Source of the DNA: a bacterium
GTDB taxonomy: Bacteria; SAR324; NAC60-12
Reading direction: 5' to 3'
NCBI GenBank assembly: GCA_965233585.1
Contig: CBDDTI010000746.1
Coordinates: 288,001 to 352,000, forward strand
Length of the DNA: 64,000 bases
How positions within the stretch are numbered: position 1 is the stretch's first letter; the number at the start of each line of letters is the position of its first letter. The notes beneath the pieces were generated by a model. The model saw only the letters and a list, made by a program, of their open reading frames with translations, ran no database searches and was not told the origin of the DNA. Both the position numbers and the translations under genes were made by a program. Positions 1-64,000 of the stretch are shown piece after piece.

Positions 1-224
1 AACGTTTTAATGAAGTTTTTCATATGTTTATAGCCATTCATAAAAGGTTAGGAAAACAACTTGTTAACTTTTTTCAAACCTTGCAAATTTTTCCAAAAAG
101 TCAACAAAGTGGGTGCAGTCTAAAGCAGGAAAAAAGATAAGTCAAGTTATTTTTTTGCAAAAAAGGGGGCAATTCTGCTCCCTTTGTCTTGCCTTTGTCT
201 TCAAGCACAACTTCCATCTTCGTT

Positions 225-565
225 GCCTTTTCGTCACCTGCGGGCTTGTGTTTAAGTCATTGTGGGTTTGTTTTTTGTCATTGCTCATCTTGACCCGCAA
301 TCTCTCTTTTTTTCTCATTCCTCACTTTCTCACCTGTGGGCTTGTTTTTTGGTCGTGGCTCACCTTGTTCCGCAATCTCATTCTTGTTTTTGAGATTTGG
401 TGTCAAGCCTGCAAACTTCTCCTGTCATTCCTGCGAAAGCAGGAATCCAATCATGTAGGAATCTGTGCTTTGTTTAAGATAGATTCCGTGTCAAGCACGG
501 AATGACGTCAGGATTTTGCTCATCTTGAGAACTGTCATTGCTCACCTTGACCCGCAATCTCAAAT
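225..565. repeat. Cluster of REP-like hairpin elements (GTCATT-stem-loop-ATCT/ATCC family)
   Basis: gtcattcctgcgaaagcaggaatcc (424), agattccgtgtcaagcacggaatgac (481) and gtcattgctcaccttgacccgcaatct (534); the same elements recur at 15.3, 35.3, 39-40 and 41.5 kb. Confidence 0.85.
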
Positions 566-650
566 TTCCATTTTTTCAAAAACTAACCCGCTTGTTTCTT
601 TGACTTTTTGCTCAACTCATCAAAAATAATTAAAAAAGACGATTTTCCAG

Positions 651-680
651 TTGCATTTGTTTTGAGCAGTCTGCTAGAAT
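651..680 (+). promoter_or_regulatory. Putative sigma70 promoter of lipoprotein copy 1
   Basis: TTGCAT-18 nt-TAGAAT with extended -10 TG; conserved upstream of all four paralogs. Confidence 0.6.
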
Positions 681-735
681 CATCAACTTATTTTTTGTTC
701 GTTCTCATTTAACCAAATCATTTAGGAGTTTTTTT

Positions 736-1440
736 ATATTAGAACAAATCAAATCCATTCAAATCCTTTTTGTCAGGTGCGGGTCTTTTTATGACAAGAT
801 AATTGTTTTCCTGACACTGCTGGTCTTGGCAGGTTGCACACCGCCTGCTGAAGAAAACGAGGGGGAAGCCACCCAAAATCAAGCCACTTGCGAGGTCACC
901 TCTGGCAGTTCTTTGGCAACGGGTCAAGAATTGGTTGCAGACTTAACATGCGCTGTATCAAACATTTATCAAGGCAAACGGTTAAGCATCACTTACGATG
1001 AAAGTTTGACGTCTTTGAAGCTGGTTGTGTCAGGGGACAAAGCAGTCGGACAGATTGGAGGGGAGACAGTTGGACAGAGTGGAACGTTAAACTACAAATT
1101 ACCTAGAAAAAAAGAGTTTCAAGCCAAGCTGAAGTTGGCAGGAGTCGCAGCAGGCAAGGGACAACTCAAGTTCAAAATCTTGAGAAAAAAATCAAATTGG
1201 GATTTTACAGTGGTCAATGGAGGTTCTAACTCATCGTCAGGTTCCAGTGGGGGAAGTAAGGCATTGACTCTGGGTGCTGCGGTCACGTCAACTGCTTTTA
1301 CCAAAATGCAGGACACATCAGGCAAAGTCAATGAACGCGAAATTCCAGTCTTGTGTCGGCTTGATACGCCTGTGGAAATTCATTATTACAAAAATGGTGG
1401 AATCCTCCACACTGTCCTACGTAGCTTCATGCAAAGCTGA
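736..1440 (+). pseudogene. Variable lipoprotein family copy 1; start codon ATA; 3' truncated and fused to an aconitase C-terminal fragment
   Basis: Continuous frame from ata at 736 (ILEQIKSIQ...[17 protein letters not shown] lipobox); matches the paralogs up to MQDTSGK (1328), then reads [28 protein letters not shown], the AcnA C-terminal motif. Confidence 0.8.
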
Positions 1441-1555
1441 CTTGATTTGAACTCAGACCAATCCTGTTTGAAAGTAACATTTTTGATGAATATCCTGCAG
1501 AAGAAAGCAAGTGGGAAAGTCTTTAAACTCCAAAAATCCCTTGTCCCTAGCTGAC

Positions 1556-4500
1556 TTAAATCTCTCCACCAACACCTTTGAATTTGTCAACGAAGGCAGA
1601 GATTTTATCAAAAACGGTTTGTTTTTTCGTGTGATATTGCGGATTAAGGGGACTCATTTTGGGTAGTGCTTCGTTGAGTTCTGTGCCATTTTTGCTGGCA
1701 AATTTTCGTTCCAGTGATTTTTTGATGTAACGTTTTGCCGCTGCATCGTTTAGCTCTTCTTCTTTTATCAGTTCGGTTGCTTCTCTTTGCTGTTCTTGTC
1801 GTGCAAAAGTAAAAAATGCTTCAATCATGCTGGCTTTGTCCTCAAATGTTGCAAAATCAGCCTGATGAATGAAGTCAAGTAACAATCCTTCCTTTGATCT
1901 GTGGTCTAGGCTGGAGCTTATCATGCGTTTGACATCTTCAATCAAAGTGTCTTTGCTTTTGGTCTTTTGGTTTTTCTCAAAAATAAGCTCCAAAATATAA
2001 TCAAGGTCAATTTCTTGGGATTTGAGCAAGTCCACTTCAAACACCACATCGTCCCAATCTATCTTAGACTCGTCTTGTTTCTCTGATGCTCTTTCTTTGA
2101 TGAGCCAATCGCGAATGTCGTTATATGTAGAACGATAGTCTTGAATGGTGCGTTCTGACGGCATTTCTATTGTTTGTATGGTGGCAAAATCGTCATCGCT
2201 TAGATGGTGTTGTTTTTTAAATTCTTCTATCTCATCGGGGTTTTTTGTGTCAAGATTTTGCAAGGTTTTAAGGGTAGTAAACTCATCATAATTTTGCAGC
2301 ACATTTTCTAGCCGTAAGTACTCACCAAATAACTTGACAAATTCTTTTTTATCATCTTCTTTGTCAATTTTAGCAGGGTTAGGAAATCGTTCTTGCAAGT
2401 CCTTCACAACGTCTTTAAAACCTCGTGTCACTTGACCTGTTGCAATGTCTTTAAAGCCTTCCATGTATTCCTGATAGCTTTTCTCCAAGATGACTTGCTC
2501 GGTATGACTCCCACTTTTGCCAAATAATTTGATGGCATCTTTCGTGGCTGGTTCTAGGTTGCGAAAGGTGACAATATTGCCAAAGGTTTTGGTGGCATCA
2601 TAAATGCGGTTGGTGCGGGAAAAGGCTTGAATCAAGCCATGAAAACGCAAATTTTTATCTACAAATAAGGTGTTCAAAGTAGGAGCATCAAAGCCTGTTA
2701 AAAACATTCCTACCACGATTAACAAATCCACTTCTTGAGCCTTCACCCGCTTTGCCAAATCGCGATAATAGTTTTGAAATGCTTGGCTCTCTACACTGAA
2801 GCTAGTTTTAAAATATTCGTTATAATCAGCAATGACTTTGCCTAAAAATTCTTTTGCGGTTTGGTCCCTGGTGATTGTCTCAAAGTCCTCATCTGCAATC
2901 TCACCGATGGCATGTTGTTCTTCGTTGGCAGCAAAGGAAAAGATGGTCGCAATTTTTAGTTTCTTATCGCTGTGTTCTTGCAATGTTTGAAAGGTTTCAT
3001 AATACGATTTGGCGGCATCTATACTGCTGACGGCAAACATGGCATTAAAACCTTTGTTATTGCTTTGCAAGCGGTGCGTCTTGTGATGAAAGTTGTTGAG
3101 GACATACTGCGCAATTTCCTTGATACGATTGGGGTGCAAGAATGCTTTTTTGTCCTCTTCTGCAAAAAATTTTTGCTCATCTTGTTCGGTTTCAATCGCT
3201 TTGAACTGGGGGCGGACATCATTGTAATCTACCTTGAATTTAAGCACTTTTTCATCACGAATAGCATCGGTGATGACATAAGAGTGTAGCTCGCAACCAA
3301 ACACGCTTTGTGTTGTCTCTGCACCTGAGGCGTTGTCAAGAAAAATTGGCGTCCCTGTAAAACCGAATTGATAAAATTGCTTAAACTTCTTTCTTAAGTT
3401 TTTCTGTGCCTCACCAAATTGGCTGCGGTGGCATTCGTCAAAAATAAACACCACTTGCTGATTGTACACGGGCAAGCCTGTTTCACCTTTCATCAGGTTG
3501 TTGAGTTTTTGAATGGTGGTGACGATGATTTTATTGTCATCTTTGCTTAAATTGCGTTTGAGTGCAGCAGTGCTGCTTGAACCGTTGACGCTATCAGGTG
3601 AGAATTTTTGATACTCTTTCATAGTCTGATAATCAAGGTCTTTTCTATCCACCACAAAAAACACCTTGTCAATAAAATTTAATGCTGTTGCCAAACGTGC
3701 GGTCTTAAAGCTGGTTAAGGTTTTTCCTGAACCTGTGGTGTGCCAAATGTAGCCTCCACTTCCTGGCTTACAACTATTTTTTGCTTGATACGAGCTTTGA
3801 ATCTTCCACAAAATGCGTTCAGTCGCAGCGATTTGATAGGGACGCATGACAAGCAAAGTTTCGTTTGCATCAAATACCGAATATTTTAATAACACATGAA
3901 GCAGGGTGTTTTTTTGCAAAAAAGTAGCAGTAAAGTCTTTGAGGTCTTTAATCAAAGTATTGTCAGCCCTTGCCCAATTCATGGTAAAGTCAAAGCTGTT
4001 TTTGTCCCGTTTGGTGGTGTTAGCAAAATAGCGGGTATCCGTGCCGTTGGAGATGACAAAAATTTGCAAATACTTATACAAAGAATTGTCGCTGTTGAAA
4101 CTTTCTTTGCTGTAACGATGGACTTGATTAAAGGCTTCGCGAATGGCAACGCCACGTCTTTTTAGCTCCAAATGCACCAAAGGCAAGCCATTAATCAAAA
4201 TCGTCACATCATAGCGGTTGGCATGGCTACCTGTTTGCTCAAATTGTCCAATCACTTGCAACTTATTCTTAGCGAGATTCTTTTTGTCTAGCAAATAAAT
4301 ATTTTTAATATGTCCGTCATCAAAGACAAAATCATAAATATAGTTATCGTGAATTTTACGTGATTTTTCCTCCAAAATATCGCTGGCTTTATCCAGATAT
4401 TGCTCCACAAATCGTTGCCATTCATCATTAGAAAACTGAACGTCATTTAAGTTTTGTAATTGTGTGCGGACATTGGCAAGCATCGCATCAGGGCTTTTGA

Positions 4501-4657
4501 TATTTTTGCAATACTCATAACCTTGATTTTGCAAATCCTGTATCAATTCACGTTCTAAATCTGCCTCAGTTTGATAACTTGTTGACTGTTCTAGTTCGTC
4601 ATATTTATCCAGAACAATAAAATTATTAGATTCTATGATGGGTTTGTAATGATTCAT
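1556..4657 (-). CDS. hsdR: Type I restriction endonuclease subunit R, EcoR124 (type IC) family
   Basis: [22 protein letters not shown] nuclease motif, HTTGSGKT Walker [28 protein letters not shown]; likely start MNHYKP at 4657 with GGAG RBS (the extension to 4726 is repeat-derived). Confidence 0.95.
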
Positions 4658-4675
4658 AAGATGATCTCCAGTATT

Positions 4676-4825
4676 TTTAACCACAGATAAACACAGATAA
4701 ACACAGATAAGCTTCACAAAAAACACTATTTAATCTGTGTTCATCGTGTTCATCTGTGGTTTATTCTTAATGTTTTATTACATCTTTTTGACCACAGATG
4801 CACTCAAATTAACACAGACAGGTTT
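4676..4825. repeat. GxxExxY-associated palindromic repeat, block A
   Basis: accacagataaacacagataaacacagat ... atctgtgttcatcgtgttcatctgtggtt ... accacagat; inverted arms built from about 10-nt tandem units. Confidence 0.85.
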
Positions 4826-5203
4826 TCACAGAACCATTCTTTTAATCTGTATTTTAGGTGTGCCAAAGTTAATGATTAATCCCAAAGGGAGTTTTGTTGC
4901 TTTAAGATAGTTGAGAAGCTGGGCTTGATGGATATTGTTCAGAGTTTGTACTGCCTTGATTTCAAGAATCACCTGTTGATTGACCAGAATATCAGCAAAG
5001 TATTCACCAACTACTTGACCTTTGTAGGCAATAGTCATCATCTTTTCTTTTTCTGCTTTTAACCCTGCATCTGCTAATTCAATCATCATGGCATTTTGAT
5101 AGACTTTTTCCAAAAAACCTGCTCCAAGCGTGTTTGATACAGTAAAAGCACAACCAATTACCTCCCCCGAAATATCATTTAATCTGTGTTGTTCTGTATT
5201 CAT
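4826..5203 (-). CDS. GxxExxY protein (PD-(D/E)XK nuclease-like)
   Basis: LGAGFLEKVY (GxxExxY), ADILVNQQVILEIKAV, AQLLNYLKAT...GLIINFG. Confidence 0.92.
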   Translation of the reverse strand: MNTEQHRLNDISGEVIGCAFTVSNTLGAGFLEKVYQNAMMIELADAGLKAEKEKMMTIAYKGQVVGEYFADILVNQQVILEIKAVQTLNNIHQAQLLNYLKATKLPLGLIINFGTPKIQIKRMVL

Positions 5204-5402
5204 CTTTGTTCTTTTTCAATACTTTTTAATCCGTGTTCATCTGTGGTTTATTCTTAATGTTTTATTACGTCTTTTTAACCACAGATGGACTCAGATCAAC
5301 ACAGATAATGTATCACAGAATCTTCTTTTAATCTGCGTTTATCAGTGTTTATCTGTGGTTTTTTCAATACTATTTCATCTGTACTCATTTGTGGTTCTTT
5401 TC
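5178..5402. repeat. GxxExxY-associated palindromic repeat, block B
   Basis: gtgttcatctgtggtttattcttaatgttttattacgtctttttaaccacagat is nearly identical to 4746-4799; further atctgtggtt arms; overlaps the GxxExxY start. Confidence 0.85.
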
Positions 5403-5404
5403 AA

Positions 5405-5875
5405 TTAAATAGTAATAAAATTAAGCCGATGATTTTCTTGAATCAAGGATTTCATTGAATGTAAGGCTTGGTCAAATGCTTTTTTGTTTTGCAAAAGGCG
5501 TTGCTGATTGATGGTGTAGCCAGCCACCAAATGCTGTTTAAGAATGCCTGTTGCCCATTGGCGAAACTGCACACCACGTTGAGATTTCACACGATAACCA
5601 ACTGAAATAATCACATCAAGATTGTAATAATCTACTTGGTATATTTTGCCATCTTTGGCAGTTGTTGCATTTTTTGCAACAACTGCGGAACGTTCTAATT
5701 CTTGCTCATTAAGCAGATTTCGCAGATGACGGGATATGACTGATTTATCGTGTTCAAATAATTGCGACATCTGGTCTAGGCTAAGCCATACGGTCTCATT
5801 GTCTAGGGTAACTTTTAGCTCAAGTTGCCCGTCCTTAGATTGATAGATTTGGATTTGTTGTAGGTGGCTAGACAT
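5405..5875 (-). CDS. RhuM-family protein, N-terminal part only (probably truncated)
   Basis: ETVWLSLDQMSQLF, YYNLDVIISVGYRVKSQRGVQFRQWAT; only 156 aa and ends at repeat block B. Confidence 0.8.
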   Translation of the reverse strand: MSSHLQQIQIYQSKDGQLELKVTLDNETVWLSLDQMSQLFEHDKSVISRHLRNLLNEQELERSAVVAKNATTAKDGKIYQVDYYNLDVIISVGYRVKSQRGVQFRQWATGILKQHLVAGYTINQQRLLQNKKAFDQALHSMKSLIQENHRLNFITI

Positions 5876-5878
5876 GGA

Positions 5879-7444
5879 TTATTTCACTTGGTTGCTGATT
5901 TTGAAATCTAAAAAAGATATATTCTTGCTTTTGAGTTCTTTTAGATATTCTTGACCCTCAGGGATGTTTGATTTGTCACTAGCATGCTCGTATAAAAACA
6001 GCCAAAAGCGATCTTGTTCTCGCTTATCACTTGTTTTTATTTCTTCTACTTTACAGTCAAAAAGACGTGATTTTAATCTAAACTTTTTGGTGTACTTCCA
6101 TGCCAATAGGATAGAGATACAATCATTATATTCTATAACCTTTTCTCTCCATTTCTTAGAAAGTTTACTAATTTTCACTCCATATTTAATTGCAAAATAA
6201 AAACAAAAAGACAAAGCATCAGTCTGTCCCCTTTCTATGGACTGACGAAACAATAAGGGTAGGAAAACTTTGATTGACTGTTGTTGATTGCTAGCAAAAA
6301 TCAAAACAAACCCTTCTAGTAATGGAATCAAATACGGATACAATAAAGACAAAGAAAGGATTTTCTTAACATATAATTTTTTCGCTCTGTCGGACAGACT
6401 CTTTTTAGAGATAACTTTAATGGCGTAATTAACTGGGGCAAAGTCATCATAGTCTTTGGCTATTGAGATAGCTAAGTTTAAGTAAGCATTTATTGAATTA
6501 AAACCTATTTTCTCTTTATCTGGAAAATTAAATTGATTGAGTTTTTGAGTCCATACACTCTCGTGATATTCAATAAGAGTGCAAATTGAAGTTTTCTTTT
6601 GGTTAAGTAGTAACTCATACTCCTTTAAAGCTAACTCCAATGTTTTAAGAAAGTTGTTAGCATTGTTCTCATCTTCAGCAAAATAAGTATAGTCATCAAT
6701 ATAGCGAATAACTTTTTTAAACCCCTTTTCTTGTAAGATATAATCTACAGAAGTTAGGATTATTTCAGAAACAATATTTGACGTGTGAGGGCCGATTAAA
6801 AGCCCATTAGTCTGTGAGTCGTTACAGTTTCTCACATCTCTATCCAAATTATTTGACCAGTGTGATTTTTCATCTTTGTTTTTTCTATTAGTTGGAAATC
6901 GTTTTTCTTTAGCTTCGTCTTTTCCTTGTATTGCCCAAGGAATTGAGTGGGTATAAATACTTGGAAAGCAAGTTGAAATATCTGCCTTCACTACATATTC
7001 GCAACCTAAGCAATAATCTTGTTCACACTCTTCTTTTTTCCACTTTTCCCACCCTTCATAACTCATTTCAAAAATATGCTTCTTACCTTTAATTTTTCTA
7101 ACATGGCAAAAATTGAATTTAGTTTTTGGCTTGCCTATGTGTTCATTAATAGATGTCCAATATTTTTCAATTGTTTTACACAAGTGCATGTGAGATTCTG
7201 GGTGAGGTATTGCTAATTGTCTGGAAATGCCTTTATTTCTGGTTGCCATATATGAAATGCTTGCATGCGCACAACGTTTAGAACCATTAGTCTTAAAATC
7301 AAAATCTAGTAAAAAATTTGATGAAAAACAGGGGGGTAGTTTATCGGCAAACATACCATATCCTAGCAATGCTGTATAGACATCTTCGGCATCTATAAGA
7401 TCAATATATGCTAGAGAGAAAATACTTATACCTTTATAGTTCAT
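5879..7444 (-). CDS. Reverse transcriptase, class-1 UG/Abi type (DRT4/AbiK-like) with helical C-terminal region; likely antiphage
   Basis: [51 protein letters not shown], catalytic [14 protein letters not shown]. Confidence 0.88.
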
Positions 7445-7519
7445 TAATAAATTACGATAATATTCATATTGCTTTTGTCTTAGCTCAATCTCACGCGGTA
7501 GCCCTTCGCTGATGCTATT
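7442..7519 (-). repeat. Duplicated 3' conserved region of hsdS, in frame with the RT start
   Basis: Encodes [26 protein letters not shown], the same peptide as hsdS 7698-7775, with a few synonymous differences. Confidence 0.9.
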
Positions 7520-7676
7520 TTTGTTTATCTGTGGCTTTTTCCTAATGCTTTATTACGTCTTTTTGACCACAGATAAACACAAAAAACACAGATGATGCGT
7601 CACAGAATCTTTTTTAATCAGTGTTCATCTATGTTCATCGGTGGTTAAAAAATCATCTACTTTCATCTGTGGTTAC
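7520..7676. repeat. GxxExxY-associated palindromic repeat, block C
   Basis: gtttatctgtggctttttcctaatgctttattacgtctttttgaccacagataaacac...gtgttcatctatgttcatcggtggtt; the last arm lies in the final hsdS codons (TTDESR). Confidence 0.85.
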
Positions 7677-8912
7677 TTCCTCTGGTTTTGGAAAGCTCAT
7701 CAATAAATTACGATAATATTCATATTGCTTTTGACGCAATTCAATCTCACGCGGTAGTCCTTCGCTGATGCTATTGCTCAAAGTGTCAAATCGGTCAAGA
7801 ATGTCAACAATCTTTTGCTGAATTTGCAACGATTTTTCTGGGTTGTCGGGGCAGGGGATTGGAAATTTAGTATCTTTAATCATCGGTTTAGTGAGCTGGG
7901 GAATGCCCGCCTCTGGCACCTTATAATTTTTCTCAATAGTTTTCATAAAATAATAAGCATACTTCAAATTTATGTTGATTTTTGGAGTTAGCACTAACAA
8001 ACGAATTATTGGAAAAATAGGATAATCTCTGTAACTTGTCCAACCTATCGTACCTCTAGCTGATATAGTTAAACTTGGCTCATTCAACTTTGCTTCTTTT
8101 GTCCATCCATATAATGATTTCTCACCTATTCCGTTAGATAAAATAGGCACATTAAACTGCTCTGTTTCTATATCTGAAAATGCGTCTTTTGGTTTATCGC
8201 CACCAGCAAAGATACTAAAAACCTCCCCCAATGTTTTCCATTCTACCCTTGCACCGTCTAGTAGTTTTTGTAAAAAGGGTATCTGTGTTAATCCGTGTTT
8301 ATTTGTGGTTGAAAAATCTAATAATCTATCGCGATAATAACTATACTGCTTTTTACGTGCTGTAAGCTCTGCTGTAAGCTCTGCTGTAAGCTCTGCTGTA
8401 AGCGTAGTGAACTTATCCAAAATGTCAACTATTTTTTGCTGAATTTGTAAAGATTTTTCTGGATTTTCTGGGCAGGGAATTGGGATTTTTATTTTTTCTA
8501 CCTGATGGCTCATCAATTTTGGATTACCCATTCCAGAATAAACATGTTTTTGTGCTTCAATTGAAAGCCAGTAGAACAAAAATTTATAATTTAAAATAGA
8601 GATACTATCAATCTTTATTAAACCACAGACATTTGTAATAGAAAATTTTTCATTGCGGTAAAAAACAGTTCCTGCGTTTGCTCCATCCGTTGTCCATGTT
8701 ACAAATTCACCTTCGAAATCAAATGTGTTAATTTTACCTATCATTCCATTATTTGCTGTTTGTGAACTATAAACAGGATAGTTACCAGCATTATCAGTTA
8801 AATAACTTTTTGACATTACACGCCCCCTTTTTAAATCACAAACCTCTCCCAATGTTTTCCATTCTACCTTTGCGCCGTTGAGTAGGTTTTGTAAAAAGAT
8901 TTGTTTATTCAT
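7653..8912 (-). CDS. hsdS: Type I R-M specificity subunit, type IC
   Basis: VEWKTLGEV twice, IPCP(E/D)[17 protein letters not shown] twice, TAEL repeats, [18 protein letters not shown]. Confidence 0.95.
8358..8403 (-). repeat. 12-bp tandem repeat encoding TAEL x3 plus a partial unit
   Basis: tgctgtaagctc x3 followed by tgctgtaagc. Confidence 0.95.
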
Positions 8913-9894
8913 CGTGATTGATATTGTGTTTTTGCATGATGATAGATGCCATTAATTCTTCTTCAGTAGGTAAAATAGTTTGGTATTTTGAAGCGAATAG
9001 TTGTTTATTTTCTTTCAGTATAGAGTATTTAACGATGGTTTCGTCTTTACTGGCACATAGTATGATTCCAATACTTGGATTATCATCTTTGTTTCTTTTT
9101 AAGTCATCAAACATGCGTACATACATGTCCATTTGCCCAATATCTTGGTGAGTAAGTTTGGTTGTTTTAAGGTCTATCACAACAAAGCATTTTAACAAAT
9201 AATTGTAAAACACAAGGTCAATATAAAAGTGAGATGTTTCGGTGCTAATTCTCATTTGTTGAGCAACAAAAGAAAATCCTTTGCCCATTTCAAGTAAAAA
9301 CTCTTTTAGTTCATCAATAATGGCTTGTTCCAATGCGGATTCTTGCAGTTTTATCTGTTCAGGTAATTGCAAAAATTCCAAGACATAAGGGTCTTTGATA
9401 AAATCAAGTAGCTGTTCGTTTTTAGAAGATTTTTTTACTTTCTGTGTTGAAAGCAGTCGGGCGTAATAATTTGATTTGATATTGCGTTCTAGTTGGCGAA
9501 CGCTCCAATTTTCTGTGCGGCTTTCTTTGCAATAATATTCAACGGTTTTCGCATCATCTATACGCATAATTAACCTGAGGTGGCTCCAACTTAATTCTCT
9601 ACACAGTGTGTAGAGTTTTTCTTGGTGTGGAAATTTGAGGTAAAACTGTCTGCAATTATAAAGATTTGCATAAGAAAACCCCTTGCCAAAATCAAATTTC
9701 AAAGCACTTGAAAGCTCTTCCATAAGCCGTTTGCCATACTTTGCCTTGCTTTCACCATTTTGCTCTTCTACTACTATCCTTTTGCCTATTAACCAATACG
9801 CTTCAACCATAGCAGCATTGATAGCCGAACGCGTTTTGGATCTTGCATTTTGCAAAATACTTTTTATATCAGCGTAAAAATCTTTATTGATCAT
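8905..9894 (-). CDS. YhcG/DUF1016 PD-(D/E)XK nuclease family protein
   Basis: [60 protein letters not shown]. Confidence 0.92.
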
Positions 9895-9896
9895 GT

Positions 9897-10048
9897 TTAA
9901 AGCTCCTGTGTTTTAAATTCGCTGTAGCCTTCATAGTAATAGCTGACGTCAATGCCTTTCATAAAGAGGTTTCGGTCATGGATTTGGTTGGTGAGTGCAT
10001 CTTTGAGCAGTGTTTTGATTTCAAGGTCTTTGACGGGGCTTCGTTGCA
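9897..10048 (-). pseudogene. C-terminal remnant of a Fic adenylyltransferase (class III, NmFic-like), cut by IS1
   Basis: QRSPVKDLEIKTLLKDALT...FMKGIDVSYYYEGY carries the C-terminal SxxxEG inhibitory motif; homology stops at the IS end. Confidence 0.75.
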
Positions 10049-10821
10049 GGCAGTGTTCACTTGATATTGTCATGATATTTTTCAAACCTTTTATAGTCAA
10101 AGAAGAGTTGTAGAGAGTGTTCCAGCATGTCAAAAGTTTTGGAATGTCGTTTAGATTTTCTCATCAAGCGAGCTAGGTTATCTCTGATGGAAGAATTAGA
10201 AGATTCAATGAGATGAGTGTTGTCTTTGCCTATCTGATGCTTTTGTGGAATTTGGAGTTGTGCAAATGCCACTTGATAGCATGAGTTGGCATCTGTATAA
10301 ATCGTTTCAATTCTAGCTCGTTGTGCTTTGACTAGTGCATACAGCTGCTTTGCTGCTGCTAATCCTTTGCCTATCACAAAGGCAATCACACATTGTTCTT
10401 GACGAGAATAGGCTGTCCAAACAGCTACTCTTTGGCTTTTTTTTGAACAAAAGTGTAGATCTCATCCATCTCTATACTATCTACTTGTGCATGGAAACTT
10501 GGTGCGTCTTTTGGAAGTTGAGACACTCTAGCTTTTTTGATCCAGTTGACAATTGAAGCGGGAGACACCTGCAAAAAACGAGCGATCTTTCTGATGCCTA
10601 CACTATTGACATACATCTCTGAGGCTTGACGCTTGGTCTCTAGTGGGATTCTCAAACCATTTGAGGTGAATGCTCTCTGACATGACTTGCAACGATACCT
10701 CTGAACCCCTTTGTAACTTCCATTCTTGATATAAGTCTGACTCCCACAATGATGACAACTTCTCATTTCCATTCCTCAAATTCACTCTCACATGCAATGA
10801 CAATACCAACTAAACACTGCC
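10049..10821 (-). mobile_element. IS1-family insertion sequence (InsA 10425-10772, InsB' 10057-~10445, -1 frameshift)
   Basis: Imperfect TIRs ggcagtgttcacttgatattgtcat / ggcagtgtttagttggtattgtcat; zinc ribbon CHHC..QRYRCKSC; EMDEIYTFV; A8G slippery run; IYTD and HLIESSNSSIR; no target duplication. Confidence 0.92.
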
Positions 10822-11054
10822 CTGCTAAGGGGGGTCAAGTGAAGAAATTAGGAAAAAAGAGAGGTTGCGTGGCAAATCTGCAATGACGGGAAAAACGGGT
10901 AGGAATTGGAACACCTCGTCTTTCGGCTTGTTGCTGGCTTACCTCTGGTCATTGCGGGTATTGACCCGCAATCTCTCTTTTCTTTTTTAATTTTTGTCCC
11001 CTGCTTGCTCACAAAAACACCCTCAGCGTGAGAATTGAAACACTTCAAGTGCTG

Positions 11055-11798
11055 TCATTTGAGTTTTTGAGCAATTTTGAAATACAAGAAGTTGGGTAGG
11101 AGTTTGAGGAGTTTGAGGAAAAAGGTGAATCTTTTGGGAAAATGAATTTCAAAATGCTTTTGTTGTAGTTGTGTTGCAATGATGGTAGCTGCTTCTTGGG
11201 TTGAGAGTTGAGCAGGCATTTTGAAGTCATTTTTGGCAGTCAGGCGGGTTTCTACAAATCCGGGATTGATCAATTTGACATCTAAAAACTCTCCATATTC
11301 CGCGTTTAAACTTTCAGCAAGATTGATCAAAGCGGCTTTGGTGCAAGCATAAGGCTGTGCTTTTGCCAAACCCCGATACCCTGCCACGCTGCCACAAATC
11401 GCAATTTGTCCATGCCTTCCATTCACAAATGACGGAAGCACGGTTTGAATTGCATAAAACGCTCCCATCAAATTGACTTGAATTGTCTGCTCTATGTTCT
11501 GTTGAGTGACTTCTAGCAAAGGGCTTGGTTCATAAATTCCTGCCATGAAGACTAAACTGTCCAAAGTTTGCCAATGGGATTCAATAGTCTTCCATGCCTT
11601 CACAAGTTGCGAGGGCTGGGTGATGTCTAATTCTAATGCCAGATGTTTTTCAATTCCAATTTGCTGATGAATTTGAGCTAAAGCGGCTTGACTTCTGCCA
11701 GAAAGTGCCACTTGATGACCCTGCTGGGCAAGTTTTAAGGCAAGGGCATGTCCAATGCCATGACTTGCCCCGATGATCCAGAATTTTTTTGAAACCAT
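11055..11798 (-). CDS. Short-chain dehydrogenase/reductase
   Basis: IIGASHGIG, YACTK (YxxxK), INPGFVET. Confidence 0.9.
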   Translation of the reverse strand: MVSKKFWIIGASHGIGHALALKLAQQGHQVALSGRSQAALAQIHQQIGIEKHLALELDITQPSQLVKAWKTIESHWQTLDSLVFMAGIYEPSPLLEVTQQNIEQTIQVNLMGAFYAIQTVLPSFVNGRHGQIAICGSVAGYRGLAKAQPYACTKAALINLAESLNAEYGEFLDVKLINPGFVETRLTAKNDFKMPAQLSTQEAATIIATQLQQKHFEIHFPKRFTFFLKLLKLLPNFLYFKIAQKLK

Positions 11799-11846
11799 GA
11801 TTCAGATGATTCAATAGATAGCAATGATTGAATAGACAACTATACT

Positions 11847-13076
11847 TTAGAAAGGTTGCAAGATGAGGAATGTCTTTGACGTGCCTTCTTCAGAAAATCC
11901 AACATCAAAACGAATGACGACACTGGACATGATAGCACGGATGCCCACTCCATAATTAGTTTTTAAATTGTCCCACAGTTTTTCATAAAATTGCTCAACA
12001 TTGCCTTCTTCGTAAAAGTAGACAAATTGTAAAGCCTCCAAAGCATCATTAGAAAGTGCAAAGCCGTCCCCTGAAAGCCCAAAATCACCAATCCAAGAAT
12101 ATCGGTATTCTGCGGCATAATAAAGTGTGTGGAGGTCAGTAAACCGACGGTTTGGGTAGCCTCTCATTTGAATTGCCCCGCCCAAAGAGTTCCCCTCTCT
12201 TCTGCTGACAGGGACGTCTTCATTTTTGTTGATGACGGTAGAAAGGTAGTAGTTCATCGCTAATGTATGATTGCTATCTTCACTCCAAAACACAGGCAGG
12301 AATAAGCTGACTTCACGGCTGAAGATGTCAAATGACTCATCAGTTTCGTTTTTGTGCATAAAATTTCCACTTGGACGACGTTGGCTTAAAATGGTGATGG
12401 TTCTCAAGCCAAAACGGGAGTCAAAGCGGTCATCAGTTAAGTCAAGCTCAAAACGATAACGATACCCTGCGGCTTCTGTGATTGTGTCAGCTTCCGGAGA
12501 AGCCGGACCAGAACTGTCTGCTTGATTGCGAAGTTCTTCTTGAACACTTGGAATGTCTGCGGCTTCTTCGGGGGCAACACGGATATGATCGTTTGTGTAA
12601 TAAGTTTCATAAGAAAGTTTTGCGCGATCTACTCCAAAACGCATCTGTGTTTGGTACGCAATCAGTTTGAGTTCTCCATTGACGGGAAAGGGGTCATTGG
12701 GGGAGTCTGTGCCAACATCATAGACATCTAATTCTTTGAGGGCAATGTCTGTTCCTCCTCCAGATAACGTCATAGAAAACCAGCTTTCTTTGTCTCCTAA
12801 TAGAAAAATATCGTTAACAGCAACACCTTTGATGTGAAAATTCCCATTTTGAAAGCTGATGCCTGCTATGTCTGTTCCTGAATCAAAAATATTGGCAACA
12901 CCAAACACCCCCCCATATAACTCACCGATTCCTTCAACGAACACAAACCAAGGTAAAATATAATAAGCATTCGCTCTGCTTCCTTCTTGCTCTCTCCTTC
13001 TTTCAATGGTGTAAGGATTAGCAAAAACTGAATCCACAATCAAAAACGAAATGATGAAATAAAATATCTTTTTCAT
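11847..13076 (-). CDS. Omp85/BamA-TamA-like outer-membrane beta-barrel protein
   Basis: Signal peptide, LGGAIQMRGYPNRRF, NYGVGIR, IRFDVGFSEEG, terminal Phe. Confidence 0.7.
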   Translation of the reverse strand: MKKIFYFIISFLIVDSVFANPYTIERRREQEGSRANAYYILPWFVFVEGIGELYGGVFGVANIFDSGTDIAGISFQNGNFHIKGVAVNDIFLLGDKESWFSMTLSGGGTDIALKELDVYDVGTDSPNDPFPVNGELKLIAYQTQMRFGVDRAKLSYETYYTNDHIRVAPEEAADIPSVQEELRNQADSSGPASPEADTITEAAGYRYRFELDLTDDRFDSRFGLRTITILSQRRPSGNFMHKNETDESFDIFSREVSLFLPVFWSEDSNHTLAMNYYLSTVINKNEDVPVSRREGNSLGGAIQMRGYPNRRFTDLHTLYYAAEYRYSWIGDFGLSGDGFALSNDALEALQFVYFYEEGNVEQFYEKLWDNLKTNYGVGIRAIMSSVVIRFDVGFSEEGTSKTFLILQPF

Positions 13077-13183
13077 AAAATTTACCTGCCTTTGACGAAT
13101 GATTAAAAAAGACTTTATATTTTAAAATAAAAAGAAAAAGGCTGTCAAATAAAAACAAATAAAAATATTTTTGATAGAAATTT

Positions 13184-13915
13184 TTAGGAGTGCTGTGATT
13201 TGGTGCTTTGTTTCTTTCCCCAATGAATGACGCCTGCACCGAACCAAAATTTTTGAACCTTCACTTGACAAAGTCCCATTTGGTTTAAGAGAGCAGATAC
13301 TTTTTTGGGAGGGGGGAAATCTTTGGCGGAGTGTGGAAGATAGCGAAATGCCTCATTTTTTGAACCCAGCAATTTTCCAAGCAGGGGGGCAAAGGTAAAA
13401 AAGACAACATGTGCAACTTGCTTGAAAAGAGGCCAAGTGACCTGACCTGTTTCAAGTGAGACAAATGTGCCATGAGGTTTCAGCACTCTGAGAATCTCGT
13501 AGAGTCCTGTTTGAAGGTTGGCAAAGTTACGTAAGCCATAACTGACTGTCACAACGTCAAAGGTTTGGTCTGCAAAAGGGAGCTGAAGGGCATCACCTTG
13601 TAGCCAGCAGATTTGCTGATTTGTTGCCTTGCGTTGATTGGCGTGCCAAAGCATTTGAGCAGAAAAGTCAAGGGCGTACACTTTAGAAAAATGTTGGCTC
13701 AATGAAAAAGCCACGTCGCCTGTCCCACAACATAAATCAAGGCATGTTGCATCTTGAGCAGGCAGACACTTTTTGACCAGCATGTACTTCCAATAACGAT
13801 GAATGCCCAACGTCAACCAATCGTTAAACCGATCATAAATGGGAGCAATCTGGTCAAATTGTTGATGGACGTAGCGAGCTTTTTGCTCTTGGGAGGGGAG
13901 CTGGTAGCGGCTCAT
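13184..13915 (-). CDS. ubiE: UbiE/MenG family C-methyltransferase
   Basis: YDRFNDWLTLGIHRYWK, LDLCCGTGD, GDALQLPFADQTFD, YGLRN, RVLKPHG. Confidence 0.88.
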   Translation of the reverse strand: MSRYQLPSQEQKARYVHQQFDQIAPIYDRFNDWLTLGIHRYWKYMLVKKCLPAQDATCLDLCCGTGDVAFSLSQHFSKVYALDFSAQMLWHANQRKATNQQICWLQGDALQLPFADQTFDVVTVSYGLRNFANLQTGLYEILRVLKPHGTFVSLETGQVTWPLFKQVAHVVFFTFAPLLGKLLGSKNEAFRYLPHSAKDFPPPKKVSALLNQMGLCQVKVQKFWFGAGVIHWGKKQSTKSQHS

Positions 13916-13924
13916 TGACCCAAC

Positions 13925-14971
13925 TTAAAACTGATTTTCAGGTCGTAATTTTCTCAACTGACGACCTGCTTGCCACATTTCTTGATTGTTGATTTCTTCA
14001 AGTTCTTTTTGCAGTCTTTCATGGTAGTCTGGTCTTGAATTTGACTGAATAGCAGCTTGGGCTTCTTTGCCTTCTACAACACTTTTGTAGCATTCTTGGA
14101 CGACTGGCTTAATGGCTTGGTGAAATTTTGGCGCCCAGTCCAATGCCCCACGCCTCGCTGTTGTTGAGCAGTTCGCATACATCCAGTCCATACCTTGTTG
14201 GGAAATGAGAGGATAAAGACTTTCTAGCGCCTCCTCAATCGTTTCGTTATATGCTTCAGAGGGGGAATGTCCATTTTCTCGTAATACTTCATATTGAGCT
14301 AAAAATGCACCTTGAATCATTCCCATCAAAACGCATCGCTCACCTGTCAAATCGCTGTGGACTTCACGTTCAAAAGTGGTTTCAAACAAATGTCCTGACC
14401 CAATGGCAAACGCCATGGCAAGAGTGCGTTCTTTGGCACGACCCGTAAAGTCTTGATGCACCGCCCATGAAGAATTAATGCCACGACCTTCCTCAAAATG
14501 AGTGCGTACGGTTAAACCACTGCCTTTGGGAGCAACCAAAATGACGTCAACATTTTCAGGGGGAATGATGCCAGTGTGTTCGTGAAAGACCACGCCAAAA
14601 CCATGTGAAAAATACAAAGCATCACCTTCGTTCAAACATTTTTTAATTTCAGACCATGCCTCAATTTGTCCTGCATCGGAAAGCAAGAATTGAACGATGG
14701 TTGCTCCGCGTGCCGCCTCCTCTATTTCAAACAAGGTCTCTCCTTCTACCCAGCCTTCTTCTTTGGCTTTTTCCCAGCTACGACCTTGACGTGTTCCAAC
14801 AATCACTTTGACTCCTTGGTCCCGTAAATTCAAGGCTTGACCTCTGCCTTGAGAACCATACCCCAAAACAGCTGTTGTCTCGTCTTGCAGAATCGCTTTA
14901 CAACGGTCTAGTGGATAGTCTGATCTTTCAATGATGATTTCTTCAGAGTGATTGATTGTGACCTTTTTCAT
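13925..14971 (-). CDS. ilvC: Ketol-acid reductoisomerase
   Basis: LGYGSQGRGQALNLRD, FSHGF, VAPKGSG, SDLTGERCVLMG, CSTTARRGALDW; start MKKVT has an RBS. Confidence 0.95.
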   Translation of the reverse strand: MKKVTINHSEEIIIERSDYPLDRCKAILQDETTAVLGYGSQGRGQALNLRDQGVKVIVGTRQGRSWEKAKEEGWVEGETLFEIEEAARGATIVQFLLSDAGQIEAWSEIKKCLNEGDALYFSHGFGVVFHEHTGIIPPENVDVILVAPKGSGLTVRTHFEEGRGINSSWAVHQDFTGRAKERTLAMAFAIGSGHLFETTFEREVHSDLTGERCVLMGMIQGAFLAQYEVLRENGHSPSEAYNETIEEALESLYPLISQQGMDWMYANCSTTARRGALDWAPKFHQAIKPVVQECYKSVVEGKEAQAAIQSNSRPDYHERLQKELEEINNQEMWQAGRQLRKLRPENQF

Positions 14972-15234
14972 AACTTGTTCCTTTGGTGAATAGATAATCA
15001 AACGCCTAAATTCATAAAATTCAGGCAAAGCCTGCCATTATATCCTATATTCCTGTTTTGAAACAAATTGAAAACAAAATCCTGTTCGTTTTAGGTCGTT
15101 TTTTTAGAATACCAAACTTATCACGCACCCATGAGGACTCTACTTACAAACCTAAAGGCAGAAATTTTTTAATTACTTTAAATTTGCGTTAGCAATAATC
15201 TCTTGTGCCTTTCGCCTTTCCAACTCATCGGCAA

Positions 15235-15440
15235 TCAAGGTATGGATTCGGAGCTTTCGCAGGAATGACTAAGAAGGGGACAAGAATGACCAAACACAAC
15301 CCAGCAAACTCTCCTGTCATTCCCCACTTGATGCGGAATCCATCAGCAGTTAGAGGATAGATTCCTGCTTCCGCAGGAATGACCAAATGCAACACAGCCA
15401 AACCCTCCTGTCATTCCGTGCTTGACACGGAATCTCAAAA
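15235..15440. repeat. REP-like hairpin cluster
   Basis: gattcctgcttccgcaggaatgac, gtcattccccacttgatgcggaatcc, gtcattccgtgcttgacacggaatct. Confidence 0.8.
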
Positions 15441-15444
15441 AACA

Positions 15445-16839
15445 CTACTTCCCAAACCTGATTAGAAACATGTCATTTTCTCCTGAATTGGCGTGTCCAT
15501 CAAAGTTGCCATAAGAGCTTCCTGTGACATAAACACTTCCCGCGGAATCCACACTCACTGCGTATCCGTCATCCTTATTGATGCTACCAAACAATTTAGA
15601 CCACTTCTTGTTGCCAGAACCATCATACTTGACTAAAAACATGTCTCTTTCTCCTGAATTGATGTGTCCATCAAAATCTGCCCAAGAGCCTCCTGTGACA
15701 TAGATATTTCCTGCAGAATCCACACTCACATCATTTCCCCAATCGTTGTTGCTAGTGCCGAGCCGTTTAAACCACTGCTTGATGCCTGAGCTGTCATACT
15801 TCAGCAAAAACATGTCTCCTCCTCCTGATTTGCTGTATCCAAAGAGTCCTGTGACATAGATATTTCCTGCAGAATCCACACTTATTCCTTCCCCTCCATC
15901 GTAACCTCCACTGCCAAGCAGTTGAGACCACTGCTTCACTCCTGAAGAAGAATACTTGACTAAAAACATGTCTCTTTCTCCTGAGTTGGTGTGTCCATCA
16001 AAATTTCCATAAGAGCTTCCTGTGACGTAAACATTCCCTGTAGAATCCACACTTACATCTTTTCCCCAATCATCACTGCTAGTGCCAAGCAGTTGAGACC
16101 ATTGCTGGTTGCCAGAGCTATCATACTTGACTAAAAACATGTTGCCACCATACTGTCCTGTGACGTGAACATTTCCAGCTGAACCTACACTCACTCCGTA
16201 TCCTACATCAGAACTGTCAGTGCCAAGCAGTTGAGACCACTGCTTATTGCCTGAACTGTCATACTTGACTAAAAACACGTCATGTTCTCCCGAATTGGTG
16301 TACCCATCAAAGTCTCCACCAAAGTATCCTGCGACGTAAACATTCCCTGCAGAATCCACACTTATTCCTTCCCCTTCATCGTAACCTCCACTGCCAAGCA
16401 GTTGAGACCACTGCTTCACTCCTGAGGAAGAGTACTTAATCAAAAACATGTCGCCATATCCTGAATTGACGTGTTTATCAAAATCTCCTTCAGAAGTTCC
16501 CGTGACGTAAACATTCCCTGCAGAATCCACACCTACATCGTCTCCCCAATCGTTGTTGCTAGTGCCAAGCAACTTAGACCATTTTTTGGTGAGCGGAACA
16601 TCATCTTTGTTTTCTTCTTCGTTGTCAGAAGAACTCCCACCACCAGACGAGCTACCATCATTTGCACAAGCAGAAATCACAAAAAATGTCAGCGGAATCA
16701 GAAAAATTTTGAGGGGGTGAGATTTGATTATGCGAAGAAAATTTTTGACAAAAAAGCAAAAAATTTGTGATTTTTGCGTTGATTTTTGAAAAAGCTGATT
16801 TAGCCTATATGGGTTGCGGATTGCGGATAAATTTTCCAT
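15445..16839 (-). CDS. SBBP-type beta-propeller repeat lipoprotein
   Basis: Lipobox ISAC, Gly/Ser linker, seven repeats of about 56 aa (VSVDSAGNVYVTG...DMFLVKYDSSG..QWSQLLGT). Confidence 0.88.
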   Translation of the reverse strand: MENLSAIRNPYRLNQLFQKSTQKSQIFCFFVKNFLRIIKSHPLKIFLIPLTFFVISACANDGSSSGGGSSSDNEEENKDDVPLTKKWSKLLGTSNNDWGDDVGVDSAGNVYVTGTSEGDFDKHVNSGYGDMFLIKYSSSGVKQWSQLLGSGGYDEGEGISVDSAGNVYVAGYFGGDFDGYTNSGEHDVFLVKYDSSGNKQWSQLLGTDSSDVGYGVSVGSAGNVHVTGQYGGNMFLVKYDSSGNQQWSQLLGTSSDDWGKDVSVDSTGNVYVTGSSYGNFDGHTNSGERDMFLVKYSSSGVKQWSQLLGSGGYDGGEGISVDSAGNIYVTGLFGYSKSGGGDMFLLKYDSSGIKQWFKRLGTSNNDWGNDVSVDSAGNIYVTGGSWADFDGHINSGERDMFLVKYDGSGNKKWSKLFGSINKDDGYAVSVDSAGSVYVTGSSYGNFDGHANSGENDMFLIRFGK

Positions 16840-17171
16840 GTTGTTACCTTTTTTAGAGTTCATAAAAAGATGCTATTTAGACCATCATCTCAAATAGCTA
16901 GAAAAGAAGTGAGGGATTTTAGCTGAGTCAAAAATGAAATGCAAGCACTTTTTTACAAAATTCATAAAAAATGGAGTGATTGAAAAAATTGCAATGGCAT
17001 TGGTCTGAATGCTGTTTTCTGACAAAGGTTGCAGAGGTTTCTACTTGAAAACCAAGAAGCACGAGTTTTTCCAATGCTTGAATTTGTCTGGATTTTTGTT
17101 GCATTTATGATAGCCTAATGGGTTTTGTCCAGTTTTAGACGAGTTGGACAAAGCAGAACTTTTGATAATTT

Positions 17172-18953
17172 ATGAAAGAAATTAGAAACATTGCAATCAT
17201 CGCACACGTAGATCACGGAAAAACGACATTAGTTGACCAAATGTTCCGTCAAAGTGGTGTGTTTAGACAAAACCAAACTATTGATGAACGTGTCATGGAT
17301 TCTATGGATTTGGAACGAGAACGTGGAATCACCATTGCGGCAAAAAACTGTTCCGTCAGTTGGCAAAGCGTCAAGATTAACATTCTTGACACTCCCGGAC
17401 ATGCAGATTTTGGGGGAGAAGTAGAACGTGCATTGATGATGGTAGATGGTGCTATCTTGCTAGTAGATGCCTCTGAAGGTCCTTTGCCCCAAACACGCTT
17501 TGTCTTGAAAAAAGCACTTGAGCAAAAATTAAGCATCATTGTTGTCATCAATAAAATAGACAGGTCTGATGCACAAATCCAGCATGTCTTAAATCAAGTT
17601 TATGACTTGTTCATTGACCTTGATGCAACAGAAGAACAACTGGAGTTCCCAGTCCTCTACGCCATTGGACGACATGGCGTTGCGAAACATGAGATTGACA
17701 GTGAGTCTGAAAACTTGATTCCTCTGTTTGAAACGATTTTGCAAGCCATTCCTGCACCACAACATGACCCCAGTGAACCCTTTCAAATGCTGGTGACCGA
17801 TTTGGATTATTCTGATTATCTTGGACAGCTTGCCATTGGTCGGGTCTCTCATGGTTCTGTTCAAAAAAATGAAAACCTGATTCGTGTTGACGAACATCAG
17901 CAAAGCCACACCTTGCGGGCAACTAAACTGCAGGTTTATCAAGGTTTGGATATGGCAGAAGTAGAAAGAGTCAGCCCGGGAGATATTTTGATTCTTGCAG
18001 GACTTCAGAGTGTCAAAATTGGGGACACCATTTGCACCAAAGAAAACCCAAAAATTTTAGAACGAGTTGTCGTTGATGAGCCAACAATTTCCATGTGCAT
18101 TTATACAAATACTTCCCCCCTAGCAGGACGAGAAGGCTCAATCGTGCAAGGTAATAAGATCAAAGACAGGCTGTTTAAAGAGACGTTAAGCAACGTGGCA
18201 TTACAGGTGGAAGAGACAGACAACTCCGAACGTTTCATTGTCAAAGGTCGTGGTGAGCTTCAAATGGCTGTCTTGGTAGAAACGATGAGGCGTGAGGGAT
18301 TTGAGCTTGCAGTAGGACGCCCTGAAGTGATTTTTAAAAATGAAAATGGCATCACACTAGAACCAATAGAATCCGTTTATATTGATTGTGAAGAGGGGTT
18401 TTTGGGTGTGATTTCAGAAAAACTGGCACAGCGGAAAGGGAAAATGGTCAACTTAGTCAATCATGGTACAGGACGCATCAATGCAGAATTTAACGTCCCC
18501 TCTCGTGGACTGATAGGCTATCGCAACGAATTTTTAACAGACACAAGAGGCACAGGGATTCTCAACGCTTCTCTTTTAGGATATGAGCCGTATCGTGGTG
18601 ATTTCCCTTCACGTTTCACAGGGTCTATTGTTGCAGACCGTCAAGGGTCAGCTGTGGCTTATGCGTTGTTTAACTTGTTGCCAAGAGGGGCATTGTTTAT
18701 TTCACCGGGCGAGCAAGTCTATCAAGGCATGGTCGTTGGAGAACATAACCGAGACTCTGATTTGTCAGTCAACCCTTGCAAGGAAAAAAAGCTCTCCAAC
18801 GTCCGTGCTTCTGGTAAAGATGAGGCAGTGACGCTCACCCCTGTTGTACCGATGACTCTGGAACGTGCGATTGAATTTATACGTGAGGGAGAGATTGTTG
18901 AGGTAACCCCTAAAAACATCAGGATTAGAAAAATGGTGTTAAAAGCCAGTTAG
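17172..18953 (+). CDS. typA: Translational GTPase TypA/BipA
   Basis: IAHVDHGKTT, DTPGHADFGGEVER, NKID, GRGELQ, EVTPKNIRIRK. Confidence 0.97.
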   Translation: MKEIRNIAIIAHVDHGKTTLVDQMFRQSGVFRQNQTIDERVMDSMDLERERGITIAAKNCSVSWQSVKINILDTPGHADFGGEVERALMMVDGAILLVDASEGPLPQTRFVLKKALEQKLSIIVVINKIDRSDAQIQHVLNQVYDLFIDLDATEEQLEFPVLYAIGRHGVAKHEIDSESENLIPLFETILQAIPAPQHDPSEPFQMLVTDLDYSDYLGQLAIGRVSHGSVQKNENLIRVDEHQQSHTLRATKLQVYQGLDMAEVERVSPGDILILAGLQSVKIGDTICTKENPKILERVVVDEPTISMCIYTNTSPLAGREGSIVQGNKIKDRLFKETLSNVALQVEETDNSERFIVKGRGELQMAVLVETMRREGFELAVGRPEVIFKNENGITLEPIESVYIDCEEGFLGVISEKLAQRKGKMVNLVNHGTGRINAEFNVPSRGLIGYRNEFLTDTRGTGILNASLLGYEPYRGDFPSRFTGSIVADRQGSAVAYALFNLLPRGALFISPGEQVYQGMVVGEHNRDSDLSVNPCKEKKLSNVRASGKDEAVTLTPVVPMTLERAIEFIREGEIVEVTPKNIRIRKMVLKAS

Positions 18954-19558
18954 AACTTTAGCACTTCATCAAACATGGCATTGTCCAACGATGTTGGTGC
19001 AAAGACAACCAATGTCTTGAATGGACTAGGAAAGCATTTTTGAAGAAAATTGATGGCGGGGCAAGCTAAATGCGGGGCAAGTGTGGAGTCAAGCAAAACC
19101 AAATCCACCTTTGCCAACGCCAATGCCAAGACCAAAAAATCGTGAAGATTTTCCCTTGAAAGCATTTTAAGTTTTTGTTTTTGAATTACAGGGGTCAGTT
19201 GGAGATGTTCCATCAGAAGACGTTGAGAACAGAGACGACCCCCGAACCAGACTTTGCTTTGAAATAAAAGTGATTGCAAATGGTCTTTCATCGTGTTTTC
19301 AAAATCTAAACGTTGGTAGATTTGAGTGTTTGAAATGGTTGACACAAATTGCAGTTCTTCAATCCAACCGCTGGTGGGCTTCAACTCCCTTAAAAATATC
19401 TTTTGTAAAACTCTTATCTGTTCAGGATTTGCAGAAAGTAAGAGGCACTGCCCCCGTTTAACAGACAGGTCAAAGGCAGGAAATTCGTCTTGTTCCAAAC
19501 CATACGTCACATGATGAAATGTCAACAAATTTTTCACTAAAGTTTGAAGTTCGGTCAT
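18950..19558 (-). CDS. Hypothetical protein with degenerate ABC-ATPase-like features
   Basis: FDLSVKRGQCLLL and LKPTSGWI resemble an ABC N-terminus, DLVLLD resembles Walker B, but there is no intact Walker A; start uncertain. Confidence 0.45.
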   Translation of the reverse strand: MTELQTLVKNLLTFHHVTYGLEQDEFPAFDLSVKRGQCLLLSANPEQIRVLQKIFLRELKPTSGWIEELQFVSTISNTQIYQRLDFENTMKDHLQSLLFQSKVWFGGRLCSQRLLMEHLQLTPVIQKQKLKMLSRENLHDFLVLALALAKVDLVLLDSTLAPHLACPAINFLQKCFPSPFKTLVVFAPTSLDNAMFDEVLKF

Positions 19559-20004
19559 TAGAGCAAACTGCACAAATTGGATATGCAATAGGTCAAGCAT
19601 TGTTTGGTGGGTCTGCCATTGCTTTATCTGGTGAGATGGGGTCTGGCAAGACAACACTTTGTAAAAGCATTTGTCATGGTTTAGGAGTCAATCCTGATGA
19701 TGTGATTTCTCCAACTTACACTTTGGTCAATGCTTACTCTGGTCAACTGCCGATTTTGCATGTTGACCTTTACAGAATAGAATTGCAAGAAGATTTGTCT
19801 GCTTACGATTTAGAAGATTTGATTTGCTTTGATGGGGTGACATTGGTGGAGTGGGCAGATTTTCTACTTGATGAACTAGAAGAATTGGCATTGCTACATC
19901 TCCAAATTGCCGCTTCCTCCGAAATGCAACGAACTTTGATTTGTTCTACAACAAATCAAGACATGCAAAAGGTTTTACAAGCTCTGCAAAAGATTCATTT
20001 TTAA
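19519..20004 (+). CDS. tsaE: t6A biosynthesis ATPase TsaE
   Basis: GEMGSGKTT, VISPTYTLVNAY, HVDLYR, LVEWA. Confidence 0.93.
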   Translation: MSTNFSLKFEVRSLEQTAQIGYAIGQALFGGSAIALSGEMGSGKTTLCKSICHGLGVNPDDVISPTYTLVNAYSGQLPILHVDLYRIELQEDLSAYDLEDLICFDGVTLVEWADFLLDELEELALLHLQIAASSEMQRTLICSTTNQDMQKVLQALQKIHF

Positions 20005-20007
20005 ACG

Positions 20008-20673
20008 ATGCTGTCTGCTTTTCTGCTGAACTCTGCCTTGGGATTCATTCACATTGTGCTAGTCAAGCATGACCAAGTGGTTTGGAGTGAACAGCAACCG
20101 AGTACCAAAGAAACCGACCGATTGATTTTTCATCAAATTGATGAGGCTTTAAGGCAAAGCCAGTTGACTTTGCAAGACTTTGATTATTATGCGGTGGTAC
20201 AAGGGCCGGGTTCGTATGCAGGGATTCGGATTGGGTTTTCAGTCATCAAAACCTTTGCCATGATGTTCCAAAAACCTTTGATAGGCTTGCAATCCCTTGA
20301 CTTGTTGGCATCACATTATCAAGAATCCTCGTTTGATGTGCTATTAAATTGTGCAAGGTCGGAAGTGTTTCATGCCAAGTATCAACAACATGACGGGCAG
20401 GCAGTTGCTATGTCTCAAACACAAATGACCACTCTTGAAAAACTTCCTTGCGAACTATTAGAAAATCCTGTTGCACTGTACCGCATGCCTTCTGCCTCTC
20501 GGCGATTTGACTCCCTTTTTAACTCCGTTGTCTCGCTGACGCCTCATCAAACCATCACTAACGATCAACTTTTTTTCAAACTGGCACAAGCAACTTATGA
20601 CCAAGCCAAGCAAGTAGGCTTTCCTGACATTCAACCGATTTATTTGAAAAAAGAAGTAGATTGGAAAAAATGA
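20008..20673 (+). CDS. tsaB: t6A biosynthesis protein TsaB
   Basis: VVQGPGSYAGIRIG, IGLQSLDLLA, ARSEVF, QPIYLK; follows tsaE. Confidence 0.85.
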   Translation: MLSAFLLNSALGFIHIVLVKHDQVVWSEQQPSTKETDRLIFHQIDEALRQSQLTLQDFDYYAVVQGPGSYAGIRIGFSVIKTFAMMFQKPLIGLQSLDLLASHYQESSFDVLLNCARSEVFHAKYQQHDGQAVAMSQTQMTTLEKLPCELLENPVALYRMPSASRRFDSLFNSVVSLTPHQTITNDQLFFKLAQATYDQAKQVGFPDIQPIYLKKEVDWKK

Positions 20674-20694
20674 TGATGAGGCGTGGGCAGTCGT

Positions 20695-21558
20695 TTAACG
20701 AAGAACAAGCGTGCCAATGCCTTGGTCAGTAAACAATTCGCTGATGATAGAATGCTGGTCAGAACCATTGATGATATGGGCTGATTTCACACCAGATTGA
20801 ATAGCAAGCAAAGCAGATTCTGTTTTGGGCAACATACCCCCAGAGATGACCCCATCTGCAATGAACGACTGGATTTGTGACAAATTGAGTTCTTGTTGCA
20901 ACTTGCCATCAATCAAGATGCCATTGACATCGGTCATAAAAATCAACTTGTTGGCTTGCATAGCAATAGCAATGTGCGAGGCGGCGAGGTCTGCATTGAC
21001 ATTATATGTCTTACCTTCCTTTGAATTAAAACCGATTGGGGACACCACAGGCAAGAACCCTGAATCTAATAGCACTTTTAACACTTCAGGATTGATTTGT
21101 CTGACTTCCCCAACATAGCCAAGGTCAATGTGCTGTTTGTGTAATTTTTTCTGCACCTCAATCAGCTGTCCATCTTTACCACTCAAACCAACAGCTTTGC
21201 CTCCAAATGAATGAAGATGAGCAATGATTTCTTTGTTGACCTTGCCTGAAAGAGCCATCTCTACAATCGGCATATCCTCTTGGGAGGTCATTCGCATGCC
21301 ATCAATAAATTGGGTTTCTTGTCCCATCTGTTGCAAAGCCTTGCTGATCTCAGGTCCCCCTCCATGAACAATGACCAGTCTCAACCCCAAAGACTGAAGC
21401 AGGACAATATCTTGGGCAAAACTTTGTTTAAGCTGTTCCTCCACCATTGCAGCACCTCCATATTTGATGACAATGGTTTGACCTTGAAATTTTTTGATGT
21501 AAGAGAGTGCCTCAATCAGAAGGTCTCTTTTAGATTGCATGTTGTGAGGAGATGGCAT
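20695..21558 (-). CDS. argB: Acetylglutamate kinase
   Basis: VIKYGGAAM, VHGGGPEI, YNVNADLAA, MTDVNG, ISGGMLPK; start may be 21540. Confidence 0.95.
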   Translation of the reverse strand: MPSPHNMQSKRDLLIEALSYIKKFQGQTIVIKYGGAAMVEEQLKQSFAQDIVLLQSLGLRLVIVHGGGPEISKALQQMGQETQFIDGMRMTSQEDMPIVEMALSGKVNKEIIAHLHSFGGKAVGLSGKDGQLIEVQKKLHKQHIDLGYVGEVRQINPEVLKVLLDSGFLPVVSPIGFNSKEGKTYNVNADLAASHIAIAMQANKLIFMTDVNGILIDGKLQQELNLSQIQSFIADGVISGGMLPKTESALLAIQSGVKSAHIINGSDQHSIISELFTDQGIGTLVLR

Positions 21559-23176
21559 GTCTGCTTCTTGCTTGTAATGCAACGCTCATTTTGTAAACTC
21601 TGAATTTAAGAAAGTATCCGTTCAAAGAGATTTCATCACCTTCTCGCAAATAACGATAATCTACTCTTCTACGATTGACATAAATATTTTCATTAGAGTT
21701 GACATTTTGCAATTTGTATTGAGTGCCAACCTTTTGGATTTTTGCATGATAGAGAGACAGGTTTGGTGCAAAAATCGTCAGGTCGTTTTCTTCAGACTGT
21801 CCAATGAAGGTGATGTTTTTAGTGAGAGGATATTCTTGTTTGGTTCTTTGATTAATCAGCAATCCTGTTCCAAAAGGAAGGGGGTGTTTTGTGGGTCTAA
21901 ACTTCATCAAAGGAACAGCTTGAGCCGTTCTGGGCTTGGGCTGTTCTTTCTGTTCTTGGTCAGAAAGAAAAATGAAGAACACATCACCAATATCAAACAC
22001 ATCTCCTGACCTGATTGAGCGTCTGCGAATCCTCCTGCGGTTGATAAGCAAGGCATTTTTGACGTTGGTGTCTTCCAGAAAGACTTCACCTTTGTCATGG
22101 TTGATGTGAACTTTATTCAAATTGGCAGAAAGACGTATTCCTTTTTTTAAAGGCATTTGGTTCAAGAAGTCCAAAGACTGATGCTCGCTTGTCATAGGAA
22201 CAAAAGAAATCTTCATGTGAGGGCTGACAGCCATAAACCCTTTTTGATTGGCTGGAGTTTTAGGCTTCGGCTTCAATGTCAGCAAAATCAGGGCTACACC
22301 CACGATGAAAGCCGCACCCCACTCAAGATGAGATAAAGATTTGAGTCCAGAGATAGAGGGAGGTTGAAGCATGACCTCAATGGGCTGGCTTCCTAAATCT
22401 TGCCAGTGTATGAAAAAATTGAGCGAATGCCCGCCATACATGAACGGAGGAATGCGATAGAGCAATGCGACTTCTTTTTTGGCACGTTCTTGAAGTGCCA
22501 GTATTTTGTCAGCAAGGTTCTGATTTCCTTTGGCAAATTGAATTGGGAAAAAAGGATGCTGTTGGAGTTCTTGGTTTAAATTGGCTTCAAGTGCAATCAT
22601 CTGCCATGATTGACTTTCTTCAGATGACGCCTCTAGTAAATCTGCATGGATTTGGTTTGTCACAAATGCCACCCACAGTCTTTGGTAGACTGCTTCTTTT
22701 GACCTCTGACTTTGAAAACGTTTTTGCTTTTTGACTCGTTGCACAAAATCTCTCAACCCTTCTCCATCATGTTCTGTTCCGATTGCCTGTTGCCAGTCTG
22801 AATCTTTTGGCAGCACCAAAACTTCAGGAACACCACGTACAATTAATCGCAGTGAGGTTTGCTCTGCTAATTCTTGGAGTGTTGGAAGAAGCTGTTGTAA
22901 TGTTTGACTTTCAGGGACGTGGTTGACAGCTAAAACGATGGCGTTGTCTGTTGAGGGTAAGCGAATAGCTTCGGGAAGGATAGGCTTCCCATTGACTGAT
23001 AACGCAGAAATCTGGCTCAGCTTCAGGTCAGTCTTTTTTGCATTCTGCAGTGGCGTGAAAAACAAGTAACTTGGACCAAACAATGACACTCTGGCAGAAA
23101 ATCCGTTGACTTGAACGGTTTGTGAAAAGGCAAGAGTGGCAATGTGAAATACAAGAAAAGTAAGAATACTTTTCAT
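21530..23176 (-). CDS. Membrane-anchored protein with two C-terminal FHA-like domains
   Basis: Signal peptide, one TM segment, IRSGDVFDIG and FIGQSEENDL..LSLYHAKI...LREGDEISL. Confidence 0.7.
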   Translation of the reverse strand: MKSILTFLVFHIATLAFSQTVQVNGFSARVSLFGPSYLFFTPLQNAKKTDLKLSQISALSVNGKPILPEAIRLPSTDNAIVLAVNHVPESQTLQQLLPTLQELAEQTSLRLIVRGVPEVLVLPKDSDWQQAIGTEHDGEGLRDFVQRVKKQKRFQSQRSKEAVYQRLWVAFVTNQIHADLLEASSEESQSWQMIALEANLNQELQQHPFFPIQFAKGNQNLADKILALQERAKKEVALLYRIPPFMYGGHSLNFFIHWQDLGSQPIEVMLQPPSISGLKSLSHLEWGAAFIVGVALILLTLKPKPKTPANQKGFMAVSPHMKISFVPMTSEHQSLDFLNQMPLKKGIRLSANLNKVHINHDKGEVFLEDTNVKNALLINRRRIRRRSIRSGDVFDIGDVFFIFLSDQEQKEQPKPRTAQAVPLMKFRPTKHPLPFGTGLLINQRTKQEYPLTKNITFIGQSEENDLTIFAPNLSLYHAKIQKVGTQYKLQNVNSNENIYVNRRRVDYRYLREGDEISLNGYFLKFRVYKMSVALQARSRHAISSQHAI

Positions 23177-24030
23177 TTTTCTTCCCAATACTGCAAGACA
23201 GCTGAACCAATTTTGATAATATCCCCAGAATTTAAAATGACTTCTTGAGTAGGGCGAAAGTTAATAAAAAGCTGAGCATCTTGGCGTGCGTTTAAAACCT
23301 GGTATTTTTGTTTTTGAGTTTTCACAATGTAAGCATGTGTTGGAAAGATTTCTGAATAAGACCTCAACGGAATATCATTGCTTTGGAGATACCCCAGAGA
23401 AGTTGATGTTTTTTCTAATGGAAAGGACTGCCAGATGTCAGAACCATTTAAGACTCTCAAATAGGAGTAATTAGACAAAAGAGACGGAATGTGGAGCGAA
23501 ATAAATAATAAAAACAGAGGAAAAATGGAACAAAAAATGGAGTATTCAAAATCTACCCTGAAAAATGAAAAGAACAAAGGACTCACAGAAGCACCCAAGG
23601 CTCCTTGTATGGCAGATTTCCAATTTGTTTTAAAGGAAAAAGGCTTGTTTAAAAAAAGACCAAGACCCGCACCAATCAAAAACCAACTCAAAGTTAATAA
23701 ATCATTGCTAGACAAAGCAAATGTGACAAAAGATAACCCTTGAGTGATTGAACCTGCAACAAATCCAACTCCCCCTCCAATCAATACGCCCCGAGACAAT
23801 CTGGGCATCAAAGAAAACCATTTTTTCTCAAAAAGGTTATACCTGATTTGGGAAAATCCTCCAATTAATACCCCAATCAAAATACGTTCATAAATGAAGG
23901 TGTCTAACAATGGGAACAAAGAGGATTTGACAAACAACGTCAGCCCTGTCAAACCCCAGTACAGAGAAGTTATTGCAAGAGCCAGCACAATGAGCCTACA
24001 AGTCAACTTCCATTTCATCAAGTTTATCAA
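23173..24030 (-). CDS. Multi-TM protein with a C-terminal FHA-like domain
   Basis: Several hydrophobic segments, then SLGYLQSNDIPL..THAYI...LNSGDIIKIGSAVLQY. Confidence 0.7.
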   Translation of the reverse strand: MINLMKWKLTCRLIVLALAITSLYWGLTGLTLFVKSSLFPLLDTFIYERILIGVLIGGFSQIRYNLFEKKWFSLMPRLSRGVLIGGGVGFVAGSITQGLSFVTFALSSNDLLTLSWFLIGAGLGLFLNKPFSFKTNWKSAIQGALGASVSPLFFSFFRVDFEYSIFCSIFPLFLLFISLHIPSLLSNYSYLRVLNGSDIWQSFPLEKTSTSLGYLQSNDIPLRSYSEIFPTHAYIVKTQKQKYQVLNARQDAQLFINFRPTQEVILNSGDIIKIGSAVLQYWEEK

Positions 24031-25316
24031 ACTCCTGAAGGGTCTTCTTCTCTTCTAAGTGCGGCAGGCACTCTTTCTGTGAAAGAAGAGTTTTTTTCAT
24101 AATCAATATTATTTGAGAAGTATCGCTTTTTGACTGGGGGTTGTGCATCTTGGACTTGCTCCTCTTGACAATTTGCAAGATTGGTCTCAGTTGACTCTGA
24201 TGGCAAACTTGCTTGGGGAGAAAAAACGTTGACTTTAGGAGGAGGTGGGTTTTTTTTAGGCGTCCCAGAGTATTTACGTTGAGAGTATTTTTTTTCTTTT
24301 TTTTGAGAATTTTGCCCTCTTTCAAGCCTACTCGGATTGTCTTCAAAGCCTGATGCAATGACAATCATTTGAATATCATCGTCTTTTGGATCAGTTTTAT
24401 AACCTAACCCAAATTTGATCTCTGCCCCAGGAGCCTGACTTGCCAAAGACCCGCCAGCTGCTTGGACTGCTTTCATGGAAGTCTCCTTTGGAACCGTTGC
24501 ATGGTAAATAACATGCTTTGCTCCTTTGATGTTATCCCTGCCTAGCAAGGGGCTGTTCAAAGCCTCTTGGATTGCTTCAAGTGCAGCATTTTCTCCAGAG
24601 GCAGAGCCAATACCCATGATGGCTAAACCTCCCTCTTTCAAGGCAACGACAAGGTCAGCATAATCCACATTAATCTTATGTGGATTATAAATCAAATCCA
24701 TCAATGCTTTGACAATATCACGCAAGACTCGGTCAGCATGATACAAGACCTCCTCAATAGGAGCGTTATGAGCTTGTTGTCTGTAAATAGAGAGCAAATC
24801 TTGATTGTGGACAACGACTAAGGTATCCACAAGTTTTTCCAATTCTTTCAAGCCAGCTACTGCATTGTCCCAACGTCTTTTCCCTTCAAAATGAAAAGGC
24901 AAGGTCACGACAGCAACAATGAGTATTCCTTTAGCTCGTGCAACTTCTGCAACAATAGGGGCTGAGCCTGAGCCAGTTCCTCCTCCCAAGGTCGCTGTCA
25001 GCACTAAGATGCTAGTACCTTCCAGATACTCTTCAATTTGGTCCCTAGACTCTAAAGTGGCGGCACGACCAACCTCAGGATTGGAACCTGCTCCCAAACC
25101 TTCAGTGATTCGGGGGCCCAGCTGAATTTTGCAAGCGTTAGGACAAGCCTGCAGATGTTGGGCATCAGTGTTAGCAGCAATGCAAGCCACTTTGTCCAAT
25201 ATATCTGCATCCATGGATTCATAAATCCGAATGATCGCATTGCAGCCTCCCCCACCGAGTCCGAGTAACTTCACAACCACCCCGTGCGGTGTCTTTTTTT
25301 TAAGATCTGAAAACAT
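24027..25316 (-). CDS. ftsZ: Cell division GTPase FtsZ
   Basis: GLGGGGCNA, NTDAQHL, GLGAGSNPEVG, GGGTGSG, PFHFEG, INVDYAD, C-terminal VPAALRR; start 25316 follows GGAGG. Confidence 0.93.
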   Translation of the reverse strand: MFSDLKKKTPHGVVVKLLGLGGGGCNAIIRIYESMDADILDKVACIAANTDAQHLQACPNACKIQLGPRITEGLGAGSNPEVGRAATLESRDQIEEYLEGTSILVLTATLGGGTGSGSAPIVAEVARAKGILIVAVVTLPFHFEGKRRWDNAVAGLKELEKLVDTLVVVHNQDLLSIYRQQAHNAPIEEVLYHADRVLRDIVKALMDLIYNPHKINVDYADLVVALKEGGLAIMGIGSASGENAALEAIQEALNSPLLGRDNIKGAKHVIYHATVPKETSMKAVQAAGGSLASQAPGAEIKFGLGYKTDPKDDDIQMIVIASGFEDNPSRLERGQNSQKKEKKYSQRKYSGTPKKNPPPPKVNVFSPQASLPSESTETNLANCQEEQVQDAQPPVKKRYFSNNIDYEKNSSFTERVPAALRREEDPSGV

Positions 25317-25523
25317 ATCCCCTCCTTTAATCATCAAATTGAAATTGAAACTTTGCGATTTCCCAAACTAAGCTAACCAAAAGGAAAGCCTCCTAAACTT
25401 TTGAAGTATGAAACTCTCAACTGATTCAAAATAGTCAAATACTTCTCTAACCGAAATATAGTTCCTCTCATATCATTGCTTGCCCTAAACTTTTGAAGTC
25501 AAACTCATTCAATTTTGGACACA

Positions 25524-26783
25524 TTAAAAAAGTTCATTTGCGATACCTTTGCATGTGACAAGAAGACGATGATACAACTTTAGTCCTCCTTCGCGGTAAG
25601 ACCCCCCGTAGGTAGGCAAATGATTCAGTCCATATTTGGCAAGTCCTACTGCCGTCGCAAATTCTTTGCCATAAACCTTCTCTATAATATCTTCGGATGC
25701 TACAACGAAGTCTGGTCCTCCGCATCTTACAGGACATTGAAAGAATTCGCTTGCCTGTGTGTCTATTCCAATTAGGTTAGATCCACCCCCTGTCAGTACT
25801 AAACCTGAACTCAGCTGAGCAAAGTCTTGATTAAAAAAATTTTTCAACCTATCCTCCACATTCTGAAAAATGTCAAACATGGTGGATTCTATGTTATAAA
25901 CTAGTTCCCGTCTGGAGATTTGACGATTATTCGTGCCTGTTAAACGAATCATTTGTTCTGGCTGTTGCAAAAGGCTTGTTAATGCAAGCCCGTGTTTGTG
26001 TTTCAGATCCTCCGCAAGCTTAAATCCAACATTAAGCATTCTTGCAATGTCCTGTGTCACAATTTTCCCACCGATTGGAATCACATCAGCCCTTTTGAGC
26101 TGACCATCTCTGTAAACAACAATGTCTGTTGTGCCTCCTCCAATGTCAATCAATGCAACCCCAGACTGTTTTTCATCTTCACTCAGCGTGGCAAGGCTTG
26201 AGGCAATAGGTTGTAGGACAATTTGTCCTACTTCTAAACCTGCAAGTAGGCAACATCCAACCATGTTTGAGATAGAGGCAATATCACCTGTGATGATGTT
26301 AAACTTGCCTGTCAGCTGTTTGCCCATCATTCCAACAGGATTGGTTATACCCGTGCGATCGTCCAAGGTGTATCCCTGTTCCATGTCGTGCAAAAAGTCT
26401 CTACTGCCTCCAACAATGTTAGTTTTTGCAAATTCTTTGACCCTCTGCTTGTCTCGTTCTGTGACAACACCACTGCTGATATTCATCACACCCTCACTAG
26501 GAGTCAACCTAATATGTTCTCCTGAAACCCCAACATAGACTTTTTTGACAGTCGTTCCACTCATAGAGGAACATTCAAACATCACTTTCTCAATGGCTTC
26601 TGTGACTTCTTTCATGTTTATGACATTTCCACTCTTCATGCCCCGTGATTCGGCAAGCCCAAAGCCAGAGACATGCATCTCTCCCTGCTGGGTTTGACTT
26701 GCGGCAACCATACATATTTTGGTTGTGCCAATATCCAATCCAAACACTGTGTTAGAATGTTGTCCAGAAGAATAAGAGTCCAT
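25524..26783 (-). CDS. ftsA: Cell division protein FtsA
   Basis: GLDIGTTKI, LIDIGGGTTD, AEDLK, LVLTGGGS, ATAVGL; adjacent to ftsZ. Confidence 0.93.
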   Translation of the reverse strand: MDSYSSGQHSNTVFGLDIGTTKICMVAASQTQQGEMHVSGFGLAESRGMKSGNVINMKEVTEAIEKVMFECSSMSGTTVKKVYVGVSGEHIRLTPSEGVMNISSGVVTERDKQRVKEFAKTNIVGGSRDFLHDMEQGYTLDDRTGITNPVGMMGKQLTGKFNIITGDIASISNMVGCCLLAGLEVGQIVLQPIASSLATLSEDEKQSGVALIDIGGGTTDIVVYRDGQLKRADVIPIGGKIVTQDIARMLNVGFKLAEDLKHKHGLALTSLLQQPEQMIRLTGTNNRQISRRELVYNIESTMFDIFQNVEDRLKNFFNQDFAQLSSGLVLTGGGSNLIGIDTQASEFFQCPVRCGGPDFVVASEDIIEKVYGKEFATAVGLAKYGLNHLPTYGGSYREGGLKLYHRLLVTCKGIANELF

Positions 26784-26806
26784 GAGTTTTCTTCAAAGAT
26801 TTTTGG

Positions 26807-28483
26807 CTACCTTGTCAGTTTTGAGTGTCTGTGACGTGTTTCAGAATCTGAATGATTCTTTTTCCAGTATTGTTCGTAGTCAGAACAAGAGCCTTCCATG
26901 AAATAGGTGACTCCATCAGGCTCAAATGCTAAGATATGAGTGGCAACTCGGTCTAAAAACCAGCGATCGTGGCTAATGATGATAGCACTCCCTGCAAAAT
27001 TGTCCAATGCGTCTTCTAAGGCACGAATCGTGTTGACATCTAAATCATTTGTAGGTTCATCAAGCAGTAACACATTGGCTCCTGCCTTAATCACTCTGGC
27101 AAGATGCACACGATTTCTTTCTCCACCTGAAAGCACCCCAACCTTCTTTTGTTGGTCTGTCCCTGCAAAATTAAAACGAGAGACATAGGCTCTTGAGTTC
27201 ATTTCACGCTTGCCAAGTTGCAACACTTCTTGACCATCAGAAATGACCTCCCAAACCGTTTTGTCATTAGGTAACGCATCACGACTTTGATCTACATAGC
27301 CGAGTTGAACAGTATCACCCAACTTGATACTTCCTTCAGATGTTGGTTCTGCACCTGTCATCATTCTAAAAAGTGTTGTTTTACCTGCTCCATTTGGACC
27401 AATGACACCCACAATTCCCCCTGCGGGTAATGCAAAGGTCATGTCTTTGACCAGTGTTCGGACACCATACTTTTTGCTGACATTTGTCAATTCAACTACT
27501 AAGTTTCCCAGTCTGGGTCCCGGTGGGATATAAATTTCAGCATCTTTGATGGGTCTGTCACTTTGCTGGTTTAGCAAAGTTTCATAAGTTTTCAAACGTG
27601 CTTTAGATTTGCTTTGTCTGCCTTTAGGATTCATACGAATCCAGTCTAATTCATTGCTCAAAGTCTGTTGAAGCTGAAGCTCCTTTTTTTCTTCATCTTG
27701 CAATCGCTTTTGTTTCTGTTCCAGCCATGATGAATAATTCCCCTTCCAAGGAATCCCCTTGCCACGGTCTAACTCCAGAATCCACCCTGCTACATTGTCT
27801 AAGAAGTAGCGGTCGTGAGTAACGGCAATGATAGTCCCTTTGTACTGACTCAGATGATGTTCCAGCCAAGACACTGTCAGGGCGTCAAGGTGGTTGGTCG
27901 GTTCGTCAAGTAGCAAAATATCAGGTTCTTGCAAAAGTAATCTACACAGGGCAACTCTACGTTTTTCACCTCCTGACAGAATGTTGACTTTCGCATCAGG
28001 CGGGGGGCAATGAAGAGCCTGCATCGCCATTTCTAGCCTTGAATCCAAATCCCACGCATCGCGTGAGTCAATGATGTCTTGCAATTCTCCTTGTTTTGCA
28101 ATGAGTTCTGACATTTCGTCATCAGACAGCGGTTCAGAAAATTTTTCGCTAATTTGGTTAAATTCATCAATCAAACTGGCTGTCTCTGCAACACCTTCTC
28201 TCACAACCTCCATGACCGTTTTGTCAGAATCAATCAAGGGTTCTTGCTCCAAATAGCCAATGGTGTATCCTGAAGCACTGCTGATGTCTCCTTGAAATTC
28301 TGTATCTACCCCCGCCAAAATCTTCAAAAGCGTACTCTTACCAGAACCGTTCAGTCCCAATACCCCAATCTTTGCACCATAAAAGTACGAAAGCGTGATG
28401 TTTTTGAGAATGGTCTTTCCCTGATGAACTTTACTCACATGGCTCATGGAATAGATGACTTTGTTAGCAGAGTCTTGAGTCAT
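26807..28483 (-). CDS. ettA: ABC-F translational throttle EttA
   Basis: GAKIGVLGLNGSGKS, two ABC domains, GIPWKGNYSSWLEQK, IYIPPGPRLG. Confidence 0.95.
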   Translation of the reverse strand: MTQDSANKVIYSMSHVSKVHQGKTILKNITLSYFYGAKIGVLGLNGSGKSTLLKILAGVDTEFQGDISSASGYTIGYLEQEPLIDSDKTVMEVVREGVAETASLIDEFNQISEKFSEPLSDDEMSELIAKQGELQDIIDSRDAWDLDSRLEMAMQALHCPPPDAKVNILSGGEKRRVALCRLLLQEPDILLLDEPTNHLDALTVSWLEHHLSQYKGTIIAVTHDRYFLDNVAGWILELDRGKGIPWKGNYSSWLEQKQKRLQDEEKKELQLQQTLSNELDWIRMNPKGRQSKSKARLKTYETLLNQQSDRPIKDAEIYIPPGPRLGNLVVELTNVSKKYGVRTLVKDMTFALPAGGIVGVIGPNGAGKTTLFRMMTGAEPTSEGSIKLGDTVQLGYVDQSRDALPNDKTVWEVISDGQEVLQLGKREMNSRAYVSRFNFAGTDQQKKVGVLSGGERNRVHLARVIKAGANVLLLDEPTNDLDVNTIRALEDALDNFAGSAIIISHDRWFLDRVATHILAFEPDGVTYFMEGSCSDYEQYWKKNHSDSETRHRHSKLTR

Positions 28484-28667
28484 ACTCGGGAGTTACGAAA
28501 AATTGTTGAACGTCAAGAAAGGCGTACTAGCAGAAGAAAACTTTCGGACAGAAAGACACTAAATTCCTCACAAATGACAAGAGGAGTATTCTAACAAAAT
28601 TTTGAGAAAAAATGCAACCGCTTTTTTGTTATATGTTTAAAAAATTTTTTGTAAAAAAATCAAAGAG

Positions 28668-28892
28668 TTAGTCTAAAATATTCTTAATTTTAGACAGCAA
28701 TTTTGATTTTTGATTCCTCCTTTTGAAGATTTGAAATAAGAGGCGAAAATTGAGAATGATGAGGACAATCACACTTGAAGTTAAGATGAAAAAACTCCAT
28801 TGAGGATAGTTTTGAAGATTTTTTAAAAGTAGAGTGAGGAATTGGCTGTACTGCTCTAAAAGAACAGAGATGATGGAGTCCACTGAAGGCAT
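28668..28892 (-). CDS. Small membrane protein, hypothetical
   Basis: 74 aa, one TM segment, basic tail; starts 3 nt after metA. Confidence 0.5.
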   Translation of the reverse strand: MPSVDSIISVLLEQYSQFLTLLLKNLQNYPQWSFFILTSSVIVLIILNFRLLFQIFKRRNQKSKLLSKIKNILD

Positions 28893-28895
28893 AGT

Positions 28896-29798
28896 CTAGT
28901 CATGGTCTTCTGGAGATGAGATGTTGGTATAGCAGTATTTAAGCCAATGTCCAAAGAAGACATTGCGTTGAGAACGCCATTGATTGATGGGTTTTTTAAG
29001 GTCAAAGTGGGCGGGAGGTTGGACATGAGATTTGGCAGAGTCTCTAGTCCATTCATCAACAATTCTGCTTGCATTGTATTCGGGGTGTCCCAAGTGCATG
29101 ATGTAACGATGGTCTACAGTTTCAAAGATGGTGTAACCGCAGTCATGCCCATAAGCCAACAGATTTAAAATACCTTTTTTTTCTGCTTGCTTGAGTTGTT
29201 CATCATTAATTCCTGCATGACGGCTTTGAGGACACCAAAACTCATCATCAAGCTCCCCTGTAATCAGGTGAGAAGGCACTAAATTAGAGGCAGGAAAGAC
29301 TCCAAATAATTTTTGATGATATGTAAATTTATCAATTCCTTCCAAATAAGCAAGGGCAAACCCTCCCCAGCAAATTCCAAGAGTACTGGGACACGTTTGT
29401 TTGGCATCAGTCAAGATGTCCTGAATCTCGTCCCAATACAAGACGTCTTCAAAGCGGATTTTTTCAACAGGCGCCCCTGTCACGATCAAGCCATCAAGGG
29501 GGCTTTGTATAATCGCCTCTTCATAAGAAATGTAGAGTTGATTGATGTGGTCTTGATTAGAACTTCTGTATTGATGACATTTGAGCTTCAGCCAGACAGG
29601 GTCCACTTGCAAAATAGACAAACCCAGAGGGTGCAGTAGATTGAACTCATAAGTTTGGCAAGATGGCATGATGTTCAAAATGCCTATCCGCATGGGGCGA
29701 ATGTCTTGACGCAAAGCCTGTTCTCTTGCAATACACTCTACACGATTGGCTTGCAGCAAGGACTTGGCATGATAGTTGTCAGGTAAAATAATTGTCAT
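28896..29798 (-). CDS. metA: Homoserine O-acyltransferase MetA (probably acetyl-CoA type)
   Basis: QDIRPMRIGILNIMP, DGLIVTGAPVE, GICWG, PQSRH, GHPEY. Confidence 0.93.
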   Translation of the reverse strand: MTIILPDNYHAKSLLQANRVECIAREQALRQDIRPMRIGILNIMPSCQTYEFNLLHPLGLSILQVDPVWLKLKCHQYRSSNQDHINQLYISYEEAIIQSPLDGLIVTGAPVEKIRFEDVLYWDEIQDILTDAKQTCPSTLGICWGGFALAYLEGIDKFTYHQKLFGVFPASNLVPSHLITGELDDEFWCPQSRHAGINDEQLKQAEKKGILNLLAYGHDCGYTIFETVDHRYIMHLGHPEYNASRIVDEWTRDSAKSHVQPPAHFDLKKPINQWRSQRNVFFGHWLKYCYTNISSPEDHD

Positions 29799-29844
29799 TT
29801 TGAGAAAAATCGGAAAAATGACAACAACTCTAATTGAGTGCTGT

Positions 29845-29996
29845 CAAACAAATCCTTGAAAATTGAGAAAAAATTGAAAAGTTTGTCATTTTTTGAAAAT
29901 CAACATTGGTTTTCTTATGCTTACTTATGCTTACCAAACAAACCCTTGAAAATGGAGAAAAATTGAAAAGTTTGCCATTTTTTGAAAATCAGCATT
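29845..29996. repeat. Two imperfect direct repeats of about 62 bp upstream of metA
   Basis: caaacaaa.ccttgaaaat.gagaaaaa(a)ttgaaaagtttg.cattttttgaaaatca.catt at about 29845 and 29935. Confidence 0.8.
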
Positions 29997-31138
29997 CATG
30001 GTGCATTTTGTCGGACTTTTTCATAAAATGCCTCCCAGTTTCTTCCTGCTTGGTCATACCATTCTTGCATCTGTTCCACGTTTCCATGGTAACGTCTGAT
30101 GTTGATTAAATGAGCATTGTTGAGGTTCTGTGCAAAAAAGCCATCGTAGTTCAAGACATGAAACTCGTCTTTTCTCTGACGGTAAGTGTCTTTAAGTTCC
30201 TGAAAAATCTTGGCTTTTTGTGCCAGCTTCTCCTCATCGCTGGCATCTGATTTGTAAAGTGTTTTCAGCTTTTCCACAAAGCCCAAGACTAAATTGACAA
30301 AGAGTTGCCTGTCTTGCTGTCGGTCTAGGTAGTTTTGATAACGGCTTTGAGAGTCGTCTCCTTGCTGTTGTAAAAATTGACGCAGCCCCTCTTGCTCTAC
30401 AAAAGTTGCAAAGGATTCATTAAATGCAGTTTCTCCAGCAATGAAAATCTTTTGATGAGCCATTTCGTGAATGAGCGTGCCTATCAAGCTGGCTTCACTT
30501 CTATTCAAAAAGGTGTTGAGTAGTGGGTCTTTGAAGTAATCAGGAAGCCATGGATTGTTAAGCCAGCCCAAAGTAGAGTAAGCAGACACTCTCCCCACCT
30601 TCACGTCCCAGCCTTCTCGCTGGAGTTGTTCAGCAAGGTCATCAGCTTTTGCTTTGTCAAAATAACCTCTGTAAGACAAGTCTCCAACAAAGGGATACCA
30701 CCACGTTTTTGGCTCAAAATCCAGCTTTTTTGAGGCTGTGATGACTGCTGTGACGTAGGGTCTTTTGAGGTCAACATAAGAGACGTAGCTCCCCGATTGG
30801 GGCAATTTGAGATGAGAATTTGCAAAAGTGCGGATGGTTTGAATGAGTTTGAATTTGCTTTTGAGTTCATTAGGGGTCTGGTCTGACTCCAACAATTCAG
30901 TGATTTTTTGCTTTTTGTTGAGAATGTCAAGATGCCCTTGCACGACATGACTGTAATAATCTAAATCACTACATGCTGAGCCAACAAATACCAAAAATAT
31001 TAAAAAGCAACCTCTCAATCTTAAAACAGATTGACAGACTGATTGACAGGCAGACAGACAAACAGACAAGCAACTTACCTTGCCCAAAACATTCGTCTTC
31101 TTCTTTGGGGTCTTCAAAAGGAATCTCAAAGCAATCAA
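29996..31138 (-). CDS. Putative Zn aminopeptidase lipoprotein (DUF2265-like)
   Basis: GSAC lipobox, WWYPFVGDLSYRGYF, AYSTLGW, DPLLNTF, IHEMAH, FNESFATFVE; start uncertain. Confidence 0.85.
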   Translation of the reverse strand: MIALRFLLKTPKKKTNVLGKVSCLSVCLSACQSVCQSVLRLRGCFLIFLVFVGSACSDLDYYSHVVQGHLDILNKKQKITELLESDQTPNELKSKFKLIQTIRTFANSHLKLPQSGSYVSYVDLKRPYVTAVITASKKLDFEPKTWWYPFVGDLSYRGYFDKAKADDLAEQLQREGWDVKVGRVSAYSTLGWLNNPWLPDYFKDPLLNTFLNRSEASLIGTLIHEMAHQKIFIAGETAFNESFATFVEQEGLRQFLQQQGDDSQSRYQNYLDRQQDRQLFVNLVLGFVEKLKTLYKSDASDEEKLAQKAKIFQELKDTYRQRKDEFHVLNYDGFFAQNLNNAHLINIRRYHGNVEQMQEWYDQAGRNWEAFYEKVRQNAP

Positions 31139-31148
31139 CGGCTTGAAC

Positions 31149-31859
31149 TTATTCAGCGATGTAAACGATGCGGAAGCAAAAGGGGCAACTGCGGTAAGAA
31201 TCAGGGTGTGTTCTCATCTCATTCAAAAGTTGGGGCAAAAGCTCAGTATTACAACCTGTGCAACTAGTGCCAGTGACTCTGGCAAAGACAGGGTAAAGCC
31301 CCCTTTCTAAACAACGGTTGTAAAATTGGAGCAATTTAGGTTCTAGTTGCGAAAGAATCTTGTCATAGTCTTTGGTATTCTTGGCAATCTGTTTCTTTAA
31401 GTGTTCAGATTGATTTTGCAGGTCGCCAACGGACTGTTCAAAAAAGTTGGTCTGTTCAGACACTTGAGTTTTGGCAGTGTCTAGGGTGGACTCTAAACCT
31501 TCTATTTTTTCTTCATATTCCAAATATTCATCTTCTAATTGTGAACACAACTTGCGAACGTCCTTGACCTGCATTTTACTGGCAATGAACTCTTTTTGAT
31601 TCCGAATTTGCATGACCTGCTTTTCCATCGTCTTCAGTCTTGAGGTGTTTTCTTCCAGCCTTTGCTTGACAGACTCAAAGGCTGTTTTGGCAGTCTGATA
31701 TTCTTCTTCTTTTTGTTGCATCTCTTGTTCTGCTTGGGTCAACGCATGACGCACTACGGCAATTTCTGCTTCTACATCGTTTAACTTACGTTTGTTGTGA
31801 TTGAGTTCACGTTCTGTATCATCTAGCAAAGCGAGTGTCTGAATTGAATCAAGACTCAT
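31149..31859 (-). CDS. Coiled-coil protein with C4 zinc ribbon (DUF164-like)
   Basis: Long coiled coil, CTGC...CPFCFRIVY. Confidence 0.85.
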   Translation of the reverse strand: MSLDSIQTLALLDDTERELNHNKRKLNDVEAEIAVVRHALTQAEQEMQQKEEEYQTAKTAFESVKQRLEENTSRLKTMEKQVMQIRNQKEFIASKMQVKDVRKLCSQLEDEYLEYEEKIEGLESTLDTAKTQVSEQTNFFEQSVGDLQNQSEHLKKQIAKNTKDYDKILSQLEPKLLQFYNRCLERGLYPVFARVTGTSCTGCNTELLPQLLNEMRTHPDSYRSCPFCFRIVYIAE

Positions 31860-31995
31860 AAAAAAACTCCTAAAGAAATGAGGTTTGCAAACAAAACAGA
31901 CCATTCTATCCTAACCTGCTGGAAAGTTTCAAATCTTCTACAAAGACGCCTACTTCCTCCTAAACAAACCAGACAGACCATGCTATCATTTTGAC

Positions 31996-33078
31996 ATGAA
32001 GTTGCTGAAAGAGGATTTAAAGACATTTCAACAAAGGTTGCTGGAGTGGTTTGCACAAGAACAGAGACCTTTGCCTTGGAGAAGAAAATATCTGCCTTAT
32101 GAAGTTTGGATTTCTGAGGTCATGCTTCAACAAACTCAAGTGGCGGTGGTCATTCCCTATTTTAACCGATGGATGCAAACGTTCCCGACTATTCAACCTC
32201 TGGCAAAGGCATCAGAACAAGAGGTTTTAAAACTTTGGGAGGGTCTTGGATACTATCGCAGGGCAAGGTTTATTCATCAATCTGCCAAGTTGATTGACGA
32301 GCAATTTGCAGGAGTGTTCCCAGAAAGGTTTGAAGACATTCTTTCGTTGCCCGGTGTTGGACGCTACAACGCAGGTGCGATTGCAAGCATTGCCTTTGGT
32401 CAAGATGCTCCGATTGTTGACGGAAACGTGGCAAGGGTTGCCGCTAGATTGATGTTGTGGAAAGAACCAGTCAATTCTCCAACGCTGAACAAAAAACTTT
32501 GGAGTCTTGCAAAAGATTGGATTCCCAGCGGGCAAGCAAGGTTTTTTAACCAAGCCATCATGGAACTTGGGGCAACCATCTGCCTACCTAAAAAGCCATT
32601 GTGTTTAACATGCCCCGTGAGGCAGTTTTGCTTGGCATATCATCAGGGCATGACGCATCTGCTGCCAACCCCAAAGACCCCTAAAAAAAGCAAAGAACAA
32701 CAACAAATCATTGGCATCATTCAGTCTGCTCATCAAATCTATCTTTGTTATGCCAAGTGGGGTCAGGCGTTAGGCGGACTTTGGCAGCTGCCAACATGGG
32801 CTTTGGATTCAAGTCAAAGTGCTGAAGAACAATTTGTGAACATCATCAAAAAAGAATGGGGTCAAATGCCCAAAAATTTGAAGTCTTTGGGACAAGCCAC
32901 GCATTGCTACACTTCCAATCGTATTCAACTCTCTATTTTTGCATGTCATCTGGCACAAACGACCATTCCCCAAGAACATTCTCAAAAATATCATCAAACT
33001 CAATGGGTGGCTTGGCAGGACTTCAAGGGTCTGACTCTGCCCAGCGTTCACAATGATTGCATTCTTAAAAGTCTTTGA
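31996..33078 (+). CDS. mutY: A/G-specific adenine glycosylase
   Basis: RPLPWR, VWISEVMLQQTQV, WEGLGYYRRAR, LPGVGRY, VDGNV, Fe-S cluster C-x6-C-x2-C-x5-C. Confidence 0.96.
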   Translation: MKLLKEDLKTFQQRLLEWFAQEQRPLPWRRKYLPYEVWISEVMLQQTQVAVVIPYFNRWMQTFPTIQPLAKASEQEVLKLWEGLGYYRRARFIHQSAKLIDEQFAGVFPERFEDILSLPGVGRYNAGAIASIAFGQDAPIVDGNVARVAARLMLWKEPVNSPTLNKKLWSLAKDWIPSGQARFFNQAIMELGATICLPKKPLCLTCPVRQFCLAYHQGMTHLLPTPKTPKKSKEQQQIIGIIQSAHQIYLCYAKWGQALGGLWQLPTWALDSSQSAEEQFVNIIKKEWGQMPKNLKSLGQATHCYTSNRIQLSIFACHLAQTTIPQEHSQKYHQTQWVAWQDFKGLTLPSVHNDCILKSL

Positions 33079-33122
33079 CATTCACTCATCAAGATTTATC
33101 AAAGGAATCAATGAAAAAATAT

Positions 33123-33882
33123 GGCATTGTTAAGTAATAAGTGATAGCTGATTATTCCGTTTTGCCATGAACAAAAGAACAGAATATTGTAATGCTTTAA
33201 GAGACTTGCTGTAACATTTGGTTTTCCTTCTCATTCTTGCCAAGAAATGTCTCAAGAGAGAATTATACCCTTCTATCGTGTATGTTTCTGCCTTGGAACA
33301 TGTATGAATTTCTTTGGGAATGACTTGTTTGTAAGCCTTGCAGTGATCAGTCATCACCTGAAGAGGTTTTGTTTCCTTGACCTTGTCCCATAAATGCCTA
33401 CAGGCTTTTGAGTCTCTGTTTCCAAGCACACAATTGATAAATTGCTTCCCACATCTATCAACAGCAATCCAGAGCCAGCAGTAGTTTTTTTTGACTGGAT
33501 GTAGGTGTGCATTTCATCAATTTCCATAATTTCAATGTCTGTGTCCTTTCTTAATGCCTTGAGCTGTTCGCCAAAACTACAGACCCAATTATAAACTGAA
33601 ACATGAGAACAATTCAGCAAACGACCGATTGACCTGAAACCAAGACCCTCCAAATACAACTCTAATGCTCTTCTTTTGATCTGTGGTGAGATTTGACCAC
33701 GATAGGACTTGGTATATTGATAGTTGCAGGCATTGCAACGCCTCCTCGGTTTACCATATAAAAAACCATTCTTAACCATCTTCTCACTTTCACATCTAGG
33801 ACACGACTTCATTGCTACACCATGACTATCAATTCAATTAAATGAACTTAATATCGCATATCACTTATAGTTTAACAATACC
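33123..33882 (-). mobile_element. IS1-family insertion sequence, apparently intact (InsA 33354-33812, InsB' 33130-~33495)
   Basis: TIRs ggcattgttaagtaataagtgata / ggtattgttaaactataagtgata; 8-bp target duplication aaaaatat (33115-33122, 33883-33890); A8C slippery run; EIDEMHTY, MTD, IEGYNSLLRHFLAR. Confidence 0.95.
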
Positions 33883-33901
33883 AAAAATATTATTTTAAAA
33901 G

Positions 33902-33931
33902 TTGCATTTGTTTTTCAAGGTCTGCTAGAAT
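33902..33931 (+). promoter_or_regulatory. Putative promoter of lipoprotein copy 2
   Basis: TTGCAT-18-TAGAAT with extended TG. Confidence 0.6.
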
Positions 33932-33992
33932 CCTTAACTCTCTTTTATTTCTTTTTTTTCATTCTGATTTAACCATGATTTAGGAGTTTTTT

Positions 33993-35227
33993 ATGTTAGA
34001 ACAAATCAAATCCATTCAAACCCTTTTTATCAGGGGGGGGCTTTTTATGACAAGATAATCGTTTTCTTGACACTTCTGGTCTTAGCAGGTTGCACACCTC
34101 CTGCTGAAGAAAATAAGGAGGGAGAGACGAAGAAGGGTGAAGCTACGTGCGAGGTCAACTCAAACAGTTCTGTCTCAACAGGTCAAGAATTGGTTGCCAA
34201 TTTCACTTGCACTACCACATCAATTTATCAAGGCAAAAAATTAAACATCACTTACGATGAAAGTTTGACTTCCTTGAAGCTGGTCGTCTCAGGTGAAGAA
34301 ACAACGGGGCAAAGTGGAAAACTCACCTACACCTTACCTAAACAAGAAGAATTTCAAGCCAAACTGAAGTTAACAGGAGTCACAACAGGCAAGGGACAAC
34401 TCAAGTTTAAGATTTTGAGCAAAAAATCAAACTGGGATTTTACAGTGGTACAAGGGGGACCAAAAGCATTGACGTTGGGTGCAGCGGTTGCGTCAACTGC
34501 TTTTACCAAGATGCAAGACACATCAGGCAAAGCTTATGGACGTTCGGTGATGAGGCTAGACACTTCTCAAACCCTCCTTTCCAATGACGAGACAGTTTGC
34601 AAAGATGCCCCTTTGAATGCACTGCTTGTCTCATCAGATGACTTTGTCACTTGTGAGAAAGTGTTTGTTCAAAAAGGTGATAACACCAATTATGTCATCA
34701 TTCCCAAACAAACTTGGGGCTTAAACGAAACTTACAAAGTTGCAGTGAGAACAGCAAGTGGTGCTTCTGCCTTCAATCGTTCTGGCAATGCCGTTTCCTT
34801 CACTACCAACAATGCCAACCACAACACGGTAGCTCACATTACCAGATTTGATGTTGGGTCAAGACCTAAAGTGCTAAACAATCACTTCCACTTAGAAAAA
34901 GATGGAGAACTCTGGTACTTCATCAACAAAGGCACTACGATGCCGAACTATGATGCGAGTGAATGTCAGGCAATCAACTACAAGGCAACAGATGACAAAC
35001 AATTTAAAAATCTTGCTGACAACAATCAGGATGACAGAGTCTTTGCCAGAACTATTTTAAACGGCAATACTAGTGCGTTTATCGCTAATATTTCTGGACC
35101 CAATGTCGTAGGATATTTACTCAGAGCATCAAGTGATGGTAGAGCAGGATTGAATTTTACAGCGGGAAGAAGGTACGGCCAACCTTTCTATTATCTTTGT
35201 TCTGTGAAGATTCCAGAACGTGCTTAA
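33993..35227 (+). CDS. Variable lipoprotein family copy 2; frameshifted at a G8 tract
   Basis: AGGAG RBS and ATG 33993 read [16 protein letters not shown] then LFMTR-stop; one more G gives [18 protein letters not shown] and the 386-aa ORF. Confidence 0.8.
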
Positions 35228-35254
35228 AGGTTTTCTTTTTTCCTCCCCCCTTCT

Positions 35255-35485
35255 TCATTGCGGGCTTGTTTTTTTGTCATTCCTGCGAAAGCAGGAATCT
35301 ATCCTCTAACTGCTGATGGATTCCGTGTCAAGCACGGAATGACGTCAGGACTTTGCTCACCTTGACCCGCAATCTCTTCTTTTCTGAATCGCTCCGTTTT
35401 TTGAAATTCCGTGTCAAGCACTCAAATGACGTGAGGATTTTGCTCACCTTGAAAACTGTCATTGCTGACCTTGACCCTCAGGTTT
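35255..35485. repeat. REP-like hairpin cluster
   Basis: gtcattcctgcgaaagcaggaatct, gattccgtgtcaagcacggaatgac and related units. Confidence 0.85.
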
Positions 35486-35610
35486 TAAATTTCTCATTTT
35501 TCAAAAGCTGCCCCGCCTGTTTCTTTTTGTGATTGCCCAAGTCATGCTTATTTCTTTTTTTGAGAATCGTGTTAAAATGGCGTCTTTAGACTTGACAAAC
35601 TGACAGCCTT

Positions 35611-35898
35611 ATGATTGCCATAGACACCCTTGCATATACCAAAGCCTTGATTGCAGGAGGCTTCACAGCAGAACAAGCAGAAGTCCAAGCCAACACTTTG
35701 AATCAAACACTCAATGAGTCTTTGAAAGAAGAAATTGCAACCAAAGCAGACATAGCAAAAGTGGAATCAAGAATAGACTCGGTAGAGTCCAAAATAGACT
35801 TGGTAGAATCTAAGATAGACTCAACTCGCTGGGTGTTAGGCATGATTTTAGCTGTGAATGTCGTCATGTTAGGTGTGATTTTAAGCAAATTTTATTAA
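35611..35898 (+). CDS. DUF1640/CCDC90-like coiled-coil protein with C-terminal TM anchor
   Basis: IDTLAYTKALIAGGFTAEQAE, ATKADI, 7-aa repeats VES(R/K)ID, RWVLGM plus TM. Confidence 0.8.
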   Translation: MIAIDTLAYTKALIAGGFTAEQAEVQANTLNQTLNESLKEEIATKADIAKVESRIDSVESKIDLVESKIDSTRWVLGMILAVNVVMLGVILSKFY

Positions 35899-36072
35899 GA
35901 AAAGTCTTTTTCCTTTCGTCATTGCAGACTTGCCCTTTCATCACCTGCAGGGCTTGTCTTTCCGTCATTGCTGACCTTGACCCGCAATCTGACTCTTGTT
36001 TAGAGATTGCTTTTAGAAAGATTATCGTGTCATAATCTTCTCTTTTCGTTCAGGGTTTTCAGATTTCGGGCA

Positions 36073-36453
36073 ATGCAAGCACCACACGGATTTTACAAAA
36101 AGCTAGTTTCCAACGGCTTTACAAGAGAACAAGCAGAAGGACTCACAGAAGCGCATACCGAATTTTTTGAAGAAGTCTTGGAACGAGAGACCAAACTCAT
36201 CAAAGTAGATTTTAAAAGTGAGCTTGCCACCAAGGAAGATGTCCAGAATGTCAAAGATGAGCTGAAACATGTCAGAGATGAACTGAAAGAAGACATTCAA
36301 AATGTCAGAGATGAGCTGAAAGAAGACATCTATTTTTTAAAAGGGGACCAGAAACTCCTTAAATAGATGGTTGCTTTTGGCATTTCTTTAAATCTAATCA
36401 CACTTGGGGTGTTATTAGCCTTTTTGTTCTCTTTTCTTCCTCCTGCCAAATAA
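36073..36453 (+). pseudogene. DUF1640-like protein with in-frame TAG at the conserved pre-TM Trp
   Basis: LVSNGFTREQAEGL, LATKEDV, DELK repeats; aaa TAG atg gtt..., frame continues MVAFGISLNLITLGVLLAFLF to TAA 36453. Confidence 0.75.
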
Positions 36454-36676
36454 AACCCTGTCTTTTTTAGTCACGCTTGTTTTTGAGATTACGTGTCAAG
36501 CACTCAAGTGACTGATGACGTTTGCAGGCTTGTTTTTCTTCATTGCTGACCTTGGCCTTCAGGTTTTAAATTTCTCATTTTTCTTTTAGGGATTAGTATG
36601 TTGGCGGTGTTCTTGTTCTTGAGCTAGGCGTCAATACCTGTGGACTGCCGTCATTGTCTCTCAAATCGCTTTGAGT

Positions 36677-36959
36677 TCAATGAATGTCAGAGGAAGGGAT
36701 TGGTTTTTCTTGAATTTGATCCAATATTTTTGGTAGGTCGTCTGGTAAATCTGCAAGTCTGTATCTAATGCTTGTAAATGTTTGCTTTGTTTTAAAGACT
36801 GAAACTTGAGATGCAAATAACAAAAGACATCACATAACAAATCCTTTTCTTCATCAGCAAAGAATGAAAAAAATCTAATGCTCCTGTGTGTGGGTAAAAT
36901 TTACAAACTTTTGCCTCATTTTTACAAAGATAATGGTCTTGCGCTGTCTTATATTCCAA
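36677..36959 (-). pseudogene. Possible degraded partner (toxin) gene of the Panacea antitoxin
   Basis: A TTG-initiated frame overlapping the antitoxin stop joins an open frame of about 65 codons across a T6 run; no recognisable motif. Confidence 0.25.
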
Positions 36960-37491
36960 AATAAGATTCTATCTTTTTCATGCGTTCAGAGTCGGGTTTG
37001 TAGTTTGGCAAAACAACAGACACAGGCTTTTCTTTGAGTTCAATATAAACCTCAACAAACTCATCTTTCATTGCAAACTCACTTTGAAAAAAGTTTAGCA
37101 AAGACTCATGGGTTATTGGGACGTTTTGACCCTCTTGGTAAGAATTTAGCCAAGGCGATTCTTCGTGAGTCATTTGAAATAACTTGATTGCGTCAATCTG
37201 CATGTAAGTCTCTTTGATGGCGTCAAGGATCGGGCAAGTTTTTTGTGATTCATAATCAATCAAGATGGCAGATTGTCCATATTTCTTAAAATGATGATAG
37301 ACATCTGGCACGACAGGTCCCAATTCCCACGCTTCTAAACCCTCTAAAAAGAGCGGTTTTTTCTCTATCGCCAATGAAAATCCTTGGGCATAATAAAGGA
37401 ACTTTTGTAACTTCAAATTGGAGATGACCTGACCCAAATCAGGTTGACTCCTTGCTATGATTTCTTTGGCAATCTCTATAGCACTTAGCAT
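36949..37491 (-). CDS. Panacea/DUF4065 (SocA/GepA-like) antitoxin
   Basis: ISNLKLQKFLYYAQG, EAWELGPVVPDVYHHFK, MTHEESPW. Confidence 0.9.
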   Translation of the reverse strand: MLSAIEIAKEIIARSQPDLGQVISNLKLQKFLYYAQGFSLAIEKKPLFLEGLEAWELGPVVPDVYHHFKKYGQSAILIDYESQKTCPILDAIKETYMQIDAIKLFQMTHEESPWLNSYQEGQNVPITHESLLNFFQSEFAMKDEFVEVYIELKEKPVSVVLPNYKPDSERMKKIESYFGI

Positions 37492-37607
37492 CGCAGACTC
37501 CTTAAATAAATTTTAAAATGACGATTAAAAGAATAGCATGACTCTTAAACCCAATGCCATACAAGCCACTCTTAAATCTCTCACAAACCAAAAATTATAA
37601 TTTCAAG

Positions 37608-37637
37608 TTGCATTTGTTTTTCAAGGTTTGCTAAAAT
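37608..37637 (+). promoter_or_regulatory. Putative promoter of lipoprotein copy 3
   Basis: TTGCAT-18-TAAAAT with extended TG. Confidence 0.6.
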
Positions 37638-37690
37638 TGTCATCTTGCTTTTGTTCATTTTCATTTAACCACTACCATAAGGAGATTTTT

Positions 37691-38922
37691 ATGTTAGAAC
37701 AAATCAAATCCATTCAATCCCTTCTGTCAGGGGGGGGGCTTTTTATGACAAGATAATCGTTTTCTTGACGCTTCTGGTCTTGACAGCTTGAACACCACCT
37801 AATAAAGAAAGTGAGGACGAAGACACTCAGAATCAAGCTACTTGCGAGGTTAACTCAAACAGTTCTTTGACAACAGGTCAAGAATTGGTCACCAACCTTA
37901 CATGTACCGTATCAGAGACCCATCAAGGCGAAAAATTAAACATCACTTACGACCAAAGTTTGACGTCTTTGAAGCTGATTGTTGGAGAAAAAGAAACAGT
38001 CGCACAAAGCGGAAAACTCACCTACACCTTGCCTAAACAAGAAAAATTTCAAGCCAAGTTGAAGTTGACAGGGGGCACAGCAGGCAAAGGGCAACTCAAC
38101 TTCAAGATATTGAGTCAAGAATCGGACTGGTCATTCACCGTGGTACAAGGTAGACCAAAGTCATGGACTCTGGGTGCTGCAGTTACAGCATCGGCTTTTA
38201 CTAAGATGCAGGATACATCAGGCAAAGCATACGGACGTTCGGTGATGAGGCTAGACACTTCCCAAGCCCTCCTTTCTAATGACGAGGAACATTGCGAAGA
38301 TGCTCCTTTGAACGCCTTGCTTGTCTCATCGGACAACTTTGTAACTTGTGAGAAAGTGCATGTGCAGAAAGGCGACAACACCAATCATGTCATCATTCCT
38401 AAACAAACTTGGGACTTGAACAAAACCTACAAAGTGTCGGTCAGAACGGCTGGCGGTGCTTCTGCTTTCAATCGCTCTGGCAATCCCGTTTCCTTCACCA
38501 CCAACAATGCCAATCACAACACTGCCGCACACGTCACCAGATTTGATGTTGGGTCAAGACCTAAAGTGCTAAACAATCACTTCCACTTAGAAAAAGATGG
38601 AGAACTCTGGTATTACATCAACAAAGGCAAGATAATACCGAGCTATGATAGCAGTGAGTGTCAAGCAATCAACTACAAGGCAATAAATAACAAACAATTT
38701 AAAAATCTTAATAGCAACAATCAGGCTGATAGAGAGTTTGCCAGAACTCTTTTAGATGCCAACAGCTACTATCTTTCTGGTGGCAACACTGACACTAATG
38801 TCCGTCAACTCGACGTAGGAGACGACGGTCGTGGTCGTGTACCGTATGCTGTTGCACCGGGATATGTAGCAAGATATTCTGCTTATTATCTTTGTTTTGT
38901 GAAGATTCCAGAACGTACTTAA
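37691..38922 (+). pseudogene. Variable lipoprotein family copy 3; out of frame at G9, with TGA at the lipobox Cys
   Basis: ATG 37691, G9 at 37730-37738, ttg aca gct TGA aca cca cct (37789-37791) where the paralogs have LAGC(T/V)PP. Confidence 0.82.
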
Positions 38923-38934
38923 ACGTTTTCTTTT

Positions 38935-40040
38935 CGTCATTGCGGGCTTGTGTTTAGGTCATTCCTGCGAAAGCAGGAATCCATGCTTGGTTTGGTGATA
39001 GATTCCGTGTCAAGCACTCAAGTGACTGATGACGTTTGCAGACTTGTTTTTTGTCATTGCGGGCTTGACCCGCAATCTCTCTCTTTTTCTCATTCATTCT
39101 TTCTCGTCATTCGGAGTGAAAGCAGGAATCCATGCCCTGATTGACGATAGATTCCGTGTCAAGCACGGAATGACGGGAGGATTTTGCCACCTTGAAAACT
39201 GTCATTGCGGGCTTGACCCGCAATCTCTCTACAACCGTCATTGCAAGGCTTGCCTTTCCGTCATTGCGTGCTTGACCCGCAATCTCATCTTGTTTTTTTG
39301 AGATTCCGCATCAAGCACGGAATGACGTGAGGAGTTTGCCACCTTGAGAACTGTCATTGCGTGCTTGACCCGCAATCTCTCTCTTTTTCATTCTGTTTTC
39401 ACTCTTTTTTGAGATTCCGTATCAAGCACGGAATGACGTGAGGAGTTTACCACCTTGAGAACTGTCATTGCTCACCTTGACCCGCAATCTCATCTTGTTT
39501 TTTTGAGATTCCGCATCAAGCACGGAATGACAAAAGTTATCATTCTTGCAAAAGCAGAAATCCATGCTTGGTTTGGTGAGAGATTCCGTGTCAAGCACGG
39601 AATGACAGAGGAGTTTGCTCACTTTGAAAACTGTCATTGCTCACCTTGACCCGCAAGCTCTCTCTTTTTCATTCTGTTTTCACTCTTTTTTGAGATTCTG
39701 TGTCAAGCACAGAATGACAGAGGAGTTTGCTCACTTTGAGAACTGTCATTGCTCATCTTGACCTGCAATCTCAAGAAAGTTCTTAATCGCTTCCGTTGTT
39801 TTTTGAGATTCTGTGTCAAGCACAGAATGACAAAAGTTGTCATTCTTGCAAAAGCAGGAATCCATGCTTGGTTTGGTGAGAGATTCTGAATCAAGTTCAA
39901 AATGACTAAGAGGGTCACAGAATGACGGGAGGATTTTGCTCACTTTGAAAACTGTCATTGCTCACCTTGACCCGCAATCTCTCTTTTGTTTTTTGAGATT
40001 CTGTGTCAAGCACTCAAGTGACTGATGACGTTTACAGACT
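38935..40040. repeat. Large mosaic array of about 25 REP-like hairpins in alternating orientation (BIME/NIME-like)
   Basis: Alternating gtcattgcgggcttgacccgcaatct and agattccgtgtcaagcacggaatgac with a few recurring linkers; counted by eye. Confidence 0.9.
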
Positions 40041-40091
40041 TGCTTTTTTGCTCAAACCACTAAAAATAATCAAAATTCATCATTTTAAAAG

Positions 40092-40121
40092 TTGCATTTG
40101 TTTTTGAAAATTTGCTAAAAT
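40092..40121 (+). promoter_or_regulatory. Putative promoter of lipoprotein copy 4
   Basis: TTGCAT-18-TAAAAT with extended TG. Confidence 0.6.
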
Positions 40122-40175
40122 CGCCATCTTGCTTTTGTTCTTTTTCTTTTCAACCATTTATCAAAGGAGTTTCTT

Positions 40176-41472
40176 ATGTTAGAACAAATCAAATCCATTC
40201 AAAACCTCTTGTCAGGGGGGGTCTTTTTATGACAAGATAATCATTTTCCTGACAATGCTTGTTTTAGCAGGTTGTGTGCCACCTGCTGAAGAAAATGAGG
40301 AGGACGCCGCACAGAACCAAGCCACCTGCGAGGTGGACTCTAGCAGTTCTTTGACAACAGGTCAAGAACTGGTTGCCAACCTCACCTGCACCGTGTCAAC
40401 TATTTATCAAGGCAAGCGGTTGAGCATCGCTTACGATGAAAGCCTGACGTCTTTGAAGCTGGTCGTGTTAGGGGACAAAGCGGTTGGGCAGATTGAAGGA
40501 GAAACAGTTGGGCAAAGTGGAAAGTTGTCTTACATTTTGCCGAGGAAGGCTGAATTTCAAGCCAAGCTGAAGTTGACAGGCGTCACAGCAGGCAAAGGGC
40601 AACTGCAATTCAAAATCTTGAGAAAAAAATCAAACTGGGCTTTTACAGTGGTCAATGGGGGTTCTAACCCGTCGCCAAATTCCGGTGGAGGGTCAACGCC
40701 ATCTACTCCAAAGGCATTAACGTTGGGTGTTGCTGTTACAGCAACCGCTTTTACTAAGATGCAAGACACATCAGACAAAGCTTATGGACGTTCAGTGATG
40801 AGACTGGATACTTCTCAAACTCTAGTCTCCAATGACAAAACGGTTTGTGAAGATACCCCTTTGAATGCCTTGCTTGTCTCATCAGACGATTTCCTAAACT
40901 GTGAAAAAGTTTATGTGCAGAAAGGAAACAAAACGAATCACGTCATCATTCCCAAGCAAACTTGGGGCTTGAACAAAACCTACAAAGTGGCAATTAAAAC
41001 GGCTGGCGGGGCTTCTGCTTTTAATCGCTCTGGCAATCCTGTCTCTTTTGCCACTAACAATGCCAATCATAACACAGTGGCTCACATCACAGGCTTTGAT
41101 GTAGATTCGTTCTCTCAAGTCCTAACTGATGACTTCCATTTGGAAAAAGATGGAGAACTCTGGTATTACATTGACAAAGGCGACAGGATACCAAGATATG
41201 ACAGTAGTGAATGTCAAGCCGTCGACTATCAAAATACAAAGAGCGTCAAATTTAAAAATCTTAACAATGATAACTCTGGTAATAGAGCGTTAGCCCAAGC
41301 TGTTTTCGGAGATACTCAACGTCATTACGTTGGTAGAGCTTTCACTGCCACAGTTACTGTTATATGGACACTCAATGGTATCAGACCTTCCGGCTACAGT
41401 ATAAATAATAAGATCGCCGGTATAAACAATATTTATTATTTTTGTTCTGTGACAATTCCAGAACGTACTTGA
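40176..41472 (+). CDS. Variable lipoprotein family copy 4; frameshifted at a G7 tract
   Basis: ATG 40176 reads [15 protein letters not shown] then VFL-stop; G6 or G9 gives SFYDKIIIFLTMLVLAGC and the 405-aa ORF. Confidence 0.8.
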
Positions 41473-41504
41473 ACGTTTTCGTTTCTTCTTCCTTTCTTCC
41501 TTTT

Positions 41505-41666
41505 TGTCACTGCGGGCTTGTGTTTAAGTCATTGCTCGCCTTGAGTGAGCAATCTCTCTTTTGTTTTTGAGATTCCGTGTCAGGCACTCAAGTGACGGGA
41601 GGATTTTGCTCACTTTGAAAACTGTCATTGTGGGCTTGACCCGCAATGACAGTTTTCAAGGTGAGC
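41505..41666. repeat. REP-like cluster ending in a 59-nt fold-back hairpin
   Basis: gctcactttgaaaactgtcattgtggg-cttga-cccgcaatgacagttttcaaggtgagc. Confidence 0.85.
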
Positions 41667-41801
41667 GATGACGAAAAAGGTGAGAAAAAAGAAACCTCAG
41701 AAATTGAGGAGAAAAACAGAATGAGGAAAAGAAAATTGAGAAACTTGCAAAGTCATTCCCCTCCAGTAGAAGGGAATGAAAAGACCCTGCTTTGTGAAGG
41801 G

Positions 41802-43559
41802 TTAGGGGAGTCTGATATTTTCCACCATCTCTTGCACTTTTTCAGGTGGGGCAGGGGTGAAGAGAGACACGACCATTGAGACAACCAAGTTAGTGACCAT
41901 GGCAATCGTTCCAAATCCTTCTGGAGAGATACCAAACCACCAATCACTTGGGGAGGTGGGTCCGAATAGATTAAACTTGAACTTGAGCATGTAGAAGATC
42001 ATGAGTAAAAGCCCAACGACCATGCCTGTAATTGCCCCCTCTTTATTCATTCGTTTGTAAAAGATGCCAAGAATGATGGCAGGGAAGAAAGAGGCTGCAG
42101 CTAGTCCAAATGCTAATGCGACCACAGCGGCAACAAATCCCGGTGGATTGATTCCAAAGTATCCTGCCACAATGACAGCAACCCCTGCGGCAATTCTAGC
42201 GACCAATAACTCCTGCTTGTCTGTCAAATCTGGTTTGATTTGAGATTTGATTAAATCGTGGGAGACAGAAGAAGAGATCACAAGCAACAATCCTGCAGCA
42301 GTGGAAAGTGCGGCAGCTAGTCCACCTGCGGCAACCAAAGCAATGACCCAATTTGGAAGTTGAGCAATTTCAGGATTAGCAAGCACCATAATATCACGAT
42401 CAATGTAGAGTTCGTTGGAACCGCTTGTCGCTTGATTGGTGATTAAAATTTGTCCATGTTTGCCTCGTTCTGGGTCTCCTGATTCATTGAGTTTTTGTTG
42501 TGGCTTCCCAATAAATGCGTTGCCTGCAGTGTACTTAACTTGACCATCATCGTCTTTGTCCACCCATGCAATGAGGTTGGTTGCCTCCCACTTTTTAAAC
42601 CATTCAGGCAAGATGCGATATTCTTTTTGAGATACAGTTTCAATCAAATTGACTCTGGCAAAGGAGGCAATAGCAGGGGCTGTTGTGTAAAGAATGGCGA
42701 TAAAAACCAATGCCCAGCCTGCTGACTTTCTGGCATCACGGACTCTGGGAACTGTGAAGAAACGAATGATGACATGAGGCAATCCTGCAGTACCAACCAT
42801 CAAAGCAAATGTGATGGCAAAGACATCAATGACGCTTTTAGAACCTGATGTGTATTCTGCAAATCCCAATTCTCGGTGCAATCCGTCCAGCTTGTCCAGC
42901 AAATAAGAACCATCTTGCAAAGTTGAACCAAAGCCAGAGTGAGGCAAAATGTGTCCCGTTAATTGAAACGAGATGAAAAAGGCAGGTAGCATGTATGCAA
43001 AAATCAGGACACAATATTGAGCAACTTGCGTGTAAGTAATCCCTTTCATACCACCCAGCACGGCATAGAAGAAAACGATAATCATACCAATCACGACGCC
43101 TGTATTGATAGGGACTTCAAGAAATCTGGAAAAGACGACTCCAACACCCCTCATCTGACCTGCAATGTAGGTGAACGACACGACCAATGCACAAACCACT
43201 CCTACTGTTCTAGCAATTTCAGAATAATACCGATCCCCAATGAAGTCAGGCACTGTAAACTTCCCAAACTTCCGTAGATAAGGGGCAAGTAGCAATGCTA
43301 ACAAGACGTAGCCACCTGTCCAGCCCATTAGAAACACGCTGCCATCATATCCTGCAAAGGAGATGATTCCTGCCATAGAAATAAACGATGCCGCAGACAT
43401 CCAATCTGCGGCAGTTGCCATGCCATTTGCCACTGCTGGCACAGATTTACTTGCCACATAAAAATCACCAGTAGATTCTGCACGTGACCTCAAAGCAATC
43501 CAGATATAAAGCATAAAAGTAATGCTTACGATGAGATAAGTCCAAATTTGTACTGACAT
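41802..43559 (-). CDS. Sodium:solute symporter, ActP-like cation/acetate family
   Basis: GMATAADWMSAASFISMAG, LRKFGKFTVPDFIGDRY, GTAGLPHVIIRFFTV, LAAALSTAAGLL. Confidence 0.93.
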   Translation of the reverse strand: MSVQIWTYLIVSITFMLYIWIALRSRAESTGDFYVASKSVPAVANGMATAADWMSAASFISMAGIISFAGYDGSVFLMGWTGGYVLLALLLAPYLRKFGKFTVPDFIGDRYYSEIARTVGVVCALVVSFTYIAGQMRGVGVVFSRFLEVPINTGVVIGMIIVFFYAVLGGMKGITYTQVAQYCVLIFAYMLPAFFISFQLTGHILPHSGFGSTLQDGSYLLDKLDGLHRELGFAEYTSGSKSVIDVFAITFALMVGTAGLPHVIIRFFTVPRVRDARKSAGWALVFIAILYTTAPAIASFARVNLIETVSQKEYRILPEWFKKWEATNLIAWVDKDDDGQVKYTAGNAFIGKPQQKLNESGDPERGKHGQILITNQATSGSNELYIDRDIMVLANPEIAQLPNWVIALVAAGGLAAALSTAAGLLLVISSSVSHDLIKSQIKPDLTDKQELLVARIAAGVAVIVAGYFGINPPGFVAAVVALAFGLAAASFFPAIILGIFYKRMNKEGAITGMVVGLLLMIFYMLKFKFNLFGPTSPSDWWFGISPEGFGTIAMVTNLVVSMVVSLFTPAPPEKVQEMVENIRLP

Positions 43560-43588
43560 AAAAGCCTCCTATAAATTGAGTTGAAACG

Positions 43589-43843
43589 TTAGTCTTCTGA
43601 AACTTGATGCTTATCTTCCAATTTTTCCATCAAATTGGAATAGACAAAAATCAAGATGACAAACACATAGATTGACCCTTGTTGTGCAATCCAAAATCCC
43701 AGCTTGAACCCTGCAAGCCGTATAGAGTTGAGTGCATCGGCAAAGAAGATGCCCAGTACACAAGAAACAACAAACCAAATGCCTAGCAACCATGCAAGGT
43801 ATTTGAGATTAGAGTTCCAATACTCCAAATGTTCTTTTTTCAT
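43589..43843 (-). CDS. DUF4212 small subunit of the symporter
   Basis: YWNSNL, GFKLGFWIAQQGSIYVFVILIF; directly upstream of the symporter. Confidence 0.9.
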   Translation of the reverse strand: MKKEHLEYWNSNLKYLAWLLGIWFVVSCVLGIFFADALNSIRLAGFKLGFWIAQQGSIYVFVILIFVYSNLMEKLEDKHQVSED

Positions 43844-44102
43844 AATTTTCTCCTTATATGATGATTATGATTAATGAAAAAACAGAAATTAGCATGAGTT
43901 TTTATCAGTTGCAAGTGTTATTTTAAATTTTTTATTGTGATTTTTAGGCGTCATTTTGAATGATTCACGCGGCAGAGTCGGTAGATGGTCATTTTTGAAA
44001 AGAATCAAAAAGGATTTTTTGAAGAATTTGAAGGAAGATTTGGAATGGTGTTGACAATCGGGGGTTGTCTTTATATTCTGTTGTGTTTTTTTTCAAGGTT
44101 GC

Positions 44103-46004
44103 ATGTCCCAAGAAATCATACAAAAGGCAGTAGAGCTTTATGGAATGGATAAATGGGGAGAAGGCTTTTTTGACGTCAACGAACAAGGGAATCTTACTGT
44201 CACTCCCCTTGAGGGACAGCATCACATTGACTTAAAAGTTCTGGCAGATGAGATTCAAAACAGGGGGCTAGAGCTTCCTGTTTTGGTGAGGTTCTCAAAC
44301 ATTTTGCAACAGAGGATTTTGACGATTTGCAAGGCATTCCAGAGTGCATCAGAAAGTTATGGCTATCATGGAAAGTATTACGGGGTCTATCCTGTCAAAG
44401 TCAATCCACACCGCCAAGTTGTTAAAGATGTCATCAAATTTGGCAATCCCTATCATTTTGGGGTAGAAGCGGGGTCAAAGCCAGAGCTTTACGCCACGCT
44501 TGCCATGATGGAATCCCCAAACGCTCCAATCATTTGTAATGGATACAAAGATGAGACTTACATCCGTATGGCACTCATCGGTCAAAAGCTCAACAGAACT
44601 ATTTTCATAGTCGTTGAAAAACTCCACGAGCTGAACCTCATCATCAAACAAGCTAAGACTCTTAACATTAAGCCGCGTATTGGGTTGCGTGTGAGGTTGT
44701 CTTCATCAGCGATTGGCAGGTGGGGGAAATCAGGTGGGGATTTTTCAAAGTTTGGTTTGACTGTAGCTGAGGTGATGAATGCTGTCAATACTGCCAAAGC
44801 TGAAGGATTTTTGGACTGCCTTCAGCTCATTCATTTTCATCTAGGTAGTCAAGTGGGCAGGATTGGTTGCATCAAAAATGCTCTGCGGGAAGTCAGGCGG
44901 TTTTATGTGGAATTGCGGAAGCTGGATTGTCCAATAGACTTCATAGATGTTGGCGGAGGTCTTGGGGTCAATTATGGGGAACAAGCCAATGCTAGTGTGA
45001 ATTATACCATTCAAGAATACGCCAACGATGTCGTGTATTACATTTACGAGGCATGTGAAGAAGAAAATCTGCCTCACCCTCATTTGATTTCAGAGTCAGG
45101 ACGTGCTTTGACGGCTCATCATTCTGTGATGATTTTTAACATTCTTGATGCCACACATTCAGTCTCTTGGAACGAAGAAGAAAGCCTTGAAGGCGAAAAA
45201 GACCCTACCATTCTTGACCTCCATGAAATCTTGCATGATGTTAACCAAGATAATCTGATGGAGTCATGGCATGATGCTTTGGAACTGCGAGAACAGTCTT
45301 TGATGAAGTTTAATTTGGGACTGATGGATTTGAAGGGCAAGGCACAGGTGGAACGTATGTTCTGGCAAATTGCCAAAAGTTGCTGCGACCATGCACAACA
45401 ATTAGACCCTTGTCCTGCTGAACTCAATGAAATCCGAAAAAAGCTAGCAGATAAATATTTTTGCAACTTTTCCATCTTCCAATCCCTTCCTGATTCGTGG
45501 GCAATAGACCACCTCTTCCCCATCACTCCCATTCATCGTTTGAATGAAGAACCTACCAAAGAAGTTGTGCTACAAGACATCACTTGCGATTCAGACGGTA
45601 AGCTAGACCAGTTTGTTTTGGGGCAAAGTGTCTCTTCGGTACTGCCAGCGCATGAGTTTCGTTTGGGAGAACCTTATCTTTTTGGGGCGTATCTTGTGGG
45701 GGCGTATCAGGAGATTCTTGGAGATTTGCATAATTTGTTTGGGGACACTCACACAGTCCATGTGGTGCTGAATCAAAATGGTGAATGGTCTTATGAACAA
45801 GTAGTGGAAGGAGAAGATGTGAGCGATGTTTTGAAGTATGTCCAATATGATGCTGATAATTTACTGCAAAAAGTGTCAAGGCACATCGGCGTTAGTCAAG
45901 GGCAAAACGGCATCTCTCCTGAAGAAGCAGAAGAATTTATGAGGCTTTATCGGCAAGGCTTGCGTGGCTATACTTATCTCATTGAAAAATCACAGCAATC
46001 TTGA
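44103..46004 (+). CDS. speA: Biosynthetic arginine decarboxylase
   Basis: VYPVKVN, GVEAGSKPEL, HFHLGSQ, DVGGGLG, NFSIFQSLPDSWAID, DITCDSDG, GAYQEILGDLHNLFGD. Confidence 0.96.
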   Translation: MSQEIIQKAVELYGMDKWGEGFFDVNEQGNLTVTPLEGQHHIDLKVLADEIQNRGLELPVLVRFSNILQQRILTICKAFQSASESYGYHGKYYGVYPVKVNPHRQVVKDVIKFGNPYHFGVEAGSKPELYATLAMMESPNAPIICNGYKDETYIRMALIGQKLNRTIFIVVEKLHELNLIIKQAKTLNIKPRIGLRVRLSSSAIGRWGKSGGDFSKFGLTVAEVMNAVNTAKAEGFLDCLQLIHFHLGSQVGRIGCIKNALREVRRFYVELRKLDCPIDFIDVGGGLGVNYGEQANASVNYTIQEYANDVVYYIYEACEEENLPHPHLISESGRALTAHHSVMIFNILDATHSVSWNEEESLEGEKDPTILDLHEILHDVNQDNLMESWHDALELREQSLMKFNLGLMDLKGKAQVERMFWQIAKSCCDHAQQLDPCPAELNEIRKKLADKYFCNFSIFQSLPDSWAIDHLFPITPIHRLNEEPTKEVVLQDITCDSDGKLDQFVLGQSVSSVLPAHEFRLGEPYLFGAYLVGAYQEILGDLHNLFGDTHTVHVVLNQNGEWSYEQVVEGEDVSDVLKYVQYDADNLLQKVSRHIGVSQGQNGISPEEAEEFMRLYRQGLRGYTYLIEKSQQS

Positions 46005-46070
46005 AGCATCGCAGTCATTTGATTTTTTCATCTAACTTTTCTAATCTATTTGTTTTTAAGGCTAAAAAAC

Positions 46071-46295
46071 ATGATAGACACACTTGCTTACACCAAAGAA
46101 CTGACGGCTGTCGGCTTCACTCCTGAACAAGCAGAAGTCCAAGCCACTGCACTTAAAAATGCAGTGGAAGAAGACACTGCCAATGTCAAGTCTGAAATTG
46201 CTGAATTAAAAGGAGAAATGAAACTCAACCGTTGAATGCTTGGCTTTGTTCTGGTGATGGTTTCTGGCATCTTTGTTAAGTTATTCACGGGTTAA
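46071..46295 (+). pseudogene. DUF1640-like tandem copy A with TGA at the pre-TM Trp
   Basis: Nearly identical to copy B, including upstream DNA; 18-nt internal deletion; cgt TGA atg ctt..., frame continues to TAA 46295. Confidence 0.8.
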
Positions 46296-46389
46296 AATTT
46301 TAACGTTTAGAACTTCTCTTACAATCCTTTCAGCCATTTGATTTTTTCATCTAACTTTTCTAATCTATTTGTTTTTAAGGCTAAAAGAC

Positions 46390-46632
46390 ATGATAGATAC
46401 ACTTGCTTATACCAAAGAACTGACGGCTGTTGGCTTCACTCCTGAACAAGCAGAAGTCCAAGCCACTGCACTTAAAAATGCAGTGGAAAAAGGCACTGCC
46501 ACCAAAGAGGACATTGCCAATGTCAAGTCTGAAATTGCTGAATTAAAAGGAGAAGTCAAATTGAATCGCTGGATGATAGGATTCTCTATTGCCTTGAACG
46601 TTGCTGTTTTCCTCAAATTATTTATGGGTTAA
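46390..46632 (+). CDS. DUF1640-like tandem copy B, intact
   Basis: MIDTLAYTKELTAVGFTPEQAE...ATKEDI...LNRWMIGFSIALNVAVFLKLF. Confidence 0.82.
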   Translation: MIDTLAYTKELTAVGFTPEQAEVQATALKNAVEKGTATKEDIANVKSEIAELKGEVKLNRWMIGFSIALNVAVFLKLFMG

Positions 46633-46650
46633 AGTCTTTTGTATGGCAAG

Positions 46651-47463
46651 ATGAATCATTTAACCTCAAAGCATCAAAAACTCATCAACTTGTTTGAAAG
46701 GCTGGAGAGTGTGATTATTGCATTTTCTGGTGGGATTGATAGTTCGTTGGTGGGATACGTGGCGCATCAGGTTTTGGGAGGCAAAGCGTTGGCTGTGACC
46801 TCTGCCTCAAAAAGTCTGAAAACTGCAGATTTGGAATTGACGAAAAAGCTGGCTTGGTCATGGGGAATGCAACATCAAGTGATTGAAACTGATGAATTGC
46901 AAAATCCTAATTACGTCAAAAATCCAGCCAATCGCTGTTATTTTTGCAAGCAGACTCTTTACGAACATCTTAAAAAAATTGCGTTGCTACAAGGATATGC
47001 TTACATTGTCAATGGCACAAATGGTGATGATTTGCAAGATTACCGACCGGGCTTAGAAGCCGCATCAGAGTTTCAGGTGCAATCACCTCTTGCAGAATGT
47101 GGGTTTTCTAAGGCAGACGTCCGCCAGCTGGCAAAAGTTCTTGAGTTAGAAAATGCAGACAAACCCCAATCTGCATGCTTGTCTAGCCGTATTCCCTATG
47201 GTTCAGAAGTCTCTGCACAGAAACTTGGTCAAATTGAGCAAGCTGAGAACATTCTAATCCGCCTTGGATTTAAGCAATGCCGAGTCCGACACCATGAAAA
47301 CCTTGCTAGAATAGAAGTGCCAAAAGAAGATTTTACAAAACTGATGGCACTGACAGACCTGATTCAGAAACGTCTCAAAGGCTGTGGATACACCTACGTG
47401 GCACTAGACCTGTCAGGGTTTCGTTCTGGTTCGCTCAATCAAACTTTGTCTAATTCAGTATGA
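46651..47463 (+). CDS. larE: ATP-dependent sacrificial sulfur transferase LarE family
   Basis: AFSGGIDS, NRCYFCK, DDLQDYRPG, ACLSSRIPYG, RVRHH, GFRSGSLN. Confidence 0.92.
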   Translation: MNHLTSKHQKLINLFERLESVIIAFSGGIDSSLVGYVAHQVLGGKALAVTSASKSLKTADLELTKKLAWSWGMQHQVIETDELQNPNYVKNPANRCYFCKQTLYEHLKKIALLQGYAYIVNGTNGDDLQDYRPGLEAASEFQVQSPLAECGFSKADVRQLAKVLELENADKPQSACLSSRIPYGSEVSAQKLGQIEQAENILIRLGFKQCRVRHHENLARIEVPKEDFTKLMALTDLIQKRLKGCGYTYVALDLSGFRSGSLNQTLSNSV

Positions 47464-47674
47464 CGGGTTCTGTCATCAATTCAGCAAGGTTGTCTAGCAT
47501 CTTGGCAAAGACATGAGTTGCATAAGAGACTTTGGTTTCATGGTCAGTGGGATTTTGTTGCATCGCATTTGCCAGCTGTGAGACGGCATCAAAGACTTCT
47601 GCCTCAAATTTCTCACTACTTTCATAACCGATTAAGGATTGCATTTTTTCAATTTTTTCGTCTATTTGGTTCAT
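47450..47674 (-). CDS. Hypothetical small helical protein
   Basis: AGGAG RBS before MNQIDEK; 74 aa. Confidence 0.55.
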   Translation of the reverse strand: MNQIDEKIEKMQSLIGYESSEKFEAEVFDAVSQLANAMQQNPTDHETKVSYATHVFAKMLDNLAELMTEPVILN

Positions 47675-47821
47675 GGTGATACTCCTAAATTGTGCTGAAA
47701 TGAAGAGACTAAACTTTGACAAGCAAGGTTTAGTTTCCTCCAAAGTTGAATCTCCTTTCATTATCGGCAGTGGTGTCAAAACCTTGAGTTGCTTCTAAAC
47801 ATTTTTTGTAATAAATGAACT

Positions 47822-48559
47822 ATGAACATGGATTCTGATGAGTTAGAGGACTCTTTTTTAGACTCTAAACTCTTGGGTGAGATGATGGCTGATACTTTTG
47901 CACAACGTCAGGAACGCAAAACGGAGGCAATCCCAGCTGATGAGTTAATTGAGCAGTTCTCACCAAAACTACAACCGCTCCTTTCTGACATTGAGTGGTT
48001 TTTTCAAAGACATGTTAATCCAGATGCCACCATTGACTCAAATGTTTTAGAAGTTCTCATGTTTCATCAATTTAAAAAACGTAGTGTCTCCCATGAATCC
48101 ATTGCAGAATTGGGAGACCATGCTTTGAGCTTCCTACAGTGTTCGCAACGCACTCAAGCCCCACAATTCAGAAACTTTGCAGAATCTGTTTTTCAATTAT
48201 TTGCTAGATTGGCTCAAGTCCCGCTCAAGTCTATCGCTCACAGCTTTCCTTATGAACATGTTGCTGATGAAGTCTCTTTTATTCAATGGAAGTTCCAAAC
48301 ATCTTGCCATGAAAACATCATGCTTTTGTTGCCTGCTAGCTTGGCAGAATCGTTGGACAAAACAAGCCAGATTTGCATCACCATTGGAGAATGCCCTATG
48401 ACATTGGAAGAGTGGCAGAAGGTGGAAGCTGGGACAGTGATTAGGCTTAATCAAAAACTCAATGCGACACTTTCTGCTGTGTGCGAAGGGGAACAAATCA
48501 GCGGAAAGTTAGGGAAAGTGGGGCGTCATTATGCCTTTCGTGTAGAGACTTCCGAATAA
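47822..48559 (+). CDS. Protein with a C-terminal FliM/FliN (SpoA)-like domain
   Basis: ITIGECPMTLEEWQKVEAGTVIRL...GKLGKVGRHYAFRV. Confidence 0.6.
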   Translation: MNMDSDELEDSFLDSKLLGEMMADTFAQRQERKTEAIPADELIEQFSPKLQPLLSDIEWFFQRHVNPDATIDSNVLEVLMFHQFKKRSVSHESIAELGDHALSFLQCSQRTQAPQFRNFAESVFQLFARLAQVPLKSIAHSFPYEHVADEVSFIQWKFQTSCHENIMLLLPASLAESLDKTSQICITIGECPMTLEEWQKVEAGTVIRLNQKLNATLSAVCEGEQISGKLGKVGRHYAFRVETSE

Positions 48560-48691
48560 ATTACAATCCATTGTTTCTCATGTTTTTAAACCATCACTTG
48601 TTTTTTAGTAGCATTTTTAGGCTAAAAACTCATTTTGAAAGAATAAGTTAAAAGACAAGTTTAAAAATCATGTTTCTTTAAAAAATTAACG

Positions 48692-50188
48692 ATGTCCGAC
48701 CTTTTATCTGTTGCTGTGCCTTTCAAGGCTGTTGCCATCACTCTAGTCCTTTTGCTTTTATTTTGTAGCTTGCTGGTTTGGTTTGTGATGAAAAAGTTAT
48801 ATCAAGCTCAACATGCTCACCTTTTGCAACAAATTGACTCCCAAAACAACGAAAATCAACAACTCTCCCAAGAGCGAGAAACCTATCAAAAGCAGAGTCA
48901 AGAATTATTAATCCAACTCAAAGAATTGGAGGTTTTGCAAGCGACAAATCAAACAGAACAGGAGTACTACGTTAAAGCAATAGAGGAGAAGCAAAAATCC
49001 TTACAAAAGATTGAGTCAGAGAATCGCGAGCAAGCGAATTTTTTGGAAGTGAAAAAAGAAGAGTTAGCTAAGGCAAATGAAACGATTGAGACGATGAAGG
49101 TTCAGCAAGCAGAACAACTCAAACGTTTTGAAGAAAAAGAACAGTTTTTGAAAGACCAAGAACAACAAATGCGTGAGACTTTTGAAAACTTAGCCAATCA
49201 GATTTTGGAAAAGAAGGGCAAGCAGTTTTCAGAACAACAAAATAAAGAACTGAATGAACTGTTAAAACCTTTTCAACATGACTTAGCCACTTTTAAACAA
49301 GAAGCAGAAACGGCAAGGAAGCATGAAATAGAAAAGCAAGGTCAGCTTGGGCAAGAGTTAAAGCAGTTGATGGAACTCAACCAAAAACTGAGTCAAGATG
49401 CCAATAACCTCACCAAGGCTTTGAAAAATGAAAGTCAGACACAAGGTGCATGGGGAGAGATGATTTTGGAGAAAGTGTTGGAAAGTGTGGGACTCACCAA
49501 AGGAAGAGAGTACAAAGTGCAAGAATCCTTTCAAGATGAACAAGACCGAAGAAAACGTCCTGATGCACTCGTCTATTTGCCTGAAAATAAAGTCATCATC
49601 ATAGACGCTAAAACATCACTAGAAGCATATACTGATTTTTGCAATGCAACCAATGAAGACACACGGCAAGAATCGCTCAAAGCACATGTCAAATCAGTTG
49701 AAAATCATATCAAAGACTTGGCAAAGAAAGAGTATGCCAGCTTGCCTGATTTGCAAGATAAGACTCTTGACATGGTGTTAATGTTCGTTCCGATAGAAGG
49801 TGCTTTTTCTGTGGCTTTGCAACATCAAACGTCATTGTGCAATGACGCTTTTCAAAAACGAATCTTCCTTGTCTCACCAACGACTTTATTTGTCAGCTTG
49901 TATGCCGTCAAAGCCTTATGGAATATGGAAGACCAAGCTAAAAATGTCAGAGAGATTGCAGAACGTGCTTCAAAAATGCTGGACAAATTCAGTAGCTTTG
50001 CCCAAGACCTAGAAAAAGTTGGCAAACAAATAGGACTGACTCAACAAACTTATGATGAGGCGTGCAAAAAACTCAAGACAGGCAAAGGGAATTTAATCAG
50101 CCAAGCCACACAAATTCAAGCACTAGGAGTGCCTCATAAAAAGCAACTTCCAAACTCTTTTCTTGAAGAAGCAAAAATTGACGAATGA
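48692..50188 (+). CDS. rmuC: DNA recombination protein RmuC
   Basis: N-terminal TM, coiled coil, QGAWGEMILEKVLE, RPDALVYLPENK.IIIDAK, MFVPIEGA, GKGNL. Confidence 0.93.
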   Translation: MSDLLSVAVPFKAVAITLVLLLLFCSLLVWFVMKKLYQAQHAHLLQQIDSQNNENQQLSQERETYQKQSQELLIQLKELEVLQATNQTEQEYYVKAIEEKQKSLQKIESENREQANFLEVKKEELAKANETIETMKVQQAEQLKRFEEKEQFLKDQEQQMRETFENLANQILEKKGKQFSEQQNKELNELLKPFQHDLATFKQEAETARKHEIEKQGQLGQELKQLMELNQKLSQDANNLTKALKNESQTQGAWGEMILEKVLESVGLTKGREYKVQESFQDEQDRRKRPDALVYLPENKVIIIDAKTSLEAYTDFCNATNEDTRQESLKAHVKSVENHIKDLAKKEYASLPDLQDKTLDMVLMFVPIEGAFSVALQHQTSLCNDAFQKRIFLVSPTTLFVSLYAVKALWNMEDQAKNVREIAERASKMLDKFSSFAQDLEKVGKQIGLTQQTYDEACKKLKTGKGNLISQATQIQALGVPHKKQLPNSFLEEAKIDE

Positions 50189-50328
50189 GAACAGATGAGA
50201 ACACAATGCAGGTTTTGAATGAAACAATTTTTTCAATCAACGGGGCTATGACTTCTAGGTCAGTCATGGCATAATCTTTTGACTTGAATCTAGGAGACTA
50301 TTTTTACAATTTTGAGGAGTAACAGATT

Positions 50329-51018
50329 ATGCAAAAAAGGCAAGTTCATACAATTAATGTGATTTCTAATTTATTTGGTCAAGCAGCAGTAGATTTGATG
50401 GAAAGGGCGGCAGGGGTCAAAGTCCGCTTATCTACAACTTTGCAAAAGACGTCAGGTTTAAAGATGCGTCCAGACATTGCAACCTTTGTCCATTTTAGGG
50501 GAGACTACTTTGGCTTGATGGTTTTGAATTTAAGCAAAGAAGCCGCCATGACCTATTATCGGCATTCCTTGCTTAAGATGGGTATGCCAGAAGAAGAGCT
50601 TGCAACTAATCACACCTCAAAAGATGTGATTGATTGTATTGGTGAATTGATGAATCAAGTCATTGGTTCTGTCCGTTCTACGATTGAGGAAAGGTATGAA
50701 CTTTCTGCCTCAAACAACCCACCTCAAGCGATTTGTCTGCTTGATGCCATCTCTCTTTCGCTGGAAGGCACGGCGATGACCACAAGGCAATGTAGAAGGA
50801 TTTCTTTGCGAATTGACGGACATGAGTTTCACATTGAAGTCTTTTTGGAAAACACAGAGTTTGTGTCACTGAAGTCAGAAAGTACTGAAAGAGTAGAAGA
50901 CGTAGATGCCTTTGAAGCGGCGTTGGCACAGCATCAAGCACAAGAAGGTCAGCAAACCCTTCAGCCAGAAGAAGAGCTTGACGTTGATGCACTCATTGCA
51001 CTCAGAGACCAGTCATAA
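50329..51018 (+). CDS. DUF3334 / CheX-like protein
   Basis: RPDIATFVHFRGDYFGLMVLN, MGMPEEELA, IGELMNQVIG (ExxN). Confidence 0.75.
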   Translation: MQKRQVHTINVISNLFGQAAVDLMERAAGVKVRLSTTLQKTSGLKMRPDIATFVHFRGDYFGLMVLNLSKEAAMTYYRHSLLKMGMPEEELATNHTSKDVIDCIGELMNQVIGSVRSTIEERYELSASNNPPQAICLLDAISLSLEGTAMTTRQCRRISLRIDGHEFHIEVFLENTEFVSLKSESTERVEDVDAFEAALAQHQAQEGQQTLQPEEELDVDALIALRDQS

Positions 51019-51021
51019 TTT

Positions 51022-52944
51022 TTAGGGTTTGAGAGGCTTGGACTGAAGAAATTCAAGAAATTCTTCAGCATCAGAAGTCAAGCCTGTTTTGGTTGCTACA
51101 ACTTGATTTTGTGGTGTGAGAATGACGTAAAACGGTAGTGCCACAGTCTGAAAACGTTGAATCTGAAGTTCCTGCCATCGTTGATAATCTTTGCCACCAT
51201 CTGTGTACAAACGAACCAGCACAAAATCCTTTTCTAAGACCTCTCGGATTTTGGGTTGTGGAAAGATGTTTTTTTCCATCCAACGGCAGTTGACGCAAGT
51301 GTAACCTGTGAAGTCTATGAACACCAATTTTCCCAACCGTTCAGCTTCTTTCATACCTGCTTCTGGGGTTTCTAACCACTCAAAAAGTTCTTCTTCGTTT
51401 TGATTTTGTGAGACATTGACAGGCAAATAAGCCTCTATCCAGCCGTGAATAGGTTGACTGAAACCAACGAACAAATACGTCCCAAGTACAGCGAAAAAAA
51501 CCACCCAAACGCCACGAATCCAAGGGACTCTTTGAGTCAAAGATAATCTTGTCAAGCGGTATTTGAAAATAGGGACTAATCCAAAAAGAAATGCTGCTGC
51601 ATACAAGGACACAGCACCCCAGATGGCAAGCATCACATGGCGATTCACAAATCCCAATCCTAAAATCACATCAGCATTGCTGATAAACTTCACTGCTACC
51701 GCTAACTCTAGCAACCCCAAGACTTTTTTAAGGGCTTCCACCCAACTTTTTGTTTGCCAAACTTTCTTCAGTTGAGGGAAGCATGCCAAGACTAAAAAAG
51801 GCGTTGCAAACGCAATAGAAAACATCAGCATTCCAAGAGTTGGCAGAAGCCAATGTCCAAACATTGCAGTCACCAGCAAAGTCCCAACAAACTGCATGGT
51901 ACAGGTAAAGGCAATCAAGGTGAAAGCAATCCCCATCAACACAGCACCCCAAGACGTTGAAGACTTGTCATCAACCCATTTCTTTCTGCCAATGATGTCC
52001 AAATGGTGTCCAAACGAAAAATTGATTTGGGTTTGAAAACCCATCAAACCCAGAGCAAACCAGATAAACAAAATGCCAATGCCCAAATTCACAAAAGGAT
52101 TAGAGGCAATGTCTGAAATTGCACCTGCCCCTACCAAAGATGACACTCCCACACCTAGCAAGACGTAAGTCCCAATCATTCCCACTGCAAACAAAACAAC
52201 TGCTTGCCACAGTGAAGACTTGTTTTGTTTTTGGAAGTATCCCACCGTGATTGGAAACATTGGGAATACGCACGGAGTCAGCAGTGCCAAAAGTCCTGAT
52301 GAAAAGGCTAAAATCAAAAACTGGACTGTCTGCCAAGACCATTCAAAGTCTGGGGTGACCCTTTCTACATCGTAGCGAGGTTGAGAAAAGTCAGACCGCA
52401 CGTCTCCATCTTCTACCAAAAAAGAATCCTGAAGGTTGATTTGTGTTGGGGGCAGGCATACTTTTTCAGAACAGATTTGGTATTCCACAGAAACAGACGC
52501 TTCGCTTTGACGTGAAGTGGGACGTTTTGGCATTCTGAAATTATGATAAAAGACTGCCTTTTGACGATGGTAACTTAGAGGGATTTCAAAAAGAGGAGAA
52601 TGTTTGACGATGGCTTGCGTCTCGTAAAAGACGCCTTCTGCAATACCGTCACCTTGCAAGGTCAATTCTAGTTTGGTTGGTAGTGGTGCAGCATCTTCCT
52701 CAATGGGGGCAATGGAATACAGAGACCAGCCTTTTTCAAGCGTTGCTTCTACTTTAATCCTGCCGTATTCTTCAGGTCTGATGATTTCAGGGGTAGAAGA
52801 GATGGAAAAGGTGATTTGATTGCTTGCAGGAGGGGATTCAGGAAAAAAGTTTTGAGCATAGAAGTTATGAAGTGGGAGAAAAGAGATGAAGATGAAGATG
52901 AAAATGTGTTTGAGTGGTAATTTCAAAAGATGATACAATTTCAA
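51022..52944 (-). CDS. dsbD: DsbD-like protein-disulfide reductase
   Basis: QICSEKVCLPP, LTPCVFPMFP, AFTCT, thioredoxin DFTGYTCVNCR. Confidence 0.88.
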   Translation of the reverse strand: MKLYHLLKLPLKHIFIFIFISFLPLHNFYAQNFFPESPPASNQITFSISSTPEIIRPEEYGRIKVEATLEKGWSLYSIAPIEEDAAPLPTKLELTLQGDGIAEGVFYETQAIVKHSPLFEIPLSYHRQKAVFYHNFRMPKRPTSRQSEASVSVEYQICSEKVCLPPTQINLQDSFLVEDGDVRSDFSQPRYDVERVTPDFEWSWQTVQFLILAFSSGLLALLTPCVFPMFPITVGYFQKQNKSSLWQAVVLFAVGMIGTYVLLGVGVSSLVGAGAISDIASNPFVNLGIGILFIWFALGLMGFQTQINFSFGHHLDIIGRKKWVDDKSSTSWGAVLMGIAFTLIAFTCTMQFVGTLLVTAMFGHWLLPTLGMLMFSIAFATPFLVLACFPQLKKVWQTKSWVEALKKVLGLLELAVAVKFISNADVILGLGFVNRHVMLAIWGAVSLYAAAFLFGLVPIFKYRLTRLSLTQRVPWIRGVWVVFFAVLGTYLFVGFSQPIHGWIEAYLPVNVSQNQNEEELFEWLETPEAGMKEAERLGKLVFIDFTGYTCVNCRWMEKNIFPQPKIREVLEKDFVLVRLYTDGGKDYQRWQELQIQRFQTVALPFYVILTPQNQVVATKTGLTSDAEEFLEFLQSKPLKP

Positions 52945-53013
52945 AAAATTGATACAATGTTGAACTTTATCAAAAAGTTTAATTCAACTCCGTTAAAAGA
53001 CCAATTTTAAAAT

Positions 53014-53901
53014 ATGGCAAAAAAGCAAAAGAAAGCAGGAATGCTGAAACGTAAGACCCAAAAAAACATCAAAAAGACCAAGCAACGCAAAGCCTATTCT
53101 AGCCGCGCTCAAAGCAATTTCAATTCCCAAAAAAACATCACACAGCTTCTTGTCAAAGTCCCCTATCTTATCTATGAACCAGAATTAGAAGACTTTGAGC
53201 TAGACCGAGACAAAATCCAGCAATATCAAGCACAAGGCATGAGTTCTCCCCAAATCATCTTGGAATTGATGGACGAAGAAAGACAAGATGCCTTGTTTGC
53301 AGAATTGGAAAAAATTCAAAGTCGCTATCAAGGGAATCGTTCAAAGTCTCTTATGATTCAAGGGCTTTATCATTTTTTTGGGCAAAACATTCCTCCTTTT
53401 GTCAATCCAATCGTTGTTGCCATCTATTTACAAACCTGTGCAAGAATGGCAGGGGAAAGCATTCCTTCTTCAGAACTCACCAAAAAGATTTCAGAATATG
53501 AGGAAGTCAATCAGCCTATCATTGAACAACTTGCCAGTGAAATCAAAGCCAATGCTGATGAAGCAACAGAGGAGACTTTGGAAGGTGAAGATGAGGAGAT
53601 TGAAGACATCAAACCGCTGATGGTGCCAAGCGAAGTGATGCAAGCCTTCCACAAAACAACTTCTGATGAGGTGTATGACGACGTAGAGGTATTTACAGAA
53701 GACTATGCAGAAAAAGCACTTGCAGAATGGGATTTGGAGATGGTTGAGAATTTTCAAAGTTGGTTCAAGCAAAATATGGCGCCTCTGGAAGAAGATGTTG
53801 CCAACATGCAAGCGTCTCTTAAACAATTCTTTTTCTATCTCAACGATAATCAACACCTTTCTGAAAATCAAAAACAAACAATCCTTCCTTTTTTTGAATA
53901 A
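53014..53901 (+). CDS. Hypothetical protein (basic N-terminus, acidic C-half)
   Basis: 295-aa ORF, no recognised motif. Confidence 0.7.
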   Translation: MAKKQKKAGMLKRKTQKNIKKTKQRKAYSSRAQSNFNSQKNITQLLVKVPYLIYEPELEDFELDRDKIQQYQAQGMSSPQIILELMDEERQDALFAELEKIQSRYQGNRSKSLMIQGLYHFFGQNIPPFVNPIVVAIYLQTCARMAGESIPSSELTKKISEYEEVNQPIIEQLASEIKANADEATEETLEGEDEEIEDIKPLMVPSEVMQAFHKTTSDEVYDDVEVFTEDYAEKALAEWDLEMVENFQSWFKQNMAPLEEDVANMQASLKQFFFYLNDNQHLSENQKQTILPFFE

Positions 53902-53926
53902 AACAAATTTTTAAGTAAAACAAATT

Positions 53927-55162
53927 ATGAGACTTGATTTCGTCAGACGTTTTTTGTGTCATCTGGTTTTATTGGGTTTGATGGTCGGTTGTTCTGCAAC
54001 CACTGAAACCCGCAAGCCTTCTGCTGCATTGGATACCCCTGAACATCATTTGTTGCGTGCAAATGATTTCATTGCACAAAATAACTGGGTCAATGCACGT
54101 CGTTCTGTTCGGTTGGCTCAAGAAATTGCATCGCAAGACCCTGTTGTCCTTTCTATGCAAGCCTTAATCACTGCACAACAATCCACACTTGCAGGGAAAA
54201 CTCCCACCGAAAAACAGACACTTTATTTGCAAAGTGAAGAATTTTTAGACAATGCGTCAGACCGTGCTTCTACTCCAAAAGAACAAGTTCAGGTCTTGGC
54301 AAACTCCATTCGCACACAGGCTTTTTTAAAAGACAAGCCCAACTGGTATGAACAAGCCCAAAACGCCTTTGAAGAGGCTCAAGGGGTCATTGGAGAAAAC
54401 TCAACGCTTTATCCGTTCACGGTTTCTTTGGAGTATTACATGGGTCAAGCACATGAGGCATCTTTTAAGTTTGAACAGGCATTGACGTCATACAGAGCTG
54501 TTGTCAGACAAAGGGGGGCGTTTCTGCAACAAGCGACAAGAGCGTTGGAACGAGTTGAACAGGTTTTGCGTGCTGCACCTATCACAGACAGAGGCAACCG
54601 CATTGCCACACTACGTGCCTTGACCCGTGCAGATATGGCAGCGTTGCTGGTTGAAGAATTTGAATTAGCCAAGTTGAGGCAATCTTCTACAACTCAAGCA
54701 AACTCCAATCAATTCCAAGTCCCTGAATCACAACAAAAGTTCCAACCTACTCAAGGCAACCAAACCAGTCTAGCCCTTGATATTGCAGAACACCCTTTGC
54801 AAGCAGACATTGAAGAAGTCATCAAGCATGGCATCAGAGGCATGCAACCAGACCCACGTCAATTATTCTATCCTAACGAAGTTGTCACACGTGCAGAATA
54901 TGCGATGATTTTGGAAGACATCTTAATCAGTCTGACCAACGATGAATCCCTTGCCACGCGTTTTATTGGAGAGTCTTCTCCTTGGCAAGATGTGCGACCT
55001 GATGCCTTTTATTACAATGCCTCGCGTGTTCTTGTCTCACGGGGGATTATGTCTTTGAATGACAAACTTGGGGCAAGGTTTGAGCCACAAAAACCCATCA
55101 GTGGTTCGCAAGCCTTGCTTGGTTTGCGTCTTCTGGCTAACGAAGTTCGCACGGTACGTTAA
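53927..55162 (+). CDS. Lipoprotein with TPR-like and SLH-like domains
   Basis: LMVGC lipobox; LTRADMAALL, FYPNEVVTRAEYA, WQDVRPD..FEPQKPISG. Confidence 0.75.
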   Translation: MRLDFVRRFLCHLVLLGLMVGCSATTETRKPSAALDTPEHHLLRANDFIAQNNWVNARRSVRLAQEIASQDPVVLSMQALITAQQSTLAGKTPTEKQTLYLQSEEFLDNASDRASTPKEQVQVLANSIRTQAFLKDKPNWYEQAQNAFEEAQGVIGENSTLYPFTVSLEYYMGQAHEASFKFEQALTSYRAVVRQRGAFLQQATRALERVEQVLRAAPITDRGNRIATLRALTRADMAALLVEEFELAKLRQSSTTQANSNQFQVPESQQKFQPTQGNQTSLALDIAEHPLQADIEEVIKHGIRGMQPDPRQLFYPNEVVTRAEYAMILEDILISLTNDESLATRFIGESSPWQDVRPDAFYYNASRVLVSRGIMSLNDKLGARFEPQKPISGSQALLGLRLLANEVRTVR

Positions 55163-55384
55163 ATGTCTGCTTCTTCATCTTCTTACTCAAATCATTCAAA
55201 GGAATCTGAACAGTTGACCGTTCCTTGTCCTCAATGTCAAAAACTCATCATCTTGCAACAATCACAACACCGCCCTTTTTGCTCAAAACGTTGTCAAATG
55301 ATTGACAGAGGTGCTTGGGTCTCTGGTGAGTATTTCATTGTAGGAGACCAAGAATCGTCTCATCAAAACTTGAGTGATGAATGA
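55163..55384 (+). CDS. yacG: DNA gyrase inhibitor YacG
   Basis: VPCPQC...RPFCSKRCQMIDRGAW. Confidence 0.9.
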   Translation: MSASSSSYSNHSKESEQLTVPCPQCQKLIILQQSQHRPFCSKRCQMIDRGAWVSGEYFIVGDQESSHQNLSDE

Positions 55385-57192
55385 CACGAATGATGAATGA
55401 CATTCAAATTCTGCCTGAAGAAATCATTAATCAAATCTCTGCTGGTGAGGTGGTAGACCGTCCCGCTTCTGTGGTGAAAGAGTTTGCAGAAAACTCTCTT
55501 GATGCAGGAGCGACGCAGATTTACGTCACCATTCAAAACGGAGGCAAAGAGTTAATCTCGGTGGCAGACAATGGGCATGGCATGACTGAAGACAATGCCA
55601 AGCTGGCAATAGAAAGGCATGCCACTAGCAAAATTTCTGTGACTTCTGACCTTGACCATATTCAGACGATGGGTTTTCGTGGGGAGGCATTGGCGGCGAT
55701 TGCCTCTGTTTCTCGGCTGGAATTGCTGACCTGTGCCAAAGAGGGTCAAGCAGGTACAAGGCTTGAGGTAGAGGGAGGGAGGTTGAAGCAGTGCCACCAA
55801 GTGGGGTTTCCTCAAGGCACAAAGGTTGTGGTCAAGCAACTTTTTTTCAATACGCCTGCACGGTTGAAGTTTATGAAGACGGTGGCGACAGAGTTCCGTG
55901 CCATTCAAGAGCAGTTTTTATCGCTGGCACTTCTTTATCATCATGTCCACTTCCGATTGACTCACAACAACAAACTTTCATTTGACCTGCCTGCCAAAGA
56001 CAACCTGTCAGCAAGGGCTTATCAGCTGTTCCAAGAAGACTTTGGAGCATCGGTATTTCCACTTTGGCATGAAGAATCTTATTTGAAATTGGAGGGGTTG
56101 TTTTCCTTACCTTCCCGCACCAAACGTTCTAGGTCTAAGCAATATCTTTTTGTCAATGGACGCTACATTCGTTCACCTGAGATGGTCAGTAGTGTGTATC
56201 AGTCTTATGGTGCATTGATTGAAAGGGGAAGCCACCCGCTTTTTATTTTAAAAATCTCTCTTGACCCTTCTGAAATTGATGTCAACGTCCACCCTGCCAA
56301 AACTCAAATCCGCTTTAGGAACCTCAAAGTCGTGACAACGATTATTGAAGAACAGCTGACCCAACAAATTAGAAAGCAATCTGACCAAAGATATTTTTCA
56401 GACCAAACCAAGCCCCGTGTTTCTGGGTCTCAATATCCGTCTGTTCAAAGTGCAGTTCAAAATCCCGATGTGGTTTCTGACTCAGCCTTGTCTTCTGCCA
56501 AGCCAAGTCATTTGACTATCTTGCAACACCCCTCGTCAAACGAAGCAGGACAGCTCAAGTTTCAACTACCAAAGGTAGTCTTGCCTAAACCGAAGGTCAA
56601 AAAAGAGCCAAAAGAGCAGTGGACTGCCATCGTTCAACTGCAAGACCGCTACATTTTGGCTCAAACTCCCAAAGGGTTGTTGTGCATAGACCAAGAAGTG
56701 GCAAGCCAGACAATTTTAGAACAGCGATTGCACCTTGAAATCAAGAATGACACCTTGCTCATTCATACCTTTCATTCTCCGATTCTGCTGGAACTTGCAC
56801 CGCATCTTGATTTGGCACTGGCTAAAAATTTACCCCTTTTCCAAAAACAAGGCTTCACGTTAGAAGAGTTTGGCAGAAACACCTATCGCTTGTTAACAGC
56901 ACCAGATTTTTTGAAGTATCTGGACTGTGCCACGATGATTCAAAACGTCCTGACTCAAGTCATAGAACAGCATCAACTCAATGACCCTGAACAAATGGCG
57001 GGGCATCTCACAAGTCAAGCTGCGAAGTTAGGGGCTTATTCTGTGGGCAGGGTGTTGTCTCTTTCCCAAATGAATCAGTTGCTTCAAGCTATGCAACAAC
57101 TTCAAATGTCAGCAACAGATTCCCATCGTCAACTTCTTTTTATAGAATGGAGATATGAAGATTTGGACAAGCAATTTGCTAAAAAATTATAG
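55381..57192 (+). CDS. mutL: DNA mismatch repair protein MutL
   Basis: ISAGEVVDRPASVVKE, DNGHGM, RHATSK, GFRGEALA, DVNVHPAK. Confidence 0.95.
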   Translation: MTRMMNDIQILPEEIINQISAGEVVDRPASVVKEFAENSLDAGATQIYVTIQNGGKELISVADNGHGMTEDNAKLAIERHATSKISVTSDLDHIQTMGFRGEALAAIASVSRLELLTCAKEGQAGTRLEVEGGRLKQCHQVGFPQGTKVVVKQLFFNTPARLKFMKTVATEFRAIQEQFLSLALLYHHVHFRLTHNNKLSFDLPAKDNLSARAYQLFQEDFGASVFPLWHEESYLKLEGLFSLPSRTKRSRSKQYLFVNGRYIRSPEMVSSVYQSYGALIERGSHPLFILKISLDPSEIDVNVHPAKTQIRFRNLKVVTTIIEEQLTQQIRKQSDQRYFSDQTKPRVSGSQYPSVQSAVQNPDVVSDSALSSAKPSHLTILQHPSSNEAGQLKFQLPKVVLPKPKVKKEPKEQWTAIVQLQDRYILAQTPKGLLCIDQEVASQTILEQRLHLEIKNDTLLIHTFHSPILLELAPHLDLALAKNLPLFQKQGFTLEEFGRNTYRLLTAPDFLKYLDCATMIQNVLTQVIEQHQLNDPEQMAGHLTSQAAKLGAYSVGRVLSLSQMNQLLQAMQQLQMSATDSHRQLLFIEWRYEDLDKQFAKKL

Positions 57193-57862
57193 TGTTTTAC
57201 TGATTTTGGGGCTGACCACAGCCTCGCTCATTGCCAAGACGCCAACACTGGTGCAGGTGCAGTCCATAGAAAATCAGGCACTTTACCGCCAAGCCTCTCA
57301 TCAACAATGGCAAAATTTAACAGAAGGCACAACGCTCAAAGCAGGTGATGAAATCAAAACTTTGCAAGACACTCGTTTAGTCATCAGCTTTGGCAAGTAT
57401 GGAGTAGTGAGAATTGCCCCAAAAAGTCAGTTGAAAATCAACCCACCTCCTTTTATAGACGAAGAGGCTTTTGAGCTTTCTCTTGTGTTTGGCAAGGTCT
57501 GGGCAAAGATTAAAAACCAACTGCAAACCTCCCGTTCAAGATTGATTTTGAAGACACGCAACGCTGCCATTCGCATTAAAGGCACTACTTATGAGGCATC
57601 ATTTGAAGACGAACAAACACAAGTAAGAGTCTTTACAGGCAAGGTTGATGTGAGTGCTGAACAGGAGCAAAGTGCCTCCCTTGAACCCACTGAGATTCAA
57701 GGACCGCATGAGGTGTCTCGGCAAGAATGGTCTGTCATTGTCAGTGCCTTTGAAACAGTCATCGTGTCTGGGAACAACCCACCTGCACAACCCCGCACCT
57801 TTCAACTAGATTCTTCTGACAGCTGGGCAAGCTGGAATCTCCAACAAGATGAGTCTTTTTAA
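57155..57862 (+). CDS. Exported FecR-domain protein
   Basis: Signal peptide, LKAGDEIKT, GKVWAKI, TRNAAIRIKGT, VRVFTGKV. Confidence 0.75.
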   Translation: MKIWTSNLLKNYSVLLILGLTTASLIAKTPTLVQVQSIENQALYRQASHQQWQNLTEGTTLKAGDEIKTLQDTRLVISFGKYGVVRIAPKSQLKINPPPFIDEEAFELSLVFGKVWAKIKNQLQTSRSRLILKTRNAAIRIKGTTYEASFEDEQTQVRVFTGKVDVSAEQEQSASLEPTEIQGPHEVSRQEWSVIVSAFETVIVSGNNPPAQPRTFQLDSSDSWASWNLQQDESF

Positions 57863-57955
57863 AAAACATCAACAAAGAATCAAAGAAGAACTTATAAAAG
57901 AGACCTCCAAACAAATGAAATCTTGTTGTTGTTTATTTTAAAACCAACATTAAAC

Positions 57956-59932
57956 CTATTTGCTATTAATGTCTTTAAAAGTTGGTTTACCATTGCTCAA
58001 GGTGGCTGTTTCGCTGTTGAGTAAATAGCACTCTTTATAGTCCCAAGTGACTGCTATAAATTTACGATGGTATCCATAATTTAGACTATCAGGTTCATTA
58101 ATGATCTTTTGCTGCCAGTTTTTCATACTAGAATATTGACTTGTTTTTTGAAAGTCTTTCAATAGTGTTTTTATATCTTTGTTTATTAGTTTAAAAATTA
58201 ATTCTTTTAAATAATTTTTATCTTTATCTTTACTAAAGTTTCTTAAAGCTTGAATATCTTCAACAATGCAGAATCTGCGACCGCCAATGTGTTTGTAACT
58301 GTTACCTACATGGAAGAATTTACAAAAAAACCAACCATCCTTAATCGTAAAAAGAGCGGCTCTTAACTCATTTGAAACTAAATGATCTTTTTCTTCAAGG
58401 TATTGGAGAACTTCTTGAATTTCTAAGAGCTTACTACTATTAAAAGAATCTAAATTTTCTTTATCAAAATCAATACAATAAAGAGCGAACTCTATATCTC
58501 CCTGACAAAAATTGGTGTCTTCTGTTTTAAAAATAGAATCTCTGTTTTGAGCATTATGAACAATCAATTTTGCCTTTAATACTTCTTGTTGTACTTGTTT
58601 TGATGCAAAGCCTGACTTGATTTGACTTGTTGCTAAATGGTTGTAAATATCAAAACAACCTGCCACAAGTTCGTTTATCAAATTGATTGCTAATCTAAAT
58701 GTTCGTGGGCTGTCTATTGTAGAATGATGGACGATATTCTGAACAACCCGCATCCAATCTTGAAATTTTTCTCCATTAAAATTTTCATTTTCTTTTTGTA
58801 ATTTTAATAGATATTGAGTTTGAGCAAAAAACAAAACTTGTTCATGGTAGCTTGTGTATTCAATACTACTTTTAAATAGTTGTTTTTTATGTCCTAACCA
58901 AGATTTGATATTGCTTTCAAGTTCATCAGCGAGCTTGTTATCATATCTTTTATTTTTATCAGAATAAAGATCAAAGCATTGTTTTAAATAATCAAAAGAT
59001 TCTTGATTCGTAAAATGTTCTGGTTGAGTATCATTTGGATTATTGTAAAGGTTTTGAATTGTTGTATTTTCATCACCTTGATATTCATAAAGACAAATGG
59101 CTTGCATGGCAATTCTTGAGATAAACTTCATAAATTGGTTATCCACTAGGTTATCTTTATCTCTATATTTCCAAAACAAATCTAACCAAACTGTATCAAT
59201 TTTATGAGAAAATTTATCTGTCTCTGGAATATCATCATCTTCTAAATGATTTTCTCCTATATGCTTTTGAAAGCTGGCTTTAAAGTTTTCAAAGTCAGTC
59301 AATGCTTTTCCTCGTGCATTCATTTTGATATAGAGGTCATCGGTGAGACCAAAATGTTCCATTTGTAGAAATTCAAAACTAATGTTTTGTAGTCTTTCAA
59401 AGCCATTTTTAATGTCTTTAAATTCGTCATGAATCGCTTTGTTATGAATAGCGTCTATCATGGTCAACATAGACTGCACGGTCGGGTCTTTTTCCCAATA
59501 AGTTAAAAACCAAGAAAAGTCTTTGATTTGTCCACTGAGTAGTTCGCCATGTGAAAAGCAACTTTCAGAATCTACTAGAGCTTGACAAAACTCTCTGGAA
59601 CTGGCTCTCGTTGCATAATTGAATTTTTTTAAATCTTGAATATGTTTACCTTCTTTTTTTCCAAAATACCAATGAAGTAGAAACAAAGTGGTCAATCGTT
59701 GTTGTCCATCAAGAGGGATAAATTGATTGCACTCAATACTTCCATAGACAAAATCTAAATGAAGTTCTTGATTAGTTTCTAATGCCTTAAAAATAGCATT
59801 TAAAAACTTGTTTCTTATTTGTTCAATTTTTCCATCTTTTCTCCCTTGAGCATAGTCTCTTTGGATGATAGGAATTTCAATTTCATTTGCTTTGATAATC
59901 TCTTGAAAAGTTTTTTTAGTTGAATCACTCAT
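57956..59932 (-). CDS. DUF262 (GmrS/ParB-like) protein with a long C-terminal region
   Basis: IPIIQRDYAQGR, LDGQQRLTTLFLL, LYIKMNARGKALTDFENFKA. Confidence 0.88.
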   Translation of the reverse strand: MSDSTKKTFQEIIKANEIEIPIIQRDYAQGRKDGKIEQIRNKFLNAIFKALETNQELHLDFVYGSIECNQFIPLDGQQRLTTLFLLHWYFGKKEGKHIQDLKKFNYATRASSREFCQALVDSESCFSHGELLSGQIKDFSWFLTYWEKDPTVQSMLTMIDAIHNKAIHDEFKDIKNGFERLQNISFEFLQMEHFGLTDDLYIKMNARGKALTDFENFKASFQKHIGENHLEDDDIPETDKFSHKIDTVWLDLFWKYRDKDNLVDNQFMKFISRIAMQAICLYEYQGDENTTIQNLYNNPNDTQPEHFTNQESFDYLKQCFDLYSDKNKRYDNKLADELESNIKSWLGHKKQLFKSSIEYTSYHEQVLFFAQTQYLLKLQKENENFNGEKFQDWMRVVQNIVHHSTIDSPRTFRLAINLINELVAGCFDIYNHLATSQIKSGFASKQVQQEVLKAKLIVHNAQNRDSIFKTEDTNFCQGDIEFALYCIDFDKENLDSFNSSKLLEIQEVLQYLEEKDHLVSNELRAALFTIKDGWFFCKFFHVGNSYKHIGGRRFCIVEDIQALRNFSKDKDKNYLKELIFKLINKDIKTLLKDFQKTSQYSSMKNWQQKIINEPDSLNYGYHRKFIAVTWDYKECYLLNSETATLSNGKPTFKDINSK

Positions 59933-61663
59933 TTAGTTTTCTCCTTTTGAATTTAAAAATTTGTTTAATGTGTCTGACATAGATTCAAGATAATCTTGTC
60001 TATTTTTTTCACTCCAAAAATAGAGGTTTCTATCATCTGGACTGTAATATTTTAAAAAGACATTTTTGGTGTAGATAGGAATAAAAGCACCATTTTGATC
60101 TTTCTCTATGATTCTTTTTCTCTTGGTAGGAAATAAAGCATTACTTAAAGAAGAATTGTTTTTTCCCGTCAATAAAGTTAAATTCTCAATCCCATCTGAA
60201 GATTCAGCCCCAAAAAGATTGAATATCTTATCTTTTAATTCGTTAAATTCTGTTTCATTTTTGTCATCAATTTGTTCTGATTTTAACAAACTTTCAATTT
60301 CTTTCAATATACTTTCTTTGGTTGGTTTTTCTTCATCTTTCAGCTTTTCAAATCTCTTTTTGAACTCTTCAGCAGGTATTAATCCAATTTGTTCTTTGGC
60401 TTCTTTTAACCAACCTATTTTATCTTTTATTTTAGAATCAGCTTGAGGATGGATATGTTCTAAACTCCAGTTTTCTTGACGAAACCTATCAAAAGCAAAT
60501 CTAAGGTGACTGCTTTTTTCATTTAAGAGTGTCGCAATGTTGAACAGTAAAAGAATTTTTTCAATTTTTTCTCTGTTGTTGGGGTAATCTGATTCTCTAA
60601 TCTCTTCAATTTCTATTTGGTTATACAACCAGCTTTTAAACTCTGTTTTTGTTCTTTGTCTAGCTTCTTCATAAATTGTCTTTACATCTGAACCAATAGT
60701 AATTAAAAACCCAATGAGATGATACAATTTTCTATCTTCAAACCAATGTTTCAAGGTCAAAAAAACTTTCTTGATATTATTTGTGTCTTCTGACCATAAT
60801 TTGACAATGCCTTCATCTTTTTTCCCTTGAAACCATCTATAAACAGCTAGTTCATCATTTTCTGTTTTCTTTTGACCAGAAAAGATTTCAAAAATCAATT
60901 CTATTCTGGATTGGTAAGGCTTTTCTGCTGTTAAAAAGTACCAAAACTCATCATTTTGTAAGGTTTGTTCTATGTCGTCCCATTCTTTAGCTATTTCTAT
61001 TTGTTTGATGTTTTTTTCGTTGTCCCTAAAATTTTTACTATTTAAAAAGAGAGATTTGATTAACTCTGCACTGGTTAAAGGAATCTTCCCCATATTCAAT
61101 CGGGTAAAAACATCTATCTCATCGTTTTGAATTTCATACCAGATTACTTTAGTATGATGTTTAAATTTAGATTGAAAATCGTTATTGTCTAAATCCTTAC
61201 CTTTCTTTTCAACCCATTTATGAATAGCTTGATAAGCTTTAGACATATGATGATAATCTATATTACTGTCATCTATTTTTATAGAATTTTCATCTATCTT
61301 TAAATCTTTAAGAAACTCAAAACTTCCCTTTCTTGTTCCATATTCTATTTGAAACTCTTGAACTTTTTGTTTACCGACCCACATTTCATTTGCGTAGTGA
61401 ATGATCATAAAAATAGTCGTCAATCTCTGCTGTCCATCAATCACTTCATATTGACCATCTTGCCCTTCCTTAACAACGATAGGTTGAAGACAATAAAATT
61501 CATCACGACCTTTTTCGGGCTTTTGTATAAATTCCCAAATGTCATCTAACAAATCTGTGACATTTTGTTCTTTCCAGCGGTAGCCCCTTTGATAAGAGGG
61601 TATGAAAAATTTTTTATCCAACAAGTCTTGGATAGGTGTCAGTTTTAAATTGTCTGTTGTCAT
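59933..61663 (-). CDS. DUF262 + DUF1524 (HNH) GmrSD-like protein
   Basis: IPSYQRGYRW, IDGQQRLTT, FTRLNMGKIPL, WSLEHIHPQ, IENLTLL...NSSLSN. Confidence 0.9.
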   Translation of the reverse strand: MTTDNLKLTPIQDLLDKKFFIPSYQRGYRWKEQNVTDLLDDIWEFIQKPEKGRDEFYCLQPIVVKEGQDGQYEVIDGQQRLTTIFMIIHYANEMWVGKQKVQEFQIEYGTRKGSFEFLKDLKIDENSIKIDDSNIDYHHMSKAYQAIHKWVEKKGKDLDNNDFQSKFKHHTKVIWYEIQNDEIDVFTRLNMGKIPLTSAELIKSLFLNSKNFRDNEKNIKQIEIAKEWDDIEQTLQNDEFWYFLTAEKPYQSRIELIFEIFSGQKKTENDELAVYRWFQGKKDEGIVKLWSEDTNNIKKVFLTLKHWFEDRKLYHLIGFLITIGSDVKTIYEEARQRTKTEFKSWLYNQIEIEEIRESDYPNNREKIEKILLLFNIATLLNEKSSHLRFAFDRFRQENWSLEHIHPQADSKIKDKIGWLKEAKEQIGLIPAEEFKKRFEKLKDEEKPTKESILKEIESLLKSEQIDDKNETEFNELKDKIFNLFGAESSDGIENLTLLTGKNNSSLSNALFPTKRKRIIEKDQNGAFIPIYTKNVFLKYYSPDDRNLYFWSEKNRQDYLESMSDTLNKFLNSKGEN

Positions 61664-61672
61664 GGTGACTCC

Positions 61673-62158
61673 TTAATTATTTTGATTTTGTAAGTGGATT
61701 TGAAACAGCTTTGCACAGGCTTTCGCATCGCTCAAAGCATCGTGATGATTGAGAGGGATATGATAATGATGACACAGCGAAGACAAGTCTTTTTTGAATA
61801 TTCTGTAAGTGCAAAACTTTTGATATGGTGGTTCTTTCATTCCGTAGTATTCAAGGGTTTTGCTCAAAACGTCAAAATCAAAACTAAAACCATTGTGTGC
61901 AACAACATTTTGGTTTGTGATGTAGGGTTCTATCTTGTGCCAAATTTGATTGAAAGTTGGGGATTGAGCGGTCTTTTTTGAGTCTATGCCGTGAATATCA
62001 GTAAAGTCGCCCCAATAATAATTATCAGGTGGCTTGACCAATAAACTCATTTCTTGAGTGACACACCCCTGTTCTACCCGAACCAGTCCGACTTGGCAAA
62101 TACTGAAACGATACCCTTGGGCTGTTTCAAAATCTATTGCTGTAAAATTTTCCATCAA
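61673..62158 (-). CDS. DEDDh 3'-5' exonuclease (DnaQ-like)
   Basis: AIDFETA, VVAHN..FD, HHDALSDA. Confidence 0.9.
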   Translation of the reverse strand: MMENFTAIDFETAQGYRFSICQVGLVRVEQGCVTQEMSLLVKPPDNYYWGDFTDIHGIDSKKTAQSPTFNQIWHKIEPYITNQNVVAHNGFSFDFDVLSKTLEYYGMKEPPYQKFCTYRIFKKDLSSLCHHYHIPLNHHDALSDAKACAKLFQIHLQNQNN

Positions 62159-62384
62159 TCTAACTCCTGAAATTAAAAAAGCTCCTATTCTATCTCTTTT
62201 GAAAAAAAACGCAAGTTGTGGGTTTAGGTTAGCAATGGATGCAGGTTGTCATTGCAGGCTTTTCCTCAAAGTTTTCTACCATTTCAACCTCCTGAAATTC
62301 AAAAAGCTCCTATTCTGTCTCTTTTGAAAAAAAGTCAAGAGTTTAAGCAAAGGTTTGTTTCATAGGTGTTTTTTGGGTAGGAAT

Positions 62385-63605
62385 TTAAAGGTTTTGGATT
62401 TGTTGTTTGGAAAGTCCAGTAGCAAGGCAAATGGTTTCAATGTCAATGCCTTGAGCAAGCATGTTTCGGGCAATGTCAAGTTTCTCTGCTTGCCTTCCTT
62501 TTTCCATTCCTTTTTCCATTCCTTTTTCCATTCCTTTTTCCATTCCTTTTTCCATTCCTTTTTCCATTCCTTTTTCCATTCCTTTTTCCATTCCTTTTTC
62601 CATTCCTTTTTCCATTCCTTTTTCCATTCCTTTTTCCATTCCTTTTTCCATTCCTTTTTCCATTCCTTTTTCCATTCCTTTTTCCATTCCTTTTTCCATT
62701 CCTTTTTCCATTCCTTTTTCCATTCCTTTTTCCATTCCTTTTTCCATTCCTTTTTCCATTCCTTTTTCCATTCCTTTTTCCATTCCTTTTTCCATTCCTT
62801 GCTGAAGACCTTCTTCTTTGCCTTCTTGCCTTCCCTTTTCCATTCCTTTTTCCATTCCTTGTTGGAGACCTCTTGCCATTCCTTTTTGAAACCCTTGTTT
62901 AAGTTGAAGTTGTTCAGCACCTTTGATGATGGCAACAAACTCTTGTCTTTTATAGACGACCTCTAATTCTTCAGGAGATAGCCCTGCTTGATTGACCAGA
63001 TGCAAGGCTTCTTGAATGGTTGGGTCAAAAGTTTGGGGAATCTCTTGTAACCCTTCTGCATGCTTGATGCAATAAATCCACTCTTCTTGCAACTCTTTGA
63101 GTTCATCTAAAGGCTTTTGAAACTTTGGGAGTTCCACAAAAATCAATTCAATGTCATCAGAATACTGACTTAAATTCTTCTTCTCTAACAACTTGAAAAC
63201 ATTGATGATTTGGTCGTTGTCTTCAAACATGATGAAATCAAGGATATTGAGTGCAATGACAGGATTGAGCAGATGATACTCGTTGCCTTTCACCAGTTGC
63301 ATAGAGTAGTTTTTACAAGCATTGTAGAGGATTCTCTTCTCAAAGCCTTCATGGTTGACGACCTGCATCTCAATCAGAACTTGCTGACCTGTGTCAAGTT
63401 TCGCTTTGACATCAACAAAGGTGATTTTCATACCCTCTAACAAAGGTGGATTATAAGGGTCTTGAATCGTCAGGTCTTGAATGGTCTGCTGATGAGGGAA
63501 CTCAATCAGCGAATTGAGAAAGCTGATGAGTAGGTCTTTGTTCTTCTCATCTCCAAACAGCATCTTAAAGGCGTAATCTGTTTTAAGGTCTAAAAATTTC
63601 ATCAT
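62385..63605 (-). CDS. Rpn/YhgA-like PD-(D/E)XK nuclease with an expanded C-terminal repeat
   Basis: DYAFKMLFG, LISFLNSL, DVKAK...IEMQV, FVELPKF, IARNMLAQG.DIETI..ATGLS. Confidence 0.92.
   Translation of the reverse strand: MMKFLDLKTDYAFKMLFGDEKNKDLLISFLNSLIEFPHQQTIQDLTIQDPYNPPLLEGMKITFVDVKAKLDTGQQVLIEMQVVNHEGFEKRILYNACKNYSMQLVKGNEYHLLNPVIALNILDFIMFEDNDQIINVFKLLEKKNLSQYSDDIELIFVELPKFQKPLDELKELQEEWIYCIKHAEGLQEIPQTFDPTIQEALHLVNQAGLSPEELEVVYKRQEFVAIIKGAEQLQLKQGFQKGMARGLQQGMEKGMEKGRQEGKEEGLQQGMEKGMEKGMEKGMEKGMEKGMEKGMEKGMEKGMEKGMEKGMEKGMEKGMEKGMEKGMEKGMEKGMEKGMEKGMEKGMEKGMEKGMEKGMEKGMEKGMEKGRQAEKLDIARNMLAQGIDIETICLATGLSKQQIQNL
62497..62796 (-). repeat. 25 perfect 12-bp tandem repeats (GMEK)
   Basis: cctttttccatt x25, with further degenerate units to about 62890. 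Confidence 0.95.
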
Positions 63606-63959
63606 GTTTCTATCTCATCTCATCTACAAAAGTAGATATTTGAAAAGGTTATCAAAATTTCCATTATTGAGTAGGGAGTAGAATCTGTCAAGATTTTGGG
63701 AGCGAGAGGAAACCTCTCAAAAGAAGAAAGGAAATCAAGCAGAACCCTTTCGTCATTGAGGTCTACCGCAATCTCACTTGACTGATGGCTTGTCATTGGC
63801 GTGTACTTAGTTTCATTCTACCAAAAACTATTTTTGTCTCAGAAAGATTCAATAGTGTTCTACTGACTGAACCTTTGGCTTTTCAAACAATGATATTGAA
63901 AGAATGTGATGAAAGTCTTAACATCATTGGTCAAACTGAATCCTCAAAAAAAATCATCT

Positions 63960-64000
63960 ATGAATCCATTTGACGCTATTGCTTTTGACTTTGACGGGGT
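63960..64000 (+). CDS. Start of a HAD-family hydrolase (runs off the window)
   Basis: MNPFDAIAFDFDG, HAD motif I. Confidence 0.65.
   Translation, partial: MNPFDAIAFDFDG

Follow-up and report, generated by a model that had tools for sequence, protein, structure and literature searches.

Does a reverse transcriptase (RT) that lies in the hsdS-hsdR slot of a type I restriction-modification (R-M) locus, and that has an extra copy of the end of hsdS in frame before it, work together with the restriction enzyme, or does it merely travel there? The slot is not without precedent: in EcoprrI, the gene for PrrC is located between hsdS and hsdR of the type IC operon. A first-pass annotation of the 64,000-nucleotide stretch of DNA analysed here (the window) described the RT as an antiphage-type class 1 UG/Abi enzyme, proposed an HsdS-RT fusion, either ancestral or produced by recombination, and suggested physical coupling to the R-M complex, possibly as a guard. 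We consider it probable that the RT is a stand-alone DRT4 carried as cargo in the type IC hsdS-hsdR slot, and that the copied hsdS tail is a recombination scar and not the sign of a fusion. The features on which this assessment draws are collected in Table 1.

Table 1. Genes and elements of the hsd locus and its surroundings (positions in the window).
Feature	Position	Strand	Remarks
hsdR, type IC (EcoR124_C domain)	1556..4657	-	Start taken at ATG 4657
Element E-C	4658..4825	-	Between PDDEXK_3 and hsdR
PDDEXK_3 (GxxExxY-type) small nuclease-fold gene	4826..5203	-	Pfam PF13366, E 5.4e-43
Element E-B, second cassette copy without ORF	5204..5404	-	Matches PDDEXK_3 flanks
RhuM N-terminal-type gene, 156 aa	5405..5875	-	Begins 3 nt after RT stop
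DRT4 (UG15) reverse transcriptase, 521 aa, complete	5879..7444	-	PADLOC profile, Pfam, solved structures
Second copy of last 25 hsdS codons	7445..7519	-	Within repeat 7438-7519; in frame with RT ATG; read as hsdS remnant
Element E-A, hairpin-rich PDDEXK_3 cassette copy without ORF	7520..7678	-	Upstream end overlaps hsdS stop
hsdS, 419 aa, type IC, intact	7653..8912	-	Resident repeat copy 7694-7775
yhcG (DUF1016 / PDDEXK nuclease)	8905..9894	-	8-nt overlap with hsdS start; Pfam YhcG_C, DUF1016_N
fic/doc gene, 3' piece, split by IS	9897..10047	-	9-nt target duplication in common with 5' piece (locus L109, 11128-11595)
IS1-family element	10048..10823	-	Pfam DDE_Tnp_IS1; terminal inverted repeats; twin 66 kb off beside hsdM

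The initial class assignment held and could be narrowed, as the RT is an ordinary member of the known DRT4 type. The PADLOC Drt4 profile (PDLC02178) covers residues 12-516 with its positions 7-504 of 506 (E 8.6e-155), a full-length match in the same length class, while Drt6 (7.2e-101), UG30 (2.8e-59) and AbiK (2.9e-35) score more weakly and Pfam RVT_1 is detected at E 4e-11. Among the solved DRT4/UG15 structures (21ou, 9vdo, 9ltm), 9vdo and 21ou match at E about 5e-49 from residue 22 or 34 to residue 512, an alignment that takes in the fingers-palm and the C-terminal helical repeat region. Residues R75, Y129, D155, H166, D201, Y248 and D250/D251 correspond to R75, Y125, D149, H160, D192, Y238 and D240/D241 of the solved enzyme, and, with the exception of Y248, none of them varies among the 24 aligned relatives. 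The YxDD motif thus reads Y248-I-D250-D251, with D155 as the aligned metal-binding aspartate. Y129 is the candidate priming tyrosine, matching Tyr125 of the E. coli enzyme, whose priming role is described in the available part of PMC12783706, and H166 and D201 would form the His/Asp pair of the effector RNase, a motif given in the accessible portion of 10.64898/2026.10.21.760695. The start methionine at 7444 agrees with the relatives, which begin 4-11 residues before a conserved YPDL motif. Judged by alignment, the protein appears to be a full-length, stand-alone DRT4/UG15 with a normal N-terminus and with all catalytic, priming and RNase residues kept. It differs from the solved enzymes in having Ser in place of the Asn that precedes the priming tyrosine, and in its setting between an hsdS remnant and a closely following rhuM-type gene.

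AbiK and Abi-P2 share with DRT4 protein-primed untemplated DNA synthesis, a hexameric RT and a helical repeat domain. The match of our RT to AbiK (E 5e-14 against PDB 7r06) is, however, far weaker than that to DRT4, and the priming tyrosine of these enzymes is located elsewhere, as far as the available text of PMC12783706 describes. The nearest relatives of the RT are metagenomic, with identities from 61% (P0002) down to 37% among the best 120 BLASTP matches. A metagenome scan for nearer relatives returned just 4 loci, at 52% identity or less, and, of 40 genomes from the same family or order, 2 contained RT matches, both distant (E 8e-17 and 6e-5).

The setting of the RT was described in the first-pass annotation as the hsdS-hsdR slot of a type IC locus. 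Slot and type both stood, the latter being assigned to the EcoR124 family from the C-terminal domain of HsdR and the match of HsdS; hsdM, however, is not in the locus. HsdR carries the Pfam domains HSDR_N, SWI2_SNF2, T1R_D3-like and EcoR124_C (E 4.6e-66), and a relative with 74% identity (genome G007) has the equivalent Met as its start; about 1.1 kb upstream of its hsdR, the G007 contig runs out in other repeats and so gives no view of the ancestral hsdS-hsdR junction. HsdS contains two stretches of Pfam Methylase_S (E 1.1e-58) and a repeated TAEL spacer (12-nt repeat at 8358-8403). The resident hsdS is whole, its alignment to EcoR124II HsdS (7bst, E 4.2e-51) reaching within one residue of the chain end. 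The genome holds one two-domain hsdS and one type I-like hsdM, which ranks first among 9 N6_Mtase matches. This hsdM lies at contig positions 362149-363612, on the opposite strand and about 66 kb off, behind a second IS1 copy (L109 11596-12372, 99.5% identical over 777 nt), and no hsdS adjoins it. The split fic gene has two 9-nt target duplications, which are divided between the IS copies. An IS-mediated inversion has carried hsdM and half of fic away, leaving the locus broken. G+C content is 32-36% over positions 4000-10000, as against 40-44% outside.

Directly before the RT, the in-frame second copy of the last 25 hsdS codons that had been annotated is indeed present, with an identical peptide. 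It is part of a direct repeat (repeat family D3) that we delimit at 82 nt (7438-7519 and 7694-7775; 90% identity, 256 nt spacing). Read on the minus strand, the RT-proximal copy leads straight into the RT ATG (7444-7442) as its next codon. As had been noted, the repeats enclose only a hairpin-rich element (7520-7652) and, at 7653-7693, the stop of hsdS with the 14 codons before it. The two 25-codon tails differ at 7 positions, all 7 of them synonymous, and random sets of 7 substitutions left the peptide unchanged in just 2 of 200,000 cases; chance or neutral drift does not suffice to explain the tail repeat. Because all of the differences are synonymous, we take the tails to be two hsdS alleles and not a drifted duplicate. 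Nor is the arrangement an assembly artefact of this record, since contigs from two other public runs bridge the region without difference (7448-7731 and 5905-7715). Five of the seven public runs listed for the stretch contain it, and none of those listed is on record as RNA.

In the reading that we prefer, the RT would be translated from its own ATG at 7444 and would act independently of the Hsd proteins. As had been remarked, no clear ribosome-binding site precedes this ATG; a Shine-Dalgarno-like run is missing 5' of it, as it is from most genes of the locus. DRT4 is described, across the parts available of three sources (PMC12783706, 10.64898/2026.10.27.754916 and 10.64898/2026.10.21.760695), as a hexamer that carries out untemplated, Tyr125-primed ssDNA synthesis, that possesses an RNase, and that protects E. 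coli as a single recoded gene when triggered by phage SSB-type proteins and dNTPs. By homology, a hexamer of the present enzyme would prime on its own tyrosine, here Y129, and make untemplated ssDNA; phage single-strand-binding-type proteins and raised dNTPs would then switch on the HD-motif RNase, and the infected cell would abort. The 25 codons would be the 3' end left over from another hsdS allele, older or of foreign origin, which was formerly the RT's immediate upstream neighbour, a position that hsdS holds in many relatives. The hsdS now in place may have arrived together with E-A by recombination, homologous upstream and illegitimate at the downstream end, replacing the old hsdS except for its tail. 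Because the tail copy meets the RT ATG without a stop, such an earlier hsdS-RT state needs either a second event or a true fusion. The former would be a small deletion between the heptamers ATGAGCT and ATGAACT, removing the last 14 codons and the stop of the old tail, and the evidence for it is a 6-of-7 microhomology.

An association of the RT with hsd genes, which the first-pass annotation had proposed to look for among homologues, was borne out by the comparison. In 21 of 78 homologous loci, from many phyla and several type I families, hsdS lies directly upstream of the RT on the same strand; a metagenome locus (L110) provides a further case, and the order yhcG-hsdS-RT recurs in L029 and L067. 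All 20 of the hsdS-RT junctions examined consist of an hsdS with its own stop and an RT with its own start, which overlap by 4-23 nt or are separated by 2-10 nt. Downstream of the RT, a full hsdR comes first or second in 15 of 80 loci; on the upstream side, 8 further loci have an R-M gene of another type next to it (Eco57I/TaqI_C in 5, MmeI in 2, ResIII in 1). Comparable hsdS-tail remnants precede DRT4 in two unrelated lineages. In P0002, an N-terminal piece of HsdR and a C-terminal piece of HsdS stand in frame before the RT, while in L050 an hsdS-tail remnant does so with a citrate transporter as the upstream gene, its near-identical sisters L053 and L055 having an intact hsdS. Remnant and RT share a frame in all three cases, including ours; that of L050 follows from the frame seen in its intact sisters, and each of the other two would occur with a 1-in-3 chance. 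No relative was found in which the RT lies beside an hsdS of the same type IC tail family, and the native junction of the lineage was not seen.

This rate of adjacency would also fit a functional tie, in which the RT is coupled to the type I enzyme, for instance as a PrrC-like guard called upon when phage proteins have disabled restriction, or as a further line of defence set off by what happens at the Hsd complex. The frequent hsdS and hsdR neighbours, the coupled junctions, the other R-M genes upstream and the precedent of PrrC in the same slot all speak for such a tie. Several observations nevertheless make it improbable. Firstly, hsdS adjacency changes 17 times on the RT tree for 21 rows, close to the mean of 18.8 obtained with shuffled labels, and sister RTs differ in it (L050/L055, L024/L030, L031/L033). 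Secondly, five or more tail families are represented among the adjacent HsdS proteins, and EcoEI_R_C, T1RH-like_C and EcoR124_C types among the HsdR proteins, with no conserved partner surface evident. Thirdly, the characterised DRT4, on the available accounts, protects E. coli alone, and in this genome hsdM has moved away. The proposed coupling or guard role gained no support, and the scattered adjacency, as traced on the RT tree, seems to fit a recombination hotspot rather than co-evolution. A broader version would make DRT4 a habitual and meaningful partner of type I systems, a cassette anchored on the conserved 3' helix of hsdS that would back up restriction against phage proteins beyond the reach of the nuclease, and whose tail copies in this locus could still recombine into an HsdS-RT fusion tethering the polymerase to the methyltransferase core. 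Cassette exchange anchored on that helix would account for the tail remnants in three lineages; we nonetheless regard this version as improbable.

Comparison with other residents of the slot bears on the same question. PrrC is, according to the available part of the Payne preprint, almost exclusively embedded in type I R-M systems. It resembles our RT in its position and in being, like it, an effector of the abortive-infection type, but it is an anticodon nuclease unrelated to RTs, and its latency depends on the Hsd complex and a phage anti-restriction peptide, a dependence that is not known for DRT4. In the RRDM island of enteropathogenic E. coli, DarTG2 lies between hsdS and hsdR, and the accessible text of PMC12255303 calls the site a potential recombination hotspot for defence systems. 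Here, too, a separate defence system occupies the place held by our RT, although the cargo is another and the island's first gene, the repressor RptR, is not seen at our locus. The suggestion that such an arrangement is not a described system stands in part. Cases of defence genes embedded in the hsdS-hsdR slot are already in print in the portions of the sources available, as is the 'operonization with a type I R-M system' of UG/Abi RTs, while a DRT4-specific statement of hsdS adjacency was not found in the accessible DRT4 literature.

It is likewise unlikely that the RT is an unexpressed passenger of a disintegrating locus, without present function. Decay is visible in the inversion that removed hsdM and half of fic, in the hsdS remnant, in the two cassettes without an ORF, and perhaps in a truncated rhuM. 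A scan for promoters and terminators over 4600-7800 gave counts at background, with no excess of promoter-like sites upstream of the RT (11 found against 13.0 expected). Against this stand an RT frame open over 521 codons with every residue known to matter kept, the tight succession of RT and rhuM-type gene, and the intact hsdS and hsdR.

A programmed or ancestral fusion, in which the repeats serve as a switch that deletes 256 nt or in which a functional fusion was the original state, is in our view very improbable. The arithmetic put forward for it holds: recombination between the repeats would join hsdS residues 1-405 to RT residues 2-521 in frame, giving 925 aa where about 920 had been estimated. 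The repeat contains a perfect stretch of 32 nt (42-73 of the 75-nt tail), the tail copy encodes a fully conserved peptide, and an N-terminal MBP fusion of DRT4 served as a working wild-type control, according to the available part of PMC12783706. At present, however, no single open frame runs through hsdS and RT, which are separated by the hsdS stop (7653-7655) and a TAA in the RT frame (7526-7528), and the fused form would cost HsdS its last 14 residues. Three database searches yielded no HsdS-RT fusion, whether among 16 longer RT relatives, among the best 150 representatives taken with no length limit (largest N-terminal offset about 97 residues; 13 N-termini inspected, HsdS-like in P0002 only), or among 87 longer HsdS-containing proteins retrieved by a shared-word search, whose top match was a tandem HsdS. 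The stop is present in the 20 intact junctions described above. Joints skipping the 256 nt, which the first-pass annotation had proposed to look for in reads, were absent from the Logan contigs examined, which came from 4 of the 7 runs listed, a weak test as contigs drop rare variants. DRT4-like proteins of 917-950 aa were considered as HsdS fusions and rejected, the RT being N-terminal in the 8 scanned of 16; their extra C-terminal ~430 residues matched no known family at E up to 0.01.

That a non-AUG start gives the RT an HsdS-like N-terminal helix docking on the methyltransferase core is scarcely credible, for although the peptide is perfectly conserved and the copy contains in-frame ATC and ATT codons, the TAA lies three codons upstream, the codons of the copy include no ATG, GTG or TTG, none of the 24 relatives in the alignment requires the extra residues (in 22 the start lies no more than a few residues from the conserved motif), and a copy descended from a functional hsdS would show the synonymous-only pattern just as well.

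With the RT read as stand-alone cargo, the comparative point is a modest one. A divergent DRT4 is added to a well-studied family, and the locus offers a worked example of cargo swapping in the hsdS-hsdR slot, with a scar datable by the synonymous-only divergence of its tails. About a quarter of the sampled DRT4 genes lie directly behind hsdS, with coupled junctions and across phyla and type I families, which bears on the co-regulation of single-gene abortive-infection systems with restriction. If a functional tie were true, PrrC would be joined by another case of its kind, in which the effector is a polymerase.

The remaining cargo of the slot may be described briefly. Element E-B equals the 5' flank of the PDDEXK_3 gene at 31 of 37 positions, and the last codons and 3' flank of that gene at 96 of 109. 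The gene itself has a single match in its own genome, and no copies of the E-type elements occur elsewhere in the 12 Mb; their identification as a genome-wide MITE was rejected, as all matches are confined to this locus. An Rfam scan of positions 1-12000 gave a lone, sub-threshold chance match on a hairpin of E-C (mir-1954, 32 bits against a cut-off of 99). The RhuM-type gene matches positions 1-86 of the 252 of Pfam Virulence_RhuM; since PADLOC PDC-S05 models (138-165 positions) match it almost end to end, the gene may be naturally short rather than truncated.

The reverse transcriptase (RT) is, judged from its sequence, a full-length DRT4/UG15 protein. Its match to the PADLOC Drt4 profile (E 8.6e-155, positions 7-504 of 506) far exceeds those to Drt6, UG30 and AbiK, and it aligned with solved DRT4 structures at about 5e-49, through residue 512. 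Residues R75, Y129, D155, H166, D201, Y248 and D250/D251 of the RT align with those important in E. coli DRT4, where the literature assigns R75 to DNA binding, Tyr125 to priming, Asp149 to metal, His160/Asp192 to RNase activity, and names the YxDD motif (PMC12783706; 10.64898/2026.10.21.760695); all of these RT residues but Y248 were invariant in the 24 aligned relatives. In the same alignment, 4-11 residues separate the start of the relatives from the conserved YPDL motif; the RT, read from its Met at 7444, fits this pattern, and its N-terminus lacks nothing.

The surrounding system is type IC, as indicated by the EcoR124 C-terminal domain in HsdR and by the match of HsdS to the solved EcoR124II specificity subunit (E 4.2e-51). 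Since that alignment reaches to within one residue of the EcoR124II chain's end, the resident hsdS is whole. G+C content was 32-36% over 4000-10000, against 40-44% around that stretch.

Features of the RT locus, in minus-strand order
Feature	Position	Strand	Placement
IS1-family element	10048-10823	minus	first in minus-strand order
fic/doc 3' piece	9897-10047	minus	after IS1-family element
yhcG/DUF1016	8905-9894	minus	after fic/doc piece
hsdS	7653-8912	minus	after yhcG
element E-A, hairpin-rich	about 7520-7678	minus	between hsdS and tail copy
tail copy, last 25 hsdS codons	7445-7519	minus	directly before RT
RT	5879-7444	minus	after tail copy
rhuM N-terminal-type gene	5405-5875	minus	3 nt after RT
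element E-B	5204-5404	minus	between rhuM-type gene and PDDEXK_3 gene
PDDEXK_3 gene	4826-5203	minus	between E-B and E-C
element E-C	4658-4825	minus	between PDDEXK_3 gene and hsdR
hsdR	1556-4657	minus	last in minus-strand order

A second hsdS tail before the RT ATG had been reported by the first-pass annotation, and a repeat search bore this out: an 82-nt direct repeat (7438-7519 and 7694-7775) is 90% identical between copies lying 256 nt apart, and the 25 residues of the hsdS tail are encoded again, unchanged, by the RT-proximal copy, which continues straight into the RT ATG. Contigs from two other public runs read from the hsdS tail across E-A into the tail copy with zero differences, and the arrangement is thus not peculiar to this assembly. 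The tail copy contains no ATG, GTG or TTG and is preceded, three codons upstream, by an in-frame TAA; barring a non-standard start, it is therefore predicted to be untranslated leader. Across the 25 codons, all seven nucleotide differences between copies are synonymous; just 2 of 200,000 random sets of seven substitutions left the peptide unchanged, which argues that both copies diverged inside working hsdS genes. The two tails accordingly represent two hsdS alleles, recently brought side by side.

The simplest history would be a two-step replacement. An older hsdS would at first have been the RT's immediate upstream neighbour. Recombination, homologous on the upstream side and illegitimate on the downstream side, would then have brought in the present hsdS together with the ORF-less cassette that follows it, and only the tail of the older gene would have stayed. 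Loss of that gene's last 14 codons and stop requires a further step, which may have been a short deletion: ATGA(G/A)CT is common to both sequences exactly where similarity ends. As to the cassette, E-A, E-B and E-C are three copies of a hairpin-rich unit confined to this locus in the 12-Mb genome, and two of them, E-A and E-B, match the PDDEXK_3 gene in its 5' flank, last codons and 3' flank, without its ORF. Such copies suggest that this gene is or was a mobile cassette leaving miniature derivatives.

Scanning one genome per species yielded 356 stretches encoding RT relatives, of which the best 80 were kept and their nearest ORFs called by script (two loci had no upstream ORF). Among these best 80 of 356, the gene directly upstream of the RT was an HsdS on the same strand in 21 of 78 loci, an HsdR in one, and another R-M gene in eight more (Eco57I/TaqI_C 5, MmeI 2, ResIII 1). 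Downstream of the RT, a full HsdR came first in 11 loci and second in a further 4. At each of the 20 hsdS-RT junctions examined, hsdS ends at a stop of its own; the RT start lies 4-23 nt ahead of that stop or 2-10 nt behind it. At least five families of HsdS tails are represented beside the RTs, and three C-terminal types of HsdR. A tree of 75 RTs, from which six broken or edge rows were omitted, needs 17 changes to account for hsdS adjacency in 21 rows; the mean for shuffled labels was 18.8. Placement so common, gained and lost so constantly, fits a recombination hotspot and not a co-evolving pair. The proposal that the RT guards the R-M complex is not supported.

Nor was support found for the proposed HsdS-RT fusion, ancestral or formed by recombination: within their limits, three database searches say no. 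A search by shared words among proteins of 913-2605 residues gave 16 matches to the RT, none of them such a fusion; in all eight scanned, the RT domain lay at residues ~143-287, a pairwise alignment of P0121 put the RT at residues 15-474, and the ~430 extra residues behind it matched no known family. In the best 150 representatives (HMMER, no length limit), the RT was preceded by about 97 residues at most. No RT domain occurred in the 87 longer proteins that matched the window's HsdS over its C-terminal half; the best-ranked of them is a tandem HsdS. Of 13 N-termini inspected, only that of the closest relative (P0002, 61%) was HsdS-like; in it, N-terminal HsdR and C-terminal HsdS pieces precede the RT in frame. 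Another locus, L050, has an in-frame hsdS-tail remnant before its RT, beside an unrelated transporter gene; in its sisters L053 and L055 hsdS is intact. These remnants suggest that DRT4 genes tend to keep an hsdS stub when the surrounding R-M locus turns over.

The RT adds a new member to a known family, in a setting of a known kind. DarTG2 is described between hsdS and hsdR at a site called a potential recombination hotspot (PMC12255303); embedding in type I R-M, BREX and DISARM is described as systematic, and PrrC is named as almost exclusively embedded (10.1101/2024.01.29.577857). Operonization of UG/Abi RTs with a type I R-M system has also been published. The words 'restriction' and 'hsd' are absent from the accessible portions of three DRT4 mechanism papers (PMC12783706, 10.64898/2026.10.27.754916, 10.64898/2026.10.21.760695), and full-text literature searches for DRT4 or UG15 with type I restriction returned nothing specific, though preprint supplements may hold DRT4 counts. 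Only two points go beyond the ordinary: how often hsdS and DRT4 are linked, and the tail remnants.

The operon itself has been split. The genome's one two-domain hsdS is at this locus, and its sole type I-like hsdM, the best among 9 N6_Mtase matches, is found on the opposite strand at a distance of 66 kb. Behind this hsdM come a full rhuM, a small ORF and the 5' part of fic, and the fic part stops at a second IS copy; the region is L109 8150-12372, further along the contig. The two IS1-family copies, in that region and in 9897-10823 of the window, are 99.5% identical and in the same orientation. The fic pieces lie at the left ends of the two IS copies, with a 9-nt duplication in opposite orientation; another 9-nt duplication, again oppositely oriented, adjoins the two right ends. 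An attack on fic by the inner ends of an IS pair, inverting the intervening segment, would leave this pattern. In this reading an IS-mediated inversion split the hsd operon and the fic/doc gene, and the original order was hsdM-rhuM-orf-fic-yhcG-hsdS-RT-rhuM'-PDDEXK_3-hsdR.

Several further observations were made. Summed contig depth over the IS was roughly 5- to 30-fold that of its flanks in four runs, and in contigs of two runs the IS end runs on into its own start across 7 or 24 extra letters, a structure expected of tandem or circular forms. One contig of run X1 (depth 3, shorter side 30 letters) skips 490 nt inside hsdS (7859-8350), near two repeated conserved regions (7795-7868, 8416-8489); it may represent another allele or another organism. 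Within hsdS, three copies of a 12-nt unit (8358-8403) encode the TAEL spacer that separates the two target-recognition domains; this spacer has one unit more than that of the aligned EcoR124II chain. TAEL copy number sets the recognition-site spacer in the EcoR124 family.

The window's yhcG-hsdS-DRT4 order recurs in one Bacteriovoracaceae genome (L029 7348-14756, followed by hsdR) and one Burkholderiales genome (L067 1066-6326, preceded by hsdM), making yhcG a second frequent passenger of the same operons. In a Polaromonas genome (L025 2801-5435) a full-length rhuM begins 5 nt behind the DRT4 gene, a second instance of the RT-rhuM adjacency that the window shows with its short rhuM-type gene. 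DRT4-like proteins of 841-950 residues (P0121-P0136, P0239, P0241, P0284, P0285, P0296, P0298, P0318; loci L069, L072) have the RT N-terminal and about 330-430 further residues, which matched no known family at E up to 0.01 in the eight scanned; in L069 and L072 the gene comes after an MmeI-type enzyme. Upstream of a 74%-identical hsdR, the relative G007 (L100 3480-4555) has a fragment resembling a REP-associated transposase and long tandem arrays of about 40-nt units, within one of which the contig ends.

Follow-up and report, generated by a model that had tools for sequence, protein, structure and literature searches.

The window, i.e., the whole stretch of 64,000 nucleotides analysed here, carries on its forward strand four copies of a family of predicted lipoprotein genes, each with a conserved promoter-like block and a common leader motif (four occurrences within the window against 0.00 expected). 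In copy 2, the promoter-like element at 33902..33931 (TTGCAT, 18 nt, TGC-TAGAAT, the extended -10 being our own reading) escaped the promoter scan, its -35 having no more than 3 matches in 6 positions. It is followed by a Shine-Dalgarno sequence AGGAG (33982..33986), located 6 nt before the ATG at 33993. Translated as assembled, the leader (33993..34058) runs through a tract of eight G (34033..34040) and ends after 21 codons at a TAA. The lipoprotein frame lies at 34046..35227, with the lipobox Cys codon at 34091-34093 and an intact body of 393 codons ending in ..KIPERA and a stop. The ATG is 53 nt from the TAT of the YDKII segment, so a change of +1 or -2 nt is needed; the start would be in frame with a G9 or a G6.

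Copies 3 and 4 are built on the same plan, both with the element TTGCAT, 18 nt, TGC-TAAAAT (37608..37637 and 40092..40121, respectively). In copy 3, AGGAG (37680-37684) precedes a leader reading that ends at a stop (37691..37756) and contains a G9 tract (37730..37738); the distance to YDKII is again 53 nt and hence calls for +1 or -2, which a G10 or a G7 would supply. The lipoprotein frame of this copy (37744..38922) has a second lesion, its lipobox being lost: LTA is followed by a TGA at the position of the Cys codon (37789-37791), with two further lipobox substitutions, and the other ~375 codons are open. In copy 4, AGGAG (40165-40169) precedes a leader reading (40176..40232) ended by TGA, the tract consists of G7 followed by a T (40215..40221), and the distance of 52 nt calls for -1 or +2, i.e., a G6 or a G9. 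Its lipoprotein frame, YDKIIIFLTMLVLAGC (40228..41472), has the Cys codon at 40273-40275 and an intact body of 414 codons ending in ..TIPERT and a stop. Copy 1 is a remnant (724..1440) with AGGAG, an ATA (736-738) instead of the ATG, the interrupted tract AGGTGCGGG (775-783) and an in-frame lipobox Cys codon (835-837). Its distance to YDK is 54 nt and the frame reads through, yet its 3' end is truncated: family likeness ends at about residue 190, with unrelated sequence beyond and a stop at 1440.

Re-reading of the sequence reproduced to the base the G8, G9 and G7 coordinates given by an earlier sequence-only reading of this DNA, and the distances above bear out its frame offsets of +1, +1 and -1 for copies 2, 3 and 4. 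That reading had also described copy 1 as interrupted in its tract and read through, which is right, but it missed the ATA start and the 3' truncation, as well as the TGA in the lipobox of copy 3. Its statement that no copy in the window is expressible holds as well, although something other than the tract has inactivated copies 1 and 3; these two copies show that some members of the family are decaying. A G7 pattern matches seven times in the window, against 1.64 expected (seven was reached in 2 of 100 shuffles), and these matches represent four distinct runs, three of which belong to the lipoprotein family. The ORF lists and the public gene calls place the first starts past the tract, at TTG 34067 (MTLLVLAGC) and ATG 40255 (MLVLAGC), and consequently miss the leader, as had been noted for the true N-termini.

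A search for paralogs throughout the genome, as the sequence-only reading had proposed, recovered 18 copies of the cassette, which comprises a conserved upstream region of 110 nt, the Shine-Dalgarno sequence, the leader, the tract and the lipobox. Identity among the 18 copies is 76% over the 110 nt 5' of the ATG and 46% farther upstream. The distance from ATG to YDK is 54 nt, with read-through, in 10 of the 18 copies, and 52 or 53 nt in the other eight, where the difference in length always falls in the tract region. A pure G7, G8 or G9 run is found in 11 of the 18. Among the ten in-frame copies, four have an intact pure G9 and five have the tract replaced by mixed sequence. The arrangement becomes clearer when backbone length is considered: copies with a 45-nt backbone are ON at G9 (four copies) and OFF at G8 or G7+T (two copies), and a 44-nt backbone is found in five copies, whose tracts (G8 or G9) are all one or two bases away from an ON length, which for them is G10 or G7. 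In the wrong frames, a stop lies 2 or 5 codons past the tract. The in-frame sisters show that leader through lipobox can be read as one continuous predicted precursor. Since close paralogs share common ancestry, their retention of the tract is weak evidence alone. A G9 is also present at the same place, out of frame, in one distant paralog (C745:319800) with a dissimilar leader and 43% protein identity; the sister of this gene, C746:703149, carries GGGGGGTGG and reads in frame. Among the Gly codons of the genome GGG is the least used (16.6%), and the share of AGG among Arg codons is 13.5%.

The lipoprotein nature of the products is predicted from a lipobox L-[AS]-[GA]-C behind a hydrophobic core and a charged n-region, seen in copies 2 and 4 as well as in the paralogs that read in frame, with LASC and LVGC as variants among the copies. 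The predicted n-region is unusually long (~21 residues). Signal peptides of the ordinary lipoprotein kind, with the lipobox Cys at the end, are found in the remote paralogs and in the external homolog P0013, and the same genome encodes Lgt (PF01790, E = 5.9e-53) and LspA (PF01252, E = 6.2e-34). A C-terminal Kelch beta-propeller module is found in 7 of the 18 copies, none of them in the window; these end in ..NDVWEFGP or close variants, and one of the proteins, P0014, matches Kelch_1 (E = 2.7e-28) and PF24681 (E = 3.6e-31) in Pfam. The main-type body has no match in Pfam or NCBIfam, AlphaFold2 on a 10-row alignment reached a mean pLDDT of 39, and a weak Ig-like (Big_5) lead (score 0.90, 140 shared features) was all that the ESM Atlas yielded. 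The family is lineage-specific. A protein search of 40 related genomes returned no match to it, and a library of 1.84 billion proteins only 20 matches. Profile-based locus searches of genome and metagenome contigs gave no confirmed match, nor did a degenerate leader-plus-tract pattern match any metagenome contig. The leader DNA pattern matched genome contigs three times; two of these matches (L001 and L002) are chance occurrences in a putative methyl-accepting chemotaxis gene and were discarded.

We consider it probable that these genes undergo translational phase variation by slipped-strand mispairing at the G tract. The architecture is consistent with a translational slipped-strand switch: a strong start is followed by a G run and then, in another frame, by the lipoprotein signal peptide. 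Each gene would be gated by the tract lying between its strong translation start (AGGAG) and the hydrophobic core and lipobox of its signal peptide. Replication slippage at the tract would add or remove a G, and with the change in length the lipoprotein frame would either come into phase with the start codon (ON) or fall out of phase with it (OFF). In the OFF state, translation would yield a peptide of 18 or 21 residues, ended by TGA or TAA just past the tract. On the assembled consensus, the three tract-bearing copies of the window would thus be OFF and four G9 copies elsewhere ON, while several copies would have lost the tract and be locked ON. The earlier phase-variation reading is thereby supported in part, namely by the architecture, the in-frame paralogs and the intact, selected bodies of OFF copies. 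Other repeat loci, (ATCCGCA)n with 8-24 copies and a common context, occur in the same genome. Phase variation is defined by length polymorphism at one locus within a population, and a reversible change in length of this kind is what we infer from this pattern. The products are presumably exposed at the cell surface, and switching may serve surface variation, e.g., against phages, grazers or a host. The genome encodes both MutS and MutL, and switching may therefore be slow.

If the G run were merely a mutational hotspot, the out-of-frame copies could be young pseudogenes or silent recombination donors undergoing one-way decay. We regard such a history as unlikely, even though copy 3 has its second, independent lesion (the TGA at the lipobox Cys and two substitutions), copy 1 lacks both the ATG and the 3' half, mismatch repair genes are present, and the replacement of the tract by mixed sequence in five in-frame copies is expected if the tract is a liability. 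Seven of the eight out-of-frame copies have no other lesion and reach the canonical C-terminus of the family with full-length bodies. Pairs of OFF copies (n = 15) have dN/dS values of 0.20-0.31 at dS of 0.31-1.09, and pairs of ON copies (n = 6) values of 0.27-0.38, ten pairs involving C747:990624, a Kelch-type copy sorted as main type by the motif filter, having been left out. Full-length bodies together with such dN/dS values at dS of at least 0.31 indicate that the OFF copies are not old pseudogenes. In simulations, a neutrally evolving body stays stop-free with a probability of 0.57 at 1% divergence and 0.06 at 5%; taken with the intact bodies and the dN/dS values, this implies that the frameshifts are either recent or reversible. 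Decay would require that seven copies had been inactivated independently, very recently and each time at this tract, and it sits poorly with a tract kept, against codon preference, in a subfamily at 43% protein identity.

The tracts might instead be in frame in the cell and miscounted in the consensus, since homopolymers are known to give trouble on several sequencing platforms. The public data leave room for this: four runs (two samples, one study) were available as Logan contigs only, at ~8x and ~3x depth, and the leader is an 18-copy repeat that breaks contigs. Run contigs matching 33800-41600 (97% likeness) are short; none of the pieces listed spans a tract, no tract indel is listed and no length polymorphism of any one locus is seen among them, and the piece adjoining the G9 of copy 3 starts at 37740, just past the tract. 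Assembly error is nonetheless quite improbable, given that other homopolymers in the same contigs have no excess of frameshifts. Frameshift signatures occur at 16 of 2274 A/T runs of 7, 6 of 597 runs of 8 and 0 of 68 runs of at least 9, against 718 of 100000 random sites (0.72%). Among 19 non-family G/C runs of at least 8 on five large contigs, 16 read through their ORFs, one has a frameshift signature and two lie at ORF starts, whereas family runs of that length are in frame in four cases and out of frame in six (Fisher p = 0.004). Moreover, the family itself has four in-frame G9 tracts, and the five copies with a 44-nt backbone would need errors of +1/+2 or -1/-2, i.e., no uniform bias. OFF copies could also yield some full-length lipoprotein by recoding, through slippage of RNA polymerase, either at the G run or at the U5 run behind a terminator-like hairpin, or through ribosomal frameshifting; in a variant of this model, the hairpin and U run may act as an attenuator. 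The terminator scan lists a hairpin between a pyrimidine-rich segment and the G run (34021-34040), followed by CTTTTTAT. In the alignment, the segment 5' of the tract varies in sequence and remains pyrimidine-rich. Most copies fold into a leader hairpin of -6 to -10 kcal/mol (-0.9 to -9.8 kcal/mol across copies), and two copies devoid of the G run have Watson-Crick stems there (CCUUCU/AGAAGG and CUCUC/GAGAG). However, the stems are weak and made mostly of G-U pairs, with z-scores of -2.0 to +1.7, none strong; RNAalifold picks another structure, compensatory change is found in 0 of 10 pairs, no register is consistent across copies, and two tract-less copies lack such a hairpin. The element is also present in in-frame copies and is thus not specific to those needing a shift, all of which makes recoding improbable. 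Finally, translation of OFF copies could start downstream of the tract, which would then be irrelevant to expression, as the choice of TTG 34067 and ATG 40255 by the gene callers would have it. A TTG lies just 5' of the tract in many copies, and the call for P0006 begins with MSGGVFYDK. Such a TTG is still separated from the lipobox by the tract, neither TTG 34067 nor ATG 40255 is preceded by a Shine-Dalgarno sequence, and MTLLVLAGC and MLVLAGC lack a charged n-region and have a hydrophobic core too short for export. With in-frame paralogs continuous from an ATG supported by a Shine-Dalgarno sequence, a downstream start is highly improbable.

The proposed slipped-strand switching at the tract has parallels in several known systems. 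The tract of Neisseria pilC is located in the signal-peptide region, and the repeat of the Opa genes in the signal-peptide coding region. Short coding-region G/C tracts (7 to at least 9) act as frameshift switches in Campylobacter and Helicobacter, which to our knowledge lack MutS and MutL, unlike the genome studied here. The Mycoplasma Vlp and Vsa systems are large families of paralogous surface lipoproteins in which the 5' ends and signal peptides are conserved, the bodies vary and individual copies are ON or OFF. Vlp, Vsa and Vpma switch by promoter poly-A length or site-specific inversion, whereas the tract here is a coding-region poly-G; no homology of the main type to these proteins was found in Pfam or NCBIfam. 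As in the Vpma system (PMC2268961), individual copies of a paralogous surface lipoprotein family would be turned ON and OFF. In a Neisseria phasome study (PMC5953494), pilC is listed with a genic tract of G(9-20) and Opa with a genic CTTCT(7-21) repeat, phase-variable and non-phase-variable homologs are described side by side, and the poly-G cut-off is at least 9, which the G9 tracts of the present family reach and its G7 and G8 tracts do not. The proposed switch is like that of pilC, and of lgtA and pglA, in that a G/C tract in the 5' coding region would turn a surface-related protein on or off by frameshift. It differs from pilC in its shorter tracts (G7-G9), in gating a lipoprotein gene and in involving ~13 tract-bearing paralogs of an uncultured, non-pathogen lineage. 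The Opa proteins resemble the family as a multi-copy outer-surface family with its own repeat in each copy, from which ON/OFF combinations arise; unlike the family, they are beta-barrel proteins with a pentamer repeat, and the two are unrelated in sequence.

Nearly all documented contingency loci come from host-adapted pathogens and commensals. If the switch operates as proposed, a repertoire of ~20 genes in an uncultured lineage would mean that cell surfaces outside these groups are shaped by this strategy too. A genome-wide plateau of poly-G runs of 10-27 was set aside as the bacterial contigs do not share it: it lies mostly on small eukaryote-like ones. Relatives of the MutY protein of this bacterium are 37-49% identical and spread over many phyla, which gives no guide to its taxonomic placement. 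For annotation, the case illustrates how gene callers mis-start such genes: the truncated ORFs seen here would, under the switch reading, be complete lipoprotein genes caught OFF. A more speculative and rather unlikely extension is a large phasome, outside the classical pathogens, in a bacterium that is possibly host-associated as it was binned with eukaryote-like contigs; more than a dozen paralogous lipoprotein genes would be gated by poly-G and others by heptamer repeats, the hairpin arm and U run adding transcriptional slippage or attenuation. In that case, slippage of the DNA and slippage or attenuation in transcription would both act through a single 40-nt element, and expression would be graded rather than purely binary.

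A scan of the window, which spans C746:288001-352000, for the 27-nt leader motif of the lipoprotein genes returned four sites on the + strand against 0.00 expected; these mark copy 1 (736, with a single mismatch), copy 2 (33993), copy 3 (37691) and copy 4 (40176). In copies 2, 3 and 4 an AGGAG sequence lies 6 nt upstream of an ATG from which the peptide begins MLEQIKSIQ, and further on the + strand carries a G8 (34033-34040), a G9 (37730-37738) and a G7 (40215-40221), respectively. The lipoprotein frame, YDKII(V/I)FLT(L/M)LVLAGC followed by a body of 390-414 codons, is offset from the ATG by 53, 53 and 52 nt, so these copies require +1, +1 and -1 nt; base-level reading thus confirms the tract positions and frame shifts proposed by the sequence-only reading. 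Their present starts yield peptides of only 21, 21 and 18 residues, with a TAA or TGA right behind the tract. Copy 3 additionally has its lipobox Cys codon replaced by TGA (37789-37791) and bears two further lipobox substitutions. Copy 1, said to read straight through an interrupted tract, indeed holds AGGTGCGGG where the others have a pure G run and its frame is continuous, but its first codon is ATA and its 3' part is not of the family, diverging past about residue 190 and reaching a stop at 1440.

Using the 232-nt 5' block as a BLAST query, we detected 18 family copies in the source genome (contigs C745, C746, C747 and C729), in-frame ones among them. In 10 of the 18 the distance from ATG to YDK is 54 nt and the precursor is continuous, while in the other eight it is 52 or 53 nt. 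The in-frame copies carry a pure G9 (four copies), GGGGGGTGG (one copy) or mixed sequence in place of the tract (five copies); the out-of-frame copies carry G5TG, G7, G8 (four copies) or G9 (two copies). Once the tract is subtracted, the lengths fall into two classes, backbones of 45 nt and 44 nt. With the 45-nt backbone, the four G9 copies are ON and those with G8 or G7+T are OFF; the five 44-nt copies all have G8 or G9, one or two steps off their ON lengths G10 or G7. The pattern recurs in a distant pair of paralogs with a different leader and 43% identity over the matched part, one bearing G9 out of frame (C745:319800) and the other GGGGGGTGG in frame (C746:703149). Still remoter paralogs, as well as P0013, a homolog from outside the source genome, have ordinary lipoprotein signal peptides with the lipobox Cys at the end, and the genome encodes both Lgt and LspA.

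Ten copies and the truncated copy 1 share a C-terminal domain ending ..IPER[AST] that has no Pfam or NCBIfam match, while seven copies bear a Kelch beta-propeller instead. The product is best described as a predicted exported lipoprotein whose N-terminal beta-rich module is shared and whose C-terminal modules are exchangeable. An Atlas search gave a weak Ig-like lead, and the AlphaFold2 model (pLDDT 39) was unusable. The family gave 43 matches in its own genome and none in a search of 40 related genomes, of which 24 belong to the same taxonomic family and 16 to the same order; searches with the locus returned zero relatives. Word matching against 5.8 billion proteins gave 15 hits, 14 apparently on the large contigs of the source genome and one external; at E up to 0.001, a profile retrieved 20 proteins from 1.84 billion representatives.

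The best-supported explanation is a translational slipped-strand switch, in which replication would add or drop a G and so bring the lipoprotein frame into register with the SD-supported ATG or out of it; with many paralogs, a population could display changing subsets of lipoproteins. The phase variation suggested by the sequence-only reading is supported in part: the switch architecture and the paralog comparison argue for it strongly, while a change of tract length within one population is inferred. Fast switching is made less likely by the modest length of the tracts and by MutS and MutL, both of which the genome encodes. A Neisseria phasome study (PMC5953494) uses a poly-G cut-off of at least 9 and describes modules in which phase-variable homologs occur next to others with a missing or interrupted tract, the same mix as in the lipoprotein family here.

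Translation from a downstream start would fit the listed ORFs and public gene calls, whose earliest starts are MTLLVLAGC and MLVLAGC, the upstream N-termini being missed as had been noted. Aligned, the 18 copies agree over about 110 nt upstream, in the SD, in the leader (84% identity), in where the tract lies and in the signal peptide, and mean pairwise identity of the upstream block is 76% versus 46% farther upstream. Inside it lies a TTGCAT-18 nt-TGCTA(G/A)AAT block, which we read as a putative extended -10 promoter and which is not among the sites listed by the promoter scan. The G tract goes against codon preference: in 753 long ORFs, 16.6% of Gly codons are GGG and 13.5% of Arg codons are AGG. 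One-way decay would account for the internal stop of copy 3, the only one among the eight OFF copies, as the other seven reach the canonical C-terminus. dN/dS is 0.20-0.41 over 45 pairs of the 10 full-length main-type (IPER-ending) copies, ten pairs with one misfiled Kelch-type copy being left out, with 0.20-0.31 for OFF-OFF (15 pairs), 0.27-0.38 for ON-ON pairs (6 pairs) and dS of 0.31-1.09. In simulations of the copy 2 body under neutrality, the probability of remaining stop-free was 0.57, 0.33 and 0.06 at 1%, 2% and 5% divergence. Together, the intact C-termini, dN/dS and simulation indicate that the OFF states are far younger than the paralogs, or reversible. Recoding by transcriptional slippage or frameshifting would be compatible with a terminator-like site found by consensus scan at 34021-34049, in which a pyrimidine-rich segment before the tract forms a stem with the G run ahead of CTTTTTAT, and at the same place in other copies. 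This hairpin folds in most copies (-6 to -10 kcal/mol), and its position is taken by Watson-Crick stems in two tract-less copies; its z-scores are weak, it is absent in two copies and the alignment fold contains zero covariation. The hairpin counts as a lead towards attenuation or transcriptional slippage, short of a finding.

Assembly error was weighed against the other homopolymers of the assembly. The bin totals 12.0 Mb over 747 contigs, of which just five are large, and seems to combine a bacterium with eukaryote contigs, many small contigs having TTTAGGG telomere-type arrays, microsatellites and G runs of 10-27; for this reason the controls were restricted to the large five (2.9 Mb). A frameshift signature, i.e., a junction of two long open frames that differ in phase, was found at 16 of 2274 A/T7, 6 of 597 A/T8 and 0 of 68 A/T9+ runs, and at 718 of 100000 random positions, so the assembly has no general homopolymer problem. 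G/C runs of at least 8 number 30, ten of them in the family, one in the distant paralog and 19 elsewhere; of these 19, 16 read through long open frames, two lie at ORF starts and one, a C14, has the signature. In-frame and out-of-frame runs number 4 and 6 in the family versus 16 and 1 among the others (Fisher's test, p = 0.004). Only four public runs (two samples of one study, all stored as contigs) contain this DNA. On 33800-41600 their depth is about 8x and 3x and their pieces are short, with no listed piece bridging a tract and no indel reported at the tracts; the piece adjoining the G9 of copy 3 begins just past it, at 37740. Since the leader is an 18-copy repeat, contig breaks at the tracts are expected anyway.

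Housekeeping genes surround the window copies (homoserine O-succinyltransferase, aminopeptidase, MutY, sodium:solute symporter). The DNA-repair genes, MutY directly upstream of copy 2 (31996-33078) and a MutL match (56020-56370), both look intact. A 1056-codon ORF on the - strand (1556-4726), a putative type I restriction enzyme R subunit, adjoins truncated copy 1. Small ORFs in between encode HTH_23, a SocA/Panacea antitoxin domain and CCDC90-like coiled coils, the latter between copies 2 and 3 (35611-35898 and 36007-36366); related sequence is repeated at 46012-46182 and 46331-46501 (96% identical). Dense short palindromic repeats occupy the spacers between lipoprotein copies (260-578, 10931-10984, 35236-36583, 38933-40047 and 41503-41630), with units ..TCATTGC..CTTGACCCGCAATCTC.. 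and ..ATTCCGTGTCAAGCACGGAATGAC... The unit includes CCGCAAT, a heptamer expanded elsewhere in the genome: perfect arrays of 8-24 copies of (ATCCGCA)n or its reverse complement (GATTGCG)n, plus one octamer array, occur outside the window at C746:71141-71266, C746:488283-488450, C295:101577-101695, C745:167236-167298, C747:156519-156574 and C747:846356-846435. The arrays have a common setting, in which a promoter-like TTGACT..TATA(A/T)A block lies to one side and the other strand carries ATGGAAAATTT.

Several further sequence features were observed. Downstream of the G-tract hairpin at 34021-34049 lies CUUUUUAU, and a 5-nt inverted repeat, TGTCA..TGACA, surrounds the tract and the U run in 17 of 18 copies. 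The window also contains a long tandem array of 12-nt period within A+T-rich sequence (62382-62933, more than 30 registers at 60-100% identity) and, where GC skew is strongly negative, six diverged direct repeats spaced by about 138-171 nt (15453-16559). Many of the 641 contigs below 20 kb look eukaryotic (e.g., contig C13, 52768-53284) and would escape the marker-based contamination figure of 2.09%; their G runs of 10-27 produce the genome-wide plateau of long poly-G. Three other G/C runs occupy switch-like places: a C13 within a 2245-codon ORF, five codons after its open stretch begins (C295:21866-21878), a C14 between 185- and 164-codon open frames in different frames (C729:57424-57437) and a C9 right where a 298-codon ORF begins (C746:776286-776294).
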